The notes under the pieces: generated by a model | The model's database searches: none | What the model was told of the DNA's origin: nothing | Seen by the model: only the letters and a program-made list of their open reading frames with translations | Assembly (NCBI GenBank): GCA_965228135.1 | Contig: OZ245798.1 | Span: forward strand, 2,891,037 to 2,955,036 | Source: Tagaea sp. | GTDB taxonomy: Bacteria; Pseudomonadota; Alphaproteobacteria; CACIAM-22H2 | DNA length: 64,000 nucleotides | Direction of reading: 5' to 3' | Position numbers and translations under genes: made by a program | Shown here: in pieces, positions 1 through 64,000 of the stretch | Layout: each line of letters begins with the position of its first letter | Numbering within the stretch: position 1 is the first letter of the stretch

Positions 1-100
1 GCAAAGGCATCGCGCGGCAGGAATCCCGCCGCGATCAGTGCCGCCACGGCACCACCGGTTTTCAGCGCCCGCCGGCGCGAAATCGCAAAACCGCTCATCT
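1..100 (-). CDS. 5'-partial CDS running off the window start; N-terminus MSGFAISRRRALKTGGAVAALIAAGF looks like a twin-arginine (Tat) signal peptide
   Basis: Read directly from the reverse complement of nt 1-100: ATG at 98-100, RRxAL motif followed by a hydrophobic stretch. Not in the ORF track because it is truncated. Confidence 0.3.
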
Positions 101-312
101 CTAAATCCGCTCCTGATCGCATCCGCCGAAGATGGGTTCGGGGGGTGACGGATGCAAGCCAGCGATCATAACCGCCCGCCCCCGTCCGCCGGAACAAACG
201 AATTTGAGCGCGACATGAGAAATTCGGCCGTTCGAAGGGCTTGCGCGACGCCGCCCTTTCCCCGAATTTCGCTGGGAAATCAAAACCGGGATCGCCCGGG
301 CGGGAGAATTCG

Positions 313-1512
313 ATGAAAAGCGGCCGCAACAAGCGCGCGGGCCAAGCCACGCGCGCCATCCATCTGGGCTACGACCCCGCCACCGCGCAAGGTGCTTTGA
401 CGCCGCCGATTTATCTCACCTCCACCTACGCGTTCGAATCGGTCGAACAGGGTGCGGCGCTGTTTCGGGGCGAACGCGAAGGCTATATCTACGGCCGCAC
501 CAAGAACCCGACGCAATCGCTGCTCGAACAGCGCATCGCCGATCTGGAAAACGCGGAAGCCGCGTTGGTCGTCGCCTCGGGCATGGCCGCGATCTCGGGC
601 ACGTTCTGGTCGCTGCTGAGCCAGGGCGACGGAATCGTCGCGGACAAGGTCGTCTACGGCAACACCTATGCGCTGCTCGACAAGGGCGTCACGCGCTTCG
701 GCATCGACACCAAATTCGTCGACTTCACGAATCTCGACGAGGTCGCCGCCGCGATCGGGCCCAAGACCAAGCTCGTCTATTTCGAGACGCCCGCCAATCC
801 GAACCTGCGCATCGTCGATATCGCGGGCGTGGTGGCGCTGGCGCGCGCCAAGAACGTGCTGGTCGTCGTCGACAACACTTTCGCCATACCGATCCTGCAG
901 CGCCCCCTCGATCTCGGCGCCGATCTCGTGATCCATTCCGCGACGAAGTTCCTGGGCGGGCATGGCGATCTGCTGGCGGGCGTGGTCGCGGGTAAAGCCG
1001 AGACGATCAAGACGATCCGCATGAACGGCTTGCGGTTCCTGACCGGCGCCACGATCTCGCCCTTCGCGGCGTTCCTGATGCTGCGCGGATTGAAGACGCT
1101 GGAGATCCGCGTCGAACGCCATTGCAAATCCGCCGTGACGATCGCCGAGCGCCTGGCCCAGCATCCGGCGATCGAGACGCTGCACTATCCGGGCCTTGCC
1201 GATCATCCGCGCGCCGCGATCGTCAAACGCCAAATGTCGGCGGGCGGCGGCTTGATCGCGTTCGAGATCAAGGGCGGCATCAAGGCGGGTATCGCCGTGA
1301 TGGACAGACTCGACATCATCCGCCGCGCGGTCAGCCTGGGCGATGCGGAAACGTTGATCCAGCATCCCGCGAGCATGACGCATGCGGCCTATGAGCCGGA
1401 GGTCCGCGCCAAGCACGGCATTTCCGACGGGTTGATCCGCTTGTCGGTCGGGCTCGAGAATGTCGAGGATATCTGGGACGATCTCGAGCAGGCGTTGACG
1501 GCGGTCGTTTAA
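313..1512 (+). CDS. PLP-dependent Cys/Met-metabolism enzyme (methionine gamma-lyase / O-succinylhomoserine sulfhydrylase family)
   Basis: Family-typical motifs HLGYDP, TPPIYLTSTYAF and SATKFLGGHGD (PLP lysine). GGGAGA RBS lies 7 nt before the ATG at 313. The ORF-track start at 241 is probably too far upstream. Confidence 0.8.
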   Translation: MKSGRNKRAGQATRAIHLGYDPATAQGALTPPIYLTSTYAFESVEQGAALFRGEREGYIYGRTKNPTQSLLEQRIADLENAEAALVVASGMAAISGTFWSLLSQGDGIVADKVVYGNTYALLDKGVTRFGIDTKFVDFTNLDEVAAAIGPKTKLVYFETPANPNLRIVDIAGVVALARAKNVLVVVDNTFAIPILQRPLDLGADLVIHSATKFLGGHGDLLAGVVAGKAETIKTIRMNGLRFLTGATISPFAAFLMLRGLKTLEIRVERHCKSAVTIAERLAQHPAIETLHYPGLADHPRAAIVKRQMSAGGGLIAFEIKGGIKAGIAVMDRLDIIRRAVSLGDAETLIQHPASMTHAAYEPEVRAKHGISDGLIRLSVGLENVEDIWDDLEQALTAVV

Positions 1513-2735
1513 ACGACCGCCGCCGCTTCCGCCGTCGGGTCGATGCGTTCGGGGCTGTGCCGCCCGACGAGGATCACGCCGGTGGCGCCAAGTAGCGTCG
1601 CCGAGGTGAGATACGCGATGCTGCCGAAAGTGCCGAGCCCGTCGACCAGCAGGCCGCCGAACACCGCACCCCCGGTGATCGCGACCTGGAACGCCGCGAC
1701 CAAAATGCCGCCGGCGGATTCCGCCAAATCGGGCGGGGCGACGCGCATCATCCAGGTCTGGAACCCGACCGGCAGCGCCCCGAAGGCGAAGCCCCACACG
1801 CCGACGGCTGCACCGGCGATCGGGCCCGACGCGCCGAACAGCAGCAGCGTGACGCCCATCGCCGCGATGACGCTCGCCCCGAACACGACCGACGCCTTGG
1901 CGTTGCGCGCGGTGATGATACCGCCGACGAGATTGCCGAAAAAGCCGCCGATTCCGAACGCGAGCAACGCGAGCGAGATCGCCTCCACCGACATTTGCGG
2001 CACGGTTTCCAAGAACGGGCGGATATAGGTGAAGCCGGCGAAATGGCCGGAGATCGTGACGATCACGCCGATCAGCACCAGCGCGATGCTGGGCTTGCGC
2101 GCGAGGATGAGCAACGTGCGCAGATCGGGCGCCCCGCGCGCGGGCAGGCGCGGCAGCGACAAAAGCTGCACCGTCAGCGCCACCACGCCGACGAGCGAGG
2201 CGAGCAGGAACACCGCGCGCCAGCCGATCAACGCGCCAAGATAGGCGCCGATCGGTGCGGCACTGACCGTCGCCACCGACACGCCCATCAGCACCAGCGA
2301 GATCGCGCGCGGCAAGGATTCCGCCGGCACCAAACGCATGGCGATGGCGGCCGCCATCGACCAGAACCCGCCAAGCCCGATGCCGAGCAACACGCGCGCG
2401 ATCAGCAGCGCGGGCAGGCTTTCGGCCGTCGCGGTCAGAATGCTGGAGACGATCAAAGAAACGCTCAGCGTCCAGATCACGAGGCGCCGGTCGATTCCGC
2501 GCGACACGATCGCGGCGATCAGCGCCGCGATGCCCGCCGCGATGGCGGTCGCACTGATCGCCTGTCCGGCGGCCCCCACGGAGACGCCGATATCGGCGGC
2601 CATCGGCGTGAGCAGGCTTGCGGGCAGGAATTCGGCGGTGACGAAGCTGAACGAGCCGAAAGCGAGCGAAACGACGCCCGCCCAAAGCGCCTTTTGCGGC
2701 ATAACGGCCGCAGGCTCGACGTCGGGATTTGACAT
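1509..2735 (-). CDS. MFS transporter (sugar/drug efflux-like)
   Basis: About 12 predicted TM segments and an MFS-like composition. AAGGAA RBS precedes the ATG at 2735. Converges on the upstream gene with a 4-bp overlap. Confidence 0.8.
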   Translation of the reverse strand: MSNPDVEPAAVMPQKALWAGVVSLAFGSFSFVTAEFLPASLLTPMAADIGVSVGAAGQAISATAIAAGIAALIAAIVSRGIDRRLVIWTLSVSLIVSSILTATAESLPALLIARVLLGIGLGGFWSMAAAIAMRLVPAESLPRAISLVLMGVSVATVSAAPIGAYLGALIGWRAVFLLASLVGVVALTVQLLSLPRLPARGAPDLRTLLILARKPSIALVLIGVIVTISGHFAGFTYIRPFLETVPQMSVEAISLALLAFGIGGFFGNLVGGIITARNAKASVVFGASVIAAMGVTLLLFGASGPIAGAAVGVWGFAFGALPVGFQTWMMRVAPPDLAESAGGILVAAFQVAITGGAVFGGLLVDGLGTFGSIAYLTSATLLGATGVILVGRHSPERIDPTAEAAAVV

Positions 2736-2832
2736 GGAAATTCCTTTCGATCCCCGAGATGGGGTCGAAACCCGGTATTTCAATGCCAAATAAATCGCCG
2801 CTCGTTCGAAGCTGCGAACGCGTGACCGCGAA

Positions 2833-3777
2833 TTACGTCGGGCCTTCGGGGCGCGGGGCGGGCGGGATCTGCGATTGGCGCACCGAATTTCGGTGCAGGG
2901 TGTAGATCGCCGCCGCGACGATCAAGGCCGAGCCCGCGATCGTCGCCAGCGTGGGCATCTCGTCGTAAAGCCAATAGCCGACCGCCGCCATCATCAGCAG
3001 CCGCAGATATTGCAGCGGTGCGATCGCCGACGCGTTGCCGGTGCGAAACGCCGTGGTGAACAGCAAGGTCGACACGGCTTGCAGCACGGCCAATACGATG
3101 ATGATCGCGAGCGCGCCTGCCGTGGTCGGCACCCAAACCCACCACGCCATCGGCGCAAAACACGCGATCAGCACCAGGCTTTGGAAGAAGATCACCGTCT
3201 CGGCGGTGTCCAAACGCGAGCCGAAGCGCAACGTGACGACCGACACCGCCCCCGCCGCCGACCCCGCCAAAGCGAGCAGCGCATAGAATTCGATCGGCCC
3301 CGAGAAAGGCTGGAGCATCACGCCCACGCCGAAAAAGCCGACGGCCGTCGCCGACCAGCGCCGCCAGCCGACTTTCTCGCCCAGGAACAGCGCGGCCAGT
3401 GCGGTGATGAACAGCACCTCCGACATCTGGATCGCGGTCACGTCGGCGAAGGGGATATGGACGACGGCGATATTGCCGCACAGCATCGAGCAGACGGCGG
3501 CGGCGCCGCGAAACAGATGCAGGCGCAAGCCTTGCGGATGCAGGATGGCGCTGCGATGGCGCCAGAACAGCGGCGTCATGATCAACACCGCGAAGGTTTG
3601 GCGCAGGAACAGGATCTCGACCACCGGCAGCGTTTCGGCCGCCTTGCGCAGCATGACGCCGGTGACCACGAACATGCACATCGCCGCAAGCATCAACAGC
3701 GAAGCGGCGAAATCGGGCGGTAACGACCGAAAATCGCGCCGCAGGTCTTGTAGCCGCGCGATCGGCGAGGTGGACAA
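2833..3777 (-). CDS. DMT superfamily (EamA-like) transporter
   Basis: Ten hydrophobic segments and EamA-like duplicated repeats. TTG start at 3777 with GGAGGAAG RBS 7 nt upstream. Confidence 0.75.
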   Translation of the reverse strand: MSTSPIARLQDLRRDFRSLPPDFAASLLMLAAMCMFVVTGVMLRKAAETLPVVEILFLRQTFAVLIMTPLFWRHRSAILHPQGLRLHLFRGAAAVCSMLCGNIAVVHIPFADVTAIQMSEVLFITALAALFLGEKVGWRRWSATAVGFFGVGVMLQPFSGPIEFYALLALAGSAAGAVSVVTLRFGSRLDTAETVIFFQSLVLIACFAPMAWWVWVPTTAGALAIIIVLAVLQAVSTLLFTTAFRTGNASAIAPLQYLRLLMMAAVGYWLYDEMPTLATIAGSALIVAAAIYTLHRNSVRQSQIPPAPRPEGPT

Positions 3778-3964
3778 GCGTCTTCCTCCGAGAGATTGGT
3801 AATATCAATCGCTTATCCCCGCCGCGACGACAAGCCTTAAAGGCTCGAACGTCCAATCCAGCGATCAAAAAATGATCTCTAAATAGGTCTTTAAAGGCTT
3901 TTAAAGCTTATTAATGGATCATCACTTGTCGAGAATGAAATTTCGACTATGCTCCATAAAAAGA

Positions 3965-3983
3965 GCGTAAATTTAATTTACGC
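3965..3983. promoter_or_regulatory. Near-perfect inverted repeat GCGTAAATT-T-AATTTACGC in the AT-rich hipB leader; candidate HipB autoregulatory operator
   Basis: Palindrome read directly, sitting within an AT-rich (~35% GC) 170-bp intergenic region immediately 5' of the hipB start. Further CTTTAAAG-type palindromes occur at 3833-3846 and 3887-3908. Confidence 0.35.
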
Positions 3984-3990
3984 CCTAATT

Positions 3991-4341
3991 ATGGATCAAA
4001 TTATGCCGAAACCGCAAAGCCGCACGCTTTCGCGCCAGACGCAAGAAGCATTGGCCCATCTCGGCCATCTCGTTCGCGCGGCGCGCATCACGCGCAAGGA
4101 AACCGTGGCGCAGCTCGCCGAGCGGATGGGCGTCTCGCGCGGACTTCTGCAACGCATCGAGCGCGGCGATCCCGGTTGCGCGGTCGGTGCGGTCTTCGAA
4201 GCAGCTTCCTTGGTCGGCATACGTCTATTCGGTCTCGACCCGGCGCAGCTATCCGCGAACGTCGCGCAATCCGCGCGCGAATTGACGCTGCTGCCGCGCG
4301 CGGCGCGGCGCGCCCGGCGCGAGGTCAAGGATGACTTCTAA
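3991..4341 (+). CDS. hipB: HipB-like XRE-family HTH antitoxin/transcriptional regulator
   Basis: HTH_XRE signature (TQEALAHLGHLVRAARITRKETVAQLAERMGVSRGLLQRIERG). Overlaps hipA by 11 nt. Alternative start at 4003. Confidence 0.7.
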   Translation: MDQIMPKPQSRTLSRQTQEALAHLGHLVRAARITRKETVAQLAERMGVSRGLLQRIERGDPGCAVGAVFEAASLVGIRLFGLDPAQLSANVAQSARELTLLPRAARRARREVKDDF

Positions 4342-5611
4342 ATCGAACGACGAAGCCTATGTCTGGGTCTGGCTGCCGGGCGCCACGGCGCCGATCGTCG
4401 CGGGACGAATCGCGCGCGACGGTGCGCGCTACTTCTTCAACTACGGGCGCAGCTATCTCGAACACAAAGCGGCGATGGCACTCTATCTGCCCGAGATGCC
4501 GTTGCGCCGCGGCGAGATCGCACCGCCGGATGGCCTTGCCATCGCCGGCGCGCTACGCGACGCCGCCCCCGACGCATGGGGACGGCGCGTCATCGTCAAC
4601 CGGCTACTCGGCACGAAGGGTGCGGCGATCGACGTCGATGCGCTCGACGAGATGACTTATCTGCTCGAATCGGGATCGGACCGGATCGGCGCGCTCGATT
4701 TCCAGCGCGCGAGCGACATCTATACGCCGCGCGGCGGCAAGGCCGCGACGCTCGAGGAATTGCAGAATGTCGCCGAGCGCGTGCAGAACGGCGTGCCGCT
4801 GACGCCCGAGCTGGAACAGGCGATGTTCCACGGCTCCAGCCTGGGCGGGGCGCGGCCCAAAGCGGCGATCGAAACGCAAGACGCCAAATTCATCGCCAAA
4901 TTCTCGGCCAGCGGCGACGTTACCAATGTCGTCAAAGCGGAATTCGTCGCGATGCGACTGGCGACGGCGATCGGGCTGGACGCGGCACCGGTCAAGCTCG
5001 AACGCGCGGCGGGCAAGGATGTGCTGCTGGTCGAGCGTTTCGACCGGGTGCGCAAGGGCAAAGCCTGGACACGCAAGGCGATGGTCTCGGCGTTGACGTT
5101 GTTCGGCCTCGACGAAATGATGGGCCGCTATGGGAGCTATCGCGATCTCGCCGACATTGTCCGCGCGCGGTTCACCGAACCCAAAGCGAGTTTGCATGAA
5201 ATTTTTGGCCGATTGGTCTTCAACATTCTGTGCGGCAACACCGACGATCACGCACGAAATCACGCGGCGTTCTGGGACGGCGAGATGCTGACGCTAACCC
5301 CCGCCTACGACATCTGCCCCCAAAATCGAACAGGGCGCGAAGCCAATCAGGCGATGGAAATCGCCGATGGCAACCGCGCGAGCACGCTGGCGAATTGCCT
5401 GGCCGCCGCACCGCATTTCCTGCTGACGGCGAAAGCGGCGCACGACATCGTCGTTGCGCAGATCGAAGCTATTCGCGCGCATTGGCGCGACGTGGCCGAC
5501 GCTGCGGCGTTGACTAGAATCGACAAAGAGATGCTATGGCGCCGGCGCCTGCTCAATCCCTACGCCTTCGACGGCGCGCCCGCCGCCATTGCGGCCCTGG
5601 ATCGGGACTAA
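4331..5611 (+). CDS. hipA: HipA-family serine/threonine kinase toxin
   Basis: HipA N-terminal coupling region plus C-terminal catalytic loop CGNTDDHARNHAAF (HipA D/N motif). Adjacent to and overlapping hipB. Confidence 0.8.
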   Translation: MTSKSNDEAYVWVWLPGATAPIVAGRIARDGARYFFNYGRSYLEHKAAMALYLPEMPLRRGEIAPPDGLAIAGALRDAAPDAWGRRVIVNRLLGTKGAAIDVDALDEMTYLLESGSDRIGALDFQRASDIYTPRGGKAATLEELQNVAERVQNGVPLTPELEQAMFHGSSLGGARPKAAIETQDAKFIAKFSASGDVTNVVKAEFVAMRLATAIGLDAAPVKLERAAGKDVLLVERFDRVRKGKAWTRKAMVSALTLFGLDEMMGRYGSYRDLADIVRARFTEPKASLHEIFGRLVFNILCGNTDDHARNHAAFWDGEMLTLTPAYDICPQNRTGREANQAMEIADGNRASTLANCLAAAPHFLLTAKAAHDIVVAQIEAIRAHWRDVADAAALTRIDKEMLWRRRLLNPYAFDGAPAAIAALDRD

Positions 5612-5628
5612 GCGGATCGGGATTGAAA

Positions 5629-5714
5629 TGGTGCCCCAGGCCGGACTTGAACCAGCACGCCCTTGCGGGCAACAGATTTTGAGTCTGCCGCGTCTACCGT
5701 TCCGCCACTGGGGC
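5629..5714 (-). tRNA. tRNA-Leu (anticodon CAA)
   Basis: Manual fold: 7-bp acceptor GCCCCAG/CTGGGGC, anticodon loop CUCAAAA, long class-II variable arm, TTCAAGTCC T-arm, discriminator A and encoded CCA. Confidence 0.9.
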
Positions 5715-5820
5715 CAACCAAGTCGCCGGATAGAGCGCGCGGGATCATAGGGATAGCGGCGCCCACGTCAACTTTTTTAGGGGGCCTTGCGCGGATCCCT
5801 CGCGCGTCGTAGCCAGAGCC

Positions 5821-6537
5821 ATGGGCCTTCGCCTTTCCGACATCGATATCGCCGTGCTCGCGGGCGGTTTGGGCACGCGCCTGGCCGGCGCGGTCCCCGG
5901 CCTGCCCAAAGTGCTGGCCCCGGTCGCCGGGCGGCCGTTTATCGAACATCTGGTCGATTGGCTGGCGGGTCACGGCGCCAAACGCATCGTCTTCCTGCTC
6001 GGCCATCGCGCGGACATGGTCACCGACCATCTCGCCCGCCATCGCCGCGCCGGGATCGCGTTCGATTGGTCGATCGAACCCGAACCCTTGGGCACGGGCG
6101 GCGCGCTTGCCTTCGCCGCATCCAAATTCCGCAGCGATCCCGTGCTGGTCGTCAACGGCGACACCTTCGTCGATGCCGATCTCGGCGCCTTCTGCGCCGC
6201 CTATGCCAAGCCCGCGACGATGCTGGCGGTCGAGGTCGACGATGCCGGGCGCTATGGGCGGCTCGACATCGCGTACGGCAAAGTCATGCGCTTCGTCGAA
6301 AAGGATCCTTCGTTCACGGGCAAAGCCGCGATCAATGCGGGGCTTTATCTTCTGTCGCGCGACTTGATCGGCGGCATCGCCACCGGCAAACAAGTTTCGC
6401 TCGAACGCGATGTGTTCGAACGCCTCGCACCCGGCACGATCGCCGCCCCGATCGATGCGAAGGCGCGCTTCGTCGATATCGGCACGCCGGAAAGCTGGCA
6501 GAATGCCGCGTCGATCGTCATAGGACCCAAAGCATGA
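5821..6537 (+). CDS. Sugar-phosphate nucleotidyltransferase (GlmU/RmlA/MurU-like)
   Basis: N-terminal LAGGLGTRL nucleotide-binding motif and NGDTF motif. ATGA overlap with the downstream NUDIX gene. Confidence 0.75.
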   Translation: MGLRLSDIDIAVLAGGLGTRLAGAVPGLPKVLAPVAGRPFIEHLVDWLAGHGAKRIVFLLGHRADMVTDHLARHRRAGIAFDWSIEPEPLGTGGALAFAASKFRSDPVLVVNGDTFVDADLGAFCAAYAKPATMLAVEVDDAGRYGRLDIAYGKVMRFVEKDPSFTGKAAINAGLYLLSRDLIGGIATGKQVSLERDVFERLAPGTIAAPIDAKARFVDIGTPESWQNAASIVIGPKA

Positions 6538-7133
6538 GCGACAAGGAACCGCCGGTGCGCGTCGTGGCGCGCGAGACCGCCTTCGAGAACAAGGTCTGGC
6601 GCGTGCGCCGCGACCATATTCGCGACGATGCGGGCAACGAAGTGCGCGACTACGTCACACTCGCGCCCAAGGCGGCCCCCGACGCGTCGGAAGGCAAAGC
6701 GGCCCCCACGCAAGGGGTCGCCGTCGTCGCGCGCGTCAAGGACGGGCGCATCGCGTTGCTGCGCAATTGGCGCCATCCGATCGGCCGCTGGGGCTGGGAA
6801 TTGCCCAAAGGCTTCGTCGATGCGGGCGAGGACGAAACCACCGCCGCTCGGCGCGAATTGGCCGAGGAAACAGCCCTTGCCTCGCCCTACCCGTTGGTGC
6901 CGCTGGGCCTTGTCGCGGCCGAGCCGTCGAGCATCGCGGGTTTCGCCGCGTTGTTCCTGGCGCGCGATTGCGCGGCCACGGGCGCCACACTCGATTCGGA
7001 GCTTGGCATGGGTCGCGCGACGCTGCTCGACGACGACGAAATTCTCGCCCTCGAATCGGCGGGCGAGATCTTCGACGCGCTGACCTTGGTCGGGCTTGCG
7101 CGGGCGCGGAATCTGGCTAAGTTCCAGCCATGA
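6534..7133 (+). CDS. NUDIX hydrolase
   Basis: Nudix box GWELPKGFVDAGEDETTAARRELAEETA. Translationally coupled to the upstream nucleotidyltransferase. Confidence 0.75.
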   Translation: MSDKEPPVRVVARETAFENKVWRVRRDHIRDDAGNEVRDYVTLAPKAAPDASEGKAAPTQGVAVVARVKDGRIALLRNWRHPIGRWGWELPKGFVDAGEDETTAARRELAEETALASPYPLVPLGLVAAEPSSIAGFAALFLARDCAATGATLDSELGMGRATLLDDDEILALESAGEIFDALTLVGLARARNLAKFQP

Positions 7134-8683
7134 CTGGCACTTCCCGCCCCGTTGTCTTGTGCGTTTTGGACGGGTTCGGCCATCGCGTCGAACGCGCGAA
7201 CAATGCGGTGGCACTCGCCCGCACGCCGAATTTCGACAAGCTGCGCGCCCTTCATGCGCCCGCCTTCCTGGAAGCGTCCGAACGCCATGTCGGCTTGCCC
7301 GTGGGCCAAATGGGCAATTCCGAAGTCGGGCATATGAATCTGGGCGCGGGCCGCGTCGTGATGCAGGATCTCGTGCGCATCGATGCGGGAATCGAAGACG
7401 GCTCGTTCTTCAAACTTCCCGCCTTGACCGACGCGATCGCCAAGGCGAAAGCCACCGGTGGTACTGCGCAGATCATGGGCCTGCTATCGCCCGGCGGCGT
7501 GCATTCGCATCAAGATCATATCGTCGCCCTCGCGCGCGCCTTCGCGCAAGCAAGCGTGCCCGTGCGCATTCATGCGTTTCTCGACGGGCGCGACACGGCA
7601 CCGCGTTCGGCGGAAGATTTTCTCGCCAAGTTCGAAACGGATATCGCGGGCTTCAAGGACACGAAGCTCGCCACCGTCGCGGGACGCTACTATGCGATGG
7701 ATCGCGACAAACGCTGGGAACGTGTCGAGTTGGCCTACAACGCCTTGGTCGATGCCAACGCGCCGAAATTCGCGACGTGGCAAGAAGGTGTGAGCGCTTC
7801 CTACGCCGCCGATATCAACGACGAATTCGTCAAACCCTTCGCGTTGCCCGGTTACGCGGGCATGAAGGACGGCGACGTGCTGGTGATGGCGAATTTCCGC
7901 GCCGACCGCGCACGCCAAACGCTCGATGCGCTGCTCGATCCCGCATTCGCGGGCTTCGCGCGCGCGCGCATCGTGAATTTCGCGGCGGCGACTGGCATGG
8001 CGGAATATTCGTCCGGTCTCGCCAAGCGCATGACCGCGATGTACGCGCCGCAATCGCTCGCCAACATGATGGGCGAGATCGTGTCAAAAGCGGGCCGCAC
8101 GCAATTGCGCATCGCGGAGACCGAGAAATACGCGCATGTCACCTTCTTCTTCAACGGCGGCGAAGAAAAGGAATGGCCGGGCGAGAAGCGCATCTTGGTG
8201 CCCTCGCCCAAGGTCGCGACTTACGATCTTCAGCCCGAGATGTCCGCACCCGAGATGACCGACAAGCTGGTCGCGGCGATCAATTCGGGCGAATTCGATT
8301 TCGTGGTCGTGAACTACGCCAATTGCGACATGGTCGGGCACACGGGCGATCTCAAAGCCGCGATCAAGGCGGTCGAAACGGTCGATGCCTGCGTGGGCCG
8401 CGTGGCCGAAGCCGTCGAAAAGATGCATGGCGCCTTGCTCGTCACCGCCGATCACGGCAATTGCGAATGCATGCTCGATCCCGTCACCGGCCAGGCGCAA
8501 ACCGCGCATACGTTGAACCCCGTGCCCGTCTACGTGCTCGATTCGCGTTTGCCGGGGCGCAACGCGCCCATCGCGGTGCATGACGGCAAGCTCGCCGACG
8601 TCGCGCCCACGCTGCTCGAATTGATGGGCCTGGCCCCGCCGCCCGAAATGACCGGGCGATCGCTGATCGCGGTTCCGGCGTGA
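7130..8683 (+). CDS. gpmI: 2,3-bisphosphoglycerate-independent phosphoglycerate mutase
   Basis: 517 aa with iPGM motifs (VVLCVLDGFG, NSEVGHMNLGAGR, ADHGN). ATGA overlap with the upstream gene. Confidence 0.92.
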   Translation: MTGTSRPVVLCVLDGFGHRVERANNAVALARTPNFDKLRALHAPAFLEASERHVGLPVGQMGNSEVGHMNLGAGRVVMQDLVRIDAGIEDGSFFKLPALTDAIAKAKATGGTAQIMGLLSPGGVHSHQDHIVALARAFAQASVPVRIHAFLDGRDTAPRSAEDFLAKFETDIAGFKDTKLATVAGRYYAMDRDKRWERVELAYNALVDANAPKFATWQEGVSASYAADINDEFVKPFALPGYAGMKDGDVLVMANFRADRARQTLDALLDPAFAGFARARIVNFAAATGMAEYSSGLAKRMTAMYAPQSLANMMGEIVSKAGRTQLRIAETEKYAHVTFFFNGGEEKEWPGEKRILVPSPKVATYDLQPEMSAPEMTDKLVAAINSGEFDFVVVNYANCDMVGHTGDLKAAIKAVETVDACVGRVAEAVEKMHGALLVTADHGNCECMLDPVTGQAQTAHTLNPVPVYVLDSRLPGRNAPIAVHDGKLADVAPTLLELMGLAPPPEMTGRSLIAVPA

Positions 8684-9852
8684 ACAAGGCGATTGCCCTC
8701 GCCTTTCTTTCGCTGCTGATCGCGGCAAACGCCGTCGCCCAAACCAACCCGTCCGAACGGCTGATCGAGCTTGAGCGCCTGATGGAGCAGGAGCGCGGGC
8801 GCGAACGCGGCCTGGCGCGCGAAACGCAAGCGACCCTCGCCGCGATCGCCGAATTGCGTTTGAAAAGCGTGGACGCCGCGAAAGCCGCGTCGGCCGCCGA
8901 GGATCAGGCGTTCGAAATCGAAACGCGCATCGCCACGCTGGACCAGGAAGCCGCGTCGCGGCGCGAAGCGATCGACAAGCGCCGGTCGGAGATCGCCGCC
9001 ACGGCCGGGGCGCTGCTACAGCTTGCCCGCCGCCCGCCCGAATCGCTGGCATTGGAGCCGCATTCGCCGCTCGATTCGGCGCGCGCGGGGCTGCTCGCCT
9101 CGGCCACCATCCCCGAACTGGAACGCCGGGCGAGCGAATTGCGCCGGGAATTGACGGCGCTGGAAACCGCCCGCGTGGCGGCGGCCCGGGAACGCGAAAA
9201 ATTATCGACGGCGCTGGCCGCTTTGGCGGCCGAATCCGCCCGGCTCGACGCGGCGATCGACGCGCGCAACAAGGCGCTTTCGCGCCTGACCGACGATTGG
9301 CGCGAATACGCCGCCAGGCTGGAACGGATGGGCCGCGAAGCCCAGGATTTGCGCGATTTGGTGGCAAGGCTGGAGGATCGGCCGGCCCCAACCCAGGCCC
9401 GTGTCCCTGCCGCCCGCCCCCTTGCGCCGTCGCGCGCGACCGGGGAATTGGCGGCCCTGGCCGGGTATCGCTGGCCGGTGCGCGGCGGGTTGATCGAAAG
9501 CTTCGGCGACACCCAAAGCGGGGGCCAAATCGCGCGGGGCCTGACCATCGAACCGCGCGAAACCGCCGCCGTGATCGCCCCGTTCGACGGCACCGTGGCT
9601 TTTGCCGGGCCGTTTCGGGGTTACGGGCTTATCTTGATCCTCGAACATAGCGGGGGATATCATTCGGTTCTGGCGCAGTTGGGCCGAATCGACGCCGTCG
9701 TGGGACAAGCCGTGACGGCGGGCGAACCGGTCGGGCGTGCGGGTGCGAGCGAGCAGGGAACGCCGGTGCTCTATCTGGAGCTTCGGCGCAACGGTCAGCC
9801 GGTCGATCCCACGCCCTTGCTGTTCGGCGCCGAAGCCGGTGCGCGTCGCTAG
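8680..9852 (+). CDS. envC: Murein hydrolase activator, M23 peptidase family (EnvC-like)
   Basis: Signal peptide, long coiled-coil region and C-terminal LytM/M23 domain. GTG start overlapping the gpmI stop. The gpmI-envC-ctpA-yibQ-like order is the conserved alphaproteobacterial arrangement. Confidence 0.75.
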   Translation: MNKAIALAFLSLLIAANAVAQTNPSERLIELERLMEQERGRERGLARETQATLAAIAELRLKSVDAAKAASAAEDQAFEIETRIATLDQEAASRREAIDKRRSEIAATAGALLQLARRPPESLALEPHSPLDSARAGLLASATIPELERRASELRRELTALETARVAAAREREKLSTALAALAAESARLDAAIDARNKALSRLTDDWREYAARLERMGREAQDLRDLVARLEDRPAPTQARVPAARPLAPSRATGELAALAGYRWPVRGGLIESFGDTQSGGQIARGLTIEPRETAAVIAPFDGTVAFAGPFRGYGLILILEHSGGYHSVLAQLGRIDAVVGQAVTAGEPVGRAGASEQGTPVLYLELRRNGQPVDPTPLLFGAEAGARR

Positions 9853-9925
9853 CGCGGTTTGCTTGGCGAACGCATTTTGAGTGTCGACGGCCGGGCCATG
9901 TGGTCCGGCGGAAAAGGAACCCCCG

Positions 9926-11260
9926 ATGTTCGCCCGTCACTTCGCCGCCGCCAGCCTCGCCGCCACGCTTGCGTTCGTCTCGCCCGCGTTCGTGTCGCCG
10001 GTTTCCGCGCAAGCCCCGCAAACCGGCGGCGGGTCCGAGACGTTCCGCCTGCTTCAATTGTTCGGCGACGTGTTCGAGATCGTGCGCAGCGAGTACGTCG
10101 AAGAAGTGCAGGACCGCAAACTGGTCGAAGACGCGATCAACGGCATGTTGACCTCGCTCGACCCGCATTCGTCCTTCCTCAACGCGCGCTCGTTCCGCGA
10201 CATGCAGGTGCAGACGCGCGGCGAATTCGGCGGTCTTGGCATCGAAGTCACGATGGAGAACGGGCTGGTGAAGGTCGTCTCGCCCATCGACGACACGCCC
10301 GCCTTCCGCGCCGGTTTGAAGCCCAACGATTTCATCGTGTCGCTCGACGGCGAACCGGTGATGGGTATGTCGCTGCAGGACGCGGTCGAAAAGATGCGCG
10401 GGCCCGTCAACAGCCAGCTCAAGATTTTGATCCGCCGCGGCGAGACCCAGCCCTTCGAAGTGACGCTGACCCGTGCCGTGATCCGCATCCAATCGGTGCG
10501 CAGCCGTGTGGAAGGCGATATCGGCTATGTGCGCATCACCAGCTTCACCGAGCAGACCGATGTGGGCTTGCGCAACGCCATCCAGCGCATCCGCGAACAG
10601 CTCGGCGACAAGATGAAGGGCCTCGTGCTCGACATGCGCAACAATCCGGGCGGCCTGCTCGATCAGGCGATCGCCGTCTCCGACGCGTTCCTGGAACGCG
10701 GCGAGATCGTGTCGACGCGCGGCCGCCGGTCGGAGGAAGCCCAGCGCTACAACGCGCGCCCGGGCGATCTGCTGAACGGCTTGCCGTTGGTCGTGCTGAT
10801 CAATGGCGGCTCGGCGTCGGCGTCGGAAATCGTCGCGGGCGCGTTGCAGGACCATCGCCGCGCGATCCTGCTCGGCACCAAGTCGTTCGGCAAAGGCTCG
10901 GTCCAGACGATCCGCCCCGTGGGCAACCAAGGTGCGATCCGCCTGACCACCGCGCGCTACTACACGCCGTCGGGCCGTTCGATCCAGGCGCAGGGCATCG
11001 AGCCCGATATCGCCGTCGAACAGGCGCGCATCGAAATCACGCCGACGGGCCCGGTGCGCCGGGAAGCCGATCTGCGCGGCGCCTTGCGCAACCCGCAAGC
11101 GCCCGCCAACGGCCAAGCCCCCGCGGCGCCGGCCGCCCCGCAAGCGGCCCCCGCGCCGCAGACCGACGAGCCGCCGGCCGAGGGCGCGCAAGACTACCAG
11201 CTCAGCCGGGCGCTCGATCTGCTGCGTGGTCTCGCGCTGTTCCAGCAGCGCGCGAACTGA
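9926..11260 (+). CDS. ctpA: Carboxy-terminal processing protease (S41)
   Basis: Signal peptide, PDZ domain and S41 catalytic region (GLVLDMRNNPGG ... SASASE ... TKSFGKGSVQ). Confidence 0.85.
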   Translation: MFARHFAAASLAATLAFVSPAFVSPVSAQAPQTGGGSETFRLLQLFGDVFEIVRSEYVEEVQDRKLVEDAINGMLTSLDPHSSFLNARSFRDMQVQTRGEFGGLGIEVTMENGLVKVVSPIDDTPAFRAGLKPNDFIVSLDGEPVMGMSLQDAVEKMRGPVNSQLKILIRRGETQPFEVTLTRAVIRIQSVRSRVEGDIGYVRITSFTEQTDVGLRNAIQRIREQLGDKMKGLVLDMRNNPGGLLDQAIAVSDAFLERGEIVSTRGRRSEEAQRYNARPGDLLNGLPLVVLINGGSASASEIVAGALQDHRRAILLGTKSFGKGSVQTIRPVGNQGAIRLTTARYYTPSGRSIQAQGIEPDIAVEQARIEITPTGPVRREADLRGALRNPQAPANGQAPAAPAAPQAAPAPQTDEPPAEGAQDYQLSRALDLLRGLALFQQRAN

Positions 11261-11289
11261 GCGCGGACGTTTAGGATCGGGAATTCGGC

Positions 11290-12633
11290 ATGGCGGCGAC
11301 AGACGAGTCCGATCCGCCGCCCTTGCCGCCCGCAAGCCCCAAACCGGCCCCGGCGCCCAAGCGCAAGCCGCCGCTTTTGGCGCTTGCGTGGATTGTGCTG
11401 ATCGGCGCCGTTGCCGGTTACGTGCTGTGGGCGCAAACCCAGACGCCGGAAAGCGAGCTTGATCTCGGCGACCCGGTCGTCGCGATGGTGCGCTTGCCGA
11501 CTTCGGCGGCGACGGCCCCCATTCCGCCGCCGCCCGAGCCCGAAGCCGTCGCGAAACCGGAGCCGGAACCCGAGCCCGCACCGGCACCGGCGGCGGCACC
11601 CGAACCGGCACCAGCGCCGGCGCCTGAACCCGCACCTGCACCGCAAGCGGCCGCACCCGTCGCACCGGTGACACCGCCCGCCCCGCCGCCGGCCGCAAGC
11701 CCGACGGCACCGCGCCCGATAGTGCCCGCGCCCGTTCAACCGGCGGCGCCGGCGCCGGCGCCGGCGCCGGCGCCCGCACCGACTCCCGCACCGGCACCGC
11801 AGCAGCAAGCCGCACGTCCGACGGCACCGCCGTCGCTCGCCCCGCTGCCGCCGCGCGACGTGGAAGCGCCGACCTGGGTGCGTTTCGCGCGGCCCTTCGA
11901 TCCCGAAGAAAAGCGCCCGCGCATCGCGATCGTGTTGACCGATCTGGGCAAGAGCCAAGCGGCGAGCAACGCGGCGATCCAAAATCTCGGCGGCGCCATC
12001 ACGCTCGCCTTCAGCCCCTATGCGGATAACCTGACGCAATGGGTCGCATTGGCGCGCGCCGCCGGTCACGAAGTGCTGTTGAACGTGCCGATGGAGCCCG
12101 CCGATTTCCCCGCGACCGATCCCGGCCCGCAAACGCTGCTGACGACGTTGTCGGCGCGCCAGAATCTCGAACGGCTCGACGGCTTGCTCGGCCGCGCGCA
12201 AGGCTATGTCGGCATCGCGACGGCGGCGGGTTCGCGCTTCACGACATCGGCCGACGCGATGCGCCCCGTCGTCGACCGGATGTTCCAACGCGGGCTTCTG
12301 CTGCTCGATTCGCGCACCGCGCAGAATTCGCTGGCCGCGCGTGTGGCCGACGACGTGGGCGTGCCGCGCGTCTATGCCGACCGCATCATCGACACCGAAG
12401 CCTCGCGCCCCGCGATCGACCGCGCCCTCAACGATCTGGAGCGCATCGCGCGCCAGAACGGTGTGGCCGTGGGCATCGGCCAGCCCTTCCCGGTGACGTT
12501 CGAACGCCTGATCAATTGGCTGGCGCTGGTCGAAAATCGCGGCTTCGTGCTGGCGCCCGTTTCGGCCGTCGTCAATCGCCAGCCGGCACCGGGTGCCGCC
12601 CCCGCAACGGCCCCCGCCGCGCAGCAACGATGA
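11290..12633 (+). CDS. Divergent polysaccharide deacetylase family protein (YibQ-like) with long Pro/Ala-rich linker
   Basis: C-terminal YibQ/DUF610-like region (RIAIVLTDLG ... VLLNVPMEP ... LLLDSRT). N-terminal TM segment followed by ~150 aa of PA/PE low complexity. Confidence 0.7.
   Translation: MAATDESDPPPLPPASPKPAPAPKRKPPLLALAWIVLIGAVAGYVLWAQTQTPESELDLGDPVVAMVRLPTSAATAPIPPPPEPEAVAKPEPEPEPAPAPAAAPEPAPAPAPEPAPAPQAAAPVAPVTPPAPPPAASPTAPRPIVPAPVQPAAPAPAPAPAPAPTPAPAPQQQAARPTAPPSLAPLPPRDVEAPTWVRFARPFDPEEKRPRIAIVLTDLGKSQAASNAAIQNLGGAITLAFSPYADNLTQWVALARAAGHEVLLNVPMEPADFPATDPGPQTLLTTLSARQNLERLDGLLGRAQGYVGIATAAGSRFTTSADAMRPVVDRMFQRGLLLLDSRTAQNSLAARVADDVGVPRVYADRIIDTEASRPAIDRALNDLERIARQNGVAVGIGQPFPVTFERLINWLALVENRGFVLAPVSAVVNRQPAPGAAPATAPAAQQR
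11741..11776. repeat. Tandem hexanucleotide repeat (CGCCGG)x~5 inside the Pro/Ala linker coding region
   Basis: Read directly: cggcggcgccggcgccggcgccggcgccggcgcccg. In-frame 6-bp units encoding (PA)n. Confidence 0.6.
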
Positions 12634-13115
12634 AAACCGTCACATTGGAAGATTACCGTCCCGGCGTGGGACTGATGCTGTTCGACCGCAAAGGCCGCGT
12701 TTTCGTCGCGCGCCGCAACGACACGCCGGACGCTTGGCAGATGCCGCAAGGCGGCATCGACGCGGGCGAAGATCCGCGCGCGGCGGCGTTGCGCGAGCTT
12801 GCCGAGGAAACCGGTGTGACCAACGCCGAGATCGTCGGCGAGAGTGTCGATTGGATCGCCTACGATCTGCCCGAAGATTTGCGCAAGAAGGTCTGGAAGG
12901 GCCGTTATCGCGGCCAGTGCCAGAAATGGTACGCGCTGCGCCATCTCGGCCAAGATTCCGACATCGACCTCGACGCCCACGAGGCCGAGTTCGACGCGTG
13001 GCGCTGGGCCGAGCTCGACGAGCTCGAATCGCTGATCGTGCCGTTCAAGCGCGAACTCTATCGCCGCGTCGTCGCCGAGTTGGGGCCGATCGTGCGCAAA
13101 GCCGTCGCGACATGA
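12630..13115 (+). CDS. rppH: RNA pyrophosphohydrolase (NUDIX)
   Basis: Nudix box GGIDAGEDPRAAALRELAEETGV and RppH-like length. ATGA overlap with the upstream gene. Confidence 0.85.
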   Translation: MKTVTLEDYRPGVGLMLFDRKGRVFVARRNDTPDAWQMPQGGIDAGEDPRAAALRELAEETGVTNAEIVGESVDWIAYDLPEDLRKKVWKGRYRGQCQKWYALRHLGQDSDIDLDAHEAEFDAWRWAELDELESLIVPFKRELYRRVVAELGPIVRKAVAT

Positions 13116-14176
13116 GCGAACTGGTTTTGTCCGGCGTGGCGAAAAGCTTCGCCACCGCCCAAGGCGGGCGCGTGCGCGCGTTGGAGCCGACCGATCTCAA
13201 CGTCGCCAACGGCGAATTCGTCGCGTTGCTCGGCGCTTCGGGTTGCGGCAAATCCACGCTGCTGCGCCTGGTCGCCGGATTCGAAACGCCGGACAGCGGC
13301 ACGATCGCGCTGGGCTCGCGCATCGTGTCCGGCGGTGCCGCGCATGTGCCGCCCGAAGAACGCCGTGTCGGCATCGTCTTCCAATCCTACGCGCTGTGGC
13401 CGCATATGAGCGTGGGCCGCAACGTGGGCTACGCGCTGGAAGTGGCGAAAGTGCCCGAGCCCGCGCGCAAAGCGCGAATCGCCGAAGCGCTCGCCAGCGT
13501 CGATCTCGCCGGCTACGAGGATCGCAAGCCTGCCGAACTTTCGGGCGGGCAGCGCCAACGCGTGGCGCTCGCGCGCTGCTTGGCGATGGACCCGGCGATC
13601 GTACTGCTCGACGAGCCGCTCGCCAATCTCGACGTCCATTTGCGCGCCTCGATGCTCGAAACCTTCGCGGCGTTCCACGCCAAGACGAAGGCGACGATGC
13701 TTTACGTCACCCACGATCAAGCCGAAGCGATGGCGCTCGCCGATCGCATCGCCGTGATGGAAGCAGGCCGCATCGTGCAGTTTGCCGATCCGCGCACGCT
13801 TTATCGCCAGCCCGCGACCGCCGCGATCGGCGCCTTCGTCGGGCGCGGCGCCATCGTCAAAACCGAAGTCCTGGCCGCGCAAGGCGGCAAGGCGGGGATC
13901 GAGCTTTACGGGCGGCGCTTTCGCGTGCGCTGTGCGGGAGATCGTGCCCCCGGCCCCGCCTCGCTGGTGCTGCGCCCCGAAGACTTGGCGCTGGCCGCCG
14001 ACGGTTTCCCCGCGACGATCAAGCGTGCCGCGTATGTGGGTGGGGCGTGGGATATCGACGCCGTGCCCGATGCCGATCCCACGGCGCTGCTCCGCTTGGC
14101 GCTGCCCGACGACGGCCACCCGCATATGGGCGACAAGATCGCCCTGGGCCTCGTCGACGGGTGGGTGACGGACTAA
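13112..14176 (+). CDS. ABC transporter ATP-binding protein (FbpC/PotA-type importer ATPase with C-terminal TOBE-like domain)
   Basis: Walker A GASGCGKST, signature LSGGQRQRVAL and Walker B ILLDEPLANLD. Start overlaps the rppH stop. Confidence 0.85.
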   Translation: MSELVLSGVAKSFATAQGGRVRALEPTDLNVANGEFVALLGASGCGKSTLLRLVAGFETPDSGTIALGSRIVSGGAAHVPPEERRVGIVFQSYALWPHMSVGRNVGYALEVAKVPEPARKARIAEALASVDLAGYEDRKPAELSGGQRQRVALARCLAMDPAIVLLDEPLANLDVHLRASMLETFAAFHAKTKATMLYVTHDQAEAMALADRIAVMEAGRIVQFADPRTLYRQPATAAIGAFVGRGAIVKTEVLAAQGGKAGIELYGRRFRVRCAGDRAPGPASLVLRPEDLALAADGFPATIKRAAYVGGAWDIDAVPDADPTALLRLALPDDGHPHMGDKIALGLVDGWVTD

Positions 14177-14230
14177 CCGTCCGTCCGGCGGCTTGTGGCG
14201 CGCCGGCAGCCAAAAGTGTAGAATGCGCGC

Positions 14231-14461
14231 ATGGATCCGATGTCCCGCATCACCATCCGTCCCGAACAATGCCACGGCCAGCCTTGCATCCGTGGCATGC
14301 GTATTCGCGTGACCGACATCCTCGAGATGTTGGCCGGCGGCATGAGTCATGCCGATATTTTGGCGGACTACCCTTATCTTGAGGCCGACGACATCACGGC
14401 CGCGCTGGCTTATGCCGCACGCGAGATCGGCCATCCGGTCGTCACGTCGGCCGCCGAGTGA
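14231..14461 (+). CDS. DUF433 domain protein (antitoxin-like small protein)
   Basis: 76 aa matching the DUF433 pattern. No partner DUF5615/PIN gene visible. Confidence 0.6.
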   Translation: MDPMSRITIRPEQCHGQPCIRGMRIRVTDILEMLAGGMSHADILADYPYLEADDITAALAYAAREIGHPVVTSAAE

Positions 14462-14484
14462 AGTTCCGTGAGCTTCGCTAGACG

Positions 14485-15216
14485 CTAACCCGCGATCACC
14501 AGGCGATAGCCCGCGTCGTAATCGTCGCGGGCGGCGATGTCGGCATAACGCTTCGCCCATTCACCGCTGTCGAGATCGCGCGCCAGACGTTCGAGCCCCG
14601 GCTTGGCCGAATCGCCCAGCGCCCAAAAGGACGAACTGCCCGACCGGATGCGCGAATCGAGATAGGCCGCCGGGCGGCGCCAATAGGCGTGGAGAAACCC
14701 GTCGCTGCAATCATGCGGCACAGAGACGGCTTCGATCCGCACATCGCCGAGCCACCGCGCGTAATCGGCCATTGCGGGCATCTGGCCTTCGTCCAGCGTC
14801 GCGAGTTCGGGCAGATAATCGGTGAGCCAGGGGCGAAAGGCGGGATCGTAGGTCAGCAGCACGATGCGCCCGCGCGTCACGCGGCGCATTTCGCGCAAGC
14901 CCGCCGCCTTGTCGCGCCAATGATGGATGGTGAGCAGCGCCATCGCCGCATCGAACGACGCATCGTCGAAGGGCAGGTTCTCCGCACTCGCTTGGATCGC
15001 GGGGGCCGCATCCGGCCCGCGCTTGTCGATCATCGTTTGCGAGGGTTCGACCGCAACGACCGCGCGATCCGTGGGCTCGTAGGAGCCCGTTCCCGCGCCG
15101 ACATTCAGCACGCGCCGTGCATCGCCCAAGGCGCGCGCGATGATCGCCGCGATACGCGGATCGGGCTTACGGATATCGGCGTAGTTGACGCCGATCGTGT
15201 CGTATTTCGCGGCCAT
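14485..15216 (-). CDS. Class I SAM-dependent methyltransferase
   Basis: Motif I VLNVGAGTG and Rossmann MTase fold. 4 bp downstream of the permease gene on the same strand. Confidence 0.75.
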   Translation of the reverse strand: MAAKYDTIGVNYADIRKPDPRIAAIIARALGDARRVLNVGAGTGSYEPTDRAVVAVEPSQTMIDKRGPDAAPAIQASAENLPFDDASFDAAMALLTIHHWRDKAAGLREMRRVTRGRIVLLTYDPAFRPWLTDYLPELATLDEGQMPAMADYARWLGDVRIEAVSVPHDCSDGFLHAYWRRPAAYLDSRIRSGSSSFWALGDSAKPGLERLARDLDSGEWAKRYADIAARDDYDAGYRLVIAG

Positions 15217-15219
15217 GAT

Positions 15220-16923
15220 TCAATTCGCCCAAGGCAAAATGCCCTTGGGTAAGCGATGCGCGACGAGGCCGAGGATCAGCATCAACGCGATCACGGCGGC
15301 GACGGCGAGCGTGGAAACGGCGGCGGCCAAAGGTGAGTCGCCGCCTTCCTGCAGCGAGAACACCATCACGCCCAGCGTTTCCGAGCCCGACGACCACAGC
15401 AGCGCCGACACGGTGAGCTCGTTGAGCGCGGTCAAGAACACCAAAATCGCGCCCGCCCCGGCGGCAGGGGCCACCATCGGCAAGGCGACGTCGCGCAAAC
15501 GCCGCCCGAAACCGGCCCCGGCGGCGGCGGCGGCTTCGTCGAGTGCCGGATCGAGCTGCGCGAACGCCGCACTCACCGGGCGCAAGGCCAGCACCATGAA
15601 GCGCGCGACGTAAGCCAAGCCGATGATCCACAGCGTGCCGTAGATCGACACGCCCAAAATCGGCAGCGGGCGGATGAAGGTGAGGATCGTCGCGATCGCC
15701 AGCACGATGCCGGGCAGCGCGTAAGGCAGCTCGATCAGCGTATCGAGGATCTTGACCAGCCTTGTGCGCCGCCACGCGGCGAAATAGGCGATCGGCATGG
15801 CGAGCATCACGCACAGCAACGCCGCGATTCCGGCCAGCAGGAAGGAATTGGCGAAGGCGCGCGACACCGCACTCTGGCGGAAGGCTTCGACATAGGCGCG
15901 CAATGTGGCGGTCGTCGCGTCGAGCGTCACGCCGATCGCGGGCACGAGCGATTGCGCGATCAACGCCACGAACGGCACGATCGCCGCGAGCACCAGCGCC
16001 GTCCACAAAAAAATCTCGACGGCCAGCCGCGCCTTGCCCAGATGCCAGGGCTCCAGCGGCATCGACGCGCCCGAGACGCGCGCGTCGAGGGCCCGGCGCG
16101 CATGGGCGTGCAGCCACAGCATGGCGAGCGCGAACACGCCGATCAGCGCCGACAGCGTCGCGGCTTGCGCCAGCACCGACGGGCCGAATCCGGCGAGGCG
16201 TTGATAGATGAGCGTCACGAGCGTCGTGTAGGAGACCGGAATGCCCAGCAAAGCGGGCGTGCCGAAATTGCCGATGCTCGACACGAAGGCGAGCAAGCCG
16301 CCCGCCATAATCGCCGGGAACATCAGCGGCAGCACGACGGTTCGCGCCACCACGATTCGTGTGGCACCGCAGCCGCGCGCGGCCTCGATCGCTTCGCGCG
16401 GCAGCGCGCGCAAGCCCGCACGCACCGCCAGGAACACCAAGGGGGCATGTTCGAGGCCGAGCAACCACGAGATACCGAAGCGGCCATAGAGCGGATTTTC
16501 CGAACCCGGCGGCGGGGCGAGACCGAACGCGCCGAGCAACGCGCTTTGCGGCCCCGCCATGTTGATCCAGGCCAGCGCCGCGATCTGCGAAGGCACGACC
16601 AAGGGCAACACGAAGACGAAGATCAACGCGCCCTTGGCGCGCACGTCGCTTAACGCCACGACCAGCGCGAAGCCCACACCCAGGAACAGCGAGATCGCGG
16701 TGCCGAGGATCGAGGTTTCGAGCGTGTTCCACGCGGCGCGCCACGTGGCGGTCGCGGTCAACGCGCGCGTGGCGATGGAAAGATCGAAGCCGCCGCCCCT
16801 TGGGGCGACGGCTTCATACAGCAATCTGGCGAGCGGCCAGAGCGAGACCAGCGCCACGATCCCGGCGAGGGCGAAGAGCCAGCGGCGCTCGTCCGCCCCC
16901 GTCCGGATCGCGGAGAAGCTCAC
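15220..16923 (-). CDS. Iron(III)-type ABC transporter permease (duplicated FbpB-like membrane domain)
   Basis: Two tandem permease domains with EAA-like loops. GTG start overlapping the stop of the SBP gene. The 881-aa ORF in the track is an upstream in-frame extension artifact. Confidence 0.75.
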   Translation of the reverse strand: MSFSAIRTGADERRWLFALAGIVALVSLWPLARLLYEAVAPRGGGFDLSIATRALTATATWRAAWNTLETSILGTAISLFLGVGFALVVALSDVRAKGALIFVFVLPLVVPSQIAALAWINMAGPQSALLGAFGLAPPPGSENPLYGRFGISWLLGLEHAPLVFLAVRAGLRALPREAIEAARGCGATRIVVARTVVLPLMFPAIMAGGLLAFVSSIGNFGTPALLGIPVSYTTLVTLIYQRLAGFGPSVLAQAATLSALIGVFALAMLWLHAHARRALDARVSGASMPLEPWHLGKARLAVEIFLWTALVLAAIVPFVALIAQSLVPAIGVTLDATTATLRAYVEAFRQSAVSRAFANSFLLAGIAALLCVMLAMPIAYFAAWRRTRLVKILDTLIELPYALPGIVLAIATILTFIRPLPILGVSIYGTLWIIGLAYVARFMVLALRPVSAAFAQLDPALDEAAAAAGAGFGRRLRDVALPMVAPAAGAGAILVFLTALNELTVSALLWSSGSETLGVMVFSLQEGGDSPLAAAVSTLAVAAVIALMLILGLVAHRLPKGILPWAN

Positions 16924-17903
16924 TTGCCGAACAGATCGGCGAAACGTTCCTTGTCGGCTTCGTCGCTGCGCAGAATCTCCGCGATCGGAATCGGCATCAG
17001 CTTGACGTTCGATAGGACGGGGAAGCCTTCCGGCGCCTTCACTTCGTTGGAGACCGGCAGCATGCCTTGGCTCGCGGCCAAAGCCTGACCGTCGGGCGAC
17101 AGCACGAAATCGACGAAGGCGCGCGCGGCCGCCTGGTTCTTCGCCGTGCGCAGGATCGCGACCGGCTCGGTCACGAAGGTCGATCCGTCGCGCGGGAAGA
17201 CGAACTCGACCGGCGAGCCCTTCTTGTTCGCGTTGATCGCCATGAAATCGACGATCACGCCGTAGAGCTTTTGGCCGCCGGCGACCGCTTCGAGCACGGC
17301 GGGATTGCCGCGCGCGGCTTGGGCACCGTTGGCCTTCAACGTCTCGTACCATTTCCAGCCGAGATCGGGCTGGCGCACGACCGCCCCCATATGGATGGCG
17401 GCGGCCCCCGAGAACAGCGGCGAGGGCATCACGACCTGGCCGCGCGCTTCGGCCTTGGCGAGATCGGCCCAGCTCGTCGGCTTCATCGATGCCGATTTGT
17501 TGTAGACGATGCCCGTGGTGATGAGCTTCGTGCCGAAATAGGTCTTGGCCGCGTCGAAGCTGCCGGCGGGCAATCCGTCGGTCTTCGCCTGGGTATAGGC
17601 GAATAAGCGGTTTTCCGCCTTCAGCGATTCCATCGTCATCGCATCGGCGATGAGCAGCACGTCGGGCTGCGGATTGCCGGCGACGAATTCCGCCTGCAAG
17701 CGGTTCATCAATTGCGTCGTGCCGTCGCGCGTGAAGCTGACTTCGACGCCCGGATGCACCTTCCGGAACGCGTCGATCGTCGCTTGCGCATCGGCCTGCG
17801 GCTGCGAAGTGTAGAGCACCAGCTTGCCCGACGGCGCTTGCGCGGCGGCGGGGAGAACGATGCACGCCGCGAACGCGGCGGTCAGGACGGAACGACGGAA
17901 CAT
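16920..17903 (-). CDS. ABC transporter periplasmic substrate-binding protein (iron(III)/family 1 SBP)
   Basis: Signal peptide and SBP_bac_1-like sequence. Upstream of and overlapping the permease gene. Confidence 0.75.
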   Translation of the reverse strand: MFRRSVLTAAFAACIVLPAAAQAPSGKLVLYTSQPQADAQATIDAFRKVHPGVEVSFTRDGTTQLMNRLQAEFVAGNPQPDVLLIADAMTMESLKAENRLFAYTQAKTDGLPAGSFDAAKTYFGTKLITTGIVYNKSASMKPTSWADLAKAEARGQVVMPSPLFSGAAAIHMGAVVRQPDLGWKWYETLKANGAQAARGNPAVLEAVAGGQKLYGVIVDFMAINANKKGSPVEFVFPRDGSTFVTEPVAILRTAKNQAAARAFVDFVLSPDGQALAASQGMLPVSNEVKAPEGFPVLSNVKLMPIPIAEILRSDEADKERFADLFGK

Positions 17904-17981
17904 GAGGGACGGGCTCCCGGTTTCGGGGTTAGGAACGTGCCCCGATTACCCGCCTTCGGTTACACGCTTGTGACAGTTCGT

Positions 17982-18797
17982 TCAAGCGCCCGCGCGCGCC
18001 AGCGATGCCGCCCGGCGGGTCATGAAGGCCGTCGCCAGCGCCGCGATGGGGCGCTGCAGCGCACCGGTCGCAGGCAGGCCTACCGCCTTCAGCACCATCG
18101 CGATGCCGCGATCGATATGCTTGCGGCGATAGACCGAATAGGCCCGGCGCGCATAAGCGCGCGCGGCGACCGCGCGGTCATAGGGGGCCGGCCACATATT
18201 CGCGGCGTAATAGGCGTAGGACAATTCATCGTCTTCGGACTCGGCGATCCGTCCGAGGCCGGTCCACACGCGCTTGGCCCAGCCGATCTTGTCGCGTTCC
18301 AGATAACGCTGCATGTGGTCGTAGAAAAGCTTGTAGTGGCGGAATTCGTCGGCGGCGATCTTGCGACAGATTTGCGCGAAGACCGGCTCGTCCGAGGCTT
18401 CGGCCAGCGCCGTGTAATAGGAACTCGTGCCCGTTTCGACGATGCAGCGCGCGATCAACTCGCCCGCCCGGCTGCCGCGCACGGAGGCGGTCGCGTCCAA
18501 GGGCAATTTATAGCCGTCGGTGAAGCGCTTGAACGACGCGTCGAAATCCCAAGTCGGGTCGGCCAGCATCGCCCATTTGGCGAGCGCCTTGCCGTGCTGG
18601 ATCTCCTCGACCGCCCAGGCATCGACCGCCGGGCGGATCGTCTCGTCGCCCGCGAACACGTTGTTGAGATAGACGGCGTAATCCGCACCGTTATGCTCGA
18701 CCATCGCCGCGGCCTTGGCGACCGCGAGCAGATCGGGATCGACCCGATCCGCGCGGAACGCCGCCCAATCGATATCGTCGAGAGTCCAACCCGCCAT
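17982..18797 (-). CDS. Ferritin-like (di-iron carboxylate) domain protein
   Basis: Paired EExxH-type motifs (EEIQHG, ADEFRHYKLF). True start ATG at 18797. The rest of the 587-aa track ORF is Arg-rich read-through. Confidence 0.6.
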   Translation of the reverse strand: MAGWTLDDIDWAAFRADRVDPDLLAVAKAAAMVEHNGADYAVYLNNVFAGDETIRPAVDAWAVEEIQHGKALAKWAMLADPTWDFDASFKRFTDGYKLPLDATASVRGSRAGELIARCIVETGTSSYYTALAEASDEPVFAQICRKIAADEFRHYKLFYDHMQRYLERDKIGWAKRVWTGLGRIAESEDDELSYAYYAANMWPAPYDRAVAARAYARRAYSVYRRKHIDRGIAMVLKAVGLPATGALQRPIAALATAFMTRRAASLARAGA

Positions 18798-18935
18798 GTC
18801 CGTTCCTTTGCTAGTGACGGTTATATGGCGCCGAATACCGCAGCGCGCAAGAGCCCGCGTCATCGCGGAAGCCCTTGTGAAATTTGCGGTTTTCGGGCAC
18901 GACTCGAGCAATCCTTCGTTTCCGGAGCCTGCCCC

Positions 18936-19925
18936 ATGAAATACGTCCCGCTCGGCCGTTCGGGCCTGATGGTCAGCCGCGTGTGCCTTGGCGGCAATTC
19001 CTGGGGCGCCGCCGGGCGGCGCGCCTGGGCGCCGTTCGGACCGGAAGAAAGCGCGCCGTTCTTCAAACGCGCGCTCGATCGCGGGATCAATTTCTTCGAC
19101 ACGGCCGATGCCTATAACCTCGGCGCCTCCGAAACGATCATGGGCGAAAAGCTGATCGGCCTCGTCCCGCGCGACGAGCTCGTGATCTCGACCAAGGTCG
19201 GGTTGAAGATGGGCTCCGCCCCCAACGCCGTGGGCTTGGGCCGCAAGCATCTCGTCGCCTCGCTCGACGCGCAGTTGAAGCGCCTCAAGACCGACCATGT
19301 CGATGTCTATCAGGTCCATCGCTTGGACGGCGTGACACCCCTTGAAGAGGTCATGGCGACGCTCGACGGCTTCGTGCGCGCCGGTAAGGTCCGCTATATC
19401 GGCGGCTCCACCATGCCCGCCTATAAATTCGCGCAGATGATCGCCATCGCCGACGCGAAGGGCTATGCGCGCCCCATCGCGATGCAGAATCTGCACAACG
19501 CGATTCAGCGCGAGGAAGAGCGCGAGATGAACGCGCTGTGCGCCGAACAAGGCGTGGGGCTTATTCCCTATTCGCCGCTGGCGCGCGGGTTCCTGGCCGG
19601 CAACCGCGTCAAAGGCGGCGGCGGCGACACCGAGCGGTCGAAGAACGACGCCGGTGCGAAGCCCGAGACTTATCGCGATTGCGACTGGGCGATCGCCGAC
19701 GCGATTAAAGACATCGCCAAAGCGCGCGGTGCCAAGCCCACGCAAGTGGCGCTGCTGTGGTTGTGGTCGAAGCCCTATATGGCCGCCCCGATCATCGGAT
19801 CGACGAAGCTCGAGCAGCTCGACGACGCGGCCGAGGCCGCCGATATGCCGCCACTAACGGCGGACGAGGTTTCGCGCATCGAAACGCCGTATATTTGGCG
19901 GCCGCATCCGGGCTGGAACGGCTAG
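18936..19925 (+). CDS. Aldo/keto reductase
   Basis: AKR signatures (FFDTADAY, HRLD, IGGSTM). Start ATG at 18936. The 737-aa track ORF is an in-frame upstream artifact. Confidence 0.85.
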   Translation: MKYVPLGRSGLMVSRVCLGGNSWGAAGRRAWAPFGPEESAPFFKRALDRGINFFDTADAYNLGASETIMGEKLIGLVPRDELVISTKVGLKMGSAPNAVGLGRKHLVASLDAQLKRLKTDHVDVYQVHRLDGVTPLEEVMATLDGFVRAGKVRYIGGSTMPAYKFAQMIAIADAKGYARPIAMQNLHNAIQREEEREMNALCAEQGVGLIPYSPLARGFLAGNRVKGGGGDTERSKNDAGAKPETYRDCDWAIADAIKDIAKARGAKPTQVALLWLWSKPYMAAPIIGSTKLEQLDDAAEAADMPPLTADEVSRIETPYIWRPHPGWNG

Positions 19926-19978
19926 ACAAGCTTCGATAATCTCTCCCCTAACGAACAAGATGTTCGGGGGAGGGAACC

Positions 19979-21550
19979 ATGTTGAAGCGAATTCTGGCCG
20001 GTGCGGCCATGGCCGCCTTGGCGATTCTGCCGGCGGCCGCGCAAGAACAACCCAAGCGCGGCGGCACCTTTATTTTTGCGGTCGGCGGCGAGCCCGACAC
20101 GACCGATTGCCATGCCGCGACGAATTTCGCGGTGATCCATCATCTCGCACCGCATTATTCGACGCTGGTGAAGTTCGACGCCAAGAACTACCCCAAGATC
20201 ATCGGCGACACGGCGCGCGATTGGACGATCTCGCCCGACGGCAAGACCTACACGTTCCGTCTGGTCCAGCCGATCAAGTTCCATGACGGCTCGGCGCTGA
20301 CCTCGGCCGATGTGAAGGCGAGCTTCGATCGCATCAAGACGCCGCCGCAAGGCGGGCGTTCGGCGCGCCGCGACCATTTCCAGGACGTGGCCTCGGTGGA
20401 AGCGCCCACGCCCGATACGGTCGTGTTCAAGCTGAACAATCCGAACCCGGCCTTCATGACGTATCTGGCGGCGCCCTTTAACTGCATCTACTCGGCCGCC
20501 AAGCTCGCGCAAGATCCGCGCTATCCCGAAAAGGAAGTGATGGGCTCAGGCCCGTTCCGCTTCGGCGAACGCGTTCCCGGCTCGCATTGGACGGGTACCC
20601 GCTTCGACGGGTATTTCCGCCAGGGCCAGCCTTATCTCGACGGCTTCCGCGCCGTCGTGATGTCGGGGGCCGCGATGCTCAACGCCGTGCAAGGCGGCCA
20701 GGTGATGGCCGAGTTCCGCGGCATCAGCCCGGCCGAGAAAGCGCGCGTCGCCAGCCCGAAGGTCACGTTCCAGGAAGCGAATTGGCTGTCGGGCTTGATC
20801 TTGTCGTTCAACGTCGAACAAAAACCGTTCGACGACGTGCGCGTGCGCCGCGCGCTGTCGATGGCGCTGGACCGCTTCGGCGCCGAAGCGGCGTTGTCGC
20901 GCGTGAGCCAAGTCAAAGCGACGGGCACCTTACTGCGCCCGGGCTACGACTACGCGCCGGCGCGCGGCGATCTGTCCAAGTACCCGGGCATGACGCCGAC
21001 CGCCGACATGGCCAAAGCGCGCGCGGAAGCCAAGCGCCTACTGCAGGAAGCGGGCGTGCCGAATCTCAAATTCGAGATCATCTCGATGTCGCTGCCGCCC
21101 TTCCCCACCGTGGCGGTGTGGCTGATCGATCAATGGCGCCAGATCGGCGTCACGGTCGAACAGCGCCAGGCCGAACGCGCGACCTACTTCGCCGCGCGCA
21201 CGTCGGGCGCCTTCCAGGTAATGCTGGATTTCACGACCGAGTTCGCGGACGAACCGAACTTCCAGCTGCGCCGGTTTATCTCGTTCGATCGCGTGCCCGG
21301 CTTCAACGTGTCGCGTCATACCGACCGGCGCCTGGACGAAATCTTCGACCAGCAGGAGCGCGAAACCGACGTTGCCAAGCGCAAGGCGCTGGTCCGCGAT
21401 TTCGAGATCCATCTGCTCGATATGGGCTACACGGTGCCGCTGTTCTGGTTCACGCGCATTGTGCCCCTCGCCTCCAACGTGCGCGGCTGGGACATCACGC
21501 CGTCGCATCTGTTGGGACAGGATCTGGCGGGCGTGTGGCTCGCCAACTGA
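19979..21550 (+). CDS. ABC transporter substrate-binding protein, family 5 (peptide/nickel/opine type)
   Basis: Signal peptide and SBP_bac_5 features. No cognate permease/ATPase genes adjacent (orphan SBP). Confidence 0.85.
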   Translation: MLKRILAGAAMAALAILPAAAQEQPKRGGTFIFAVGGEPDTTDCHAATNFAVIHHLAPHYSTLVKFDAKNYPKIIGDTARDWTISPDGKTYTFRLVQPIKFHDGSALTSADVKASFDRIKTPPQGGRSARRDHFQDVASVEAPTPDTVVFKLNNPNPAFMTYLAAPFNCIYSAAKLAQDPRYPEKEVMGSGPFRFGERVPGSHWTGTRFDGYFRQGQPYLDGFRAVVMSGAAMLNAVQGGQVMAEFRGISPAEKARVASPKVTFQEANWLSGLILSFNVEQKPFDDVRVRRALSMALDRFGAEAALSRVSQVKATGTLLRPGYDYAPARGDLSKYPGMTPTADMAKARAEAKRLLQEAGVPNLKFEIISMSLPPFPTVAVWLIDQWRQIGVTVEQRQAERATYFAARTSGAFQVMLDFTTEFADEPNFQLRRFISFDRVPGFNVSRHTDRRLDEIFDQQERETDVAKRKALVRDFEIHLLDMGYTVPLFWFTRIVPLASNVRGWDITPSHLLGQDLAGVWLAN

Positions 21551-21576
21551 ACGCTTAAAACGTTCGACGACGGGAA

Positions 21577-21606
21577 ACGCCGGGGCGCAAGCCCCGGCGT
21601 TTTTCG
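21577..21606 (+). terminator. Rho-independent terminator (ACGCCGGGGC-GCAA-GCCCCGGCGT + TTTT)
   Basis: Perfect 10-bp GC stem, tetraloop and T-run read directly, 25 nt after the SBP stop. Confidence 0.6.
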
Positions 21607-21608
21607 TT

Positions 21609-22445
21609 TCAGCGCCAGCCGTTTTCGTGCAGGAACGCGGCGACCGCGCTGTTGAACGCCTCTGCGATTTCGAAATAGGCCGAATGCCCGGCCTTGCCGA
21701 ACAGCACGTCGCGCGCATTCGGAATTTTGCGCGCCAAGGCGGGGGCGAGGAACGACGGGAACACCACGTCATCCTCGCCCATCGCGAGCAGCACGGGGCA
21801 TGCGATCCCCGCCGCATCGGCGGGATCGCGCCAGCGTTTCAGCTTCGCGCGCAACGCTTCCTTGTCGAGCCCGCCCGTACCCGCCAGCGTATCGATCGAT
21901 TTATAGAGATGATGCAAGGCGGGCTCGGCCTCGGCATAACGCCGCCCGGTTGCCGGATGGATCGCGGCTTCGCGCAAGCCCTCGCGCGCCGCGGTGGCCT
22001 TCGCCGACCAGGCGTCGAACGCGGCGGGATCGAGGCGGCGCACATCCAGCGTGCCCGACGTCGCGGCCAGCACCAAGGCGGCGACGCGCGCCGGCCGCGT
22101 CAGCGCCATTTCGACGGCGGCCCAGCCGCCCATCGATTGCGCGACCAAAGCGGTCTTCGCGATGCCCAGATGGTCGAGCAGCGCTTCCACATCGCCCGCG
22201 AAATCGGCGGGATCGGGCAGCAGCGTCGCGGCGGTCGAGGGCGCAAAGCCGCGCGCGGCCAAGGTCACGACCTTGTGCCGCCGGGCGAATTCGGGGACCT
22301 GCTGCCACCACGACAAATGATTGCCGCCCAGCCCGTGCAGGAACACGATCGGCGGGCCGTCGCCCGCGACTTCGTAATAGACGCGCGCACCGGGACGCTC
22401 GACATACCCGGCGGTGATTTTCGGGGCCCAATCCGAATCGCTCAT
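21609..22445 (-). CDS. Alpha/beta-fold hydrolase
   Basis: HGLGGN oxyanion region and GQSMGG nucleophile elbow (GxSxG). Confidence 0.75.
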   Translation of the reverse strand: MSDSDWAPKITAGYVERPGARVYYEVAGDGPPIVFLHGLGGNHLSWWQQVPEFARRHKVVTLAARGFAPSTAATLLPDPADFAGDVEALLDHLGIAKTALVAQSMGGWAAVEMALTRPARVAALVLAATSGTLDVRRLDPAAFDAWSAKATAAREGLREAAIHPATGRRYAEAEPALHHLYKSIDTLAGTGGLDKEALRAKLKRWRDPADAAGIACPVLLAMGEDDVVFPSFLAPALARKIPNARDVLFGKAGHSAYFEIAEAFNSAVAAFLHENGWR

Positions 22446-22582
22446 CGGCGCAGTCTGCCACTATTCGATATTAAAAGCAGGGTCGCGAAACCGAAAACAG
22501 GGCGACAAAACGGCCCGGACCGTGCAAGGCTTTGCGCGGTTACGTTGCCGCCGCGTCCGTTCCCCCTGCCGGAGTTGCGCCG

Positions 22583-23308
22583 ATGTCGTCGAAGCGTTTC
22601 ACCCGCCGCCACGCCCTCGCCACGGGCCTCGCCGCCGCGACGATCTGGCCGTCGCATCGCGCGACCGCGTCCGGCCCGGTCGATCTGCAACTCGTGCTCG
22701 CCGCCGATATCTCCCGCTCGATCGATCCCGAGGAATTCGCCCTTCAACGCCAAGGCTACGCCGCGGCGATCGCCGATCCGCGCGTCGTGAAGGTGATGAC
22801 CGGCGGGCGTTTTGGCGCCGTCGCCGCGACCTATTACGAATGGTCGGGGGTGCGCTCGCAGCAGACGATCGTCGAATGGAAGCGCATCGATTCCGCCGCC
22901 GCCGCCGAGGATTTCGCGGCCCCGCTGCTGACGGCACCGCGCCCCTTCGGCGCGCAAACCGCGTTGGGCGAAGCGATCCAATTCTCGCTGGGCGAATTCA
23001 AGCGCTGCCCCTTCCCCGCCGAGCGGCGCACGCTGGACGTGTCGGGCGACGGCACCAACACCTCGGGCATGATGCCCGATATCGCGCGCGACGCGGTGGT
23101 GGCGACCGGCGTGACGATCAACGCGCTGGTCATCCTGTCGACCGAGCCGATGCCGTGGAACCCCTATCACACGCATCCGCCGGGCGGGCTCGACGAATAT
23201 TTCCGCGCCAATGTGATCGGCGGCCAGGGCGCGTTCATGATGGCGGTCCAAGGTTTCGAAACCTTCGGCTTCGCGATGGTCAATAAATTGAGCCGTGAAA
23301 CGGCCTGA
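22583..23308 (+). CDS. DUF1194 (vWA-like) domain protein, Tat-secreted
   Basis: RRHALATGLAAA Tat motif and DUF1194-like sequence. GGAG RBS 8 nt before the ATG. Confidence 0.6.
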   Translation: MSSKRFTRRHALATGLAAATIWPSHRATASGPVDLQLVLAADISRSIDPEEFALQRQGYAAAIADPRVVKVMTGGRFGAVAATYYEWSGVRSQQTIVEWKRIDSAAAAEDFAAPLLTAPRPFGAQTALGEAIQFSLGEFKRCPFPAERRTLDVSGDGTNTSGMMPDIARDAVVATGVTINALVILSTEPMPWNPYHTHPPGGLDEYFRANVIGGQGAFMMAVQGFETFGFAMVNKLSRETA

Positions 23309-23332
23309 GAAAAGACGAGAGGAAGCCTCCCG

Positions 23333-24409
23333 ATGAAGAATATCTCCCGCCGCGCGGCGCTATCCGTGGCCGGTGCCGCGCTCGCTGCACCCGCACTCGC
23401 CCAGCACCCGCATCACGGCCAGATGTTCGAGCGGATGAACCAGCCCGGCCGGATCGATCTGCCGCCGTTGGCGTTGGAACACGCGGTCTATGACAGCCCG
23501 GCGCCGAAAGCCGCCCAGCAAGGCAAGTGGGCGGCGAAACCGCCGCTGCCGTTGCCGCGCACCGAAATGGCCTGGGCCGCCGCGTTGGACGGCAAGCTGC
23601 ATTTGGTCGGCGGCTATGCCGAGCAGCGCTTCGACATGCCCTATCACCACGTGTTCGACCCCGCGAAAAACGCGTGGAGCGAGGCCGCCAAGCTGCCGCG
23701 CGGCGCCAACCATGTCGGCGTCACCACGCATGGCGGCAAGCTTTATGCGTTCGGCGGCTTCATCGAACAGAACCGCTACCCGCACGAAGATGTATTCGTG
23801 TGGACGCCGGGCGACGATCGCTGGGTGAAATTGCGCCCGCTGCCGACCGCGTCGGGCGCCATCGGCGCCGTGACCGTCGGCGACAATATCCATCTGGTCG
23901 GCGGTGCGGTCGGCAACACGCAAGACGACCGCAAATCGGTCGATTGGCATTTGGTCTACGACATCAAGGAAGATCGCTATCGCGAGGCGGCACGCTTCCC
24001 CACCGCGCGCGATCATGTCGGCATCGTGCTCAACAACGGCTTGATCCATCTGGTCGGCGGGCGCGTCGATACGTTCCACACCAATTCCAACCTGCACCAC
24101 ACCTACGATCCCAAGGAGGATCGCTGGCGTTTCCGCAACCCGATCCCCACCGCGCGGTCGGGCCATGGCACGGTCGTCTATCGCGGCAAGATGTTCTGCA
24201 TGGGCGGCGAAGGCACGAACAAAGTGTTCGGCCAGAACGAAGCCTATGATTTCCAGGCGGACAAATGGGAGCAATACGCGCCGATGCTGACCCCGCGCCA
24301 CGGCGTGGGCACGGCGTTGCTGGGCGATGCGATCCATATGGCCGGCGGCGGGCCGCAAATGGGCGGCGGCGTCAAATCCGCCGTCCATGAGGCGTTCACC
24401 TTAGGCTAA
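23333..24409 (+). CDS. Kelch-repeat beta-propeller protein, Tat-secreted
   Basis: SRRAALSVAGAALAAPALA Tat signal and repeated GGxxxxxxxxxxxxxYDPxxDxW Kelch blades. Confidence 0.7.
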   Translation: MKNISRRAALSVAGAALAAPALAQHPHHGQMFERMNQPGRIDLPPLALEHAVYDSPAPKAAQQGKWAAKPPLPLPRTEMAWAAALDGKLHLVGGYAEQRFDMPYHHVFDPAKNAWSEAAKLPRGANHVGVTTHGGKLYAFGGFIEQNRYPHEDVFVWTPGDDRWVKLRPLPTASGAIGAVTVGDNIHLVGGAVGNTQDDRKSVDWHLVYDIKEDRYREAARFPTARDHVGIVLNNGLIHLVGGRVDTFHTNSNLHHTYDPKEDRWRFRNPIPTARSGHGTVVYRGKMFCMGGEGTNKVFGQNEAYDFQADKWEQYAPMLTPRHGVGTALLGDAIHMAGGGPQMGGGVKSAVHEAFTLG

Positions 24410-25234
24410 CAACGAAGCGATTCGGTTCGTGATGACGCCGTCGGGGGCGGCCACTTCATCGACGATGGTGAAGTGGTCGCGGCCCGCGATCACGTCGAGC
24501 GTGACCGGCGCGCCGGCTTTTTCGCGCGCGGCGGCATAGTCGCGCGATTGGCGGATCAGCTCCGGCAATTCGTTGCCGCCGACCGCCAAGGCGATGGGTT
24601 TGAGCGAGGCGCCCGGATCGGTCATCGGCGACAAGGCGGCGGCCTCGGCTTCGCTGAGGCCTAGCTTGTCGTTGATGTAGTTGTGGCGCAGCGGCTCCAA
24701 TTCGAAAATGCCGCTGATCGCTAGCGCCGACGTCACTTTCGGATGATCGAGCGCGCTGACGGCGAGATGCCCGCCCGCCGACCAGCCGGCGGCACAGATG
24801 CGCGTGCGATCCGATCCCGCCTTCGCGAGCAAACCGTCGAAGGTATCGACCGATTGGCGGATCTGGCCGACGATATCGCGCAACGTCGCCTCGGGCGCCA
24901 ACACATAGCCCGCGAAGCCCACATCGATCCCGCGCGCCAGTGGACCTTGCGCCAACGCGGCGAAAGTCGCGCGGGTATGGACGGGGATCTGCCAATAGCC
25001 GCCATGGATCAACAGCAAGCCGGGCGCGCCCTTTTTGCCGCAGGGATAGAAATCGACCGCTTGGCGTTCATGCGGGCCGTAGGCGACGTCGAGCACCGCG
25101 CCGCGATGCCCGTCGCGAAACGCCGCACTGCGCGCGCGCCATTCCGCCAGCAATTCCTGCGAATTGGGGACGGCGGCGCCGTTGTTGTAAGCGGCGTCGA
25201 GTGCGGCACGGGTCATTTCACGCCAAGTTTCCAT
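24401..25234 (-). CDS. Alpha/beta hydrolase (arylformamidase/esterase-like)
   Basis: HGGYW oxyanion motif and GWSAGG nucleophile. True start at 25234 (METWREM). Upstream part of the track ORF is an artifact. Confidence 0.65.
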   Translation of the reverse strand: METWREMTRAALDAAYNNGAAVPNSQELLAEWRARSAAFRDGHRGAVLDVAYGPHERQAVDFYPCGKKGAPGLLLIHGGYWQIPVHTRATFAALAQGPLARGIDVGFAGYVLAPEATLRDIVGQIRQSVDTFDGLLAKAGSDRTRICAAGWSAGGHLAVSALDHPKVTSALAISGIFELEPLRHNYINDKLGLSEAEAAALSPMTDPGASLKPIALAVGGNELPELIRQSRDYAAAREKAGAPVTLDVIAGRDHFTIVDEVAAPDGVITNRIASLLA

Positions 25235-25245
25235 GGCGTCGGAGT

Positions 25246-26283
25246 TTACTGGGGCGCCTTCAATTCCGCCACCGGGGGCAAATACGTGTCGATATAGAGG
25301 TCGCTCGCCGGCGGCACGATCGAGTATTCCGCCGCTTCCGCGAGGAAGGCGTTCAGCTTCTCCAGCCGTTCCTTCGTCACCACGCTGAAGCCGTTGGCGC
25401 GCACATAAGGCGTGAGGATCGACGTATCGATCATGAATTTGTAGCGCGCGGTTTCGATGTCGGCATTGATCGTCGCATCGCGCCGCGCGACCGAGCGGAT
25501 CGCCTCGGGGATGTCGGTCAACGAATCGCGCATCCCGGCCAATGTCGCGCGGATGAATTTGCGGATCGTTTCGGGATTGCGCCGCGCGTAATCCTGCGTG
25601 ACCAGCAAACCGTTGCCCATCAATTCGAACCCGTGATCGTTCAACGGAAACAGAACGATGTCCTCCGGCTTCACGTTCAGCGACAGAAGATTGAAATAGG
25701 TCGTCGCAGCGAAGGCCGTGACCGCATCCGCCCCGCCGCGCGCCAGCAGCGAATCGCGCAGATTGGGCTGCACGGTCAGCCATTCGATCTTCGACGATTC
25801 GATGTTCTGCAGCCGCGACAGCACGCCCCAGAGCGGGCGGATGAAATCGCCCGGCGGATGGGCGATCTTTTTGCCGGCGAGGTCGGACATCGTCTTGATG
25901 CCGGTCGATTTGAGCGTGACCAGCGCGTGCTGGCCCTTGTCCATATAGAGGAACACGGTCGTCACCTTCGACGCGGGATTGGTGACGTTCCAGCGAACCA
26001 GCATATTGGGATCGCCTAAACCGATGTCATAGGACCCGGCCGCGAGCTTGGCCATCGCATCGCCCGAGCCGAAGCCGCGATCGATCTGGACGTTCAGTCC
26101 TTCGCGCGCGAAATAGCCGCGATCGGCGGCGATGAACCACGGGCTTTGATGGGGCTGCGGCGCCCAGTCGAGCGTGAGGCGCACATTGATCGGCGCTTGC
26201 TGCGCGGCCGCCGGCAATAAGGTGCCGAGAATCGCGGCGGCGGCGCACAAAGTTCGAGCAAGAAGACGCTGCAAATTCGGCAT
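25246..26283 (-). CDS. ABC-type substrate-binding protein, NMT1/THI5-like (nitrate/sulfonate/bicarbonate family)
   Basis: Signal peptide and NMT1-like composition. Start at 26283 (MPNLQRLL). Confidence 0.7.
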   Translation of the reverse strand: MPNLQRLLARTLCAAAAILGTLLPAAAQQAPINVRLTLDWAPQPHQSPWFIAADRGYFAREGLNVQIDRGFGSGDAMAKLAAGSYDIGLGDPNMLVRWNVTNPASKVTTVFLYMDKGQHALVTLKSTGIKTMSDLAGKKIAHPPGDFIRPLWGVLSRLQNIESSKIEWLTVQPNLRDSLLARGGADAVTAFAATTYFNLLSLNVKPEDIVLFPLNDHGFELMGNGLLVTQDYARRNPETIRKFIRATLAGMRDSLTDIPEAIRSVARRDATINADIETARYKFMIDTSILTPYVRANGFSVVTKERLEKLNAFLAEAAEYSIVPPASDLYIDTYLPPVAELKAPQ

Positions 26284-26394
26284 CGATACCTCCATTGCGC
26301 GGCGGAACCGCCGGGACGGCGATACAACGCAGAATGTATGCCAGCTTCGCGCGGCATAAGCGTTGCTTCTCTCCTTCCGTTCAGGGAGGGCGCG

Positions 26395-27735
26395 ATGACC
26401 CAGCACAAAGACCTACGGATTCCAAACACCGGCGCTTACGTTCTGCGCCGCGCGCGCGTGCCCGCCGTGTTCTTCGACTTCACGATGCCGGGGCTGGCGC
26501 AGGATTCCGAAGGCTGCGCGCTGATCGATCTTACGGTCACCGACGGCAAAATCGCCGCCATCGCGACCGCCGGAACGACCGCGCCCGGCCCCGGCGATAT
26601 CGACCTTGAAGGCCGATTGGTCTGGCCGACGCTGATCGACATCCACACCCATCTGGACAAGGGCCAGGTGATTCCGCGCGCCATACCCGACGGCACGCTG
26701 GACGGCGGCGCCATCGGCACGTTCGAGGACCGCAAGCGCTGGACGCATGCGGATATGCGCGCGCGCATGTCGTTCGGGTTGCGCTGCGCCTATGCGCATG
26801 GCGTGGGGGCGATCCGCACCCATCTCGACAGCCAAGAGGAAAACGCGCCGACGAGCTGGGACGTGTTCCGGGAATTGCGCGACGAATGGGCGGGGCGCGT
26901 CGATCTTCAGGCCGTGGGCCTCGTGCCCCTCACCTTTTTCCGCAAGCCGTGGGGCCGCGACCTTGCGAAGACGGTCGCGGAATCGAAAGGCGTGTTGGGC
27001 GGCACGACCGACGCGATCGGCCATTACGACGGGGCGCGCAACGAGGAACTCGTGGCGCTGCTCGATCTGTTCTTCGAAATCGCGGGCGCGCAGGGGCTCG
27101 ACGTCGACATGCATGTCGATCAATCGGACGATCCCGCCGCCTTCTCGCTGCCGTTGATCGCCGAAGCGGTGCTGCGCACCGGCTTCAAGGGCAAGGTGCT
27201 GGCCGGGCATTGCGTCAACCTCGCCTTGCAGGACGAAGCGACGATCCAGCGCACGGCCGAACTCTGCGCCAAAGCGGGCATCGCCGTTTCGACCATGCCC
27301 ACGCCGATGGTCTATTTGCAGGATCGCAAACCGGGCCGCACGCCGCGCTGGCGCGGCGTTACGGCGGTGGGGGAGTTGCTCGCGGCGGGCGTGCCGATCG
27401 CGATCGGCGGCGACAATTGCCGCGACGCGTGGTTCCCCTATGGCGATCACGACATGATCGACACGTTCCAGCAATCGGTGCGCGTGCTGCAACTCGACCA
27501 TCCGCTGACCCCGGCCATCGCCGGCATAGGGCCGGTGTCCGCCAAGATCGCGGGCTTCGCCGGGACCGGGCGCATCGTCGCGGGCGCCCAGGCGGATTTG
27601 ATTCTGTTCGCCGCGCGCACGCTGAACGAATTCATGTGCCGGCCGCAAAGCGACCGCATCGTGGTGAACGCGGGGGCGCGCGTGACCGATCCCCTGCCCG
27701 ATTATGCGGAGCTCGACGCGACGCTCGCGCTCTGA
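26395..27735 (+). CDS. Amidohydrolase, cytosine deaminase-like
   Basis: Metal-binding HTHLD near the N-terminus, conserved HxD and aspartate motifs. CodA-like length. Confidence 0.8.
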   Translation: MTQHKDLRIPNTGAYVLRRARVPAVFFDFTMPGLAQDSEGCALIDLTVTDGKIAAIATAGTTAPGPGDIDLEGRLVWPTLIDIHTHLDKGQVIPRAIPDGTLDGGAIGTFEDRKRWTHADMRARMSFGLRCAYAHGVGAIRTHLDSQEENAPTSWDVFRELRDEWAGRVDLQAVGLVPLTFFRKPWGRDLAKTVAESKGVLGGTTDAIGHYDGARNEELVALLDLFFEIAGAQGLDVDMHVDQSDDPAAFSLPLIAEAVLRTGFKGKVLAGHCVNLALQDEATIQRTAELCAKAGIAVSTMPTPMVYLQDRKPGRTPRWRGVTAVGELLAAGVPIAIGGDNCRDAWFPYGDHDMIDTFQQSVRVLQLDHPLTPAIAGIGPVSAKIAGFAGTGRIVAGAQADLILFAARTLNEFMCRPQSDRIVVNAGARVTDPLPDYAELDATLAL

Positions 27736-28572
27736 CTATTCGGCCTTTATCGGCAGATCGAGATCGAGACGCTCGGCCAGCGCTTCGAAATCGGGCGCGT
27801 GGCCGGTCGCGGCGGCGAATTGGCGCTTTTCTTCCGCGTCGAGGCCGAGCCCCGTTTTGACCCAGGCGCGCAGAATCGCCAGCGCCTCGCTTTCGGTCGC
27901 GAGATCGACCGTTTGCGTGTGATGCGTGTGGACATAGGCGCTGCCCGACAGCGCCACATCGCCCGCGCGCGTGTTCAGCACCATCACCATGCGCGACAGC
28001 CGCGATTCGAATTGGCGGAAGGCGGCGGGCAGCGTCACCAGAATGCGCCACCAGATCGCGCGCATATCGGGATGCGCATAGAACTGCTTCCAGGTGGCGT
28101 CCGGATTGTCGATCAGCATCTGCTTCCAGGTCGCCTGGGCGGCCATCGACAACGCGAATTCCTGTTCCTTGCCGATCAGCATGCGCACGAAAGCGCGGAT
28201 GCCGTGCACGAGTTCGCGGCTGATCGAGCCGTCTTCGAACAACGGCGCGATCGGTTTGCACACCAACCGGCCGAACGCATCGCGGCGCAATTTGCGCAAC
28301 AGCGCCTGGCGGCGCTGTGTCTCGAACGCGTTGGCGGCGAGCCCCGCGATTTTGGTGAGATTCCCGCCGGTGACGATATCGCGCGCTTCGCGGCGCAAGC
28401 CCAACGTATCTTGCCCGTCATGCTTGGCGATCACGCGCTCGACGAACGACAGCAAAATTTCCGCACCGAAACCTTCGAGCTTGCGCCGTTCGCCTTCGGG
28501 ATCGGCGGCATCCGAGGGTGTCGGTTCGGGCGGGGGCTGGGTCATGGCGATGGCGACTCCGAATCGCAGCAT
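27736..28572 (-). CDS. Conserved hypothetical protein (no recognisable domain)
   Basis: Host-like GC and codon usage. Divergent from the next gene across a 106-bp intergenic region. Confidence 0.5.
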   Translation of the reverse strand: MLRFGVAIAMTQPPPEPTPSDAADPEGERRKLEGFGAEILLSFVERVIAKHDGQDTLGLRREARDIVTGGNLTKIAGLAANAFETQRRQALLRKLRRDAFGRLVCKPIAPLFEDGSISRELVHGIRAFVRMLIGKEQEFALSMAAQATWKQMLIDNPDATWKQFYAHPDMRAIWWRILVTLPAAFRQFESRLSRMVMVLNTRAGDVALSGSAYVHTHHTQTVDLATESEALAILRAWVKTGLGLDAEEKRQFAAATGHAPDFEALAERLDLDLPIKAE

Positions 28573-28678
28573 GATCGCATGAATTTCTCAACGGACCCTA
28601 AATTGTCCAATGTTGCGACGCAAAATATCGTGAACAAGTCTGGGAATAGCGAAGGGTTAACGCTAGTTTAGCGCCACG

Positions 28679-29707
28679 ATGAGCCAAGACACTTCCGGCC
28701 CCCAGGAAGACGTTGTTCCGGCCGGCGCGGCGGAGACGGCCGCCCCGCCGGGAGAAATCGCCGCGCCCAAGGAAGGCGGCAAATCCACCCACTTCATTTT
28801 CGACCATAAGATTTTCGCGCTGCCGAATTGCAAATTCGTGCGCGAGCCGGACAAGCTCGAGCAAGGGCTGTCGATCGAGTTGGGCGATCACCGCGCCTTC
28901 CTGTCGATCACGATCCTGCAGAAGATGTTCCCGGACTTGTCCGAGGACGACAAGCGGCTGATCGCGTTGGCCGCGCGCAGCCTTGCTTATGTCAGCGAGA
29001 TCGTGCCGGGCGATTCGATCCCCAACGAAATTCTGGACGGCACCGCGTCTTGGAAGGTCGATCCGATCCACAAGGATCGCGCGCGCGGGCGCATCGTCGC
29101 GGCGTTGCTGGCGCAGGACGGCGGCGATCTGGACCAGGCGCTGGTGCAAGGCGGCTTGAGCCCGCGCTTGGGCGAACCCGGCTTCAAGGAAAAACTCGAT
29201 TCCGAACACGCGCGTCTGCTCGCGGCGATCGGCGTGCCGCCCGACCAAAACGAGCAGTACAAGGCGAAGTTCGAGCGCGTGTCGCGCGAATTCGCCTATA
29301 TCGAAGGTTTGCGCGACCGCTATGCGCAGGTCAGCTCGATCGTCGAGAAGCTGGCCAAAGCCGCGAAGGCCTATCGCAAGGCCGGCGCCTTGGGCGAGGA
29401 GATCTACCGGGTGCGCATTTTGATCCGCAAGCCGGTCGAGGAATATCGCGGTCTGTTCTACAACGTCGACGGCCAAGCGGCGGAGATCAAAGCCGTCGCG
29501 CGCAAAACCGATCAGATCGTCGATTTCATCCGCCAGACGCGCGACCAGCTGCATGTGCGTTTGCTGCTATGGGACCCGATCGTCACCGCGTGGAAAAACG
29601 AACACGCCGACGGCCGCAGCCGTTCGCTCGAGCTTCTGTTGAAAAGCACCTATCGCTTCGTCGCCCATTATTTCCCGGCCGACGAGGAATGGTCGCTGAG
29701 CCGCTGA
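28679..29707 (+). CDS. Conserved hypothetical protein (no recognisable domain)
   Basis: 342 aa with host-like composition, divergent partner of 27736..28572. 3' end converges on and overlaps the next gene by 40 bp. Confidence 0.5.
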   Translation: MSQDTSGPQEDVVPAGAAETAAPPGEIAAPKEGGKSTHFIFDHKIFALPNCKFVREPDKLEQGLSIELGDHRAFLSITILQKMFPDLSEDDKRLIALAARSLAYVSEIVPGDSIPNEILDGTASWKVDPIHKDRARGRIVAALLAQDGGDLDQALVQGGLSPRLGEPGFKEKLDSEHARLLAAIGVPPDQNEQYKAKFERVSREFAYIEGLRDRYAQVSSIVEKLAKAAKAYRKAGALGEEIYRVRILIRKPVEEYRGLFYNVDGQAAEIKAVARKTDQIVDFIRQTRDQLHVRLLLWDPIVTAWKNEHADGRSRSLELLLKSTYRFVAHYFPADEEWSLSR

Positions 29708-30282
29708 ATCGCGTCGTCCTGCCGACGGAACAGCAGCGTCGCGACGATTGCCCCCAATAGCGCCATCGCCATATCCGATTGGGTGTCCCATTCGTCGCCT
29801 TGGGTGCCGAGGAATTCGTGCGCGCCCTGTCCCAAGGCGAGTGCGGCCGCCCATTCGATCAGCTCATACGCCGCACTGATCGCCAGACAGATCGAGACGG
29901 CCAAGAACACGACGAGCTTGGGCTGCACGATCTTGAACACGCGGATCAGCAATTCGCGCGCGATCAAGGCCGGCACGAAGCCTTGCGCGAAATGGCCGAT
30001 CTTGTCGTAAGGATTGCGGCCGAGCGCGAAGAAATCCTGCAGCCAGAAGCCCAGCGGCACGCGCGCATAGGTATAGGCGCCGCCGAGCATCAAGATCAGC
30101 CCGTGCAGGGCGATCAGCGCCAGCGTCAACTCGGTGAAGCGGAACCGATCGCGCACGGCGAACAGGATCGGCCACGCGACGATCGCGGGCAGCACCTCCA
30201 TCACCCAGGTCGCGCGGTCGTAAGGTGCGATGCCGCTCGCCACCAGCCCCGCCGCCCATAGCGCCGTCAGAATCCAGAACAT
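29668..30282 (-). CDS. Small polytopic inner-membrane protein (DUF2238/YjdF-like)
   Basis: 204 aa with five hydrophobic helices and NPYDKIGHFAQGF motif. The 625-aa track ORF is an in-frame upstream artifact. Confidence 0.55.
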   Translation of the reverse strand: MFWILTALWAAGLVASGIAPYDRATWVMEVLPAIVAWPILFAVRDRFRFTELTLALIALHGLILMLGGAYTYARVPLGFWLQDFFALGRNPYDKIGHFAQGFVPALIARELLIRVFKIVQPKLVVFLAVSICLAISAAYELIEWAAALALGQGAHEFLGTQGDEWDTQSDMAMALLGAIVATLLFRRQDDAIQRLSDHSSSAGK

Positions 30283-30308
30283 GTTCCAGTGTAGGACGTC
30301 GGCGCCGC

Positions 30309-31604
30309 CTAGACCACTTTCGCCAGGAAGTCCGAAACCGAGCGGCGCAACGCCTCGGCATGGGCGTCGAGCTCGACCGCCTTGTCGAGCACCGATTTGG
30401 CCGAGCCATGGACGAGCGCCGCCGATTGCGAAACCGTGCCCATATTCTCGCGCACCACCGACGTGCCGGTCGACGCTTCGGCGACCGAGCGCGCGATTTC
30501 CTGCGTCGCGGCGTTTTGCTGCTCGACCGCCCCCGCGATCGCCGTGGTGGCGCCGTTGACGCGCTCGACCGTCGCGGCGATACCCCGGATCGCGGTCACC
30601 GCTTCGGCCGTCGCGCGCTGGATCTCGGCGACCTCGCTCGCGATTTCGCCGGTCGCGTGCGCGGTTTGGTTGGCGAGGTTTTTGACCTCCGACGCCACCA
30701 CCGCGAAGCCCTTGCCCGCTTCGCCCGCGCGCGCGGCTTCGATCGTGGCGTTGAGCGCCAGCAGATTCGTCTGTCCCGCGATGCCGTTGATGAGACCGGC
30801 GACCGCTTCGATCTTCTGCGCCGCCGCCGCCAGCGAGGCGACGGTCGCGTCGACCGCGCGCGCTTGTGCGGCCGCTTCCGCCGCAACGCCGGCCGCTTCG
30901 CCCACGCGGGTGGAGATTTCGCGGATCGAGGCCGAAAGCTCCTCGGCCGCCGACGCCACGGTCTGCACATTGCCCGAGGCTTGTTCGGCCGCCGCACTCA
31001 CCGCCACCGCGCGGCTTTGCGTATCCTGTGCGGCCCCGACCATGCCGCCGGCACCGTCGCGCAACTCGCGCGCCGCCCCGCCGACCGTATCGACGATGCC
31101 GCCGGTCGTGGCACGGAACTGGGTCGCGATCTCGCGCGTGCTTTCCAAGCGCAGGCGCATCGCCGCGTTGGCGGCGTTGATCGTTTCCGCCCCGCGCGCG
31201 AAGCCGCCCTTCATGCCGCGCACGATCACGCGGCGATAGAATTTGCCCTGGCGCGCGTGATCCATCGCCGCCGCCGCCTCGCGCACGAAGGCGTCGGTCG
31301 AATCGAGCAGCGCGTTCAGCGAATGGGCGATATGGCCCAGCGAGCCTTTCTCGTCGATCCGCACCAAGCGCGGCTCGAGATCGCCGGCGGCGCCGGCGGT
31401 GGCGATCACCGCCAAGCGATCGACGAAGCGCCATCCTTTGGCGGCGAAATAAATGCCGATCAGCGCGGTGAACGTCGCGATACCGGTCAAGCCCGCGATC
31501 AAGGTTTCGCCGTCCCAGATCGCGATGCCGGTCGCGGCCGCGCACAGCACGGCCGAAATGCTCGACGCGAGGCCCGCTTTAGACAGAGAAGATGAATTCA
31601 TCAT
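30309..31604 (-). CDS. Methyl-accepting chemotaxis protein (membrane-anchored, no periplasmic sensor domain)
   Basis: Highly conserved MA signalling domain ([31 protein letters not shown]) with methylation heptads. Confidence 0.85.
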
Positions 31605-32103
31605 AGCTCAGCCCCGCACCCTTCAAGATTTCGCCCAGCCGTGCCGCCGCCTTGGCCATGCCGTCTTTGCTGCCGCCATTCGCCGCTTCGATCGCCAGCA
31701 ATTCCTTGTAGATCGGCTCGACCTTGGCGATCTGCGCCGGGTCCGGACAGCGCCGGTTGGAATGGTAGGACACGATCTTGTTCTGCGAATCGTAGGTCGG
31801 CGTGACATGCGCGAAGACCCAATAATGGTCGCCGCCCTTCGCCATGTTCTTCACATAGGCGAAGACTTCGTCCCCGGCCGCGATACGATCCCACAATAGC
31901 TTGAACACGCAGCGCGGCATGTCGGGATGGCGCAAAATCGAATGCGGCGCGCCGAGATACTCGGCCTCGCTATAACCCGCCATGCGTTCGAACACGTCGT
32001 TCCCGTAGGTGATCTTTCCTTTGGGATCGGTCTTGGAAACGATCACCTCGTCCTTGCCGAAATGCCGCTCCCGGCCGGTCGGCGTATAGGCGTATTTCGT
32101 CAC
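31579..32103 (-). CDS. PAS domain sensor protein (stand-alone)
   Basis: PAS fold signature. 26-bp overlap with the downstream MCP gene. Confidence 0.75.
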
Positions 32104-32252
32104 CGTCGGACTCCTTGCGAAGGCATACGAATGGGCTTCAGGGCGTTAGCTTAGTGCAATTTCCGGGGGCACAATTGACATGCATCAATTCAGCCTCGCT
32201 TAATACTGGGCATAACACTCCATCATTTCGCTCTACGGGATCGTACTCCGGC

Positions 32253-33539
32253 ATGCCGTCGCCTTTGCTCGATCGATCACGCGTCCGGCCAGATCACGCC
32301 ACCATTCCAGGACTGGTGGTGGCGTTATCGGCCGCGATGGACCTGATCGATCCGGGCTTGGCCTACCACCACAAGCGCGTGGGCATGATGGCGGGCAACC
32401 TGGCCGCCACGATGGGATTGCCGCCGACGGAAATCGCCCGCGCCACGCTGGCGGGAATGCTGCACGATATCGGCTATCTGGGCCGCGACGAGGGCGCTTG
32501 GACGCCGGAGGAACGGCCGACGGATCGTTCGGCGCGCATCGGCGGACGCATCTTGTCGATCGCGGGCTTCACGCGCGATCTGTCGATCCCGGTGGCGCAT
32601 CATCATCTGCCCTGGGATCGGGTGAAGGCGGTCGGCGGCTTGTCCTGCGACGACGCGATCCTCGCCCAGATCGTCCACCTCGCCGATTTGACCGATCGGA
32701 TGCTGGATCGCGTCAACCCGTTGCATCCGCAGGTGCGCGCCGCGCGGGCCCGGATCGACGCCCTCGACGAGAATGCGCTGGCCCCGTCGGTCAAGGCGGC
32801 GTTCGCGCGCGCCAGCACGGCCGACGCGTTCTGGCTGGAAGCCGCGGCGATCGATCTCGACCGGCGCTTGGAACGCATGGCCGCACCGGCCGCGAGCGAA
32901 GCCTTGGTCGCGGACGACCTGACCGAGTTCGGGCGGCTCTATTCGATCGTCGTCGATGCGCGGTCGGTCTTCACCGCCACCCATTCCTGGGGTGTCGCGG
33001 CCGTCACCGAGGCGATGGGCCAGCAAGCGGGATTCTCGCCCGACACCATCGTGGCGCTGGAACTCGCCGGCCAATTGCACGACGTGGGCAAGCTTGCCAT
33101 CGACGTCGCGATTCTGGAAAAGCCCGGCCCGTTGACGCAAGACGAATTCGCCGCGATGCGCGCGCACGCCTATTACAGCGAGGTGCTGCTGCGCCGCGTG
33201 CCCGGCTTCGACGATCTGGCGAAATGGGCGGGCGACCATCACGAACAGCTCGACGGCAACGGCTACCCCCATCGCCATACCCAAGACGATCTCCCGCCCG
33301 AAGGAAGGTTGCTGACCGTCGCCGACCGCTATGTCGCGATGACCGAGGATCGGCCCTATCGCAGCGCCTACGCGCCGGCCGACGCGATCGAGCGCATCGA
33401 AGCCGATGCGCTGAAAGGCGTGATCGATCTTCGTTTCACGGCCTTGCTGCACGATCATCTGGACGCGATCGACGGCATACGGCGCGAAGCCCAACTCGAA
33501 GAACAGCGTTTCGTCGCGCAAATCCTGGCGGACGAATAG
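32253..33539 (+). CDS. HD-GYP domain phosphodiesterase (tandem HD domains; c-di-GMP signalling)
   Basis: HD motifs plus [11 protein letters not shown] signature in the second domain. Confidence 0.8.
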
Positions 33540-33583
33540 GCACGCGGTTTGCTGGGTTGGCGGCGTCCACCCGGAGGAACGCC

Positions 33584-34261
33584 ATGCCGACCCTGCAAGC
33601 CGACCCCTATCCCTGGCCGTTCGATGGCGCTTGGACGCCCCAGAACACCGCATTGATCGTTATCGACATGCAGACCGATTTTTGCGGCAAGGGCGGCTAT
33701 GTCGACGCGATGGGCTACGATCTGTCGCTGACCCGCGCCCCCATCGAACCGATCAAGCGCGTGCTGACCGCGATGCGCGCCAAGGGCTACTGGATCATCC
33801 ATACCCGCGAAGGCCATCGCCCCGATCTTGCCGATCTGCCCGCCAATAAGCGCTGGCGCTCGCAACGCATCGGCGCGGGGATCGGCGATCCGGGCCCATG
33901 CGGGAAGATTTTGGTACGCGGCGAACCGGGCTGGGAAATCATCGACGAATTGGCGCCGCTGCCGGGCGAGACAATCATCGACAAGCCGGGCAAGGGATCG
34001 TTCTGCGCGACCGACCTCGAACTCATCCTGCACCAGCGCGGCATCCGCAACATCGTGTTGTCGGGCATCACGACCGATGTGTGCGTCCATACGACGATGC
34101 GCGAGGCCAACGATCGCGGCTTCGAATGCTTGTTGCTGGAGGATTGCTGCGGCGCCACCGATCGCGGCAATCACGACGCCGCGATCAAGATGGTGAAGAT
34201 GCAAGGCGGCGTGTTCGGCGCGGTGTCGAATTCCACGGATTTCGTCGCCGCCCTGCCGTGA
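33584..34261 (+). CDS. Isochorismatase-family cysteine hydrolase
   Basis: Catalytic triad context (D...K...C in [11 protein letters not shown]). Confidence 0.8.
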
Positions 34262-34306
34262 CGGCGATCACTTGCGCGCGGCCCCGCGCGGCGTAATCTC
34301 GCGCGC

Positions 34307-35089
34307 ATGATCGCCCGTCGCACCTTCCTTGCCGCTTCGCTTTCCGCCGCCGTTCCCGCCTTCGCCCAAACCGCCAAGCAAGGCGTGTTGCTGATGCACG
34401 GCAAAGGATCGGTGCCGCAGTTTCCGCCGCTGCGCAAACTCGCCGACGCGTTGAGTGCGGCCGGCTTCGCGGTCGAAACGCCCGCGATGGCGTGGTCGCG
34501 CGATCGGTATTTGCAAGGCGATGTCGCGGCGACGCTCGACGAGATCGGCGGTCATCTCGACAAACTCGCGCGCAATGGGGCGACGAAATTGTTCCTCGTC
34601 GGGCATTCGCTGGGCGCCACCGCCGCGATGGCCTTCGCCGCCAAGCGCGGCCGCGTTGCCGGCGTGGCGATGATCGCGACCGGCCATGTGCCGCGCAGCT
34701 ATATCAACGGCCAGGGCCCGAACGGACCGGTGCGCGATTCGATCCTCGCCGCGCGCGCCATGGCGGCCAACGGCAAGGGCGGCGAGATCGCATCGTTCGC
34801 CGACAACAACCAAGGCCGCGCGATGACGACGCGGATGTCGGCCAACGATTATCTCTCGTGGTTCGATCCCGATCTGGGTTTCGACCCGCGCGACACGATG
34901 CCCCACGCGCCCTGCCCGGTGCTGTTCGCCATCGGGCGCGACGATATTCTGTTCCCCATCGCGCGCGCGCAGTTTTTCGACAAGCTGCCGCCCGATCCGC
35001 GCCACATATTCCTGGAAATGGCGGGCGGCCATATCGACGGTCCGGCGGCGGCGGCCGACGCGACGGTGAATTTCTTCCGGGGACTTTAA
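34307..35089 (+). CDS. Secreted alpha/beta hydrolase
   Basis: Signal peptide and GHSLG nucleophile elbow. Confidence 0.65.
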   Translation: MIARRTFLAASLSAAVPAFAQTAKQGVLLMHGKGSVPQFPPLRKLADALSAAGFAVETPAMAWSRDRYLQGDVAATLDEIGGHLDKLARNGATKLFLVGHSLGATAAMAFAAKRGRVAGVAMIATGHVPRSYINGQGPNGPVRDSILAARAMAANGKGGEIASFADNNQGRAMTTRMSANDYLSWFDPDLGFDPRDTMPHAPCPVLFAIGRDDILFPIARAQFFDKLPPDPRHIFLEMAGGHIDGPAAAADATVNFFRGL

Positions 35090-35187
35090 AGCGCGATTGA
35101 CCCGGGCGTCGGGTCGCCTAATCTTTCGTTCTGACCGACGCGACGGTGAAGCAACGCCGCGCGGGCCAAGCGGGAGGAATGGGCGTC

Positions 35188-36750
35188 ATGGACGCGCTGC
35201 TGACATTGGGCCAAACGCTGACCGCCCAAGCGCGCTTGCAACCCGACCGGATCGGGGCGCGCGATCTGGAGCGCGCGATGAGTTTTCGCGACTGGAATCG
35301 CCGGTCCTGCCGCCTCGCCAACGCGCTGCTCGGGCTGGGGCTTGCCAAGGGCGATCGCGTCGCCGTGCTCGCCTATAACTGCGTCGAGTGGACGGAAATC
35401 TACGCCGCCACGGCCAAGGCCGGGCTGGTCGCCGTGCCGATCAATTTCCGCCTGGCGGGGCCGGAGATCCGCTTCATCGTCGAGAATTCGGGAGCGGCGT
35501 TGCTGATCGTCCAAGATCAGCTTTTCGGCGCGATCGAAAGCCAGCTTGCCGATTTTCCGCTGAAACCCGATCGCATCGTGCAGTTTGGATCGGCGAGAAC
35601 GCCCGCCGGTCTGCGCGACTACGAAGACCTGCTCGACCGCGCGTCGGATGCGGAGCCCGGCATGCGCGTCATCCCCGACGATCCGTGGATGCTGATGTAC
35701 ACCTCGGGCACCACCGGCAAGCCCAAGGGCGTCATCCGCAGCCATCGCGGGGCGGCCCTGCTGTCGCTCGTCACCGATATCGAATTGGGGATCGGCCGCG
35801 ACGACGAAGCCTTGCTCGTCATGCCGATGTGCCACGCCAATTCGCTCTATTTCTTCGGGTCCTTCGCCTATTGCGGCGGGGCGATCAGCGTCTATTCGCG
35901 CAAGAGCTTCGACCCCGAGGAAGCGCTGGCGACGATCGGCGCCTGCGGGGCGAGCTTCACGTCGCTCGTGCCCACGCATTACATCATGATGCTGGCGCTG
36001 TCGGACGCGGTGAAGGCCAAACACGACACGCGCCGCATGCGCAAGCTGATGATTTCCTCCGCCCCCGCGCGCGAAGACACCAAGCGCGCGACGATGGCGA
36101 TGTTCGCCAATTCCGGTCTGTTCGAGCTTTACGGCTCGACCGAAGCGGGATGGGTGACGATGCTGCACCCGGACGAGCAATTCACGAAGCTCGGCAGCGT
36201 CGGGCGCGAATGCGTCGGCTCTTCGCCCATCCGCATCCTCGGCCCCGATGGGGCGGAGATGCCCGACGGCGAACCCGGCGAGCTTTATTCGCGCAATCCC
36301 TACACCTTCGACGGTTATTGGAATCTGCCCGACAAAACGCGCGACGCGTTCCGCGACGGCTATTGCACCGTGGGCGACATGGCCTTGCGCGACGCCGACG
36401 GCTATATCCGCCTGGTCGATCGCAAGCAGAATATGATCATCACCGGCGGCGAGAACGTCTATCCGTCCGAAGTCGAAGCGGTCGTCGGCGCACACCCCAA
36501 GGTGCAGGACGTCGCCGTGATCGGCCTACCCGACGCGAAATGGGGCGAGACGGTCCATGCCGTGATCGTCGCGCATGACAACGCCGCCCTCGACGCCGCC
36601 GAGCTCGACGCGTGGTGCCGTGAGCGGATCGCGGGTTTCAAACGTCCGCGCGGCTATTCTTTCCTACGGGCGCATGAAATGCCGCGCACCGCGACGGGCA
36701 AAATCCTCCACCGCGTTCTGCGCGAAACGATCGGCAGGGAAAAACGATGA
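35188..36750 (+). CDS. Acyl-CoA synthetase (AMP-forming ligase)
   Basis: AMP-binding motif [12 protein letters not shown] and C-terminal GKI lysine region. GGGAGG RBS 10 nt before the ATG at 35188. Track start at 35146 is a possible alternative. Confidence 0.85.
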
Positions 36751-38483
36751 GCCAGCAAATCCTCGACCTCAACGCCGATCCGCTCGCTTGCGCCGCCTGG
36801 ATCGCGAAATTCCTGAAGGCGCGCAATATCGACCGCGTGTTCGGCCTGCAAGGCGGGCATATCCAGCCGATCTGGGATCATTGCGCGCGGTTGGGCATTC
36901 GCATCGTCGATGTGCGCGACGAACGTGCGGCGGTGCATATGGCGCATGCGCATGCGGAACTGACCGGCACGCTGGGGGTGGCGATGGTCACCGCCGGGCC
37001 GGGGGTCACCAACACCGTCACGGCGATGGCCAACGCATCGCTTGCGCGGATCCCTGTACTGCTGATCGGCGGCTGCACCTCGCGCCCGCAAGCCAATATG
37101 GGTCCGCTGCAGGATATCCCGCATGTCGATATCCTGCGCCCCGTGACGCGCCAATCGCGCACGCTTCGCGTCGCCGACCAGGTCGTGCGCGAATTGGATG
37201 AAGGCGTCGCGCGCGCTTTCGGCGATCTGGGCGAGCCCGGTCCCGTCTATCTCGAAATTCCGACCGACGTACTGCGCACGCGCGTTCAGCCGCAACTCGT
37301 GCTCGACGATTGGATGCGCCCGAAGGCGCCGCGAATCATCCAGCCCGATTCCGGCGATGTCGCCAAAGCGGTCGATGCGTTGTGGTCGGCAAAGCGCCCG
37401 CTGGTCGTGACCGGGCGTGGCGCACGCGGGGCGGGCGCGGAGATCGTGCGCCTGTTGGATGCGTGCGGCGCCGTCTATCTCGATACCCAGGAAAGCCGCG
37501 GCCTTGTGCCCGGATCGCATGACGGCTTTGTCGGCGCCATGCGCGCCGCCGCGATGACCGAGGCGGATACGGTGCTGGTGATCGGCCGCAAGCTCGACTA
37601 CCAAATGGGCTACGGCTCGCCCGCCGTGTTCCCCAATGCGCGTTTCTTGCGCCTCGCCGACAACGCCGGCGAGTTGATCGACAACCGGCGCGGCGATCCT
37701 GAAATCCTCGCGACACCCGCGCTGGCGCTGGCCGCCATCGTGCAAGCGGCAGGCAATCGCGCGCCGAACGTCGATCGCGCGTGGACCGGCGCTTTGCGCA
37801 AGAAGCATGTCGAGCGTTCGGCCAAGGCGATCGCCACCGCGCAGACCGCGCGCTGCGAGGACGGCAAGATCCATCCCGAAGCGATCTTCGCGGCATTGCG
37901 TAAAATTCTGCCCGCCGACCATATCGCCATCGCCGATGGCGGCGATCTGCTGAGCTTCGCGCGCGTGGGCCTCGACGCGCCCGTCTATATGGATGCGGGC
38001 GCGTTCGGTTGCTTGGGCGTGGGCGTGCCCTTCGCCAACGCCGCCGCCCTCGCCTTTCCCGGCCGGACGGTGATTTCGGTCAATGGCGACGGCGCCTACG
38101 GCATCAACGCGATGGAGATCGACACCGCCGTGCGCCACGGCGCCAAGGCGGTGTTCATCGTGTCGAACAACGCCGCGTGGAATATCGAGCGTTTCGACCA
38201 GGAAACGAATTACGGCGGACGCGTCGTCGGCACCACCTTGCGCCACAGCGACTACGCCGCGATGGCGCGTGCGTTGGGCGCGCATGGCGAGCGCGTCGAA
38301 GACCCCGCGGATTTGGAAGCGGCGCTAACGCGCGCGTTTGCCAACGCACCCGCCGTGATCGATGTCGTCACGTCGCAACGCGCCGTGTCGTCCGACGCGC
38401 GCAAGGGTCTCGGCTTCGTTCCCGATTATCAGGCGTTGACCGCCTGGGACGATGCCGAGCGCAAACGGCGCGGCGAAGTCTAA
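36747..38483 (+). CDS. Thiamine-diphosphate-dependent enzyme (acetolactate synthase / 2-hydroxyacyl-CoA lyase / oxalyl-CoA decarboxylase family)
   Basis: ThDP-binding GDG...NN motif ([30 protein letters not shown]). ATGA overlap with the ligase gene. Confidence 0.85.
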
Positions 38484-39322
38484 ACTTCGATATTGTCGAT
38501 CAGCCGCACGTCGCCCAGCCACGCGGCGACAAGCAGACGCGCCGGTACATCCGCGCGCGTCAGCGGCTTCAAATCGGCGGCCGCGCGCAGTTCGAGATAT
38601 TCGACCCGCGCGAAACCCGATTCTTCGATCGCTTTCGTCGCGTCGCGCAAGACCGGCTCGGCCGCGTCGCCCGCGCGCAAACGCGAAGCCGCCGCGCGCA
38701 AGGCTTGGGCGAGCTTCGGCGCGGTCGCGCGATCTTGGGCCGAAAGCCGCATGTTGCGCGACGACATGGCCAGGCCGTCGGTTTCGCGCACCGTGGCGCA
38801 CGGCACGATCTCGATCGGAATATCGAGGTCCTTCGCCATGCGCTTCACGACATGGACTTGCTGGAAATCCTTCTCGCCGAAGAACGCGAGATCGGCCTGG
38901 GTTTGCAGGAACAGCTTCGCGACGACAGTCGCCACGCCATCGAAATGCCCGGGGCGGAAGGCGCCGCACAGGCCGTCGCTGACGCCGCTGACCGACACAT
39001 TGGTCGCGAAGCCGTCGGGATAGATTTCCTCGGCATTCGGCGCATAAAGCATATGCGCGCCGAGCGGCGACAAAATCGCCGCATCGGAATCTTCCGTGCG
39101 CGGATAGGCGGCAAGATCGGCCGCCGAGTTGAACTGCTTGGGGTTCACGAACAGCGTGACGATCACGCGCTCGGCCCGTGCCAACGCCGCGCGCACGAGG
39201 CTCAAATGCCCTTCATGCAACGCGCCCATGGTCGGCACGACGGCGATCTTGGCGCCTTGCCGGCGCCACGCCGCGACGGTCGCGCGCAATTCGGCCAGCG
39301 TGCGGACGATCGGCACGCTCAT
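38480..39322 (-). CDS. panC: Pantoate--beta-alanine ligase
   Basis: [14 protein letters not shown]-type motif. Overlaps the panB stop by 4 bp. Confidence 0.9.
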
Positions 39323-40152
39323 GCGGCGTTCCCTTTCGGCGCGTCGGCGAACACATGTTCGGCGGCCGGGAATTTGCGCGCGCGCACCTCGGCGGCATAG
39401 GCGGCGATGGCTTGTTCGGCGGTTTCGCCCAGCTCGGCATAGCGTTTGACGAATTTCGGGCGGAAATCGGCGAACGCGCCGAGCATATCGTCGACGACCA
39501 GGATTTGGCCGTCGCACGCGGCCGAGGCACCGATCCCGATGGTCGGGATCGAAATTTCCTTCGTGATGCGCGTGGCAAGCGCATCGGGGATTTTTTCGAG
39601 CACGACCGAGAAGGCGCCGGCCTGTGCCACCGCGTGCGCGTCGCGCAAAATGCGCTCGCCATCGGCGCCGCGCCCTTGCACGCCGTAACCGCCGAACGCG
39701 TTCACCGATTGCGGCGTCAGGCCGATATGCGCCATCACGGGAATGCCGCGCGCCACCAGGAAGGCGATGGTCGGCGCCATCGCCACACCGCCTTCGAGCT
39801 TCACGGCGGCGCAGCCGGTTTCCGCCATCACGCGCGCGGCGTTGCGGAAGGCTTGATCGGGGCCTTCCTCGTAACTGCCGAAGGGCATGTCGACGACCAG
39901 CAGCGCGCGCGACACGCCGCGACGCACCGCCTTGCCGTGCAGAAGCATCATGTCGAGCGAAACACCCAGCGTGGAGGGCAGCCCGTGCAGCACCATGCCC
40001 ACGCTGTCGCCGACCAGCACGACGTCGCAATGCGCGTCGACCAGCTTGGCGACCGGCGTGGTGTAGGCGGTCAGGCACACGATCGGCGTGCCGCCTTTGG
40101 CTTTGGCGATCGCGGGGGGCGTGAGGGCCGTGATCTTCGTGGAAGCGCTCAC
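39319..40152 (-). CDS. panB: 3-methyl-2-oxobutanoate hydroxymethyltransferase
   Basis: PanB motifs (LTAYT, VGDSLGMV-like [13 protein letters not shown]). GTG start at 40152. Upstream part of the track ORF is an artifact. Confidence 0.9.
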
Positions 40153-40384
40153 GTGCGTACTCCTGTCGTCAGTCCTCGCCGCTATGTGCCATAATTTTGT
40201 GCGCCTGCGAAGAAAACAGGCGCGAACGCACAACAGCGCTGCGTGCGGTGCACGGGTTCGCGGAAAAATTGTGTCGAAACGCGCCTTTGGCGGCTTGAAG
40301 AACGGCGTCGGCGACGTCATTTCCTGGCGCAATTCCTCGAACCGGTCGCGTAGACTGCGCCCGAATTCGCCAACGGAGACGCGC

Positions 40385-41248
40385 ATGACCGAGTACACGC
40401 CCCCGAAAGTTTGGACCTGGAACAAGAAGCCGGGCGCCAATGTCGCTGCCCTCAACCGGCCGATCGCGGGGGCCACGCACGAGAAGGAGCTGCCGGTCGG
40501 CAAGCATCCGCTCCAGCTATATTCGCTGGGCACGCCCAACGGCGTGAAGGTCACGATCATGCTGGAGGAATTGCTCGCCGCCGGCCACAAGGGGGCCGAA
40601 TACGACGCGTGGCTGATCAAGATCGGCGAGGGCGATCAATTCGGCAGCGGCTTCGTCAGCGTGAATCCCAATTCGAAGATCCCCGCCTTGCTCGATCGCA
40701 GCGGCCCGAAACCGATCCGCGTGTTCGAATCGGGCTCGATCCTTCTCTATCTCGCCGAGAAATTCGGCGCGTTCCTGCCCAAGGACATCGCGGGCCGGAC
40801 GGAGGCGATGAACTGGCTGTTCTGGCAGATGGGCAGTGCGCCGTATCTGGGCGGCGGGTTCGGCCATTTCTACATGTACGCGCCGATCAAGATCGAATAC
40901 GCGATCGACCGCTTCGCGATGGAAACCAAGCGTCAGCTCGACGTGCTCGACCGGCGCTTGGCGGAGACGCCCTATCTCGCGGGCGCGGAATACACGATCG
41001 CCGATATCGCGGTGTTCCCATGGTATGGCGGCCTCGCCAAGGGCTGGCAATACGGCGATTCGGCGACGTTCCTATCGACGCACGAATACAAGAACGTGCT
41101 GCGCTGGGCCGATGCGATCTGGGCGCGCCCGCCGGTGAAGCGCGGGCGCATGGTCAACCGCATGAGCGGCGACCCGGCCGAGCAATTGCGCGAACGCCAC
41201 GATTCGAGCGACTTCGACACGAAGACGCAGGACAAGATCGGGAAGTAA
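40385..41248 (+). CDS. yghU: Nu-class glutathione S-transferase / GSH-dependent disulfide reductase
   Basis: Thioredoxin-like N-domain plus GST C-domain, long YghU-type N- and C-extensions. Confidence 0.8.
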
Positions 41249-41360
41249 GGGGTTCGGGGGCAGGTGCGGCTGTGACGCCCTGCCCCATTCCGGCCGGCCT
41301 CCGCCGGCCTTAGACTCTCCCCATCGCGGCCGCCATCGACGCCGCCGGGGGAGAACGCAA

Positions 41361-41765
41361 ATGCTCGAATATCGCGTTGCCGCGCGCCGCATCGACGCGC
41401 ATGGCGCCGTCGCGACGGCCAAATCCGCCGAGATCGCGCTCGACACCGATCTGTCGGGGCGGCAGGACGCGCTCAACCCCGCCGAGTTGCTGCTCGCCGC
41501 CATCGCCGCTTGCATGTTGAAGGGTATCGAACGGGTCATGCCGATGATCCGTTTCGAATTGCGCGGCGTCGAGATCGCGCTGCACGGCATGCGCCAGGAC
41601 AGCCCGCCGAAAATAACCGAGATCGATTACGAGATCGTCGTCGATACCGACGAGTCCGATCAACGGCTGGAATTGCTGCACAAGAACATCCGCAAATACG
41701 GCACGATCTCGAACACGATCGCGGCGGCGGTGAAATTGGAAGGCACCGTGCGACGCAAGGGCTGA
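41361..41765 (+). CDS. OsmC/Ohr-family peroxiredoxin-like protein
   Basis: 134 aa with two conserved Cys contexts of the OsmC fold. Confidence 0.75.
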   Translation: MLEYRVAARRIDAHGAVATAKSAEIALDTDLSGRQDALNPAELLLAAIAACMLKGIERVMPMIRFELRGVEIALHGMRQDSPPKITEIDYEIVVDTDESDQRLELLHKNIRKYGTISNTIAAAVKLEGTVRRKG

Positions 41766-41790
41766 GCCTTCGCGCGCAAAGCGCGTGGCG

Positions 41791-43808
41791 CGGATACCTA
41801 CTTTAAGTTTTCTATTACTCTTGGTGTCAAAAATTGGCCTACGCTCAATTCGAGCCAAAAATCAGATCGCCAATCGAATAGATTGCATCGCCAAAATTCT
41901 GAATGAGTCTTTCTCCTTGCCTTAGAAAGGAAACATCTTGCCTAATCCCAGCGAGCTCTAAAGCATCTCCTATCTGCTTGCTAGTTGGGTGAGCATCACC
42001 TAGGCGCATCTCATATGTGCCGACAATAGGCCCAAAGACGGAGCGCGCTCTCTCGGCTCCAGCTCTTTGAGCCAAAATATCTTCAAGGAGCTTATTTGTT
42101 TTAAGATCTTCCTTCTTTGCATTTTGTGAAAGTTTACGGAGCTCGCGTACGTCAAGACGATCTGTAAACACACGAACAAGCTCTTTTGCTAACCGCAGTA
42201 AAGACGCCTGGTCTTTACTCATAAATCGAGATACTTGCTGCTTAACCAAGGCATCATTAATATCGTGATTAAATATCTTTATATTAAAGTGTTTTTGAAA
42301 TGCGGCCTCAAGCATTCGCATATTTTCAAACAGCGAATCTTCAACCGCTCGCGTATTTGCAATCTGCGTCTTTACTTGGGCAGACAGTAGCTCTACTGAA
42401 ACTTTGCCATCGGGAGCAACATTATGCGCTGCCCATACATGTTGCTCCCAAGCCGCCAGCCGAGCAATATCATACGCATAGACCGTAATTAGATCAGCGG
42501 CATTGATTCCGAAATGCGTAGAGTACCCGGAGGTGGAGCGAATGCTACCCGTTTCGGCAGTGTGCCATTCCAATGAAAAGCCGCGATGGCTCAAAAGCTC
42601 ACTAACAACAGTTGGTCGAAACCACAACCAGCGTCCGATGTCTTCATTATCTAGTTCGGCAGATGGCATCCGTGAACCATCCGTCTTCACGATGAACTGA
42701 GGAAGAAAGTTATCCACGTCACCGCGAACTCGAATGCTACGACCTTGATGGTCAATCCATTCATCGCGCCAAAATTCTGCTTCCACGCGCACGCCTTCAA
42801 TATCTTGGCGATGGCCCTCTGATTTTTCATATTCTGAATTGCTGCTTGTCTCAGGCCCGAGTATCGGTGCATCTGCTTCCACATCGACGTCGGTTCGCCA
42901 AGATCGAAACAATGCCCAGCTTCCGCCGAATATAGCGTGTAGCGTTCGGACGCTCACTTCGAAGCGGCCATGATCGCGATCTTCGCGACAGTTATTCAAG
43001 CCTTCAAATGGGCTACCTTCGATCGCCAATACATTCGCTACTCTTTGACGATAATAAGATAGGCGTAGGGCTAGATTTCTGGCCGCCAAGTAATCGAGAA
43101 GGAATTCTCGCTTGATTTCGATCTGTTTATGATTCCCGTCTGCATCGAAGATCTCGCGCGCGACAATTACAAAATCTTCCTCCGGCCTAACCCAATTGTC
43201 GCCTTCTTTGATCAACCGAAGCGCAACCACTAGATCAGGATTTAGTATCCATTTTTTCCCGCCAATAACTGGCTGCGGATGCTCAAAGACTAAATGCACG
43301 CCAATCGGATTTTTATCGTTGTAACTATATTGTTCGATGGATGAATAGTATCCATCCTTAAAGGCGCAAGGTTGGGCGCTGCATGCAATTCCGATATCTT
43401 CCCAAGTAAGACCGTCCGCAAACTGCCTATGCTCTGGCGGAAAAGCGACAGACCCACAAAGAAATGAGTCGCTTATGTAGTCTAAATCTCGGACTTCTCC
43501 CCGGGTATCATCGATAGATGCCCGCAGAGGAACCCATGTTGCGTCAGAAAAAAACCGCTGCGTCTCTTTGCGCAGAAGAAGCCACTCTTTATCTACGGTC
43601 ATTTCTCAACAGCCCATGCAAAGGGTAATGAAGAGGCCGTCACAGATTAGAATGGCATTCTAAATAATAAAAGAAACACATTTAAAGGTATCGATCTACT
43701 CGCAGTGCCTATTCGTGCTTTTACTTTGAGTTATTGGGCTTGAAGCCGACGGCAGAGGATGGTGGCTTAGGGCAAGCGGAAGAAAAACGAAACTATGATC
43801 AATATGTA
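41791..43808. mobile_element. Low-GC (~45% vs ~67% flanks) genomic islet inserted at the 3' end of tRNA-Arg, bracketed by 9-bp direct repeats CGCGTGGCG (41782-41790 and 43809-43817); no integrase present
   Basis: Abrupt composition shift read directly. Right repeat overlaps the tRNA-Arg 3' terminus. Single cargo ORF. Confidence 0.5.
41845..43602 (-). CDS. Orphan 585-aa protein of unknown function (island cargo; candidate defence/abortive-infection-type gene)
   Basis: Long uninterrupted ORF in AT-rich DNA, where random ORFs of this length are very unlikely. Trp-rich, no signal peptide, TM segment, Walker motifs or any recognisable catalytic motif. Confidence 0.6.
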   Translation of the reverse strand: MTVDKEWLLLRKETQRFFSDATWVPLRASIDDTRGEVRDLDYISDSFLCGSVAFPPEHRQFADGLTWEDIGIACSAQPCAFKDGYYSSIEQYSYNDKNPIGVHLVFEHPQPVIGGKKWILNPDLVVALRLIKEGDNWVRPEEDFVIVAREIFDADGNHKQIEIKREFLLDYLAARNLALRLSYYRQRVANVLAIEGSPFEGLNNCREDRDHGRFEVSVRTLHAIFGGSWALFRSWRTDVDVEADAPILGPETSSNSEYEKSEGHRQDIEGVRVEAEFWRDEWIDHQGRSIRVRGDVDNFLPQFIVKTDGSRMPSAELDNEDIGRWLWFRPTVVSELLSHRGFSLEWHTAETGSIRSTSGYSTHFGINAADLITVYAYDIARLAAWEQHVWAAHNVAPDGKVSVELLSAQVKTQIANTRAVEDSLFENMRMLEAAFQKHFNIKIFNHDINDALVKQQVSRFMSKDQASLLRLAKELVRVFTDRLDVRELRKLSQNAKKEDLKTNKLLEDILAQRAGAERARSVFGPIVGTYEMRLGDAHPTSKQIGDALELAGIRQDVSFLRQGERLIQNFGDAIYSIGDLIFGSN

Positions 43809-43812
43809 CGCG

Positions 43813-43889
43813 TGGCGTCCCCGAGAGGAATCGAACCTCCGACCTACAGTTTAGGAAACTGCCGCTCTATCCTGCTGAGCTACGGGGAC
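43813..43889 (-). tRNA. tRNA-Arg (anticodon CCU)
   Basis: Manual fold: acceptor GTCCCCG/CGGGGAC, D-arm TAGCTCAGCAGGATAGAGC, anticodon loop UUCCUAA, T-loop GGAGGTTCGATTCC, encoded CCA. 77 nt. Confidence 0.9.
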
Positions 43890-43935
43890 CAAGGCCACGC
43901 GGAATGGGCTTATAGCATAGGCCCCGAAACGCCGA

Positions 43936-45387
43936 CTAGTTGGCGGCGGCGGGCGCCGGGCGCGGGGCGCGGCCCAAGCGCTCCTCCCCCTGCTGCATGG
44001 CGAGGCTATAGGCCACGTAATATTTATAGATATTGCCGACGTAATGGACCGTTTCGGCGCCCACGATGCGCGCCGCCGCGACCTCGACATTGTCGAACCA
44101 GACATTGGGGTCGAGGCCCATTTGCGTCGCGCGCCGGCGGAATTTGCGCAAATTTCCCGGCCCCGCGTTATAGGCGGCGAAGGTCAGCAGCGTCCGGTCG
44201 ACCTCGTCGAGCGCGGGATCGTTGACGTAGCGCTTGCGCAACAGCGCCATCACCGCCGCCCCGGCTTTGATGTTGAGATCGGGGTCGTGCGCCACGCCCT
44301 TGATGCCGATGGGCGGCGCTTCCGCCGTGCTGGGCAGCAATTGCATGATGCCGACGGCCCCGCGCGGGCTGACCTGTTTCTGGTCGAGCCGCGATTCCTG
44401 ATAGCCCTGGGCGGCCAGCAGCAGATAGTCGAAATTGGCGGTGCCGGCATGGCGGCGGAAGCTTTCGACCATCGCGCCGAACCGCGCGGAATCGTCGGCG
44501 GCGGCGGCGTTGCGCACCGTCGCGCGGCCGCCGTAATAACGGCGCAGGATCGTGGCGCCGAAGGCGGTGCCCTGCTTGCGCGCGGCGAAGAATTCGTCGA
44601 GCTCGGCTTTCAACAGCGGCGAGTCCGGGCGGATGGCCCAGGCGATTTCGCCGCCCTCGTTGAACACGATATCGGGCCGCAGGGTCAGCTTCGTGTCCGC
44701 GCGCCCCCAAAATCCGGCGACATGCGAATCCGCGATCGCCCAGGGCAGCAAACCGGCGCCGACCATCTGCAACACGTCTTCGGTCTGCAGCCGCGCCGAC
44801 AGTTTGACGACCTTGATCGGCGCCAAGCCGCGCTTGGCGAAATCGGCGTTGATCGCGTCGACATGCTCGATATAGCTGGTCCCCTCGCGCACCGGCAATT
44901 CGCGCCCCGCGAGATCGTCGAGCCCGGCGAGTGTCGCGGGTGCGGCCGGGCCGGTCACGAGAATCTCGTCGACGCCGGTGAGCCAGGGCTGCGCGAAATC
45001 GACGATTTCCGCGCGCTTCTCGGTGATCGTGAGATTGGCCGCGACCGCGTCGCCGCGCCCGTTCAGCAACGCCGAAAACAGCTTGTCGCGCGATGTGGGC
45101 ACGAACACGACGCGGATCGGCAAGCCCTTCTTGGCGTGGCGCTTGTTGAGCCAGGTTTCGAATTCGCGGCCGAACTCGGCGGCCACGCCCATCTCGCGGC
45201 CCTTGTCGATGAAGAAATGGGTTTTGCTATAGGGCACGATCAAGCGGAACGCGCGTTCCGTCAGGATCGTGTCGAGATCGCCGCTGCGCACGCTTTGCGT
45301 GGGCAGCGCCACGGGCTTGCGCTGCTGCGCCGCGGCGGGTGCCGCGAACAGAGCCAACACCAAAAATGCGGCGGCGAAGCGCTTCAT
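43936..45387 (-). CDS. mltF: Membrane-bound lytic murein transglycosylase F (SBP_bac_3 domain + SLT domain)
   Basis: Signal peptide, N-terminal amino-acid SBP-like domain, C-terminal SLT motifs (YQESRLD, GAVGIMQLLP, AYNAGPG). Start ATG at 45387. Confidence 0.8.
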   Translation of the reverse strand: MKRFAAAFLVLALFAAPAAAQQRKPVALPTQSVRSGDLDTILTERAFRLIVPYSKTHFFIDKGREMGVAAEFGREFETWLNKRHAKKGLPIRVVFVPTSRDKLFSALLNGRGDAVAANLTITEKRAEIVDFAQPWLTGVDEILVTGPAAPATLAGLDDLAGRELPVREGTSYIEHVDAINADFAKRGLAPIKVVKLSARLQTEDVLQMVGAGLLPWAIADSHVAGFWGRADTKLTLRPDIVFNEGGEIAWAIRPDSPLLKAELDEFFAARKQGTAFGATILRRYYGGRATVRNAAAADDSARFGAMVESFRRHAGTANFDYLLLAAQGYQESRLDQKQVSPRGAVGIMQLLPSTAEAPPIGIKGVAHDPDLNIKAGAAVMALLRKRYVNDPALDEVDRTLLTFAAYNAGPGNLRKFRRRATQMGLDPNVWFDNVEVAAARIVGAETVHYVGNIYKYYVAYSLAMQQGEERLGRAPRPAPAAAN

Positions 45388-46658
45388 TGCGCGGCGGCCG
45401 CCGCTTTCGCCTTCGCCGCCTGATTGGCGCGGCCGAACGCATCGACCGCGCGGATGACCAGGAAGGTCGAGCAGAACACCAGCGCGATCGCCACGGGCAC
45501 GAGCGTGGGCTTGCCCATATCGAGCAGCACGCCCGCGACGAACGGGCCGATCAGCAGGCCGATATCGAAGCCCGAATAGACGAGACCGAAGGTCCGGCCC
45601 ATCGCCCCGGCGGGCGCCACCTTCTTCACCAGCAAGTCGCGCGACGCGGCGGTCACGCCACCCGCCACACCCGCCAGCGCGAAGCAAGCTTCGGCGAAGA
45701 AATAGGGCCGATCGGGCAAAAGGATCGCGAGGATGAAGGCGCCCGCGATCACAAGGCCCACGCCCGCGACCAGCTCGTGTCGGTCGGTCGCATCGGCGAG
45801 GAAGCCGCCCGCGAGAATACCGATCGCCTGCCCGCCGAGATAAAGCGCCACGGCGACCGTCGCGGTCTGATAATCGACCGAATAGAGCAGCGACAGCGTC
45901 GCGGCGCCGAAGGATTGCACGGCACCACCGGCCATCGAGGTCATCGACAGATAGGCGAAGGCCGCGAGCAAGGCCGGCATCGTCATCAGCTTGCCGAAAC
46001 CGGCGAGCACTTCGCGCGGGCTTTCCTTGCGCGCCGGATGGGGCCCGTGCGCCGCCGCGCCCAGCAGATCCTTCGCTTGCCAGACGATCAGCGCCTGGGC
46101 GAGGCCGTAGACCAGGGCGAGCATCAACGCCGTGCGCCAGCCGAAGGCGAAGCCCAATGTCGACAGCAGCACGGGGGCCGCCGCGAAACCCAGCGTGCCG
46201 CCGAAAGCGTGGATCGCGAAGGCGCGCCCCGTCAGATGGGGCGATACGCGGCTCGACAGGATCGAGAAATCGGCCGGGTGGAACACCGAATTGCCCGCCC
46301 CCGCGATCAATGCCAGCGGGAACAGCATCCAGAAATCGGTCGCGAAGGCCATGCCGCCGATCCCGACCGACAAGGCGGTCGTGCCGCAAGCGAGCGAAAT
46401 TCGGCCGCCGTAACGGTCGACGATGATGCCGACAAAGGCTTGGCCCAGGCCCGACGCGACATAAAAGGTGGAGATCACCAGCGCCAGGGCCGTGTAGTCC
46501 ACGCCGAACTCCGCCTGCAACAGCGGGAACATCGGCGGCAGCGCGAATTGGAACAAGTGGCTGGTCGAGTGGACGAGGCCCACGGTGCCGATCACCGCGA
46601 CGTCGCGGGTGGGGATGGGCGAGGGACTCAGCAAAGGCGTGGGGGCGGTCGCGGTCAT
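45384..46658 (-). CDS. MFS transporter
   Basis: Twelve TM segments. 4-bp overlap with the mltF start. Confidence 0.8.
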   Translation of the reverse strand: MTATAPTPLLSPSPIPTRDVAVIGTVGLVHSTSHLFQFALPPMFPLLQAEFGVDYTALALVISTFYVASGLGQAFVGIIVDRYGGRISLACGTTALSVGIGGMAFATDFWMLFPLALIAGAGNSVFHPADFSILSSRVSPHLTGRAFAIHAFGGTLGFAAAPVLLSTLGFAFGWRTALMLALVYGLAQALIVWQAKDLLGAAAHGPHPARKESPREVLAGFGKLMTMPALLAAFAYLSMTSMAGGAVQSFGAATLSLLYSVDYQTATVAVALYLGGQAIGILAGGFLADATDRHELVAGVGLVIAGAFILAILLPDRPYFFAEACFALAGVAGGVTAASRDLLVKKVAPAGAMGRTFGLVYSGFDIGLLIGPFVAGVLLDMGKPTLVPVAIALVFCSTFLVIRAVDAFGRANQAAKAKAAAAAQ

Positions 46659-46857
46659 ATGGGGGTCACTCGGTCGGGATCGCGGCCGAAATTGCGCCGC
46701 ACATAATCGATACCGTCAGTCTCGGCGATATCGAGCGAAGGATGGGGGCGCGAAAGGGCGGAACGCTTGCCGTCCTCCCACACGCTCCACAGGTAATGGG
46801 GTTTGACGCCGGGCACGCGCCAGGTCTCGATCATCAATTCGATCATCGCGGGCCCGC

Positions 46858-47823
46858 TCACAGGCGCTTGGCCCGTTCCATCGCGGCGACGAGCTGGGCG
46901 CGAATGCCCGGTTCCATCGCCGAATGGCCGGCATCGGCGACGATGTGATAGCGCGCCTCGGGCCAAGCCTTGGCCAGAAGATCGGCACTGACGATCGGGC
47001 AGACCATGTCGTAGCGGCCCTGCACGATCGTGCCGGGGATATGGCGCATGCGCGGCACACCGTCGATCAACGCATTTTCCGCCATGAACAAACCGTGGCG
47101 GAAATAATGCGCTTCGATGCGCGCGAGGCCCAGCGCCATACGGTCTTCGGAGAAAGCCTGCACGGTTTCGGGGCTGGGCAGCAGCGTCGAGCACGAACCT
47201 TCGTAAGCGCTCCACGCCCGCGCGGCGGCGAGATGGATCGCGGGATCGGGATCGATCAAGCGGCGCCAGTAATTGCCCAGCAGATCGGAACGCTCGTTTT
47301 CCGGCAGATGTCCGGCGAATTCGCGCCACGCTTCGGGGAAGACGTTGCCGATGCCGTACAGGAACCATTCGAGTTCCAGTTTGCGGCCCAGGAAAATGCC
47401 GCGCAGCGTCAGCGAGCGCACGCGTTCGGGATGGGTTTGCGCGTAAGCCAGCGCCAGCGTCGAGCCCCACGACCCGCCGAACACGTGCCAGCGATCGATG
47501 CCCAGATGCAGGCGCAAGCGCTCCATATCCGCGACCAGAAGCGGCGTCGTGTTGTCGTCGATCGCGCCGTGCGGCGTGGATCGTCCCGCCCCGCGCTGGT
47601 CGAACACCACGATCCGATAATGATAGGGATCGAAAAACCGGCGATGCGCGGGCGTGGCACCCGCCCCCGGCCCGCCATGCAGGAAAATCACCGGCACGCC
47701 GCGGGGGTTTCCGCTTTGCTCCCAATACATCGCATGCCGGTCGTCCAGGCGCAAAAAGCCCGTGCCGTAGGGATCGATGGGCGGAAAAAGATCGGTGCGC
47801 GAAGTCGCGTCGGGAGCGGGCAT
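46858..47823 (-). CDS. pip: Prolyl aminopeptidase (proline iminopeptidase, S33)
   Basis: HGGPG oxyanion motif, GGSWGSTLAL nucleophile and the characteristic Pip N-terminus. Confidence 0.85.
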   Translation of the reverse strand: MPAPDATSRTDLFPPIDPYGTGFLRLDDRHAMYWEQSGNPRGVPVIFLHGGPGAGATPAHRRFFDPYHYRIVVFDQRGAGRSTPHGAIDDNTTPLLVADMERLRLHLGIDRWHVFGGSWGSTLALAYAQTHPERVRSLTLRGIFLGRKLELEWFLYGIGNVFPEAWREFAGHLPENERSDLLGNYWRRLIDPDPAIHLAAARAWSAYEGSCSTLLPSPETVQAFSEDRMALGLARIEAHYFRHGLFMAENALIDGVPRMRHIPGTIVQGRYDMVCPIVSADLLAKAWPEARYHIVADAGHSAMEPGIRAQLVAAMERAKRL

Positions 47824-47915
47824 GACGCGGCACTTTGCGCCCCCCGTCCCGGCGGGGTCAAGACGCAGGCAAGGCGTTGACGTGCATGCCTGGAACGCCG
47901 CAGAGTCGGGGCCGC

Positions 47916-49427
47916 ATGATCACCTTGTCCCGCTTTCGCGGCGCGCTGGCCGCGTCCGCCCTCGCCCTCGCGGCCCTGACGCTGGGCGCTTGCGCGCAGA
48001 ACCAAGCGACCGGCCGCTCGCAATTCGTCACCATGTCGGCGGCGGACGAAGCCAAGATCGGCGCGGACGAGCATCCCAAAGTGCTGGAGGCTTTCGGCGG
48101 CGCCTATAACAATCCGCGCTTGGCCGCCTATGTGCAGCGCGTGGGCGAAGGTTTGGCGCGCCGCTCCGAACTGCCCGATCTCAAATTCACCTTCACGGTG
48201 TTGAATTCGGACATCTACAACGCCTTCGCGCTGCCCGGCGGTTATGTCTACATCACGCGCGGGTTGCTGGCGCTGATGGGCAGCGAGGCGGAGCTCGCCT
48301 CCGTCCTCGGCCACGAGATCGGCCACGTCACCGCGCGCCACACGGCCGAGCGTATGGCGCAAACCACCGCCGCGAATATCGGCGCCACGATCTTCTCGAT
48401 CGGTGTGGCGGTCCTCACGGGCTCGAGCGACGCGGGCAATCTCGCGGGCCAAGCCTCGGGCGCCATCGCGGGCACGGTGCTCGCCTCCTATTCGCGCGAC
48501 CAGGAATTCGAGGCCGACAAGCTGGGCGTGCGCTACATGTCGCTGGTCGGCTACAACCCCGACGAAGCGGCCGATATGCTCGCCAAGCTCGGCCAGGGCG
48601 CGCGGCTTGAAATGCAGATCGCCGGGCGCTCGCCCGACGAGGCCGATCAATTCTCGATCATGCAGACCCATCCGCGCACCGCCGACCGCGTGCGCGAAGC
48701 GCTCGCCGCCGCGCGCGCGCAAGGGCTGCAAGCGGTCGCGAACCCACGCGAAAACGTCGAGGAATATTACGCCGCGATCGAGGGCATGGCGGTGGGCGGC
48801 GACGCCGATTCGGGTTTCGTCAAAGGCCGCACCTTCACCCATCCCAAGCTGCGTTTCCGTTTCGAAGCGCCCGAGAAATACCGGCTGAGCGACAGCCAGG
48901 ATGCGGTGCGCGCCACCGGCCCCGACGGCGCGCAGATCACCTTCGACATGCGCCGCGGCCGCGCGGCCGATCCCGCGACGTTCCTCGCCGGCGAATGGGC
49001 GAAGGGCGCCCAGCTTGCGGGCGTGGAGCGCATCACGGTCAACGGCATGCAAGCGGCGACCGGCGTCACGCGGTTGCGCGGCCAGAACGGGGCGGTCGAT
49101 GCGCGGCTGGTCGCGATCCGCATGCCCGACGGCACCTATTTCCGCATTCTGTTCCTCGCCCCGCCGCAGGTGATGACGCGCGAACAGGAGGCGTTCCGGC
49201 GCACGACCTATTCGGTGCGCTCGCTGACCGCGCAGGAAGCGCAAGCGGCGGAGCCGCTGCGCATCCGCCTGGTGCGCGCCGCCGCCGGCGATAATTTCGA
49301 CTCGCTCGCGCGCCGCATGACGGCGAATGACGGGTTCGAGCGCGAGCGCTTCCGCATCATCAACGGGATGCGCGAAGGCGAAGCGCCGGTCGCCGGGCGG
49401 CTCTATAAAATCGTCGCGGAGCGGTGA
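47916..49427 (+). CDS. M48-family zinc metalloprotease lipoprotein
   Basis: Lipobox LTLGAC, HEIGH zinc motif and downstream E for the third ligand. Confidence 0.8.
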   Translation: MITLSRFRGALAASALALAALTLGACAQNQATGRSQFVTMSAADEAKIGADEHPKVLEAFGGAYNNPRLAAYVQRVGEGLARRSELPDLKFTFTVLNSDIYNAFALPGGYVYITRGLLALMGSEAELASVLGHEIGHVTARHTAERMAQTTAANIGATIFSIGVAVLTGSSDAGNLAGQASGAIAGTVLASYSRDQEFEADKLGVRYMSLVGYNPDEAADMLAKLGQGARLEMQIAGRSPDEADQFSIMQTHPRTADRVREALAAARAQGLQAVANPRENVEEYYAAIEGMAVGGDADSGFVKGRTFTHPKLRFRFEAPEKYRLSDSQDAVRATGPDGAQITFDMRRGRAADPATFLAGEWAKGAQLAGVERITVNGMQAATGVTRLRGQNGAVDARLVAIRMPDGTYFRILFLAPPQVMTREQEAFRRTTYSVRSLTAQEAQAAEPLRIRLVRAAAGDNFDSLARRMTANDGFERERFRIINGMREGEAPVAGRLYKIVAER

Positions 49428-49471
49428 CGCGGCCAGCTACGCCTGCGGTTGTTTTTCTCGTAATTTCATAG

Positions 49472-49500
49472 TTGACGTTACGTTCTTTTTGGACTAGTTT
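49472..49500 (+). promoter_or_regulatory. Putative sigma70-type promoter (TTGACG -17 nt- TAGTTT) in a local AT-rich patch upstream of the duplicated array
   Basis: -35/-10 hexamers with 17-bp spacer read directly, ~130 nt upstream of the first plausible start (49632). Confidence 0.3.
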
Positions 49501-49631
49501 TGTACTCATGTGGTCTGCCCAGCCTATGCGGGGGCATTCCGCGACTTGGTTTCATCCTGCTGGGTCTCTCATGTCGTCTTAAACCTTGTGCCGGCGCATC
49601 CGCGTTGGCCGCAATCGCGGAGTCGCGCCCG

Positions 49632-51455
49632 ATGTCTGCCCTGCCCCGTATGCCGTTCGACATGTCCGACGACGATTACGGCGTCCCGTTTCAAATGCCG
49701 GGACGCTCGAACGGGTTCTTCGACCTCGATGCCGATGTGGGGCTCGGCTATCCCACGCGCCGCGCCGACAACATCAAGGTCCAGACGATCCTCGGAAACG
49801 CCGGGGATCTCGACCTCGCCAAGACCGATGGGCCCACCGGCTGGGGGCTCTACACGTTGGACGACGCGATCCGGTCGTACCAGAAGCGCAACGATTTGAA
49901 GGTCGATGGCTGGCTGCGCCCGGGCGGGCCGACGATTTCCAAGATGCGCGACCAGTTCGGCGCGAGCCTGGGAAAATACCCGGCCCCGAGCCCGCGCGAA
50001 GTCGACGAACATCACGACCGTTTGGCCCAAGGCGAACCCGGTCTGCTGAACGGCACCTACGGCGAATTGAAACTCGCGCCGATCTCCGGCCTGCCCGCAC
50101 CCGATGAAGATATGGTCGGGTCGAACCGCTCGATGGCCGAATATCTCCAGCGTCATCGCAGCGGTCTGGCCGACGCGCCGGATACGCTCGCCTCTTACAT
50201 CCGCACGATGGGTGTGCCCGGCATCGTCCAGGCGCGCGACTTCGTCGGGCAATGGGACCAAACGAAACCCGGCCAAGGCGGCGACGCGATCCGCGCGATC
50301 CTGACCGCCCTGGGCGACGCGCCCGAGCTGCAACGGCAATTCTTCGGCGGCCCGATCGCCAATGACCGCCCGATCGGGATTCGGATCGACGATCTGGTGT
50401 ACCGGCCCGGCGAAGACGAAAGCGTCGCGGTCCCGCTGCCATATCGGCCGGGCGAAATTGGGGCCCCGATTCGTCTGCCTTACACGCCGCCGCTATCGCG
50501 CGACGGGCTGCTCGATCCCGAATACATCAAGGCGTTCGGCGAACGCCTCGCGGCCAAGCGCGCGTTCGAGGAACAGGAGCGCGCCAACACGGTCTATGAC
50601 GACGGCTTGCTCGACGCGAACAACTGGCCGCCGCATTTGCGCGCCCGCTTGCTCGGCGATGCGCAAGCCAGCGACGACGCGAATCAGAACTTCAGCGGGA
50701 ACGACCGGCTCCAGCCCGCCGATGCGCCGGAGGCGACGGAGGAGGAATTCACCGGCCAAGACGAAGACGCCGACGCGATCCAAATCGCCGAAGCCAAAGG
50801 CCGTCCGTCGCAGCCCGCGCAACGACCGCCGGCGTCGACAGCACCGAAGCCGCCAGCGCCAAAACCGACAGCACCGCAAGCGCGTCCACCAGCGACGCCG
50901 GTGCTATCGTCGAAGTTCCGCGAGGCGATTTCCGCTGCCGAAGCTGGCGATAATCCGGTCCCGCCTTGGGATGCCAGGAACCCAGGTTCGACGGCAATCG
51001 GTCGATATCAGATTCTCAAGGATGCTTTTGTCGATGCGGGCTTGAAGGACGCAAGCGGAAATTGGCGTGCGGGCAATGCGCTGGGCGTAAAGACCGATGC
51101 CGAATTTCTTGCCAGCCAGGACGCGCAGAACAAAGCGTTCGACATGATAATGGCGCGAAACGACAAGCAACTTAAAAGTAATGGCGCTTATAACCATATC
51201 GGCAAAGACGTCGATGGCCTCAAGGACAAGTTCAAAATAACCGAATCCGGTCTTTTGGCGGCGGCACATCGGCAAGGCGCCGGGGCCGTCCGCGACTATC
51301 TGGTGCGGATGCGCGAGAATGAATGGAATTCTCAAAAGGGACTGGATGAAATCCAAAATTCGGACAGAAACCCGCAGCAAATTAAGTCGATGATGGATGC
51401 GCACAAAGCCATCGAACAGCGCTTGAGGGAATTCACCAATGTCCCGCACCGATGA
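49632..51455 (+). CDS. Large protein copy 1: peptidoglycan-binding domain + Pro-rich linker + divergent lytic transglycosylase (SLT)-like C-terminal domain; no signal peptide
   Basis: PG_binding_1-like repeat (VQTILGNAGDLDLAKTDGPTGWGLYTLDDAIRSYQKRNDLKVDGWLRPGGPT). C-terminal E-A-G..NP....N.GS.AIGRYQI...NGAYNHIG pattern matches the SLT E-S/GLMQ/AYNxG motif spacing. The track start at 49500 is a TTG inside the predicted -10, so I prefer the ATG at 49632 with GGAG RBS. Confidence 0.6.
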   Translation: MSALPRMPFDMSDDDYGVPFQMPGRSNGFFDLDADVGLGYPTRRADNIKVQTILGNAGDLDLAKTDGPTGWGLYTLDDAIRSYQKRNDLKVDGWLRPGGPTISKMRDQFGASLGKYPAPSPREVDEHHDRLAQGEPGLLNGTYGELKLAPISGLPAPDEDMVGSNRSMAEYLQRHRSGLADAPDTLASYIRTMGVPGIVQARDFVGQWDQTKPGQGGDAIRAILTALGDAPELQRQFFGGPIANDRPIGIRIDDLVYRPGEDESVAVPLPYRPGEIGAPIRLPYTPPLSRDGLLDPEYIKAFGERLAAKRAFEEQERANTVYDDGLLDANNWPPHLRARLLGDAQASDDANQNFSGNDRLQPADAPEATEEEFTGQDEDADAIQIAEAKGRPSQPAQRPPASTAPKPPAPKPTAPQARPPATPVLSSKFREAISAAEAGDNPVPPWDARNPGSTAIGRYQILKDAFVDAGLKDASGNWRAGNALGVKTDAEFLASQDAQNKAFDMIMARNDKQLKSNGAYNHIGKDVDGLKDKFKITESGLLAAAHRQGAGAVRDYLVRMRENEWNSQKGLDEIQNSDRNPQQIKSMMDAHKAIEQRLREFTNVPHR

Positions 51456-52086
51456 GCCCTCCATCCGTTCGATCATCGCTGGGGTCGCCTTGCTGGCCGC
51501 CGTTGCCGCACTCAGCGAATCGATGGCGATACCGATCGTCGCGAACGCCGAATGGTCGAGGCACGGCTTCGAAGTAGTTCCTTTGTACGATCTCACCCAG
51601 GCGCGCGACCCGGAACTCATCGCGCTCGCCGAACGCGTTATCGCAAGCGATCCAGATTTAGCCGCGCATTACGAAAATCCGAAAATCGACGAGCTGTTCG
51701 GATTCGATGCCAGCCAGGTCTATGTCGGCCGCGTGCGGATCGAACCGAAAGGGCAGCCTTGGGTCGCCATCGTCATCAGTGCGAGCAATTATTGCGGCAC
51801 GGCCGGATGTTCGACGTCGTACCTGTTCGCCAAGCACAACGGCGAATGGCGGCCCCAAACGTGGTTTTTTCGATCCGATCCGCCGCCTGCACCGATGGCA
51901 ATATTGTTGACGACGTCGCCGACGGTCGGTTGGATACCTGGAAGAAGTGGCGCGCGCGCGGGACGGGCGCAGTTATTTCCGGTCTTGATCAACGGTCGTC
52001 GCGTCATCCGGGGCGAGGATGGCGGGCAGTTCTGGGATGGCAAAGAATGGCAAGATTTTTGCCGTCGTTGCAATGAACTGGGCTGA
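51439..52086 (+). CDS. Small Cys-containing exported companion protein copy 1 (candidate inhibitor/immunity protein)
   Basis: 215 aa with N-terminal charged region plus hydrophobic core (signal-peptide/anchor-like) and 5 Cys. Start overlaps the large-gene stop by 17 nt (translational coupling). Confidence 0.6.
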   Translation: MSRTDEPSIRSIIAGVALLAAVAALSESMAIPIVANAEWSRHGFEVVPLYDLTQARDPELIALAERVIASDPDLAAHYENPKIDELFGFDASQVYVGRVRIEPKGQPWVAIVISASNYCGTAGCSTSYLFAKHNGEWRPQTWFFRSDPPPAPMAILLTTSPTVGWIPGRSGARAGRAQLFPVLINGRRVIRGEDGGQFWDGKEWQDFCRRCNELG

Positions 52087-53723
52087 TGTTCGGCCAAGGC
52101 GGCAACGCGATCCGCAGCTATCAGAAGCGCAACGATCTGAAAATCGATGGCTGGCTGCGCCCCGGCGGGCCGACGATCACGAAGATGCGCGACCAGTTTG
52201 GCGCGAGCCTGGGAAAATACCCGGCCCCGAGCCCGCGCGAGGTCGACGAACATCATGACCGTTTGGCGCAAGGCGAACCCGGTCTGCTGAACGGCACTTA
52301 CGGCGCGATCAAACTCGCGCCGATCCCCGGCCTGCCAGCCCCGGACGAGGATATGGTCGGCTCGAACCGATCGATGGCCGAATATCTCCAGCGCCATCGC
52401 AGCGGCCTGGCCGACGCGCCCGAGATGCTCGCGGCTTATGTCCGCAATCAGGGCCTACCCGGCATCGTCCAGGCGCGCGACTTCGTGAACCAGTGGGACC
52501 AAACCAAGCCCGGCCAAGGCGGCGACGCGATCCGCGCGATCCTATCGGCCCTGGGCGACACGCCCGATCTGCAACGCCAATTCTTCGGCGGCCCGATCGC
52601 CAACGACCGACCGATCGGGATTCGCATCGGCGATATGCGCGGCGAAATCAGCGATATGCTGCACCGGCCCGGCGATGATAAAGGCGCCGCAACACCGCTG
52701 CCGCACCGGCCCGGCGAGGAAGGCCCGATGGTCCGCCAGCCTTACGCCTCGTTGCCGCCGCTATCGCGCGACGGGCTGCTCGATCCCGACTACGTCAAAG
52801 CATTCGGCGAGCGCTTGGACGCCAAGCGCGAATTCGAGGAACAGCAGCGCGCCAACGCCGTCTACGACGACGGCTTGCTCGACGCCAACAACTGGCCGCC
52901 GCATTTGCGCGCCCGCTTGCTCGGCGATGCGCAAGCCAGCGACGACGCGAATCAGAACTTCAGCGGGAACGACCAGTTCCAGCCCGCGAATGCGCCGGAA
53001 ACGACGGACGAGGATTTCACCGGCCAAGACGAAGACGCCGACGCGATCCAAATCGCCGAAGCCAAAGGCCGGAAGCAGCAACCCGCGCAACGGCCGCCGG
53101 TATCAGCAGCACCGAAGCCGCCAGCGCCGAGACCGACAGCACCGCAGGCGCGTCCGCCTTCGACGCCGGCGCTATCGTCGAATTTCCGCGACGCAATCGC
53201 CACCGCCGAAGCAGGCAACATTCCTGTCCCGCCCTGGGGTACGGTGAACTCAGGCTCGAAGGCAATGGGTCGATATCAGATTCTGCCGAAGACTTTCGTC
53301 GATGCGGGTTTGAAGGACGCAAGCGGAAATTGGCGTGCGGGCAATGCGTTGGGCGTCAAGACCGATGCCGAGTTTCTTGCCAGCCAGAATGCGCAAAACA
53401 AGGCGTTCGACATGATAATGGCGCGAAACGACAAGCAACTTAAAAGTAATGGCGCTTATAACCATGTCGGCAAAGACGTCGATGGACTTGAGGCCAAGTT
53501 CAAAATAACCGAATCGGGCCTTTTGGCGGCGGCACATCGGCAAGGCGCTAGGGCCGTCCGCGACTATCTGGTGCGGATGCGCGAGAATGAATGGAATTCT
53601 CAAAAGGGGCTGGATGAAATCCAAAATTCGGACAGAAGCCCGAAGGAAATTGAGTCGATGGAGAAGGCACACAAAGCCATCGAACAGCGCTTGAGGGAAT
53701 TCGCCAATGTCCCGCACCGATGA
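52086..53723 (+). CDS. Large protein copy 2 (N-terminally shorter paralog): partial PG-binding domain + linker + SLT-like C-terminal domain
   Basis: ~85-90% identical to copy 1 from AIRSYQKRNDLK onward, with an 8-aa indel. Start ATG overlaps the preceding stop (TGATG). Confidence 0.55.
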   Translation: MFGQGGNAIRSYQKRNDLKIDGWLRPGGPTITKMRDQFGASLGKYPAPSPREVDEHHDRLAQGEPGLLNGTYGAIKLAPIPGLPAPDEDMVGSNRSMAEYLQRHRSGLADAPEMLAAYVRNQGLPGIVQARDFVNQWDQTKPGQGGDAIRAILSALGDTPDLQRQFFGGPIANDRPIGIRIGDMRGEISDMLHRPGDDKGAATPLPHRPGEEGPMVRQPYASLPPLSRDGLLDPDYVKAFGERLDAKREFEEQQRANAVYDDGLLDANNWPPHLRARLLGDAQASDDANQNFSGNDQFQPANAPETTDEDFTGQDEDADAIQIAEAKGRKQQPAQRPPVSAAPKPPAPRPTAPQARPPSTPALSSNFRDAIATAEAGNIPVPPWGTVNSGSKAMGRYQILPKTFVDAGLKDASGNWRAGNALGVKTDAEFLASQNAQNKAFDMIMARNDKQLKSNGAYNHVGKDVDGLEAKFKITESGLLAAAHRQGARAVRDYLVRMRENEWNSQKGLDEIQNSDRSPKEIESMEKAHKAIEQRLREFANVPHR

Positions 53724-54354
53724 GCCCTCCATCCGTTCGATCATCGCCGGGGTCGCCTTGCTGGCCGCCGTCGCGGCACTCAGCGAATCGATGGCGATAC
53801 CGATCGTCGCAAACGCCCAATGGTCGAGGGATCGCGTCGAAGTGGTTCCTTTGTACGATCTTACCCAGACGCGCGACCCGGAACTCATCGCGCTCGCCGA
53901 ACGCGTTATCGCAAGCGATCCAGATTTAGCCGCGCATTACGAAAATCCGAAAATCGACGAGCTGTTCGGATTCGATGCCAGCCAGGTCTATGTCGGCCGC
54001 GTGCGGATCGAACCGAAGGGACAGCCCTGGGTCGCCTTCGCCGTTGGCGCGGGTGCGTATTGCGGCACGGCCGGGTGTTCGGCGTCGGCGCTGTTCGCCA
54101 AGCGCAACGGCGAATGGCATGCTCAAACGCCGTTCTATGCATACGATCCACCGCCTGCGCGGATGGCAATATTGTTGACGAAATCGCCGATGGTCGGTCG
54201 GATACCGGAAAGATATCGCGCACGCGCGGGACGGGCGCAGTTATTTCCGGTCTTGATCAACGGCCGTCGCGTCATCTGGGATGATGATGGCGGGCTGTTC
54301 TGGGATGGCAAAAAATGGGAAGGTTTTTGTCGTCTTTGCAATGAACTGGGCTGA
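53707..54354 (+). CDS. Small Cys-containing exported companion protein copy 2
   Basis: ~88% identical to copy 1. Substitutions clustered in a central patch (VAIVISASNY/VAFAVGAGAY, STSYLFAKHNGEWRPQTWFFRS/SASALFAKRNGEWHAQTPFYAY). Confidence 0.6.
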   Translation: MSRTDEPSIRSIIAGVALLAAVAALSESMAIPIVANAQWSRDRVEVVPLYDLTQTRDPELIALAERVIASDPDLAAHYENPKIDELFGFDASQVYVGRVRIEPKGQPWVAFAVGAGAYCGTAGCSASALFAKRNGEWHAQTPFYAYDPPPARMAILLTKSPMVGRIPERYRARAGRAQLFPVLINGRRVIWDDDGGLFWDGKKWEGFCRLCNELG

Positions 54355-54391
54355 GCCACGCATCCGCTTGCCCCCTACGATCGCTGACGGC

Positions 54392-55807
54392 TCAGTACGC
54401 GTTTTCCTTGCCGAGCACGGCGATCGGCGTCAGCGCCAGGATCTTCAGATCGAAGATCAGCGACCAGTTGTCGATATAGTAAAGGTCGAACTGCACGCGC
54501 CGGCGCATCTTCTCGGGCGTGTCGGTCTCGCCGCGCAAACCGTTGACCTGCGCCCAGCCGGTGATGCCCGGCTTCACGCGATGGCGGGCGAGATAATCGT
54601 CGATGATCTTGGCGTATTGCTCGTTATGCGCGACCGCGTGCGGGCGCGGGCCGACCAGCGACATATCGCCCTTGAGCACGTTCAAAAGCTGCGGCAACTC
54701 GTCGAGCGAGGTCTTGCGCAGGAAGCGGCCCACGCGCGTCACGCGCGGATCGTCGCGCGTCGCCTGGGGCACATGCGGCGCCTCCACCCGGCCGTGATAC
54801 ATCGAGCGGAATTTGTAGACGACGATTGGGTTGTTCGCGAAGCCGTAGCGCGGCTGGCGGAACAGGATCGGCCCCGGGCTGTTGAGCTTGATCGCCAGCG
54901 CCACCAAGGCGAGTACGGGCGACAGCAGCACCAGCAGGATGGCGCCCAGCACGCGATCTTCCAGCGCCTTCAGCACCAGGCTCCAGCCCGAGAGCGGGCG
55001 TTCGAGCACCGACAGCATCGGAATGCCCGCGATGGCGTGGAAGCCGCGCGCGGGCAGATAGGTGCCGATGTAATCGGGGCAGAGCTTCACGTCGACCGGC
55101 ACGGTCTTGAGCTTCTTGATCAGCTCCTGCAAATCGGACGAGGCCTGCCAGGGCATCGCCACGATGATCGCGTCGACCGCCCCGGTCTTGGAATGCGCGA
55201 TCAGATCGTCAACCGTGCCCGCGACCTTATGGCCTTCGAGTTCCGGCGGCAGCCGGTCCTTGCGATCGTCGAACACGCCGATGATCCGGTATTCATGCGT
55301 ATCGACATCGGCGAGATGTTTGAGGAACGCGCGGCCCATCTCGCCCGCCCCGATCACCGCGACGTTCTGCGCAAGCCGCCCGTCGACGCGCCATTTGTCG
55401 AGTTGGAGCAGCAGCAGCAGGCGCACCAGGATCAGCGCGCCGAAGCCCAACGCGAACCAGCCGATCATGAAGGCGCGGCTGAACGCGACCGAGGTCTGGG
55501 TGAAATAGGCGAGCGCGATCAGGCTCGCCATCACCGCCGTCCACGCCATCGCGATCTTGCCGAATTGGCTGGCAAGGCGCGACAGATTGGCGAAGACGTA
55601 AAGCTTCGCGAGCTGGAAAAAATTCGCGGCCAAAATCACCGCGGCGAGCACGGCGATCAGATAGAGATCGGGCAGCGTCCAGGAATCATGGCGCGCCCAA
55701 TACGCGACGACCGCGGCCAAAGCGACGGCACCCAGATCGGCCGCCCGCAACGCCCCCAGCACGAGGGTTTGCAGATCGGCCGCGACGACGGCGTTTTTAC
55801 GTTTCAT
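54392..55807 (-). CDS. Exopolysaccharide/undecaprenyl-phosphate sugar phosphotransferase (WbaP/ExoY-type bacterial sugar transferase)
   Basis: N-terminal TM helices, CoA-binding-like domain and conserved C-terminal Bac_transf domain ([18 protein letters not shown]). Start at 55807. Confidence 0.85.
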
Positions 55808-55928
55808 ACCAATATGTTGCCCGAGTATCGGGGAGTGCGAAGCGGGCGCGAGCATAGGGCAAATCTCCGTGCCACGAAAGCGTCGTCTCGGGACAGAACG
55901 GGCGAGAGGGGTGTAGGCTTCCAACGCT

Positions 55929-56540
55929 ATGTTTCCGGAAGGCGATGACCCGCTGCTGGTTTGGGGATTGCTGATCGTGCTGGGCTTGGCCGTGGGCCAG
56001 GCTTTGCGCCTGCGGCTGATGGCGCGTGCCGAGGCCAAGGCCGCCGCCGAGAGCGAAACCACCGAGGAAATCCGCATCGTCCGCCGCCAACCCGTGCGCC
56101 CCGCCGTGGCCGGGCCCCGGACGACGGGATCGGTGCCCTTTGCGGCCAACGCCTCGGGCGCCGCACCGGACCCGGAAGAGACCGTCCGGCGCCTCGCCCG
56201 CACATTGATGAATTTGGCCGCCAAGCGAGACCCCCGCTCGGCCGCGATGGCGCGCCGCGCCTCGGCCCGCGTCACGGCGTTGGCCGCCGCCCACGGCATC
56301 GGCGGCCCGGATGTCGAACGCACGGCGATGGCCGCGATGCTGGTGAAGCTCGGCCCCGCCGCCTTGCCGCCATCCTTGCAAGTCGATGCGCCCGTCGGCA
56401 CCTTCCCCGGCGAGATCATGGATCATGCGCGCCTCGACGGGCCGATCCCGGAACTGGTCCGCGCGGTGCGCGACGGTGCAGCCGTGCCGCCGCATTTGGA
56501 AAAACACGTCGCCCTCATCCGCGCGGCGATCGAGAGCTGA
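55929..56540 (+). CDS. Hypothetical membrane-anchored protein
   Basis: ORF with N-terminal TM helix and no recognisable domain. Confidence 0.4.
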   Translation: MFPEGDDPLLVWGLLIVLGLAVGQALRLRLMARAEAKAAAESETTEEIRIVRRQPVRPAVAGPRTTGSVPFAANASGAAPDPEETVRRLARTLMNLAAKRDPRSAAMARRASARVTALAAAHGIGGPDVERTAMAAMLVKLGPAALPPSLQVDAPVGTFPGEIMDHARLDGPIPELVRAVRDGAAVPPHLEKHVALIRAAIES

Positions 56541-56552
56541 CGGATTTCGACG

Positions 56553-57269
56553 ATGCTCCCCGACGATACCGTGATCTACGCCGTCGGCGACGTGCATGGC
56601 TATGCCGATATCCTGGATGAAATGCATGCGCGCATCCGCGCCGACGCGGCAACGCGCGATGCCACGCGCCGCGTGCTGGTCCATCTGGGCGATTACGTCG
56701 ATCGCGGCCCCGACTCAAAAGGCGTGCTGGAACGCCTGACGCGCGACTGGCCGGGCTTCGAACGCGCCGATCTGATGGGCAATCACGAAAAGCTGATGCT
56801 CGATTTCATCGACGATTCGTTCGACCCGGAGCGTTGGTTCCGCAATGGCGGGCTGGAGACGATGGAAAGCTACGGTGTTGCCCGGCATTGGACGCCCGCC
56901 GAGCAGCGCGTGGCCCTCGCCCGGGCTTTGGGCGACGCGGGCCTCGCCCAGCTTCGCGCGCTTAAAAGCCATCACCGGGTCGGCGGGTATTTCTTCGCCC
57001 ATGCCGGGGTGCGCCCCGGCGTGCCGCTGGACGCCCAGTCGCCGCTGGACTTGATGTGGATCCGCGAGGCGTTCCTGGACGCCGATTTCGATCCCGGCGC
57101 GGTGGTCGTTCATGGCCACACGATCTTCAAGGAACCCCAGGATTTCCGGCATCGGATCGGCATCGATCTGGGCGTTTACCGGAATTTCCGGCTGGGGGCG
57201 GCCGTGCTGCATGGCGGCGATCGGGAATTCCTGATCGTCGAAGACGTTGTACGTCAAGCCCGGTCCTGA
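56553..57269 (+). CDS. Metallophosphoesterase (Ser/Thr phosphatase / ApaH-like)
   Basis: Calcineurin-like motifs GDVHG, GDYVDRG and GNHE. Confidence 0.75.
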
Positions 57270-57307
57270 TATCCGGGCACGGCATTAGACCCGAAGGGTT
57301 TCCGAAC

Positions 57308-58288
<981 letters not shown>

Positions 58289-58289
58289 T

Positions 58290-59024
58290 CTAGAATTCGA
58301 CGATCTTCCCGTCGTCGGCGGTTTCGCAAGCGGTCTCGCCCAAGCGCGCGAGCAACTCCGCACTCATATGCGTGAGGATCGTGCGCTTGGCGCCGATCTC
58401 GGCCAAGCGCGCTTCGAGCGTGCGCCAGTCGAGATGGTATTTGACCTTCTTGTCGAAGAAATAAGCCTCGCACACGAACAGATCCGCGTTCTTCGCCGCC
58501 GGAATCAGCGCATCGACCCATTCGGTATCGCCCGAGTAGCAGAAGGCCTTGCCGTCGGCTTCGAGGCGATAGGCGTAAGGCGGCCCGCCCGACCAATGCA
58601 CCACCTCGAACGGTGTGGCCGTAAACCCCGCGACGTCGTGCGGCGTTTCGGGCGCCAATTCGGCGATCGACAATTCGTAAGGCCGCTTGGCTTGCGTCGA
58701 GCCGGGGAAGAAATTCTCGCACGCATCCAGCAGGCGCTTCTCGAATCCCGGGGGCCCGAACAGCGTCAACGGCCGCGCGCGCTTGGTGACAAGCTGCGCA
58801 TCGAGCAGGAAGAACGGCAAGCCGCCGAAATGATCGCCATGCAGATGCGTGACCAGCACGGCGTCGATCGTCGCGGGGTCGAGGCCGAATTTGCGGATCG
58901 CGACCATTGACGAAGCACCGCAATCGACCAGGATGCGCTTGGCGCCGCTTTCCAGCAGGAAACAGGTGTTGAAGCGGCCGCCGGAGCCGAACGCGTCGCC
59001 CGATCCCAGAAACGTCAGCTTCAT
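58290..59024 (-). CDS. MBL-fold metallo-hydrolase
   Basis: HxHxDH motif (THLHGDHF). Start at 59024. Upstream part of the track ORF is an artifact. Confidence 0.75.
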   Translation of the reverse strand: MKLTFLGSGDAFGSGGRFNTCFLLESGAKRILVDCGASSMVAIRKFGLDPATIDAVLVTHLHGDHFGGLPFFLLDAQLVTKRARPLTLFGPPGFEKRLLDACENFFPGSTQAKRPYELSIAELAPETPHDVAGFTATPFEVVHWSGGPPYAYRLEADGKAFCYSGDTEWVDALIPAAKNADLFVCEAYFFDKKVKYHLDWRTLEARLAEIGAKRTILTHMSAELLARLGETACETADDGKIVEF

Positions 59025-60493
59025 TCCTTGACCCGCTGATAGAGCCGGAAATCGCCGCGCGAGGCGACCAGATGCCAGCCGACCTTTTCGGGCTCGGCCC
59101 CGAGATAGGTTTCGACATACCAAGTCGAATCCGCGAACCATTCGATGCCGAGCTTGTCGAGATAGTCCCACATATGTTGGCGCCAGGCGAGCGCCTCCGG
59201 GTTTACCTTGCCGTCGATATTGACGACCTGATCGCGCAGGAAGCCGAGCGTGCCCGATTGGCCGCCCGCGACCAATTCGCCCGGCGCCACGAATTCCTCG
59301 ACCAGTTCGACTTGGGTGTGATGCGCCGAGGCGCCGAACGGCGTCCAGTTTTTCCAGGCGAGCAGCAATAGCACCGCCATGATCGCCGCCACGCCGCCGC
59401 CCAGCACGGGCACGGCTTTGGGCGCCGTGCGCGTCAAGATCACCGGGACGAACACGAAGGCAAGCAGCGACAAGGGGGCGAAATAGCGAATGTAGAACCA
59501 ATCCGCGAAGAAGGTGAGCCAGTAATAGAAGACCAGCGCCGCATAGGCCGCGAGCAGCACGGCCGGGAATCCGAGATCGCCTGCGGGCCGCCATTTCCGG
59601 CGCCAGACCAGAAACACGATCGCCGCCAACGCGACCGCGCGCGCGATCTCGGCCCAGCGATCCTCGTACGCCCCGGCGAAGATCCACGGCATCGCCACGC
59701 TGGCGAGCGCCCACAAGGCGCTGAGCGTGCGGTCGAGCGAGACCAGCGTTTCCTGCTGCGCGAAACCCGATGTCGGCATCGGATGGCCGAAGACCAGCGC
59801 GTTGTAGAGCCACCAGGGCGACGACACGATCACCGCCGTGCCGCCGACCACGAAGCAGCGGCGGATCGCGTCGGGCAAGCGCACGCGCCAGCCACGGCGA
59901 AGCTCGTCCGCGCAGAGAACGGCAACGAACACCGCCGCGTCGATCCGCGTCAGCACGACCAGCCCGAGGGCGAGGCCCAGAATCGCTTCACGCCGCCAAA
60001 CCCCACGCCAGTCGCGCCGATGCAGCGCCCAGATCGCGGCATAAAGCGTGAGCTGCAACCCGGTTTCGAGCCCGGTATAGAAATCGTTGTAGCATTTGAT
60101 CGCGGCGAGATAGCCGAGTGCGGCGAGCGGGCCCGCGATGCGATCGTCCTTGCCCGCATAGCTTTGCGCGAGATGCGCGACCAGCAACGCGCCCGCGACA
60201 TGTACAAGGGCGGCGAGCACGAAAAACACACGCAAGCCGCCGATCGTATGGCCGCCGGCAAGCGCAAACCCCGCCGCCTCGATAAAGGTGAATAGCGGCT
60301 GGAAACCGTTGGTCCAGGTCAGTCCGTCGATCGTCACGCCGCGATCCATCGCCACGTTGCGCGCGACGGTCAGCGCGTACCAGCCATCCTCCGCGATCGG
60401 CGTGCCGATCAGGGCGGCTTCGGGTCGCAGCGCCAAGGCGAAATAGAGCGCTGCAAGAATTGCGGGAACGACGCGAATAACTGGCAAAAACAT
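59021..60493 (-). CDS. Polytopic GT-C-type membrane glycosyltransferase (ArnT/PMT-like)
   Basis: About 11 TM helices and a periplasmic C-terminal domain. Clustered with the UXS and sugar-transferase genes. 4-bp overlap with the downstream MBL gene. Confidence 0.6.
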   Translation of the reverse strand: MFLPVIRVVPAILAALYFALALRPEAALIGTPIAEDGWYALTVARNVAMDRGVTIDGLTWTNGFQPLFTFIEAAGFALAGGHTIGGLRVFFVLAALVHVAGALLVAHLAQSYAGKDDRIAGPLAALGYLAAIKCYNDFYTGLETGLQLTLYAAIWALHRRDWRGVWRREAILGLALGLVVLTRIDAAVFVAVLCADELRRGWRVRLPDAIRRCFVVGGTAVIVSSPWWLYNALVFGHPMPTSGFAQQETLVSLDRTLSALWALASVAMPWIFAGAYEDRWAEIARAVALAAIVFLVWRRKWRPAGDLGFPAVLLAAYAALVFYYWLTFFADWFYIRYFAPLSLLAFVFVPVILTRTAPKAVPVLGGGVAAIMAVLLLLAWKNWTPFGASAHHTQVELVEEFVAPGELVAGGQSGTLGFLRDQVVNIDGKVNPEALAWRQHMWDYLDKLGIEWFADSTWYVETYLGAEPEKVGWHLVASRGDFRLYQRVKE

Positions 60494-60547
60494 GGCTCCG
60501 GCAAAATGGCCGGAAGCACAACGCCCCGCAACCGCCGTTATTCGCCG

Positions 60548-61114
60548 TTACGCGGTTTCGCGCGGGGCGTGCTTGGCCAGGATCCGTTGGAGCGTGCGGC
60601 GATGCATGTTGAGGCGCCGCGCCGTCTCGGAAACATTCCGCTCGCACTGTTCGAACACGCGCTGGATATGTTCCCAGCGCACGCGATCGGCCGACATCGG
60701 ATGTTCGGGCGGCTGGGGCAGCGCCCGGTCGCCCGCGTTCAGCGCCGCGTCGATCACGTCGGCATCGGCGGGTTTGGGAATGTAGTCGACGGCGCCGGCT
60801 TTGATCGCCGCGACCGAGGTCGCGATATTGCCGTAGCCCGTGAGGATCACGACGCGCGAATCGGGGGCCGCTTGGCGGATGCGGGGGACCAAATCGAGGC
60901 CCGAGCCATCGCCCAGCTTCAGATCGACGACCGCGCATTCGGGCGAATAACCGCCCGCCAAGGCGGCTTCCGCCGCCGCGATCGATTCGGCCATCGTGAC
61001 CGCATAGCCGCGCCGTTCCATCGCGCGCGCCAGGCGCAGGCGGAAGGCTTCGTCGTCCTCGACGATCAGCAATTTGCGGGAATCGGCGTTCGTCGCCGGA
61101 GCTTGCATATCCAT
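60548..61114 (-). CDS. regA: Redox-responsive two-component response regulator RegA/PrrA/ActR
   Basis: Receiver domain plus a C-terminal Fis-type HTH (NVSETARRLNMHRRTLQRILAKHAPR) that looks near-identical to RegA/ActR. Confidence 0.85.
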   Translation of the reverse strand: MDMQAPATNADSRKLLIVEDDEAFRLRLARAMERRGYAVTMAESIAAAEAALAGGYSPECAVVDLKLGDGSGLDLVPRIRQAAPDSRVVILTGYGNIATSVAAIKAGAVDYIPKPADADVIDAALNAGDRALPQPPEHPMSADRVRWEHIQRVFEQCERNVSETARRLNMHRRTLQRILAKHAPRETA

Positions 61115-61123
61115 GGTGCTTCC

Positions 61124-62413
61124 TTAACCGAAACGCGCCTTGGGCCAGCGCACCGAAACGCGCGCCCCGCCCTCCTCGCGATTGCCCCAGGATACAGTAC
61201 CCCCCGTGCGCGATAGCAAGGTGCTTGCGATGAACACGCCCAGCCCCATGTGCTCGCCGTCGCCCACGCGGGTGGAGACGTAAGGCTCGCCCAGCCGCGC
61301 CAAAATCTCCGGCGGGAAGCCCGGCCCGTCGTCTTCGATCTCCACGCCGACGAATTCCTCATCCGACCAGGCGAAAATCTCGATCTTCTGTTGGGCAAAG
61401 GTCGCGGCATTTTCCACAAGCGTTCCCAGCGCTTGCACGATTTCCGGCGTGCGCGCGATCGGCGGTTCGCGGCCGTCTTCGAAATCCTGATCGAATTCGA
61501 CCGGCACGCCGCGCGCGTAGCGATCCGCGATCTCGCGCAACAGCACGGGTAGCGCAGGGCGCGGAAACGGGTTGCCTTCGGGCCCGCCGCCCTCGGGTTT
61601 GGCGGCCAGGCGCGCCAATATGTCGCGGCAGCGCATCGTCTCGCGCAGCAGCAAATCGGCATCGGCTTTCAGATCGCCGTCGGGCAGATCGCGCGCGATT
61701 TCCTTGGCCACCACCGCGATGGTGGCGAGCGGCGTGCCCAGTTCATGCGCCGCCGCCGCCGCCAATCCGCCGACGGCACTCATCCGCTGTTCGCGCGCGA
61801 GGGCGGCTTGCGCCGCCCCGAACGCATCGGACATCTGCCGCGCTTCGCCCGCAAGCCGTGCGACATAGGCCGCGACGAACACGATCGTCGTCGCCATCGC
61901 GAACCACACGCCGATGCGCAATTCCAGCGGCATCGACAAACCATCCGGTCCCCATGGCAAAGGCTGGTGCCAGATGGCGAGCAGCGTGGCGAGACCCATC
62001 GCCAACACGCCCAGCACGGTCGTCACCACGCGCGACAACGACGCCGCCGCAACCGCGACGGGGGCGACCATCAGCACCGCGAAGGGGTTCTGCAACCCGC
62101 CGGTGAAATAGAGCAACGTGGCGAGCTGCATCACGTCGTAGGCGAGTACGGCACCCGCCGCGCGATCGTCGAGCCGCCCGGCTTGCGGGCGGTCGAAGGT
62201 CAGCACGGCGTTGAGCAACGCGGAGATCGCGATGGCGCCCAAGGTCGGGAACAGCGCGAAATGGAAGCCGAGGCCGAAATAGGTGCCGAGCACGGCGGCG
62301 GTCTGGCCTGCGATGGCGATCCAGCGCACGACCACGAGGGTGCGCAGGCGCACGCGGCCCAAGGGCGGCGGCGGAGCGATGTTTTGTGGCGGTGTCTTCG
62401 GAACGGCGGTCAC
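61124..62413 (-). CDS. regB: Sensor histidine kinase RegB/PrrB/ActS
   Basis: Multi-TM N-terminus, H-box AAHELGTPLATI and ATPase G-boxes. Immediately upstream of regA. Confidence 0.8.
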   Translation of the reverse strand: MTAVPKTPPQNIAPPPPLGRVRLRTLVVVRWIAIAGQTAAVLGTYFGLGFHFALFPTLGAIAISALLNAVLTFDRPQAGRLDDRAAGAVLAYDVMQLATLLYFTGGLQNPFAVLMVAPVAVAAASLSRVVTTVLGVLAMGLATLLAIWHQPLPWGPDGLSMPLELRIGVWFAMATTIVFVAAYVARLAGEARQMSDAFGAAQAALAREQRMSAVGGLAAAAAHELGTPLATIAVVAKEIARDLPDGDLKADADLLLRETMRCRDILARLAAKPEGGGPEGNPFPRPALPVLLREIADRYARGVPVEFDQDFEDGREPPIARTPEIVQALGTLVENAATFAQQKIEIFAWSDEEFVGVEIEDDGPGFPPEILARLGEPYVSTRVGDGEHMGLGVFIASTLLSRTGGTVSWGNREEGGARVSVRWPKARFG

Positions 62414-62470
62414 GCGGATATTCCCCTTGCCCCTTTGCCTTTGGCGGCAAGCCGGGTCATATACATTGCC

Positions 62471-63223
62471 ATGAATGCCGATGCGATCAATGTCCGCGAC
62501 CTGACCAAGCGTTTCCGCGACGATGCCCCGCCCGCCGTCGACGGAATCACGTTCAACGTGCCGCGCGGGCAGATCGTGGGCCTGCTCGGCGGCAACGGCG
62601 CGGGCAAGACGACGACGATTTCGATGCTGCTGGGCATTCTGATCCCGACCTCCGGCACGATCGACGTGCTAGGGATCGACATGCGCCGCAATCGCTACGC
62701 CGCCTTGCCGCGCATCAATTTCTCCTCGCCTTACGTCGATCTGCCCTCGCGCCTGACCGTGCGCGAAAATCTCGACGTGTTCGGCGGGCTCTACGGCGTG
62801 GGCGATCTCAAAGCGCGGATCGAGGAGCTCGCCACGCTGCTCGACCTCACCGATTTCCTCGACCGCAAGACCGGCTCGCTGTCGAGCGGCCAGAAGACGC
62901 GCGCGGCCTTGGCCAAGGCGCTGATCAACAAGCCCGAGCTGCTGCTGCTCGACGAGCCGACGGCGAGCCTCGACCCCGACACCGCCGATCGCGTGCGCGG
63001 GCATTTGCAGGCCTATGCGCTGGCCGAGAAAGCCGCGATCCTGCTCGCCTCGCACAACATGGCCGAAGTCGAGCGCCTGTGCGCCGACGTGCTGATGATG
63101 AAAGGCGGGCGGATCGTCGATCGCGGCACGCCCAACGCGCTGATCGCGCGCTACGGACGCGAGGATATGGAACAAGTGTTTTTGGACGTGGCGCGCGGCA
63201 CGTCGAACGTGGCCGCGCAATGA
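62471..63223 (+). CDS. ABC transporter ATP-binding protein (ABC-2 type exporter)
   Basis: Walker A GGNGAGKTT, signature LSSGQKTRAAL and Walker B LLLLDEPTASLD. Confidence 0.85.
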   Translation: MNADAINVRDLTKRFRDDAPPAVDGITFNVPRGQIVGLLGGNGAGKTTTISMLLGILIPTSGTIDVLGIDMRRNRYAALPRINFSSPYVDLPSRLTVRENLDVFGGLYGVGDLKARIEELATLLDLTDFLDRKTGSLSSGQKTRAALAKALINKPELLLLDEPTASLDPDTADRVRGHLQAYALAEKAAILLASHNMAEVERLCADVLMMKGGRIVDRGTPNALIARYGREDMEQVFLDVARGTSNVAAQ

Positions 63224-64000
63224 GCGGTTCGTTGGGCCGCATCGGCGCCATGGCGCGCCGGCATCTTTATCTCTTCCGCTCGTCCTGGACGCGGATCTTC
63301 GATCTCGTCTACTGGCCGGTGCTGCAGATGACGATTTGGGGCTTCGTCACCGTGTTCTTGAACCAGCATTCCAGCTGGTTCGCGAACGCGGCGGGCGTGC
63401 TGATCGGCGCCGTGCTGCTGTGGGACGTGCTGGTGCGCTCCCAATTCGGGCTGACGCTGTCGCTGCTCGAAGAAATGTGGTCGCGCAACCTCGCCAATCT
63501 GTTCGTCTCGCCCTTGCGGCCGTGGGAATTCGCGACGTCGCTGATGCTGCTGTCGGTTACGCGCTCGATGATCGGCGTGCTGCCCGCGGCGCTGCTGGCG
63601 ATCCCGCTTTTCGCCTACTCGATCTTCGATCTCGGCCTGCCGCTGATCGCCTTCTGGTCGATGCTGGTGATGCTGGGCTGGTCGATCGGCCTGCTGATCG
63701 GCGCGCTGCTGTTCCGTTTCGGCCTCGCCGCCGAAAGCTACGCCTGGGCGTCGATCTTCATCATCCAGCCGATTTCGGGCGTCTGGTATCCGGTCTCGGT
63801 GCTGCCGGTGTGGTTAAAGCCGATCGCCTGGTGCTTGCCGTCGACCTATGTGTTCGAAGGCATGCGCGCGGTCGTGATCGACAAGGTGTTCCGCTGGGAT
63901 CTGCTGGGCCAGGCCTTCGCGCTGAACATCGTCATCATGGCGTTGGCCTTCGGCGCGTTCCTGTTCGCCTTCGGGCGCGCGCGCGAACGCGGGCAGCTTT
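63220..64000 (+). CDS. ABC-2 family transporter permease (3'-partial; runs off window end)
   Basis: ATG overlapping the ATPase stop. Six hydrophobic helices, open to the window edge. Confidence 0.7.
   Translation, partial: MSGSLGRIGAMARRHLYLFRSSWTRIFDLVYWPVLQMTIWGFVTVFLNQHSSWFANAAGVLIGAVLLWDVLVRSQFGLTLSLLEEMWSRNLANLFVSPLRPWEFATSLMLLSVTRSMIGVLPAALLAIPLFAYSIFDLGLPLIAFWSMLVMLGWSIGLLIGALLFRFGLAAESYAWASIFIIQPISGVWYPVSVLPVWLKPIAWCLPSTYVFEGMRAVVIDKVFRWDLLGQAFALNIVIMALAFGAFLFAFGRARERGQL

Follow-up and report, generated by a model that had tools for sequence, protein, structure and literature searches.

A foreign single-gene islet at the 3' end of a tRNA-Arg(CCU) gene in Tagaea sp. and the possible role of its 585-aa protein in defence

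How did a short, low-GC segment with a single gene come to lie at the very end of a tRNA gene in Tagaea sp., and what does the protein it encodes do? We address both questions in the window, by which we mean the whole 64,000-nucleotide stretch of DNA that was analysed, and in other loci that carry or lack the segment. GC content falls to 0.37-0.52 at about 41800-43800, compared with 0.59-0.71 outside (about 0.66 in the flanks), and no other strong low-GC patch exists in the 64-kb window. The original prediction placed a low-GC islet between two 9-bp direct repeats, and we located both the drop and the two copies of CGCGTGGCG, which enclose a low-GC segment of 2,018 bp (41791-43808). The features of the site are listed here, with L093 and L107 denoting relatives that carry the islet and L013 a relative that lacks it.

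41791..43808, minus strand: inserted low-GC islet, recognised by the GC drop, missing from the empty site in L013 and present in L093 and L107.
41782..41790, no strand assigned: 9-bp direct repeat, distal copy, beside the osmC stop; single copy in L013.
43809..43817, no strand assigned: 9-bp direct repeat, tRNA-proximal copy, CGCGTGGCG on the plus strand and CGCCACGCG on the tRNA strand.
43813..43889, minus strand: tRNA-Arg(CCU), intact, with CCA encoded (ARAGORN; Rfam tRNA, 66.7 bits).
41361..41765, plus strand: osmC-like gene, 134 aa, which abuts the tRNA in the empty site (open reading frame; Pfam OsmC on the L093 orthologue).
41771..41787, no strand assigned: short GC hairpin CGCGC-AAA-GCGCG, between osmC and the repeat and overlapping the distal copy (read from the sequence).
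41845..43602, minus strand: gene for a 585-aa protein of an uncharacterised family, the sole cargo of the islet (open reading frame list).

Because the tRNA occupies 43813-43889 on the minus strand, its final 5 nt lie within the right repeat copy, which consists of those nucleotides (CGCCA, with the 3' CCA end) and 4 nt of trailer, and the predicted overlap of this copy with the tRNA 3' terminus is therefore real and 5 nt long. The islet begins 5 nt past the end of tRNA-Arg(CCU), and its junctions at the tRNA gene read CGCG/TACA and TCCG/CGCC. The abundance of the 9-mer is by itself ordinary (7 occurrences in the window against 7.2 expected), and the case for a genuine, insertion-made duplication comes not from its rarity but from the empty site in the Tagaea sp. 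MAG JAYRYC010000006 (L013), where the tRNA leads into one copy of CGCCACGCG and, beyond it, the osmC stop. This arrangement, with osmC directly next to the tRNA, is what had been suggested as a check; it identifies the islet as a true insertion with a 9-bp duplication and bears out horizontal acquisition at the tRNA 3' end.

In L093 and L107 the islet lies at the identical site with the 9-mer at each junction. Flank identity is 96.9% between L093 (occupied) and L013 (empty) and about 89.5% between either of these and the window; the islet is thus polymorphic in presence and absence among close relatives, with an empty site that is perfectly clean. Homologous recombination in the flanks could be an alternative source of this pattern. 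L013, L093 and L107 have a hairpin of different sequence at the place equivalent to 41771..41787, and the hairpin of the window is probably the original terminator of the tRNA or osmC. The islet is not a recent arrival, since it is common to three lineages (the window, L093 and L107) that differ by a dS of 0.34-0.53, and the composition of its gene is still foreign, with a GC3 of 0.43-0.47 against 0.81-0.84 for osmC. We consider it nearly certain that the islet is a real insertion of mobile-element cargo.

The identity of the inserting enzyme is a separate matter. The site resembles the tRNA-linked islands of tyrosine integrases in its insertion at the 3' end of a tRNA that stays intact, in its junction repeats (one of them in the tRNA), in its foreign composition and in its clean empty site. 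It differs from them in having no integrase or recognisable arm-type sites, in a repeat identity of only 9 bp (5 nt of it tRNA) and in its size of 2 kb with one gene. The ORF list and a Pfam search revealed no integrase gene within the islet, which, frames nested in the 585-aa gene aside, contains only one ORF of at least 60 aa, and this ORF has no recombinase domain; the earlier description of an integrase-free islet whose cargo is the single minus-strand ORF 41845-43602, with no recognisable sequence domain, was accurate. No arm-type repeats or att arm sites were identified at the islet. The att-like geometry that had been proposed accordingly stands, given the empty site and the real duplication, while its attribution to an integrase is not supported, as neither an enzyme nor arm sites came to light.

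Duplications of 9 bp are typical of several IS families, for example IS4/Tn5 and IS1, and an alternative is that a DDE-type transposase working in trans moved a non-autonomous passenger (a mobile insertion cassette) and left the repeat as its target-site duplication, in which case the position at the tRNA would be coincidental. A fixed 9-bp length matching several IS families, the presence of only 5 nt of tRNA within the repeat and the lack of an integrase in the islet all suit this account. We rejected IS-like ends for the islet, since no terminal inverted repeats join its two ends in the window and its first bases vary between the window, L093 and L107, so that the ends are not conserved between lineages; further copies of the ends occur at no other fetched locus. 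The extreme 3' end of a tRNA is moreover a classical target of site-specific integrases and not of transposases, and the comparison of occupied and empty close relatives, with its perfectly clean empty site, also speaks against transposition, which we regard as unlikely. We favor insertion by a site-specific recombinase acting in trans, by which 2,018 bp of foreign DNA would have entered the extreme 3' end of tRNA-Arg(CCU), duplicating 9 bp of target.

The original prediction called the gene of the islet an orphan, and this does not hold: homologues of the 585-aa protein number more than 1,678, the family comprises 823 clusters at 50% identity with a uniform length of about 585 aa, and its members are labelled 'hypothetical' in every source. 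Hosts of the family include Escherichia coli, Salmonella, Klebsiella, Yersinia and Burkholderia pseudomallei as well as many environmental phyla; members from four phyla share 74-87% mutual identity. Sequence searches with the 585-aa protein in Pfam, NCBIfam, PADLOC and PHROGs yielded no usable match, with 0 PADLOC-DB 2.0.0 families at E <= 10, and Pfam matched neither 58 diverse members nor 9 isolated C-terminal domains, HEPN families included. There was likewise no match in a PDB sequence search with the single protein and with a family profile, no homologue in a tblastn search of 50,697 phage records, no result from a literature search by family accession numbers and no family peptide in the DefensePredictor supplements.

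The copies of the Tagaea-like clade form a separate branch with 66-69% identity to all others. Within this clade the gene is intact (585 codons) in three lineages with a dN/dS of about 0.15 and is under purifying selection. It has a leader of 206 nt, in which we found no structured, repeated or known RNA, and a 3' UTR of 54 nt; two elements of the leader are of potential regulatory interest.

43657..43686, minus strand: promoter-like site TTTAAA-18-TAGAAT within the islet, its distance upstream from the ATG being about 55 nt (consensus scan only).
43649..43661, no strand assigned: palindrome AGAATGcCATTCT, overlapping the -10 hexamer (read from the sequence).

The -10 region of the promoter-like site is conserved in L093, and the palindrome, a possible operator judging from its sequence, is largely conserved in L093 and L107. 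Long vertical retention at a dN/dS of 0.15, the separate branch of the clade copies and a promoter-like leader of their own, which is absent from copies in integron cassettes, would fit domestication of the gene in the Tagaea-like clade for a host role unrelated to conflict, such as RNA turnover or stress-linked regulation beside osmC. We think this improbable, in that the site is still polymorphic among close relatives, the GC3 of the gene is far from that of osmC and all residues invariant in the family are retained in the clade copies, which suggests the same biochemical activity as in the mobile copies.

The protein was modelled with AF2 from a 104-sequence alignment (pLDDT 95.5, pTM 0.87; an alignment of 25 close homologues gave a pLDDT of 48), and the following parts can be distinguished.

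42706..43602, minus strand: codons 1-299, beta-rich N-terminal part with few invariant residues, proposed to act as a sensor or regulatory module (AF2 model; architecture of the relative P0269).
41848..42705, minus strand: codons 300-585, conserved C-terminal module comprising a beta region with an HFGxN motif and, from about codon 400, a helical HEPN-like domain.
41989..42006, minus strand: Rx4H (HEPN-type) motif R-L-G-D-A-H, codons 533-538 (codons read from the sequence).

The relative P0269 contains only the portion equivalent to residues 301-579, fused to a different N-terminus of 946 aa that belongs to no recognised family and whose first 940 aa have no PDB sequence match. The protein is thus modular, with a swappable N-terminal part (about 1-300) and a conserved C-terminal part (about 300-585). 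R533 and H538 are invariant among 104 diverse members, as are E404, E421 and R459, and D536 is conserved in 92% (consensus LRxxDAH); in the N-terminal part D170 is invariant and D123 nearly so. The structural neighbours of the protein include HepS, RnlA, HEPN toxins, HEPN-MNT and SO_3166. HEPN motifs typically have a polar residue after the arginine, and the residue following R533 is hydrophobic, which counts against a HEPN assignment; the Rx4-6H motif itself is present, and the protein falls in no described HEPN sequence family. We put a HEPN RNase mechanism at about even odds.

In its organisation the protein is similar to HEPN Abi and defence proteins (ApeA, AbiD/AbiF/AbiJ-type proteins, RnlA, HepS and the DS-11 CBS-HEPN protein), which are likewise stand-alone mobile genes with a variable or large N-terminus and a C-terminal helical Rx4-6H domain, and it differs from them in having no HEPN match in Pfam or PADLOC, the models of the latter including ApeA and Abi families. 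A Foldseek search against viral structures (BFVD) returned nothing, and the only PDB neighbour of the fold of the N-terminal 400 residues is part of SeAvs3, an antiviral STAND NTPase by which the large terminase of phages is recognised (PDB 8DGC). The similarity to SeAvs3 is one of fold, with 13-14% identity and no match at the sequence level, and the two proteins differ in length (585 aa against 2,028) and in the Cap4 nuclease, which the 585-aa protein lacks. The central STAND NTPase domain with Walker motifs that characterises Avs proteins was not found in it; it has no Pfam match (NTPase families included) and no other STAND-type structural match.

Homologues are found as stand-alone cargo in integron cassettes, in the P2 gpA-gpQ hotspot, at integrase-adjacent sites and on plasmids. 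In Yersinia the homologue belongs to a P2-like prophage, where it sits between portal and gpA, and gpA-gpQ of P2 is a defence hotspot whose accessory genes include old, tin and others (Rousset et al. 2022, PMC9122126). The Yersinia copy resembles such accessory genes in occupying the hotspot, and the family differs from them in that no PADLOC 2.0.0 model matched it and in that the window copy lies outside any prophage. On a Bacteroidales contig the neighbours are an Eco57I/MmeI-type methylase, a SNF2 helicase, PIN and RadC; on a Pseudomonas plasmid the homologue is found among restriction endonuclease, helicase, FRG and DUF2971 genes; and in E. coli ECOR29 (WP_044862893.1) it directly follows a tyrosine integrase at tRNA-Asn in an island with transfer genes. 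Ten IMG/VR viral contigs carry a homologue, with integrases, CapH/CapP, LmuB and PDC-type genes as neighbours. Known defence genes, as recognised by PADLOC, make up only a minority of neighbours. The family recurs in defence hotspots and beside defence genes, and the suggested check for homologues in defence islands finds support in the P2 hotspot, the neighbours of restriction-modification-like, PIN and RadC type, the integrase-adjacent sites and the integron cassettes.

Scoring by a count of core motifs against the background rate, we found an attC-like site immediately 3' of the stop codon at 34 of 94 loci, compared with 1.9% in the background. These homologues, about a third of the sampled loci, are single-ORF units in which a GTT core precedes a short leader and the stop codon is closely followed by an attC-like site of the form GCATAAC...GTTRRRY, as in integron cassettes, in which defence genes are known to be stored (bioRxiv 10.1101/2024.07.02.601686 and 10.1101/2024.07.02.601719; later Science 2025). 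At about 1.9 kb they are large for integrons. The window copy differs in having the 206-nt leader with its promoter-like site and in being bounded by CGCCACGCG and not by GTT cores. An attC in the islet was considered and rejected, as the 54-nt 3' UTR has neither core sites (RYYYAAC / GTTRRRY) nor a fold (z = 0.1), and no attI/attC GTT insertion site or neighbouring cassette was found at the islet.

The same survey bears on whether the 585-aa protein could itself mobilise the islet, as a recombinase or transposase of a new kind that places its own gene beside tRNA genes. That the insertion holds one gene, shows a clean duplication and encodes no further enzyme, and that the gene has spread horizontally very widely, is compatible with such a role. 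Against it, the gene is bounded elsewhere by attC or resides in prophages, islands and plasmids that have integrases of their own. Adjacency to a tRNA was rejected as a general property of the family, having been found only in the Tagaea-like clade and in E. coli, where an integrase lies in between. Each E. coli genome that carries the gene has exactly one copy, DNA similarity between loci ends within tens of bases of the ORF with no shared element ends, and no structural resemblance to a recombinase, transposase or nuclease fold was found. We judge a mobility enzyme to be highly improbable.

A selfish toxin or addiction module, whose effect would be to maintain integron arrays, plasmids and islands through post-segregational killing or growth arrest and not to act against phages, deserves more weight than this and is still unlikely in our view. 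HEPN-like domains are frequent among toxins, and the structural neighbours include HEPN-MNT and SO_3166. Toxin-antitoxin genes occur near some homologues (BrnT/BrnA in L001; NTP_transf_2 and PhdYeFM in L009), an HTH gene precedes the homologue on pNDM-GJ01, and toxin-antitoxin modules are frequent in integron arrays (bioRxiv 10.1101/2024.07.02.601686). Across about 96 loci, however, no partner gene is conserved, antitoxin-like or other, and in the window the islet has no second ORF and the leader no structured or repeated RNA. A protein of 585 aa with a big conserved non-catalytic part is unlike a simple toxin, and the islet has been retained in the chromosome over a dS of about 0.5 under purifying selection, where addiction would bring no obvious gain.

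The defence or abortive-infection role proposed in the original prediction gains support from the P2 hotspot, the restriction-modification-like and PIN neighbours, the adjacency to integrases, the integron cassettes and the HEPN-like domain with its invariant Rx4H. The lack of homologues in the 50,697 phage records and the small share of known defence genes among neighbours weigh on the other side, and we consider a defence function of the 585-aa protein somewhat better supported than its absence. As a whole, we propose that the window contains a foreign islet with a single-protein abortive-infection or defence system composed of a sensor N-terminus and a HEPN RNase, a reading to which we assign a probability of roughly 0.55. 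After its insertion at the tRNA the islet persisted over a long period within a single clade of Tagaea-like alphaproteobacteria. We infer the RNase activity, the sensor role, the function in phage defence and the nature of the trigger as follows. The N-terminal part would hold the enzyme silent until a phage-derived cue is detected, whereupon the HEPN-like domain, probably dimerised, would cut RNA and so stop the infected cell or the phage.

A broader and more speculative proposal, which we offer only tentatively and think rather doubtful in its entirety, is that the family forms a new and very widespread class of single-protein phage sensors in which a compact beta-rich receptor, sharing its fold with part of Avs3, is directly wired to a divergent HEPN RNase with the STAND NTPase absent. 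Such sensors would be carried as one of the largest common integron cassettes, nearly unchanged across phyla, and the gene in the window would derive from a cassette, have gained its own promoter and have become fixed beside a tRNA through a recombinase acting in trans.

If the prediction holds, the 585-aa protein is an unnamed defence protein that has no entry in Pfam, NCBIfam or PADLOC. As a single gene with a confident, nearly unmatched predicted fold and 74-87% identity across phyla, it would offer a clean system for the switching from receptor to HEPN in the absence of an NTPase or a partner protein. The window is unusual in that its insertion can be placed to the base by comparing occupied with empty sites, and it carries a lesson for annotation, namely that a 'domain-less orphan' may belong to a family of hundreds of clusters. 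One gene here links three mobile stores of defence: integron cassettes, prophage hotspots and tRNA islets.

The islet, a low-GC segment at 41791-43808, lies at the 3' end of a tRNA-Arg gene between two copies of a 9-bp direct repeat:

41782-41790 and 43809-43817, the two copies of the 9-mer CGCGTGGCG
41845-43602, minus strand, the sole long ORF within the islet, 585 aa
43813-43889, minus strand, tRNA-Arg(CCT), called by ARAGORN and confirmed by Rfam

The GC content is 0.37 to 0.52 in the islet versus 0.59 to 0.71 in both flanks, and every other kilobase of the 64-kb window is at 0.56 or higher; milder dips (0.57 to 0.59) occur at 3001-4000, 51001-52000, and 53001-54000. The right repeat copy contains the final five bases of the tRNA (CGCCA). 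These results confirm, and sharpen to the base, the original prediction of a low-GC segment between two repeats, the right one overlapping the tRNA 3' terminus, with a single long minus-strand ORF. The 9-mer occurs 7 times in the GC-rich DNA of the window, versus 7.2 copies expected, and given that it is this common the repeat by itself would prove little.

The MltF-like protein whose gene flanks the tRNA on the side away from the islet served as query in a search of one genome per species. The closest relative (92% protein identity) was a Tagaea sp. MAG (JAYRYC010000006; locus L013) that lacks the islet: downstream of the corresponding tRNA-Arg(CCU), its sequence runs through one copy of CGCCACGCG and a short hairpin to the stop codon of the osmC-like gene seen in the window. 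The original prediction had proposed comparing this tRNA locus among relatives, and the comparison yields an empty site. A base-by-base alignment of the three junctions shows that the window has 2,018 additional bases and a second copy of the 9-mer; since the MAG has one copy and the window two, the repeat is a true duplication made at insertion, either an att core or a target-site duplication. Two further relatives (L093 and L107) have this islet in an identical position, each junction again bearing the 9-mer. The L093 ORF matches the window copy with 86% nucleotide and 85% amino acid identity, and L107 is 84% identical to the window across the shared region. This geometry is of an already known kind. 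Every lineage has a GC hairpin in the spacer that separates the tRNA 3' terminus from the osmC stop codon (window 41771-41787; L013 7505-7525; L093 2163-2186). Its sequence differs from lineage to lineage, in L093 it is a perfect 9-bp stem built from the repeat itself, and it is likely a shared bidirectional terminator.

As originally predicted, no integrase remains: the islet encodes neither an integrase nor a transposase. Integrases are known to target the very 3' end of tRNA genes, and a hypothetical circular form of the islet would contain 54 + 9 + 206 = 269 bp of noncoding DNA, which, speculatively, approximates the size of a lambda-type attP. We favor, with modest confidence, integration by a site-specific recombinase acting in trans. 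A transposase-type event, in which the 9 bp would be a target duplication, is a possible alternative for the insertion step alone; there are no terminal inverted repeats between the two islet ends, and the opening bases vary among the window, L093, and L107. The 206-nt leader of the window copy contains no known or significantly structured RNA. It carries a promoter-like TTTAAA-18-TAGAAT whose -10 hexamer is overlapped by a 13-nt palindrome (AGAATGcCATTCT, 43649-43661) that is mostly preserved in both L093 and L107, a putative operator for a repressor encoded elsewhere.

All 585 codons are intact in each of the three islet-bearing lineages, and pairwise dN/dS for the ORF is 0.15 at a dS of 0.34 to 0.53, which indicates a functional gene under purifying selection; a domesticated host function is a less likely, rival reading of such a gene. 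The dS between copies also indicates that the islet is not recent. The foreign origin in the original prediction stands. GC3 is 0.43 to 0.47 in the ORF (window 41845-43602; L093 349-2106; L107 281-2038) versus 0.81 to 0.84 in the neighboring osmC of the three host lineages, showing little sign of amelioration despite this divergence. In a 975-nt stretch of flank on the osmC side, identity is 96.9% between L093 (occupied) and L013 (empty) and only ∼89.5% between either of them and the window (occupied), with 86 sites distinguishing the window versus 15 and 12 for the other two. Either the L013 lineage thus underwent a clean loss of the islet, or the islet entered this site more than once; the pattern fits precise excision, repeated site-specific integration, and homologous recombination in the flanks with replacement of the allele equally well.

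The 585-aa protein has no usable match in Pfam, NCBIfam, PADLOC, PHROGs, or PDB sequences, in agreement with its earlier description as lacking a recognizable domain. It had also been called an orphan, which it is not: a protein search returned more than 1,678 homologues, and an exhaustive profile search yielded 823 clusters (50% identity), almost all of them ∼585 aa in length. The best 120 homologues cover 99 to 100% of the query at 66 to 70% identity, the two exceptions being the window protein itself (100%) and a relative with 85%, and their hosts include Burkholderia pseudomallei, Yersinia, Photorhabdus, Nitrospira, Gallionella, Methylotenera, Desulfobulbaceae, and Bacteroidales. Members from Bacteroidota, Nitrospirota, Desulfobacterota, and Pseudomonadota are mutually 74 to 87% identical over 585 aa, an unusually tight range across phyla that suggests recent exchange on a wide scale. 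The copies in the window, L093, and L107 branch apart, with 66 to 69% identity to all of these. The family is annotated as hypothetical in every source and is uncharacterized in every library searched. None of 58 diverse members matches any Pfam family, no paper was found that mentions the family accession numbers, and family peptides are absent from the DefensePredictor supplements.

Pairwise comparison of the extent of DNA similarity among all homologue loci showed that, between unrelated loci, similarity ends ∼25 to 45 nt before the ATG and ∼45 to 115 nt past the stop codon. The downstream block is attC-like, with GCATAAC 14 to 26 nt past the stop, an imperfect palindrome, and a terminal GTTRRRY, and many loci have the GTT core of a preceding attC 25 to 45 nt before the ATG. 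An inverse-core motif lies within 60 nt past the stop in 34 of 94 assessable loci versus 1.9% of background 60-nt windows, and further attC-like sites lie close by in several contigs. By these sites (L108-L186 and others, e.g., L152 3371-3439, L130 6787-6852, and L097 7981-8046), about one-third of the family loci are integron gene cassettes. When folded, TAAC/GTTA close a bulged hairpin in L152; in L130 the inner hairpin forms (z = -4.0) and leaves the cores unclosed. Storage of phage defense genes in integron cassettes has been demonstrated experimentally (bioRxiv 10.1101/2024.07.02.601686, 10.1101/2024.07.02.601719). The window copy itself, in contrast to the cassette homologues with their attC-like site past the stop, has no attC and instead has the 206-nt leader with its promoter-like site, which rules it out as a cassette. 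Cassette copies (L098, L108, L141, L181, and others) share a leader motif, approximately (A)TGCTGA..GA.A, within ∼25 nt of the ATG, and a diverged version, GGGCTGTTGAGAA, is found at window 43603-43625.

Homologues also reside in mobile or defense-type contexts; the original prediction had proposed checking whether they sit in defense islands:

Yersinia enterocolitica: P2-like prophage, between the portal and gpA genes, a defense hotspot as defined by Rousset et al. (PMC9122126)
Bacteroidales contig: adjoining Eco57I/MmeI-type methylase, SNF2 helicase, PIN_12, and RadC genes and an IS
B. pseudomallei: integrase island with D12 methylase, DUF2971, resolvase, and BrnT/BrnA
E. coli: tRNA-Asn, tyrosine integrase, then the homologue, at the margin of an island with conjugative-transfer genes
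Plasmids (14 records): amid helicase, restriction endonuclease, FRG, and DUF2971 genes; in pNDM-GJ01, an HTH gene 5' of the homologue
IMG/VR viral contigs (n = 10): integrases, Mu-like and P2-like phage genes, and relaxases, with PADLOC-positive neighbors (CapH/CapP, LmuB, PDC-S68, PDC-M16A) in some

Among E. coli, 20 of 5,426 complete genomes carry the gene, each in single copy. No neighbor gene is conserved across ∼96 loci, which indicates that the family gene works alone; the absence of an antitoxin partner at these loci likewise argues against a selfish toxin or addiction module. Two unrelated contexts, the B. pseudomallei island (L001 7754-8647) and a plasmid of Pseudomonas (L094 8099-8947), have a gene for a DUF2971 protein no more than ∼1.5 kb from the family gene. 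An ORF of ∼235 to 250 aa that starts at or overlaps the family-gene stop codon (L007 9758-10474; L008 2205-2906; L105 9742-10494) seems conserved between the Yersinia P2-like prophage and one viral contig, is absent from the window, and may be a lineage-specific partner gene.

A structure model built from an alignment of 104 diverse members (pLDDT, 95.5; pTM, 0.87) is predicted to be β-rich from residue 1 to ∼400 and helical from 400 to 585. Foldseek matched it to the antiviral STAND NTPase Avs3 (SeAvs3, PDB 8DGC; E = 4.7e-3, probability 1.0), and since the remaining structural matches included no Cap4 nuclease, other STAND protein, or TPR protein, the predicted match probably lies in a region specific to Avs3. 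The fold, together with the contexts and copy number, speaks against a self-mobilizing recombinase. Six residues are invariant among the 104 sequences (D170, E404, E421, R459, R533, and H538), and R533 and H538 lie within LRxxDAH, an HEPN-type Rx4H motif encoded at 41989-42006. The architecture is modular: one relative (P0269, 1,232 aa) retains only family residues 301 to 579, fused to a different 946-aa N-terminal region with no match to Pfam families or PDB sequences. This indicates domain swapping upstream of a conserved C-terminal module, which is therefore a separable unit, as expected of an effector domain.

We hypothesize that the 585-aa protein is a stand-alone sensor-effector in which the N-terminal β-rich part would keep a C-terminal HEPN-like RNase off until a phage-derived cue is met, and that the enzyme, once released, would cut RNA and abort infection. 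Against this mechanism stand the lack of a sequence match between family members and HEPN families, the modest HEPN structural scores of the model, and the sequenced phage genomes, in which no family homologue was found. The original interpretation thus survives as foreign DNA carrying what its contexts suggest is a good defense candidate. If it is a defense protein, it would represent the theme of single-protein HEPN abortive infection with an N-terminal part without precedent.

Follow-up and report, generated by a model that had tools for sequence, protein, structure and literature searches.

A predicted polymorphic toxin-immunity cassette with a second, orphan-like module in the genome of a Tagaea sp.

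The window analyzed, a 64-kb stretch out of the 5.34-Mb genome of a Tagaea sp., contains at positions 49632 to 54354 two units of approximately 2.25 kb that lie head-to-tail, each made up of a large gene followed by a small gene. All features described here are on the forward strand. The first unit comprises large1 (P0001; 49632-51455), which encodes a full-length putative toxin of 607 aa counted from the ATG, and small1 (P0033; 51439-52086; 215 aa), which encodes a predicted periplasmic immunity protein. The second unit comprises large2 (P0005; 52086-53723; 545 aa), a 5'-truncated copy, and small2 (P0034; 53707-54354; 215 aa), a second predicted immunity allele. A TTG start at position 49500, present in the ORF table (49500-51455), was rejected, as the stretch that it would add is not conserved in the related loci L001 and L002. 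In both units the last 17 nt of the large gene are also the first 17 nt of the small gene, and one base is common to the stop codon of small1 and the start codon of large2 (CTGGGCTGATG; TGATG); the ORF coordinates thereby bear out the overlaps that had been described in an earlier, sequence-only reading of the locus. Self-comparison of the locus placed the limits of the repeat at approximately 49865 to 52086 for unit 1 and 52105 to 54354 for unit 2, with an 18-nt filler at the junction (52087-52104) that did not align to the sequence upstream of unit 1 or downstream of unit 2. Measured region by region, nucleotide identity between the units was 0.86 to 0.90, in agreement with the 85 to 90% first given for these head-to-tail large and small gene pairs, and 2.2-kb repeats with this level of identity cannot be of chance origin.

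The left boundary of the cassette is a conserved leader or promoter region (49440-49631) that contains TTGACG at 49473 to 49478. Homology to the cassettes of L005 and L007, which occupy a different chromosomal site, begins at approximately 49440, just after the stop codon of an M48 peptidase gene at 49427. A promoter had been proposed at 49472 to 49500; a sigma-70 consensus scan of this interval called none, but the stretch is kept in cassettes at other genomic sites. In a promoter and terminator scan, counts were not above those of shuffled controls, and an Rfam search of the locus returned no family, with a chance match to narK (E value of 0.87) as the sole match.

Large1 carries a PG_binding_1-fold domain (aa ~44 to 113; 49761-49970) followed by a helical subdomain (aa ~121 to 238; 49992-50345) that is conserved in all family members, contains an invariant ARDFV..Q motif, and gave a confident structure model. 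No specific structural match to the helical subdomain was obtained from PDB or BFVD, and it is proposed to be a trafficking or adaptor module. A variable linker rich in Pro, Asp, Glu, and Ala comes next (aa ~250 to 425; 50379-50906), in which the DGLLD motif occurs twice and PAPKP repeats are present; its DNA contains 15-nt repeats (family D3), and the linkers of large1 and large2 are only 82% identical, with indels. Large1 has no signal peptide, the peak 15-aa hydropathy within residues 1 to 60 being 0.26, and there is not one Cys among its 607 residues. When the four proteins were compared with Pfam, PHROG, NCBIfam, and PADLOC, only a sub-threshold PG_binding_1 match was found; a DnaX match in the family scans was discarded as spurious and of low complexity, and PDB sequences gave only chance-level matches to the large protein. 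Apart from the weak PG_binding_1 match, the N-terminal module appears to be absent from these curated libraries, and at the family level it is fair to regard the pairing, as the earlier reading did, as one that has not been described.

The C-terminal putative toxin domain of large1 (aa 426 to 607; 50907-51452) has a lysozyme-like fold of the family 1 lytic transglycosylase (LT) type, and it is on this fold that the description of the large genes as cell-wall-enzyme-like is upheld. The predicted catalytic residue, Glu437 (AAEAG; codon at 50940-50942), is invariant across eight homologues with identities down to 40%, and a G-R-Y-Q motif sits 20 residues downstream of it. The domain shares with family 1 lytic transglycosylases a lysozyme-like fold with a conserved candidate catalytic Glu. 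It had no match in Pfam or NCBIfam, including the SLT model (PF01464/GH23), and its profile gave only chance-level matches to PDB sequences; the same was found for the profile of the small protein, with MTHFR and PETase named among the chance matches.

Small1 has a signal peptide at aa 1 to 37, and both small proteins share a hydrophobic core at residues 12 to 26 and a cleavage motif that reads VANA before the cut and E/Q after it. Cys119, Cys124, Cys208, and Cys211 are present in small1 and small2, and these four residues together with the Sec signal features substantiate the view that the small genes are exported and Cys containing. An effector candidate without a Sec signal next to an exported partner, as found here by hydropathy and sequence inspection, is the arrangement of T6SS effector-immunity pairs. 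Homologues of the small protein trail LT-type C-termini in the window and in L001, L007, L010, L012, and L041. The LT-type C-termini with such a homologue belong to four diverged lineages, those of L012, L010, and L041 being only 40 to 51% identical. The small-protein homologue of L012 was identified by hmmsearch at 5e-21, and those of L010 (BLAST, 1e-4 to 5e-5; L010 is itself part of the profile) and L041 (BLAST, 5e-5, with the motif (W/Y)CGTAGC in common) are weak links. Downstream of Tae2 and glucosaminidase C-termini, unrelated exported proteins come next. On these sequence comparisons, the small gene tracks the type of C-terminal domain rather than the N-terminus or the site in the genome.

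The N-terminal ~260 residues were found in 96 proteins from Tagaea and other Rhodospirillales, with tails that form 30 clusters; at least 30 unrelated C-termini share this N-domain. Joined to this N-domain are Tae2-like, LT-like, glucosaminidase, M23 peptidase, and DUF6973 domains, PBECR1/3 nucleases, and approximately 20 unassigned tails. The Tae2-like tails contain the BPSL0067 domain (NCBIfam, E values of 1e-13 to 1e-16) and match the Tae2 structure 6WIN in the PDB (E value of 9e-4). The genome also encodes a third paralogue, P0007, which is 100% identical across aa 78 to 260 and has a glucosaminidase-like tail. In L005 a Tae2 C-terminus, together with its partner of 141 aa, has taken the place of the LT C-terminus, of whose 3' end approximately 70 nt persist as a scar along with an orphan small gene. 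L023 contains a truncated N-domain fragment, L025 carries three immunity paralogues in tandem, and L041 carries four plus a chimeric fragment. The cassette, including its leader, occupies different housekeeping sites, and its copy number and position differ among close relatives. A conserved N-terminus with many unrelated C-terminal domains, a directly downstream gene that co-varies with the C-terminal domain, and displaced or orphan modules with recombination scars (L005, large2, L023, and L041) are the hallmarks of polymorphic toxins, and all the comparisons made here support the original interpretation of the locus as a polymorphic effector-immunity or enzyme-inhibitor array.

The second unit departs from what the sequence-only reading had proposed, namely that both copies were kept intact after a simple old duplication. 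As the repeat begins inside the PG_binding_1 domain, large2 lacks residues 1 to 77 of large1 and with them the first half of the PG-binding domain. It is not a decayed pseudogene, as its frame is intact, Glu375 (codon 53208-53210) is kept, and the dN/dS relative to large1 is 0.23 to 0.36. Between the units dN/dS is 0.23 to 0.49, compared with 0.08 to 0.12 for flanking genes, and purifying selection acts on all four ORFs; the signal in large2 may predate its truncation. Small2 shares 83.7% identity with small1 and 93.5% with the small protein of L005 and L007, and dS between unit 1 and unit 2 equals dS between species. Since small2 is closer to the allele of another genome and dS is at the between-species level, a simple recent tandem duplication was rejected, and the same small-protein identities make an old in situ duplication doubtful as the origin of the array. 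GC content is 0.54 to 0.60 in the segment encoding the C-terminal domain and in the small gene, against 0.65 to 0.69 in the flanks; this low GC content and the varied housekeeping sites suggest that the cassette is of foreign origin, which we count in favor of a toxin.

The locus is probably a polymorphic toxin-immunity cassette for interbacterial antagonism, accompanied by a second, orphan-like module. Gene architecture, fold, co-variation of the small gene with the C-terminus, displaced modules, and purifying selection are shown by the data, and toxicity, neutralization, and delivery route are what we infer from them. Large1 would be the toxin, with the PG_binding_1 and helical N-terminal region serving in trafficking or targeting and the disordered linker joining this region to the killing domain. 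Having no signal peptide, it would remain in the cytoplasm of the producer, away from its peptidoglycan substrate. Once in a target cell's periplasm, the lysozyme-like domain would use Glu437 as its catalytic acid to cleave peptidoglycan glycan strands, and small1, exported to the periplasm via Sec, would bind and block toxin received from sister cells. Unit 2 would represent a different allele of the same toxin and immunity type. Without the N-terminal 77 residues large2 is probably not deliverable; small2 could still guard against that allele in related strains, and recombination between the 86 to 90% identical large genes could exchange the toxin that is expressed.

If large1 is a toxin, the route that we tentatively favor is T6SS delivery, with large1 as a cargo effector whose gene lies apart from the T6SS genes. 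Two leads point in this direction: the Tae2 tail type found in the family is a T6SS effector family, and toxins with PG_binding_1 fused at the N-terminus have been reported from vgrG loci (PMC10673891). In a synteny comparison of approximately 20 distinct loci, no secretion system, vgrG, hcp, PAAR, adaptor, phage, or conjugation genes were present within 10 kb among the matches listed. The same secretion markers were not among the best 25 families listed for the 64-kb window; an NCBIfam scan of the window genes in alignment mode mostly matched ABC-ATPase models and was uninformative. No Pfam family for the T6SS marker domains MIX, FIX, PAAR, or Rhs was found in the cassette proteins. The earlier observation that T6SS, phage, and conjugation genes are missing nearby holds for the strong matches listed in the window and for the approximately 20 related loci. 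It is possible, if rather unlikely, that delivery follows a route yet to be described, in which the PG_binding_1 and helical module would provide the means of export or import for a Rhodospirillales-specific toxin class, either independent of secretion systems or dependent on a new one. Such a route would explain why so many distinct loci (~20) are without linked secretion, phage, or conjugation genes.

The main rival to a cassette of this kind is a diffusible bacteriocin of the colicin, pyocin, or pesticin type, which we judge to be unlikely. The large protein would be released without dedicated secretion, for instance when a subpopulation lyses, bind an outer-membrane receptor of related cells, be imported through its linker or N-domain, and degrade peptidoglycan, with the periplasmic small protein shielding producers. 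Stand-alone two-gene units in housekeeping surroundings, with no linked secretion genes at approximately 20 distinct loci, fit this explanation, as do the Cys-free toxin and the three-part layout of N-domain, long disordered linker, and killing domain. The killing domains, like those of S-pyocins and colicins, include both periplasm-acting types and nucleases, and the linker has two DGLLD..W motifs, which may resemble Tol/Ton-box epitopes. However, the cassette contains no lysis gene or any other third gene, no receptor-binding or TonB-box region is recognizable, and no significant LexA box was found (one site with one mismatch at 49471, with a total of 40 such sites in the window against 50 expected from shuffled controls). 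The conserved N-domain is a peptidoglycan binder and not an outer-membrane binder, and the Tae2-type tails in the family also point elsewhere as, to our knowledge, Tae2-type domains occur only in T6SS effectors and their eukaryotic descendants.

A housekeeping or conditional autolysin with a dedicated periplasmic inhibitor, used to remodel the wall, form vesicles, or break down the wall of the producing cell itself, is improbable. The combination of PG_binding_1 and a lytic transglycosylase-like domain is also typical of ordinary wall enzymes and endolysins, and Flavobacterium has exported relatives of the large1 C-terminal domain; however, the large protein has no export signal, and the same N-domain also bears nuclease domains unrelated to cell walls. 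Variable copy number and position among close relatives, displaced modules that leave orphan partners, low GC content, and dN/dS above that of neighboring genes also argue against this role. An origin as a lysis module or virion-associated lysin that derives from a phage or tailocin and persists in a prophage remnant is very improbable. In its favor, the domain order is like that of phiKZ gp144-type endolysins, PBECR domains are usual in the polyvalent proteins of phages and plasmids, and a Mu-like prophage contig has a homologue at its end, after tail-fiber and methyltransferase genes. However, that match at a contig end is the only one among 2.9 million viral contigs, none of the four proteins matches a PHROG family, the N-domain has no significant structural match in BFVD, and no holin, spanin, structural, or integrase genes are beside the chromosomal cassettes among the families listed.

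In polymorphic toxins the N-terminal domain usually names the family and indicates delivery. Settling the route of this N-terminal module would define either a new class of unlinked T6SS cargo in alphaproteobacteria or a new mode of delivery. The locus also offers a new lytic-transglycosylase-like putative toxin domain, a new family of predicted periplasmic inhibitors, and a clear natural illustration of the way in which toxin-immunity arrays are assembled, as two alleles are adjacent and one of them is truncated at the conserved PG-binding motif. The approximately 20 unassigned tails are candidates for new toxic activities.

Compared with MltC, MltE, Slt70, phi6 P5, and phiKZ gp144, the C-terminal domain is only 14 to 17% identical and lacks a Pfam SLT match, and, unlike family 1 lytic transglycosylases and phage lysins, the large protein is not exported, lies outside phage, and has a dedicated partner protein. 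Pesticin degrades peptidoglycan as a muramidase, and the periplasmic immunity protein Pim blocks it. Pesticin-Pim, colicin M, and S-type pyocins resemble the cassette as stand-alone toxin-immunity bicistrons with modular toxins; however, they have no sequence relationship to the cassette proteins, in which no receptor-binding domain or TonB box was recognized, and no lysis gene or SOS box was recognized at the locus. T6SS pairs (Tge/Tgi such as Tse3-Tsi3, and Tae2-Tai2) differ in that no vgrG, hcp, PAAR, adaptor, MIX, or FIX was found in the loci compared here and the protein is large (607 aa) and has its own conserved 260-aa N-terminal module. PG_binding_1 at toxin N-termini, proposed to aid T6SS effector discrimination, was confined to gammaproteobacteria and to vgrG loci in the study concerned (Commun Biol 2023, PMC10673891), whereas the hosts here are Rhodospirillales, the cassettes lie outside vgrG loci, and an additional helical domain is present. 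The module differs from those of CdiA-CT/CdiI and Rhs-CT/RhsI (Zhang et al. 2012, PMC3482391) in that it is not of the T5SS, Rhs, PAAR, LXG, or MuF type and is not in Pfam, and the orphan is near full length (77 codons missing), with its start codon coupled to the upstream stop. The cassette is nevertheless like these systems in its conserved N-terminus, variable C-terminal toxins, and cognate immunity genes downstream, as well as in its displaced modules, truncated downstream copies homologous to the main gene, and immunity arrays. We regard it as a new family within a well-known kind, that of polymorphic toxin-immunity systems.

Four co-directional ORFs make up the array: large1 (49632-51455, 607 aa, equal to database protein P0001), small1 (51439-52086), large2 (52086-53723, 545 aa) and small2 (53707-54354), all on the plus strand of the window. 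A TTG start for large1 at 49500 was discarded, as the longer frame is not conserved in the homologous loci L001 and L002. The 17-nt overlap between large and small gene was found in both units, and at the small1/large2 junction the stop and start codons have one base in common (TGATG), as the sequence-only reading had described. Using repeat finding and pairwise alignment, unit 1 was placed at approximately 49865-52086 and unit 2 at approximately 52105-54354; an 18-nt filler separates them, and their nucleotide identity is 0.86 to 0.90, depending on the region. The proposed tandem array was therefore confirmed; however, its copies are not both intact, since large2 is truncated. The repeat starts within large1, so the first residue of large2 corresponds to residue 78 of large1, and large2 is missing 77 N-terminal residues, among them the N-terminal half of the peptidoglycan-binding domain.

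Searches with the window proteins returned only a sub-threshold PG_binding_1 match in Pfam, nothing meaningful in PHROGs, NCBIfam or PADLOC, and no match in a PDB sequence search. Structure prediction, which used homologue alignments, performed well. The large proteins have no hydrophobic N terminus, and their two domains are separated by a Pro/Asp/Glu/Ala-rich linker of approximately 170 residues. Across homologues as distant as 40% identity, one Glu (Glu437 of large1, Glu375 of large2) and a G-x-Y-Q motif never vary. Neither large1 nor large2 contains a single Cys, which is unusual among cytoplasmic proteins of this size. Within the large1 linker, the stretch at 50500-50700 (residues ~290 to 350) carries two copies of DGLLD, in SRDGLLDPEY and YDDGLLDANNWPP; the motif is also present in the equivalent stretch of large2 and in database protein P0023, and these copies might be short binding epitopes.

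Using large1 as a query, full-length relatives were identified together with many proteins matching only over the first 260 to 400 residues. A profile of the conserved N-terminal region of ~260 residues (N-domain; PG_binding_1 plus a helical part) matched 87 of 1.84 billion cluster representatives at E<=1e-30, and the tails of 96 proteins with a near-complete N-domain fell into 30 clusters. One alternative to the lytic transglycosylase-like (LT) tail is a BPSL0067-family domain (NCBIfam E values of 1e-13 to 1e-16) that matches PDB 6WIN, "Type 6 secretion amidase effector 2" (Tae2); another is glucosaminidase-like, and further tails include Peptidase_M23, DUF6973 and the nucleases PBECR1 and PBECR3. 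P0007, a glucosaminidase-tailed protein from the same genome as the window, matched residues 78 to 260 of large1 at 100% identity, which indicates recent recombination between paralogues. Among species-representative genomes the N-domain was found in 24 loci, with up to four per genome, nearly all in the genus Tagaea and a few in other Rhodospirillales.

Each small protein starts with a typical Sec signal, in which a hydrophobic core (residues 12 to 26) precedes VANA and then E or Q. Its four conserved Cys lie within YCGTAGC and FCRxC. Few close homologues were found in the database search. In the loci examined, this family accompanies the LT-type tail wherever the tail occurs, following tails that are 51% identical in L012 (hmmsearch, 5e-21; BLAST, 1e-11) and 45% identical in L010 (BLAST, 1e-4 to 5e-5). 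In L041 (8001-12268), a 323-aa protein with PG_binding_1 and LT-like domains is followed by four tandem paralogues of 234 to 249 aa that have (W/Y)CGTAGC in common with the window small protein (BLAST, 5e-5). After Tae2-type tails the next gene encodes an exported protein of 141 to 155 aa, unrelated to the window small protein and present in single copy in L005, L023 and L026. In L025 (4243-7400) there are three tandem paralogues (145 to 155 aa, 49 to 64% identical), a run that forms a putative immunity-gene array. The glucosaminidase tail in L009 precedes yet another unrelated exported protein. Such co-variation of tail and small gene, whatever the N terminus or genomic site, is the signature expected of a toxin-immunity pair. 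The earlier effector-immunity reading is thus supported by the many tails on one N-domain and by a partner that changes with the tail.

A cassette consists of a 190-nt leader, a large gene and a small gene, is flanked by differing housekeeping genes across genomes, and begins in the window at approximately 49440. The toxin domain has a GC content of 0.54 and the small gene one of 0.58-0.60, compared with 0.65-0.69 in the flanks. At the GGT/ABC-transporter site, L007 holds an LT-type large gene and small gene. In L005 and L006 this site has a Tae2-type large gene with a 141-aa gene behind it; next come ~70 nt of the LT 3' end, then an orphan small gene. In L023, an intact Tae2-type cassette is followed by a truncated second N-domain fragment (12033-12602) that begins inside the peptidoglycan-binding domain, near the large2 cut point; the conserved stretch that encodes DGWLRPGGPT is a possible hot spot of recombination. 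A chimeric fragment in L041 (83-aa ORF) finishes with the last residues of an LT tail.

The window comes from a close relative of Tagaea. The dS between units (0.19 to 0.38) is comparable to that between the flanking genes and those of Tagaea sp. CACIAM 22H2 (0.21 to 0.37), which are 91 to 94% identical at the nucleotide level and in identical order. Strain CACIAM 22H2 nevertheless carries just one unit at the matching site, and small2 is 93.5% identical to the L005/L007 small protein but only 83.7% to small1. On these three observations, the array looks like two alleles joined by recombination; recent local duplication was rejected on the species-level dS and the closeness of small2 to the L005/L007 allele. 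dN/dS was 0.23 to 0.49 between units versus 0.08 to 0.12 for neighbouring genes; selection on all four frames has therefore been purifying, though relaxed or diversifying. Because of its missing N terminus, large2 is regarded as an orphan-like module. Small2 could still be useful by protecting against the unit 2 allele, and recombination between the 86 to 90% identical large genes could switch the expressed toxin.

Neighbours within 8 to 10 kb were inspected in loci with precomputed Pfam matches, in 122 ORFs of 16 further loci and in 46 window ORFs (E<=1e-25). These were housekeeping genes, and no T6SS, phage or conjugation family was found near cassettes or in the window (for the 122-ORF and window sets, among the best 25 families listed), so the earlier statement that such genes are absent holds for the window at this threshold. 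One window ORF of the 46 matches HipA_C (PF07804, E = 4e-49), which suggests that the window also encodes, away from the array, a HipA-type toxin-antitoxin kinase. A metallo-beta-lactamase-fold gene in a conserved neighbourhood (L001, 14582-15316; syntenic with window ~58.3-59.0 kb, minus strand) has a precomputed match to PF23023 (Anti-Pycsar Apyc1) and is probably a host homologue.

As a candidate T6SS cargo, the large protein would fit the Tae2 domain on family members, the typical effector/immunity topology and published fusions of PG_binding_1, one of six domains joined to toxin N termini in vgrG loci, there only in gamma-proteobacteria (PMC10673891). A colicin/pesticin-like bacteriocin is the other candidate, consistent with stand-alone cassettes, the three-part layout and the lack of Cys, but the analysis turned up neither a lysis gene nor an SOS box nor a receptor-binding domain. 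At 49471-49485, GTTGACGTTACGTTC overlaps a -35-like TTGACG and is one mismatch away from the LexA box of alpha-proteobacteria (GTTC-N7-GTTC), such matches being not above chance in the window; the site is identical in L005/L007 and differs in L001/L002. The sole viral-contig match was a Mu-like prophage contig (L035, 1-8294; IMGVR_UViG_3300012921_000060), in which a large-gene homologue begins ~300 nt before the contig end, preceded by genes for the baseplate, tail fibres, a DNA methyltransferase and an exported protein of 174 aa; the homologue may be prophage cargo or merely lie in flanking host DNA. P0200 (308 aa, JGI metagenome) joins an N-terminal LT-like domain to C-terminal RTX (HemolysinCabind) repeats, suggesting a related enzyme with type I secretion in another organism; the domain can therefore use other routes.

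The N-terminal module, the LT-like toxin domain and the immunity family are absent from the libraries searched (Pfam, PHROGs, NCBIfam and PADLOC), and the view that the pairing is not a described system stands at the family level, no model in these libraries covering any of the three. As a toxin-immunity pair it would nevertheless belong to a well-known kind of system, the polymorphic toxins with their immunity proteins; in Rhs and CDI orphans, toxin switching by recombination is established.

Follow-up and report, generated by a model that had tools for sequence, protein, structure and literature searches.

Probable periplasmic immunity proteins in a putative swappable cell-wall-toxin locus of Tagaea

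In polymorphic toxin systems of the CDI (CdiA-CT/CdiI), Rhs and MafB kinds, a conserved N-terminus is joined to recombining C-terminal toxins, the downstream immunity gene changes along with the toxin, and displaced 5′-truncated toxin ends and orphan immunity genes pile up downstream (PMC3482391). A glucosaminidase toxin domain of lysozyme-like fold is listed in the polymorphic-toxin survey of Zhang et al. 2012 (PMC3482391). Among colicin-type bacteriocins, the pesticin-Pim pair combines a toxin devoid of signal peptide, whose C-terminal phage-lysozyme-like muramidase acts in the periplasm, with a co-encoded, small and specific periplasmic immunity protein (PMC3390615). Lysozyme-like T6SS effectors are encoded next to a signal-peptide immunity protein (Tse3/Tsi3, Tge/Tgi, VgrG3/TsiV3 and the pesticin-like VgrG3cp), and orphan immunity genes and fast-evolving immunity proteins occur there as well (PMC9927483, PMC9620997). 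β-Sheet periplasmic lysozyme inhibitors reach into the active site with a loop located between antiparallel strands, while T4 Spackle, a 75-aa α-helical bundle containing a disulfide, allosterically inhibits the phage-type lysozyme gp5 in the periplasm (PMC7677548). In Ivy the loop is the disulfide-closed CKPHDC, and Ivy also inhibits, and is reported to control, bacterial lytic transglycosylases (PMC3660660).

Here we describe a Tagaea locus in which two large proteins (L1 and L2), ending in a domain named LT_A, are each followed by a 215-aa small protein (S1 and S2). Its modular arrangement resembles that of CDI, Rhs and MafB systems; unlike them, the large proteins are short (~550-610 aa) and devoid of filamentous, RHS and VENN/PT-HINT elements and of any recognisable secretion domain, and LT_A and the small family lie outside Pfam, NCBIfam and PHROGs. 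As in pesticin, the presumed toxin lacks a signal peptide and its N-terminal part would serve uptake, but we found no TonB box, no receptor-binding domain and no lysis gene, the loci occupy syntenic chromosomal positions instead of plasmids, and neither pesticin nor Pim shows sequence similarity. In contrast to the T6SS pairs, no VgrG, PAAR, MIX, FIX, Hcp or adaptor features (Pfam/NCBIfam) and no nearby T6SS genes were seen, and the small protein matched no Tsi or Tgi structure in fold or sequence. S1 and S2 share with Ivy-type inhibitors a periplasmic location, a mostly β-sheet build and a loop between antiparallel strands, location and strands being predicted; Ivy-type inhibitors serve in defence or housekeeping and are not genetically linked to a toxin, whereas S1 and S2 are toxin-coupled and have another loop sequence. 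As with Spackle and gp5, an LT_A/small pair is also present in phage modules, but S1 and S2 are ~180-aa, β-rich proteins. Because the known C-terminal domains of the Tagaea system target peptidoglycan, immunity must be periplasmic. We consider it probable (roughly 0.65) that Sec exports S1 and S2 to the periplasm, where they act as immunity (inhibitor) proteins against the LT_A domains of L1 and L2, within a swappable polymorphic cell-wall-toxin locus.

Two tandem cassettes and their counterparts in other genomes

The window, that is, the whole 64,000-nucleotide stretch of DNA analysed, contains the four genes in tandem (Table 1). The two units are 87.5% identical at the nucleotide level (blastn) and are flanked by an M48 peptidase gene (ending at 49427) and a minus-strand Bac_transf gene (ending at 54392), a slot that holds a single cassette in related genomes (synteny tables). 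Both 215-aa ORFs of the first-pass annotation proved real, on the plus strand, and the peptide strings quoted for them were right. S1 overlaps the L1 stop, and S2 the L2 stop, by 17 nt, the L2 ATG overlaps the S1 stop (TGATG), and all four ORFs are intact. The true start of L1 may lie a few codons 3′ of the ATG listed; the upstream ORF extension is not conserved in orthologues. Most likely, L1/S1 is a full-length toxin/immunity cassette in this window and L2/S2 a displaced, 5′-truncated one behind it. L2 lacks the first 77 residues of L1, keeps its catalytic-motif residues intact and is comparable to the displaced "orphan" toxin modules found in CDI and Rhs loci.

Table 1. Coordinates of the features of the locus (positions in the window)
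Feature	Position	Strand	Basis
L1, full-length large protein	49632..51455	+	ORF list; 607 aa from ATG at 49632
LT_A domain of L1	50895..51452	+	Invariant columns of alignment A5, AF2 model, BFVD Foldseek
S1, small companion protein 1, 215 aa	51439..52086	+	ORF list; AF2 model; family alignments
Predicted Sec signal peptide, S1 residues 1-37	51439..51549	+	Read from sequence
148-nt tract identical in S1 and S2	51602..51749 (counterpart 53870-54017)	+	Permutation test
C119-G-T-A-G-C124 loop of S1 (C-x4-C)	51793..51810	+	Alignments; DSSP on AF2 model
S1 residues 138-146, variability hotspot	51850..51876	+	Five-allele diversity
C208-R-R-C211, C-terminal Cys pair of S1	52060..52071	+	Invariant columns in A2, A3
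L2, N-terminally truncated large protein, 545 aa	52086..53723	+	ORF list; comparison with L1
LT_A domain of L2	53163..53720	+	HMM match E=2e-101
S2, small companion protein 2, 215 aa	53707..54354	+	ORF list; allele comparison
Tandem repeat pair	49864..54354 (units 49864-52086 and 52105-54354)	+	blastn

The N-terminal region of L1 is shared by 32 homologues, at up to 93% identity over the matched stretch and ~40-50% in the most distant ones, and these carry at least three unrelated C-termini: LT_A, glucosaminidase (PF01832, E=1.4e-5) and a BPSL0067-family domain (NF033857, E=1.8e-16). Of the 18 alphaproteobacterial LT_A loci, 13 had a small-family HMM match immediately downstream in the same orientation, and in the other five a different signal-bearing small ORF overlapped the LT_A stop. 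The order LT_A then small-family gene recurred in loci L008, L014 and L015 and on an IMG/VR contig. In L014, three LT_A genes and four small-family genes, among them three pairs, lie in a podovirus-like structural module, between major head and tail-tubular genes (PHROG E 1e-67, 1.6e-54, 7e-216).

Exchange of modules was observed at fixed chromosomal positions. The M48 peptidase-Bac_transf slot is occupied by LT_A and a small-family gene in L001-L006 and L012; in L007 a type C toxin, an ORF of 140 aa with a signal peptide and the remnant of a type C toxin end are found there, together with a paralogous small ORF and an orphan gene homologous to the type B partner. A second slot (G_glu_transpept-ABC_tran) contains type B and a 207-aa ORF in L046, and type C, a 141-aa ORF and an orphan small-family gene behind a 23-aa LT_A tail remnant in L010. 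An orphan small gene was also found in L013. Type C partners form a 139-141-aa family (34% identity, E=3e-23), and type B partners in Tagaea-like loci are homologues of 207 and 223 aa (E=2e-18), to which the partner in the distant locus L009 is unrelated. At their N-terminus, nearly all the downstream small partners that were examined have a hydrophobic, signal-like stretch. Housekeeping genes flank the cassettes in all loci examined; no phage genes lie within ±10 kb of the Tagaea loci, and no T6SS, T4SS, CDI or lysis gene was found in the neighbourhood of the cassettes.

The family of the downstream signal-peptide gene changes along with the C-terminal domain of the large protein. A shared N-terminus with unrelated C-termini, a co-varying downstream gene and orphan or displaced cassettes are the marks of polymorphic toxin-immunity systems, and all three are present. 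The large proteins are most likely, judging from sequence comparison, a polymorphic cell-wall-toxin family of Tagaea and other Rhodospirillales. As to the secretion or trafficking module of such toxins, none was recognisable: T5SS, T6SS and T7SS markers, a signal peptide and nearby secretion genes were all absent.

Predicted features of the large and small proteins

L1 consists of a conserved N-terminal part of ~400 aa, a Pro-rich linker and the C-terminal LT_A domain, and no large protein has a signal peptide. Pfam returned only weak, sub-threshold matches for L1 and L2, to PG_binding_1 and DUF4092; the PG_binding_1-like segment in the N-terminal part of L1 scored E=0.0035, below the Pfam cut-off. 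A PG_binding_1-like segment together with a lytic domain is an endolysin/autolysin layout too, which counts against the toxin reading.

None of eight LT_A sequences had a Pfam match, and PDB sequence and profile searches gave none for the domain either. Alignment A5 revealed invariant residues at E20, G40, Y42, Q43 and A126-A-A-H-R-x-G132. The invariant Glu is E437 of L1, in an "AEAG" motif that reads "ESxG" in distant relatives ("ESGG", "ESQG"), and it is accompanied by the motifs G-x-Y-Q and AAAHRxG. We take these to be the SLT motifs, namely the Glu in E-S/A, G-x-(M/Y)-Q and an AYNxG-like element. The AF2 model of LT_A reached pLDDT 77, with a poorly modelled catalytic helix (pLDDT <50). 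When this model was compared with BFVD by Foldseek, at least 11 of the top 20 matches were named SLT, LT_GEWL, tail lysozyme, endolysin or destabilase (probability up to 1.0, E 5e-3 to 2e-2, TM 0.35-0.48); against PDB, only non-significant lysozyme-superfamily matches were obtained, with pesticin on top. With the fold resting on matches at E ~5e-3 and on motifs, LT_A resembles a divergent lysozyme/lytic-transglycosylase-like domain.

Residues 1-37 of S1 contain a hydrophobic core, IIAGVALLAAVAAL, and an A-N-A motif before E38. The first-pass annotation had called this signal-like N-terminus invariant, and indeed S1 and S2 do not differ there in amino acids (dN 0) in spite of silent changes (dS 0.147); a hydrophobic signal-like segment opens all distant small-family members as well. 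The AF2 model of S1 (pLDDT 82, pTM 0.73) is β-rich in its mature part. The family-invariant residues W137, C208 and C211 are all kept in both small proteins, as are R98, G123, P161, G196, W199, G201 and F207. Both Cys of the C208/C211 pair are invariant family-wide, with C-x2-4-C spacing (alignments A2 and A3), and C119-G-T-A-G-C124, invariant in five close alleles and found in most distant members, sits between the predicted antiparallel strands 108-117 and 124-133 (DSSP on the AF2 model).

The small family had no match in Pfam, NCBIfam, PHROGs, PADLOC models or PDB structures, and PHROGs matched neither the large nor the small protein. The earlier suggestion that S1 and S2 are of Ivy/PliC type failed at the level of family membership in Pfam, profile and Foldseek searches. 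Pfam gave nothing at E<=1 for S1 or S2, Ivy (PF08816) included, and Foldseek of the small-protein model against 350,542 PDB chains gave nothing at E<0.6, with no Ivy in the top 50. Ivy membership was rejected for want of a Pfam, PDB sequence/profile or fold match, and MliC/PliC (PF09864), PliG and PliI were discarded in the same way (no domain, fold or profile match). A mechanistic resemblance to Ivy-type inhibitors is nonetheless plausible by analogy. The CGTAGC loop shares the C-x4-C spacing of Ivy CKPHDC, although it has no His, and is a plausible candidate for an active-site-plugging loop like those of Ivy (PMC3660660) and the β-sheet inhibitors (PMC7677548).

Distribution and origin of the differences between S1 and S2

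S1 and S2 are identical at 180 of 215 residues, that is 84% rather than the ~88% first given. Their 35 differences comprise 5 in residues 1-104, 15 in 105-150 and 15 in 151-215, so the N-terminal half (5/104) and the C-terminal half (30/111) differ strongly (Fisher p=6e-6), and the best 46-residue window is enriched over the whole protein (permutation p=0.012). Within the C-terminal half, however, the central patch (15/46) is no denser than the remainder (15/65; p=0.29), and a scan-statistic permutation detected no distinct cluster inside residues 105-215 (p=0.58). The reported pile-up in the centre holds as non-uniformity and not as one distinct patch. The picture of one central patch on an otherwise invariant scaffold was rejected, the C-terminal third being equally diverged: in the supposedly invariant C-terminus the Cys residues are kept, but the last 25 residues carry 8 differences (32%), a density equal to that of the central patch.

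Alignment of more homologs likewise showed that substitutions are not evenly spread. Mean pairwise diversity of five distinct alleles peaks at residues 131-150 (0.35, or 0.29 without S1), so that this hotspot persists across alleles, with further peaks at 186-205 and 61-80. Columns with at least three states number 9/46 in residues 105-150 versus 9/169 elsewhere (p=0.005). Residues 138-146, a strand end and the next loop, are the strongest variability hotspot among close alleles of the small family. S1 has 22 private residues and S2 only 4, which makes S2 the "consensus-like" copy.

Part of the contrast has a recombinational origin. The longest identical run among the 67 nucleotide differences between S1 and S2 spans 148 nt (permutation p<1e-5), and third codon positions are likewise unchanged within it (p=0.009), which points to gene conversion (or recent recombination); compared with the L001 allele, this segment reaches only ~80% nucleotide identity. 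The tract means that selection did not produce all of the "conserved scaffold". The S2 centre is 96% identical in nucleotides to the allele of another genome, and S2 is 93% identical to the orphan allele in L010, while the S1 centre is 77-83% identical to every known allele. Residues 241-330 of L2 are 96% identical to the L012 allele, and residues 78-330 of L1 are 97-100% identical to P0012, a type B paralogue of the same genome. On the evidence of these allele comparisons, a recombination mosaic explains much of the S1/S2 contrast, and L1/S1 and L2/S2 appear as diverged as alleles of different strains. Copies that are this diverged and are mosaics of other alleles indicate acquisition or displacement, not local divergence.

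The dN/dS check across homologs did not bear out positive selection: no region of the small gene exceeded 1. In the patch, dN/dS was 0.55-0.68 for pairs including S1 and 0.22-0.49 for other pairs, and in the C-terminal half it was raised to 0.5-0.7 for S1 pairs. Between genomes, the small gene showed dN of 0.03-0.135 (omega 0.17-0.33) and the flanking genes 0.000-0.041 (omega 0.00-0.16), with dS broadly overlapping. Across 78 comparisons of cassettes, divergence was greater in the small protein than in the LT_A domain beside it in 97% of cases (mean identity 27% vs 44%). Between the LT_A domains of L1 and L2, 15/40 residues differ in L1 426-465 and 1/40 in the core; differences cluster near the putative catalytic helix, the G-x-Y-Q motif and the C-terminal tail, and dN/dS is ~1.08 in the tail (566-605) and 0.03-0.2 in the LT_A core. 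S1, the copy with the unusual centre, adjoins L1, whose active-site patch is consensus-like, and the reverse is true of S2 and L2. With S1 beside L1 and S2 beside the divergent-patch L2, simple pairwise co-diversification is not evident.

Alternative readings and proposed mechanism

Two alternatives start from the two copies. In-situ tandem duplication followed by positive selection on the central patch, yielding cognate-only S1/L1 and S2/L2 specificities, would fit the non-random differences, the hotspot that persists across five alleles, and the clustering of LT_A differences by the putative catalytic helix and tail (dN/dS ~1.08). We regard it as unlikely, given that the patch does not stand out from the rest of the C-terminal half (p=0.29), that dN/dS there is at most 0.55-0.68, that the copies are diverged like inter-strain alleles and mosaic of other alleles, and that private residues are asymmetric (22 in S1, 4 in S2) and mismatched with the divergent toxin patch in L2. 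Similarly improbable is that duplication or displacement left one cassette (that of the fast S1, or the pair of truncated L2 and S2) redundant and decaying by drift under relaxed constraint, and that the clustered differences have no functional meaning. The excess of private residues in S1, the dN/dS of 0.5-0.7 of S1 pairs in the C-terminal half and the loss of the first 77 residues of L2 speak for decay; against it stand four intact ORFs, retention of all family-invariant residues in both small proteins, dN/dS below 1, and the kept catalytic motifs and low core dN/dS (0.03-0.2) of L2.

Two others concern the function of the pair. The large protein could be a peptidoglycan-remodelling lytic transglycosylase and the small one its periplasmic control inhibitor, in the style of Ivy and MltB, with no inter-bacterial role; conserved chromosomal slots among housekeeping genes, the reported control of lytic transglycosylases by Ivy (PMC3660660) and a PG_binding_1-like segment typical of autolysins agree with this. 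It is nevertheless quite unlikely: the large proteins, lacking a signal peptide, cannot reach their own periplasm by Sec, and neither the exchange of three unrelated catalytic domains between close strains at a single locus, nor orphan toxin ends and small genes, nor non-synonymous rates several-fold above those of the flanking genes would be expected. We judge a phage origin to be very unlikely. Here LT_A would be a virion or lysis enzyme, the small protein a superinfection-exclusion or lysis-control inhibitor like Spackle, which inhibits a tail lysozyme from the periplasm (PMC7677548), and the Tagaea loci domesticated remnants. The L014 genes within phage structural genes, the IMG/VR contig carrying the pair and the best LT_A fold matches, to phage tail and SLT proteins, are consistent with it, but phage genes are absent within ±10 kb of the Tagaea loci, PHROGs matches neither protein, and a 400-aa conserved N-terminus with swappable C-termini is a toxin-type, not a virion-protein, architecture.

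For the immunity reading of S1 and S2 we propose that each exchangeable killing domain is paired with its own translationally coupled signal-peptide small gene. The β-sheet protein would bind LT_A in the periplasm and so counter its toxicity by blocking the cleft, possibly with the disulfide-closed CGTAGC loop, and variable residues around this loop would tune which LT_A alleles are neutralised; S1 and S2 may then differ in specificity. For the claimed inhibitor role, genomic behaviour (the 17-nt overlap, co-occurrence with LT_A, domain-linked gene swap and orphans) lends support, and patch-based positive selection does not. The uneven S1/S2 differences would have two sources. The conversion tract would have homogenised codons 55-104, and the S2 centre is a near match to the allele of another genome; fast-evolving surface loops (138-146, 168-172, 191-193, 203-206) and strand 111-117, around the conserved C-x4-C loop, would account for the others.

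Current concepts stand; the logic is the established toxin/immunity one and the Tagaea case adds to a known kind of system. A wider proposal, which we hold to be doubtful, is that LT_A and the small Cys-loop protein form an undescribed mobile "lysin/anti-lysin" cassette common to chromosomal polymorphic bacteriocin-like toxins of Rhodospirillales and to podophages, with an export/uptake route that uses neither a signal peptide nor a known secretion marker, a new β-fold, a convergent Ivy-like disulfide-closed plug and hypervariable flanking loops setting allele specificity. If the immunity reading is confirmed, three novelties would be gained for inter-bacterial antagonism, all from Tagaea and other Rhodospirillales of marine, wastewater and gut metagenomes, a group that has received little study: a toxin domain aimed at peptidoglycan, a periplasmic immunity fold and an N-terminal carrier region. 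There would also be a natural allelic series (S1, S2, orphan alleles, phage copies) for studying inhibitor-loop specificity against lysozyme-like enzymes, and the cassette in phage structural modules would tie bacterial toxin immunity to phage lysin control.

A point against the immunity reading comes from residues 111-117 of the small proteins, where the changes between the copies (I>F, V>A, I>V, S>G) resemble β-strand core substitutions rather than interface changes.

Organisation and linkage of the cassettes

Four plus-strand ORFs, in which each of two large proteins (L1 and L2) is followed by a small companion (S1 and S2), are bounded by an M48 peptidase gene ending at 49427 and a minus-strand Bac_transf gene ending at 54392. 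The large and small genes of each pair overlap by 17 nt, and the S1 stop is overlapped by the L2 ATG (TGATG). The tandem units (49864-52086 and 52105-54354) share 87.5% nucleotide identity over 2255 columns, with L2 lacking the first 77 residues of L1. With a full-length cassette upstream of a 5'-truncated one, the arrangement mirrors CDI and Rhs loci with their orphan modules (PMC3482391).

Coordinates of the large and small ORFs in the window
Feature	Position	Strand	Product
L1	49632-51455	+	607 aa
S1	51439-52086	+	215 aa
L2	52086-53723	+	545 aa
S2	53707-54354	+	215 aa

The flanking genes show 91-96% nucleotide identity to Tagaea (Rhodospirillaceae) genomes and metagenomic contigs. A scan for sigma-70 promoters and terminators performed no better than on shuffled sequence. 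A TTG-initiated ORF from 49500 was considered as the source of a signal/lipobox for L1 and rejected, as the extension is not conserved in orthologues. Simple recent in situ duplication was likewise discarded, since the two copies differ as much as alleles of different strains do and are themselves mosaics of further alleles. Elsewhere in the window, a minus-strand 585-aa ORF (41845-43602) adjoins tRNA-Arg(CCT) at 43813-43889, in a region with a GC content of 0.49 (42001-44000) versus 0.62-0.70 elsewhere. It has no match in Pfam or PADLOC, and related genomes carry at this position a Hepar_II_III gene or directly the SBP_bac_3-SLT gene; the ORF is probably a small acquired island.

Related loci were gathered with an alignment of LT_A, the lysozyme/lytic-transglycosylase-like C-terminal domain of L1 and L2, and linkage of this domain to the small family was assessed by HMM scans over 46 fetched loci. 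A small-family gene was found immediately 3' of LT_A in 13/18 alphaproteobacterial loci; in the five exceptions, another signal-bearing small ORF overlaps the LT_A stop. The same order was seen in L008, with only 38% large-protein identity and at another chromosomal site, in L015 and in an IMG/VR contig, and it occurs three times in L014, within a podovirus-like head-tail module. In L020, L024 and L025, two to four small paralogues stand in tandem. The L025 array (890-3709) consists of an LT_A protein followed by four small paralogues of 189-232 aa, most of them terminating in KRGEPCPDD and one variant in KRGEPCPGR, and this run resembles an array of immunity genes.

Cassette content of the slot between the M48 peptidase and Bac_transf genes varies from genome to genome. 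L001-L006 and L012 carry a single LT_A plus small-gene cassette. In L007, a BPSL0067-type toxin shares the slot with a signal-peptide ORF of 140 aa, the remnant of a second end of this type, a paralogous small ORF and an orphan homologue of the glucosaminidase-type partner (E=2e-18). A second slot, running from G_glu_transpept to ABC_tran, is occupied in L046 by a glucosaminidase type with a 207-aa ORF. In L010 it contains a BPSL0067 type and a 141-aa ORF, as well as an orphan small-family gene with the final 23 codons of an LT_A domain upstream of it. On the Tagaea-like contig L013, a minus-strand DUF4893 gene (2059-2763; E=8e-11) lies between the immunity genes of the BPSL0067 type and an orphan small-family gene.

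Rates of change point in the same direction. Small-gene dN is several-fold that of the flanking genes with broadly overlapping dS (omega 0.17-0.33 vs 0.00-0.16), and in 97% of 78 cassette comparisons the small protein has diverged further than the LT_A domain it accompanies. The first-pass annotation had read the small proteins as immunity or inhibitor proteins; cassette swaps, LT_A linkage and rates provide independent evidence supporting this reading. Apart from a recognisable trafficking module, the system shows the genomic hallmarks that define polymorphic toxin-immunity loci.

Large-protein C-termini and the small-protein family

L1 has 32 homologues with a common N-terminal region of ~250-400 aa, which includes a sub-threshold PG_binding_1 segment, and with different C-termini. 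Besides LT_A, the type present in the window, these comprise a glucosaminidase type (PF01832), a BPSL0067 type (NF033857, E=1.8e-16) and others. P0012, a glucosaminidase-type paralogue encoded in the same 5.34-Mb genome, matches L1 residues 78-330 at 97-100% identity, and L2 residues 241-330 share 96% identity with the allele of another strain. We also noted that 97-100% identity to P0012 characterises the N-terminal ~330-390 residues of L1 (49632-50800); this implies that two distant toxin loci of the genome recombined, or underwent gene conversion, very recently.

The LT_A domain contains an invariant Glu in AEAG (ESGG or ESQG in distant members), together with G-x-Y-Q and AAAHRxG motifs. 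The best matches of its AF2 model (pLDDT 77) were phage 'Transglycosylase SLT', 'LT_GEWL', tail-lysozyme and endolysin models (probability ~1.0, E 5e-3 to 2e-2). PDB sequence and profile searches with the domain and its alignment gave chance matches only. Because structural comparison with the PDB yielded only non-significant lysozyme-superfamily matches, including pesticin, T4L fusions, MltD and RpfC, the model-based assignment of LT_A as a lysozyme/LT domain is probable, not proven. In ten chromosomes of Vicinamibacterales (Acidobacteriota; L033-L042), a partial LT_A-like segment (profile positions ~31-137) occurs without a small-family gene beside it; the domain's central part is therefore also present beyond Alphaproteobacteria, in another context.

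Both LT_A and the small family are unannotated: S1, S2 and L1 found no usable family in Pfam, NCBIfam, PHROGs or PADLOC. The small family has very few members, with five close sequences in 5.8 billion proteins, all from Tagaea-like sources, and 19 matches to its profile among 1.8 billion representatives. Members open with a signal-like hydrophobic segment; W137, C208 and C211 are invariant, R98, G123, P161, G196, W199, G201 and F207 nearly so, and most members contain a C-x4-C (CGTAGC). In the AF2 model (pLDDT 82, pTM 0.73), which is β-rich, C-x4-C lies between strands 108-117 and 124-133. Foldseek with this model found no match in the PDB, and PDB sequence and profile searches with S1 and the family alignment returned chance matches only. 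The family is therefore no member of Ivy, PliC or MliC, having neither a Pfam nor a PDB match. Weak, non-significant Foldseek matches to integrin α (FG-GAP propeller) recurred. In the region of S1 residues ~96-137, five distant homologues (P0039, P0040, P0046, P0048 and P0054) carry D-(L/V)-x-x-D-G-x-P-E-L-(I/F)-V before C-x4-C; this D-x-x-D-G-x-P-E-L motif is reminiscent of FG-GAP/VCBS repeats and fits the integrin α matches.

Differences between the two cassettes

The peptide sequences originally quoted for S1 and S2 were correct, while their identity, put at ~88%, is 180/215 (84%). Their differences had been placed mainly at residues ~105-150. The 35 differences (5 in 1-104, 15 in 105-150 and 15 in 151-215) are indeed non-uniform (N half vs C half, p=6e-6), but the patch is not distinct within the C half (105-150 vs 151-215, p=0.29; permutation test, p=0.58). 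Nor is the C-terminus invariant, with 8 changes in the last 25 residues. A 148-nt run (51602-51749) is free of any S1/S2 difference (p<1e-5), even at silent sites (p=0.009), and the 'conserved scaffold' is therefore partly a conversion tract.

Segment-wise comparison with other genomes' alleles showed 99% nucleotide identity between S1 and S2 at codons 56-104. The S2 centre is 96% identical in nucleotides to the L010 allele, whereas the S1 centre reaches only 77-83% nucleotide identity with every known allele; private residues number 22 in S1 (12 within 111-146) and 4 in S2. When five alleles are aligned, residues 131-150 still stand out as a hotspot (diversity 0.35; 0.29 without S1), and columns with at least three states are enriched in 105-150 (9/46 vs 9/169 elsewhere, p=0.005). 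Further peaks exist at residues 186-205 and 61-80. Pairwise dN/dS, a measure proposed as a check, was 0.55-0.68 in the patch for S1 pairs and 0.22-0.49 for other pairs, never >1. Positive selection by pairwise dN/dS was rejected, as no small-gene region exceeded 1; site models would need more than five alleles. Patch-limited diversification and specificity divergence of S1 and S2 are not established.

Between L1 and L2, 15/40 residues differ beside the putative catalytic helix and G-x-Y-Q motif, and the C-terminal tail is also variable (dN/dS ~1.08), while the LT_A core differs at 1/40 residues. Such clusters are compatible with an evolving interface. Pairwise co-diversification is not demonstrated, however: of the toxins it is L2 that carries the unusual patch, but of the small proteins it is S1 that carries the unusual centre.

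Proposed mechanism and phage-associated copies

We propose that the L-type proteins, which have no signal peptides, would be exported or released, that LT_A would cleave peptidoglycan in the recipient periplasm, and that Sec-exported S proteins would bind and block LT_A. Ivy, which also inhibits bacterial lytic transglycosylases, has a C-x4-C loop (CKPHDC; PMC3660660). Three known pairs are functionally closest to the L/S system: pesticin-Pim, in which a signal-less toxin with a phage-lysozyme-like domain is paired with a periplasmic immunity protein (PMC3390615); T6SS glycoside-hydrolase effector/immunity pairs; and, for the phage context, T4 Spackle-gp5 (PMC7677548).

The L014 module (1-8524, Logan SRR30566757 contig) encodes a major head protein, tail tubular protein A and a tail protein, with three LT_A-domain genes and four small-family genes inserted among the structural genes; of the LT_A genes, one is split and another encodes a signal peptide but lacks the catalytic helix. 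On L045 (IMGVR_UViG_2806310486_000002, ~1975-5898), a contig classed as viral, two genes with the same N-terminus (MTVLPSRDDTGADH...) and different C-termini lie on either side of a second LT_A gene and a small-family gene. An architecture like that of polymorphic toxins is thus present on a viral-classed contig as well.
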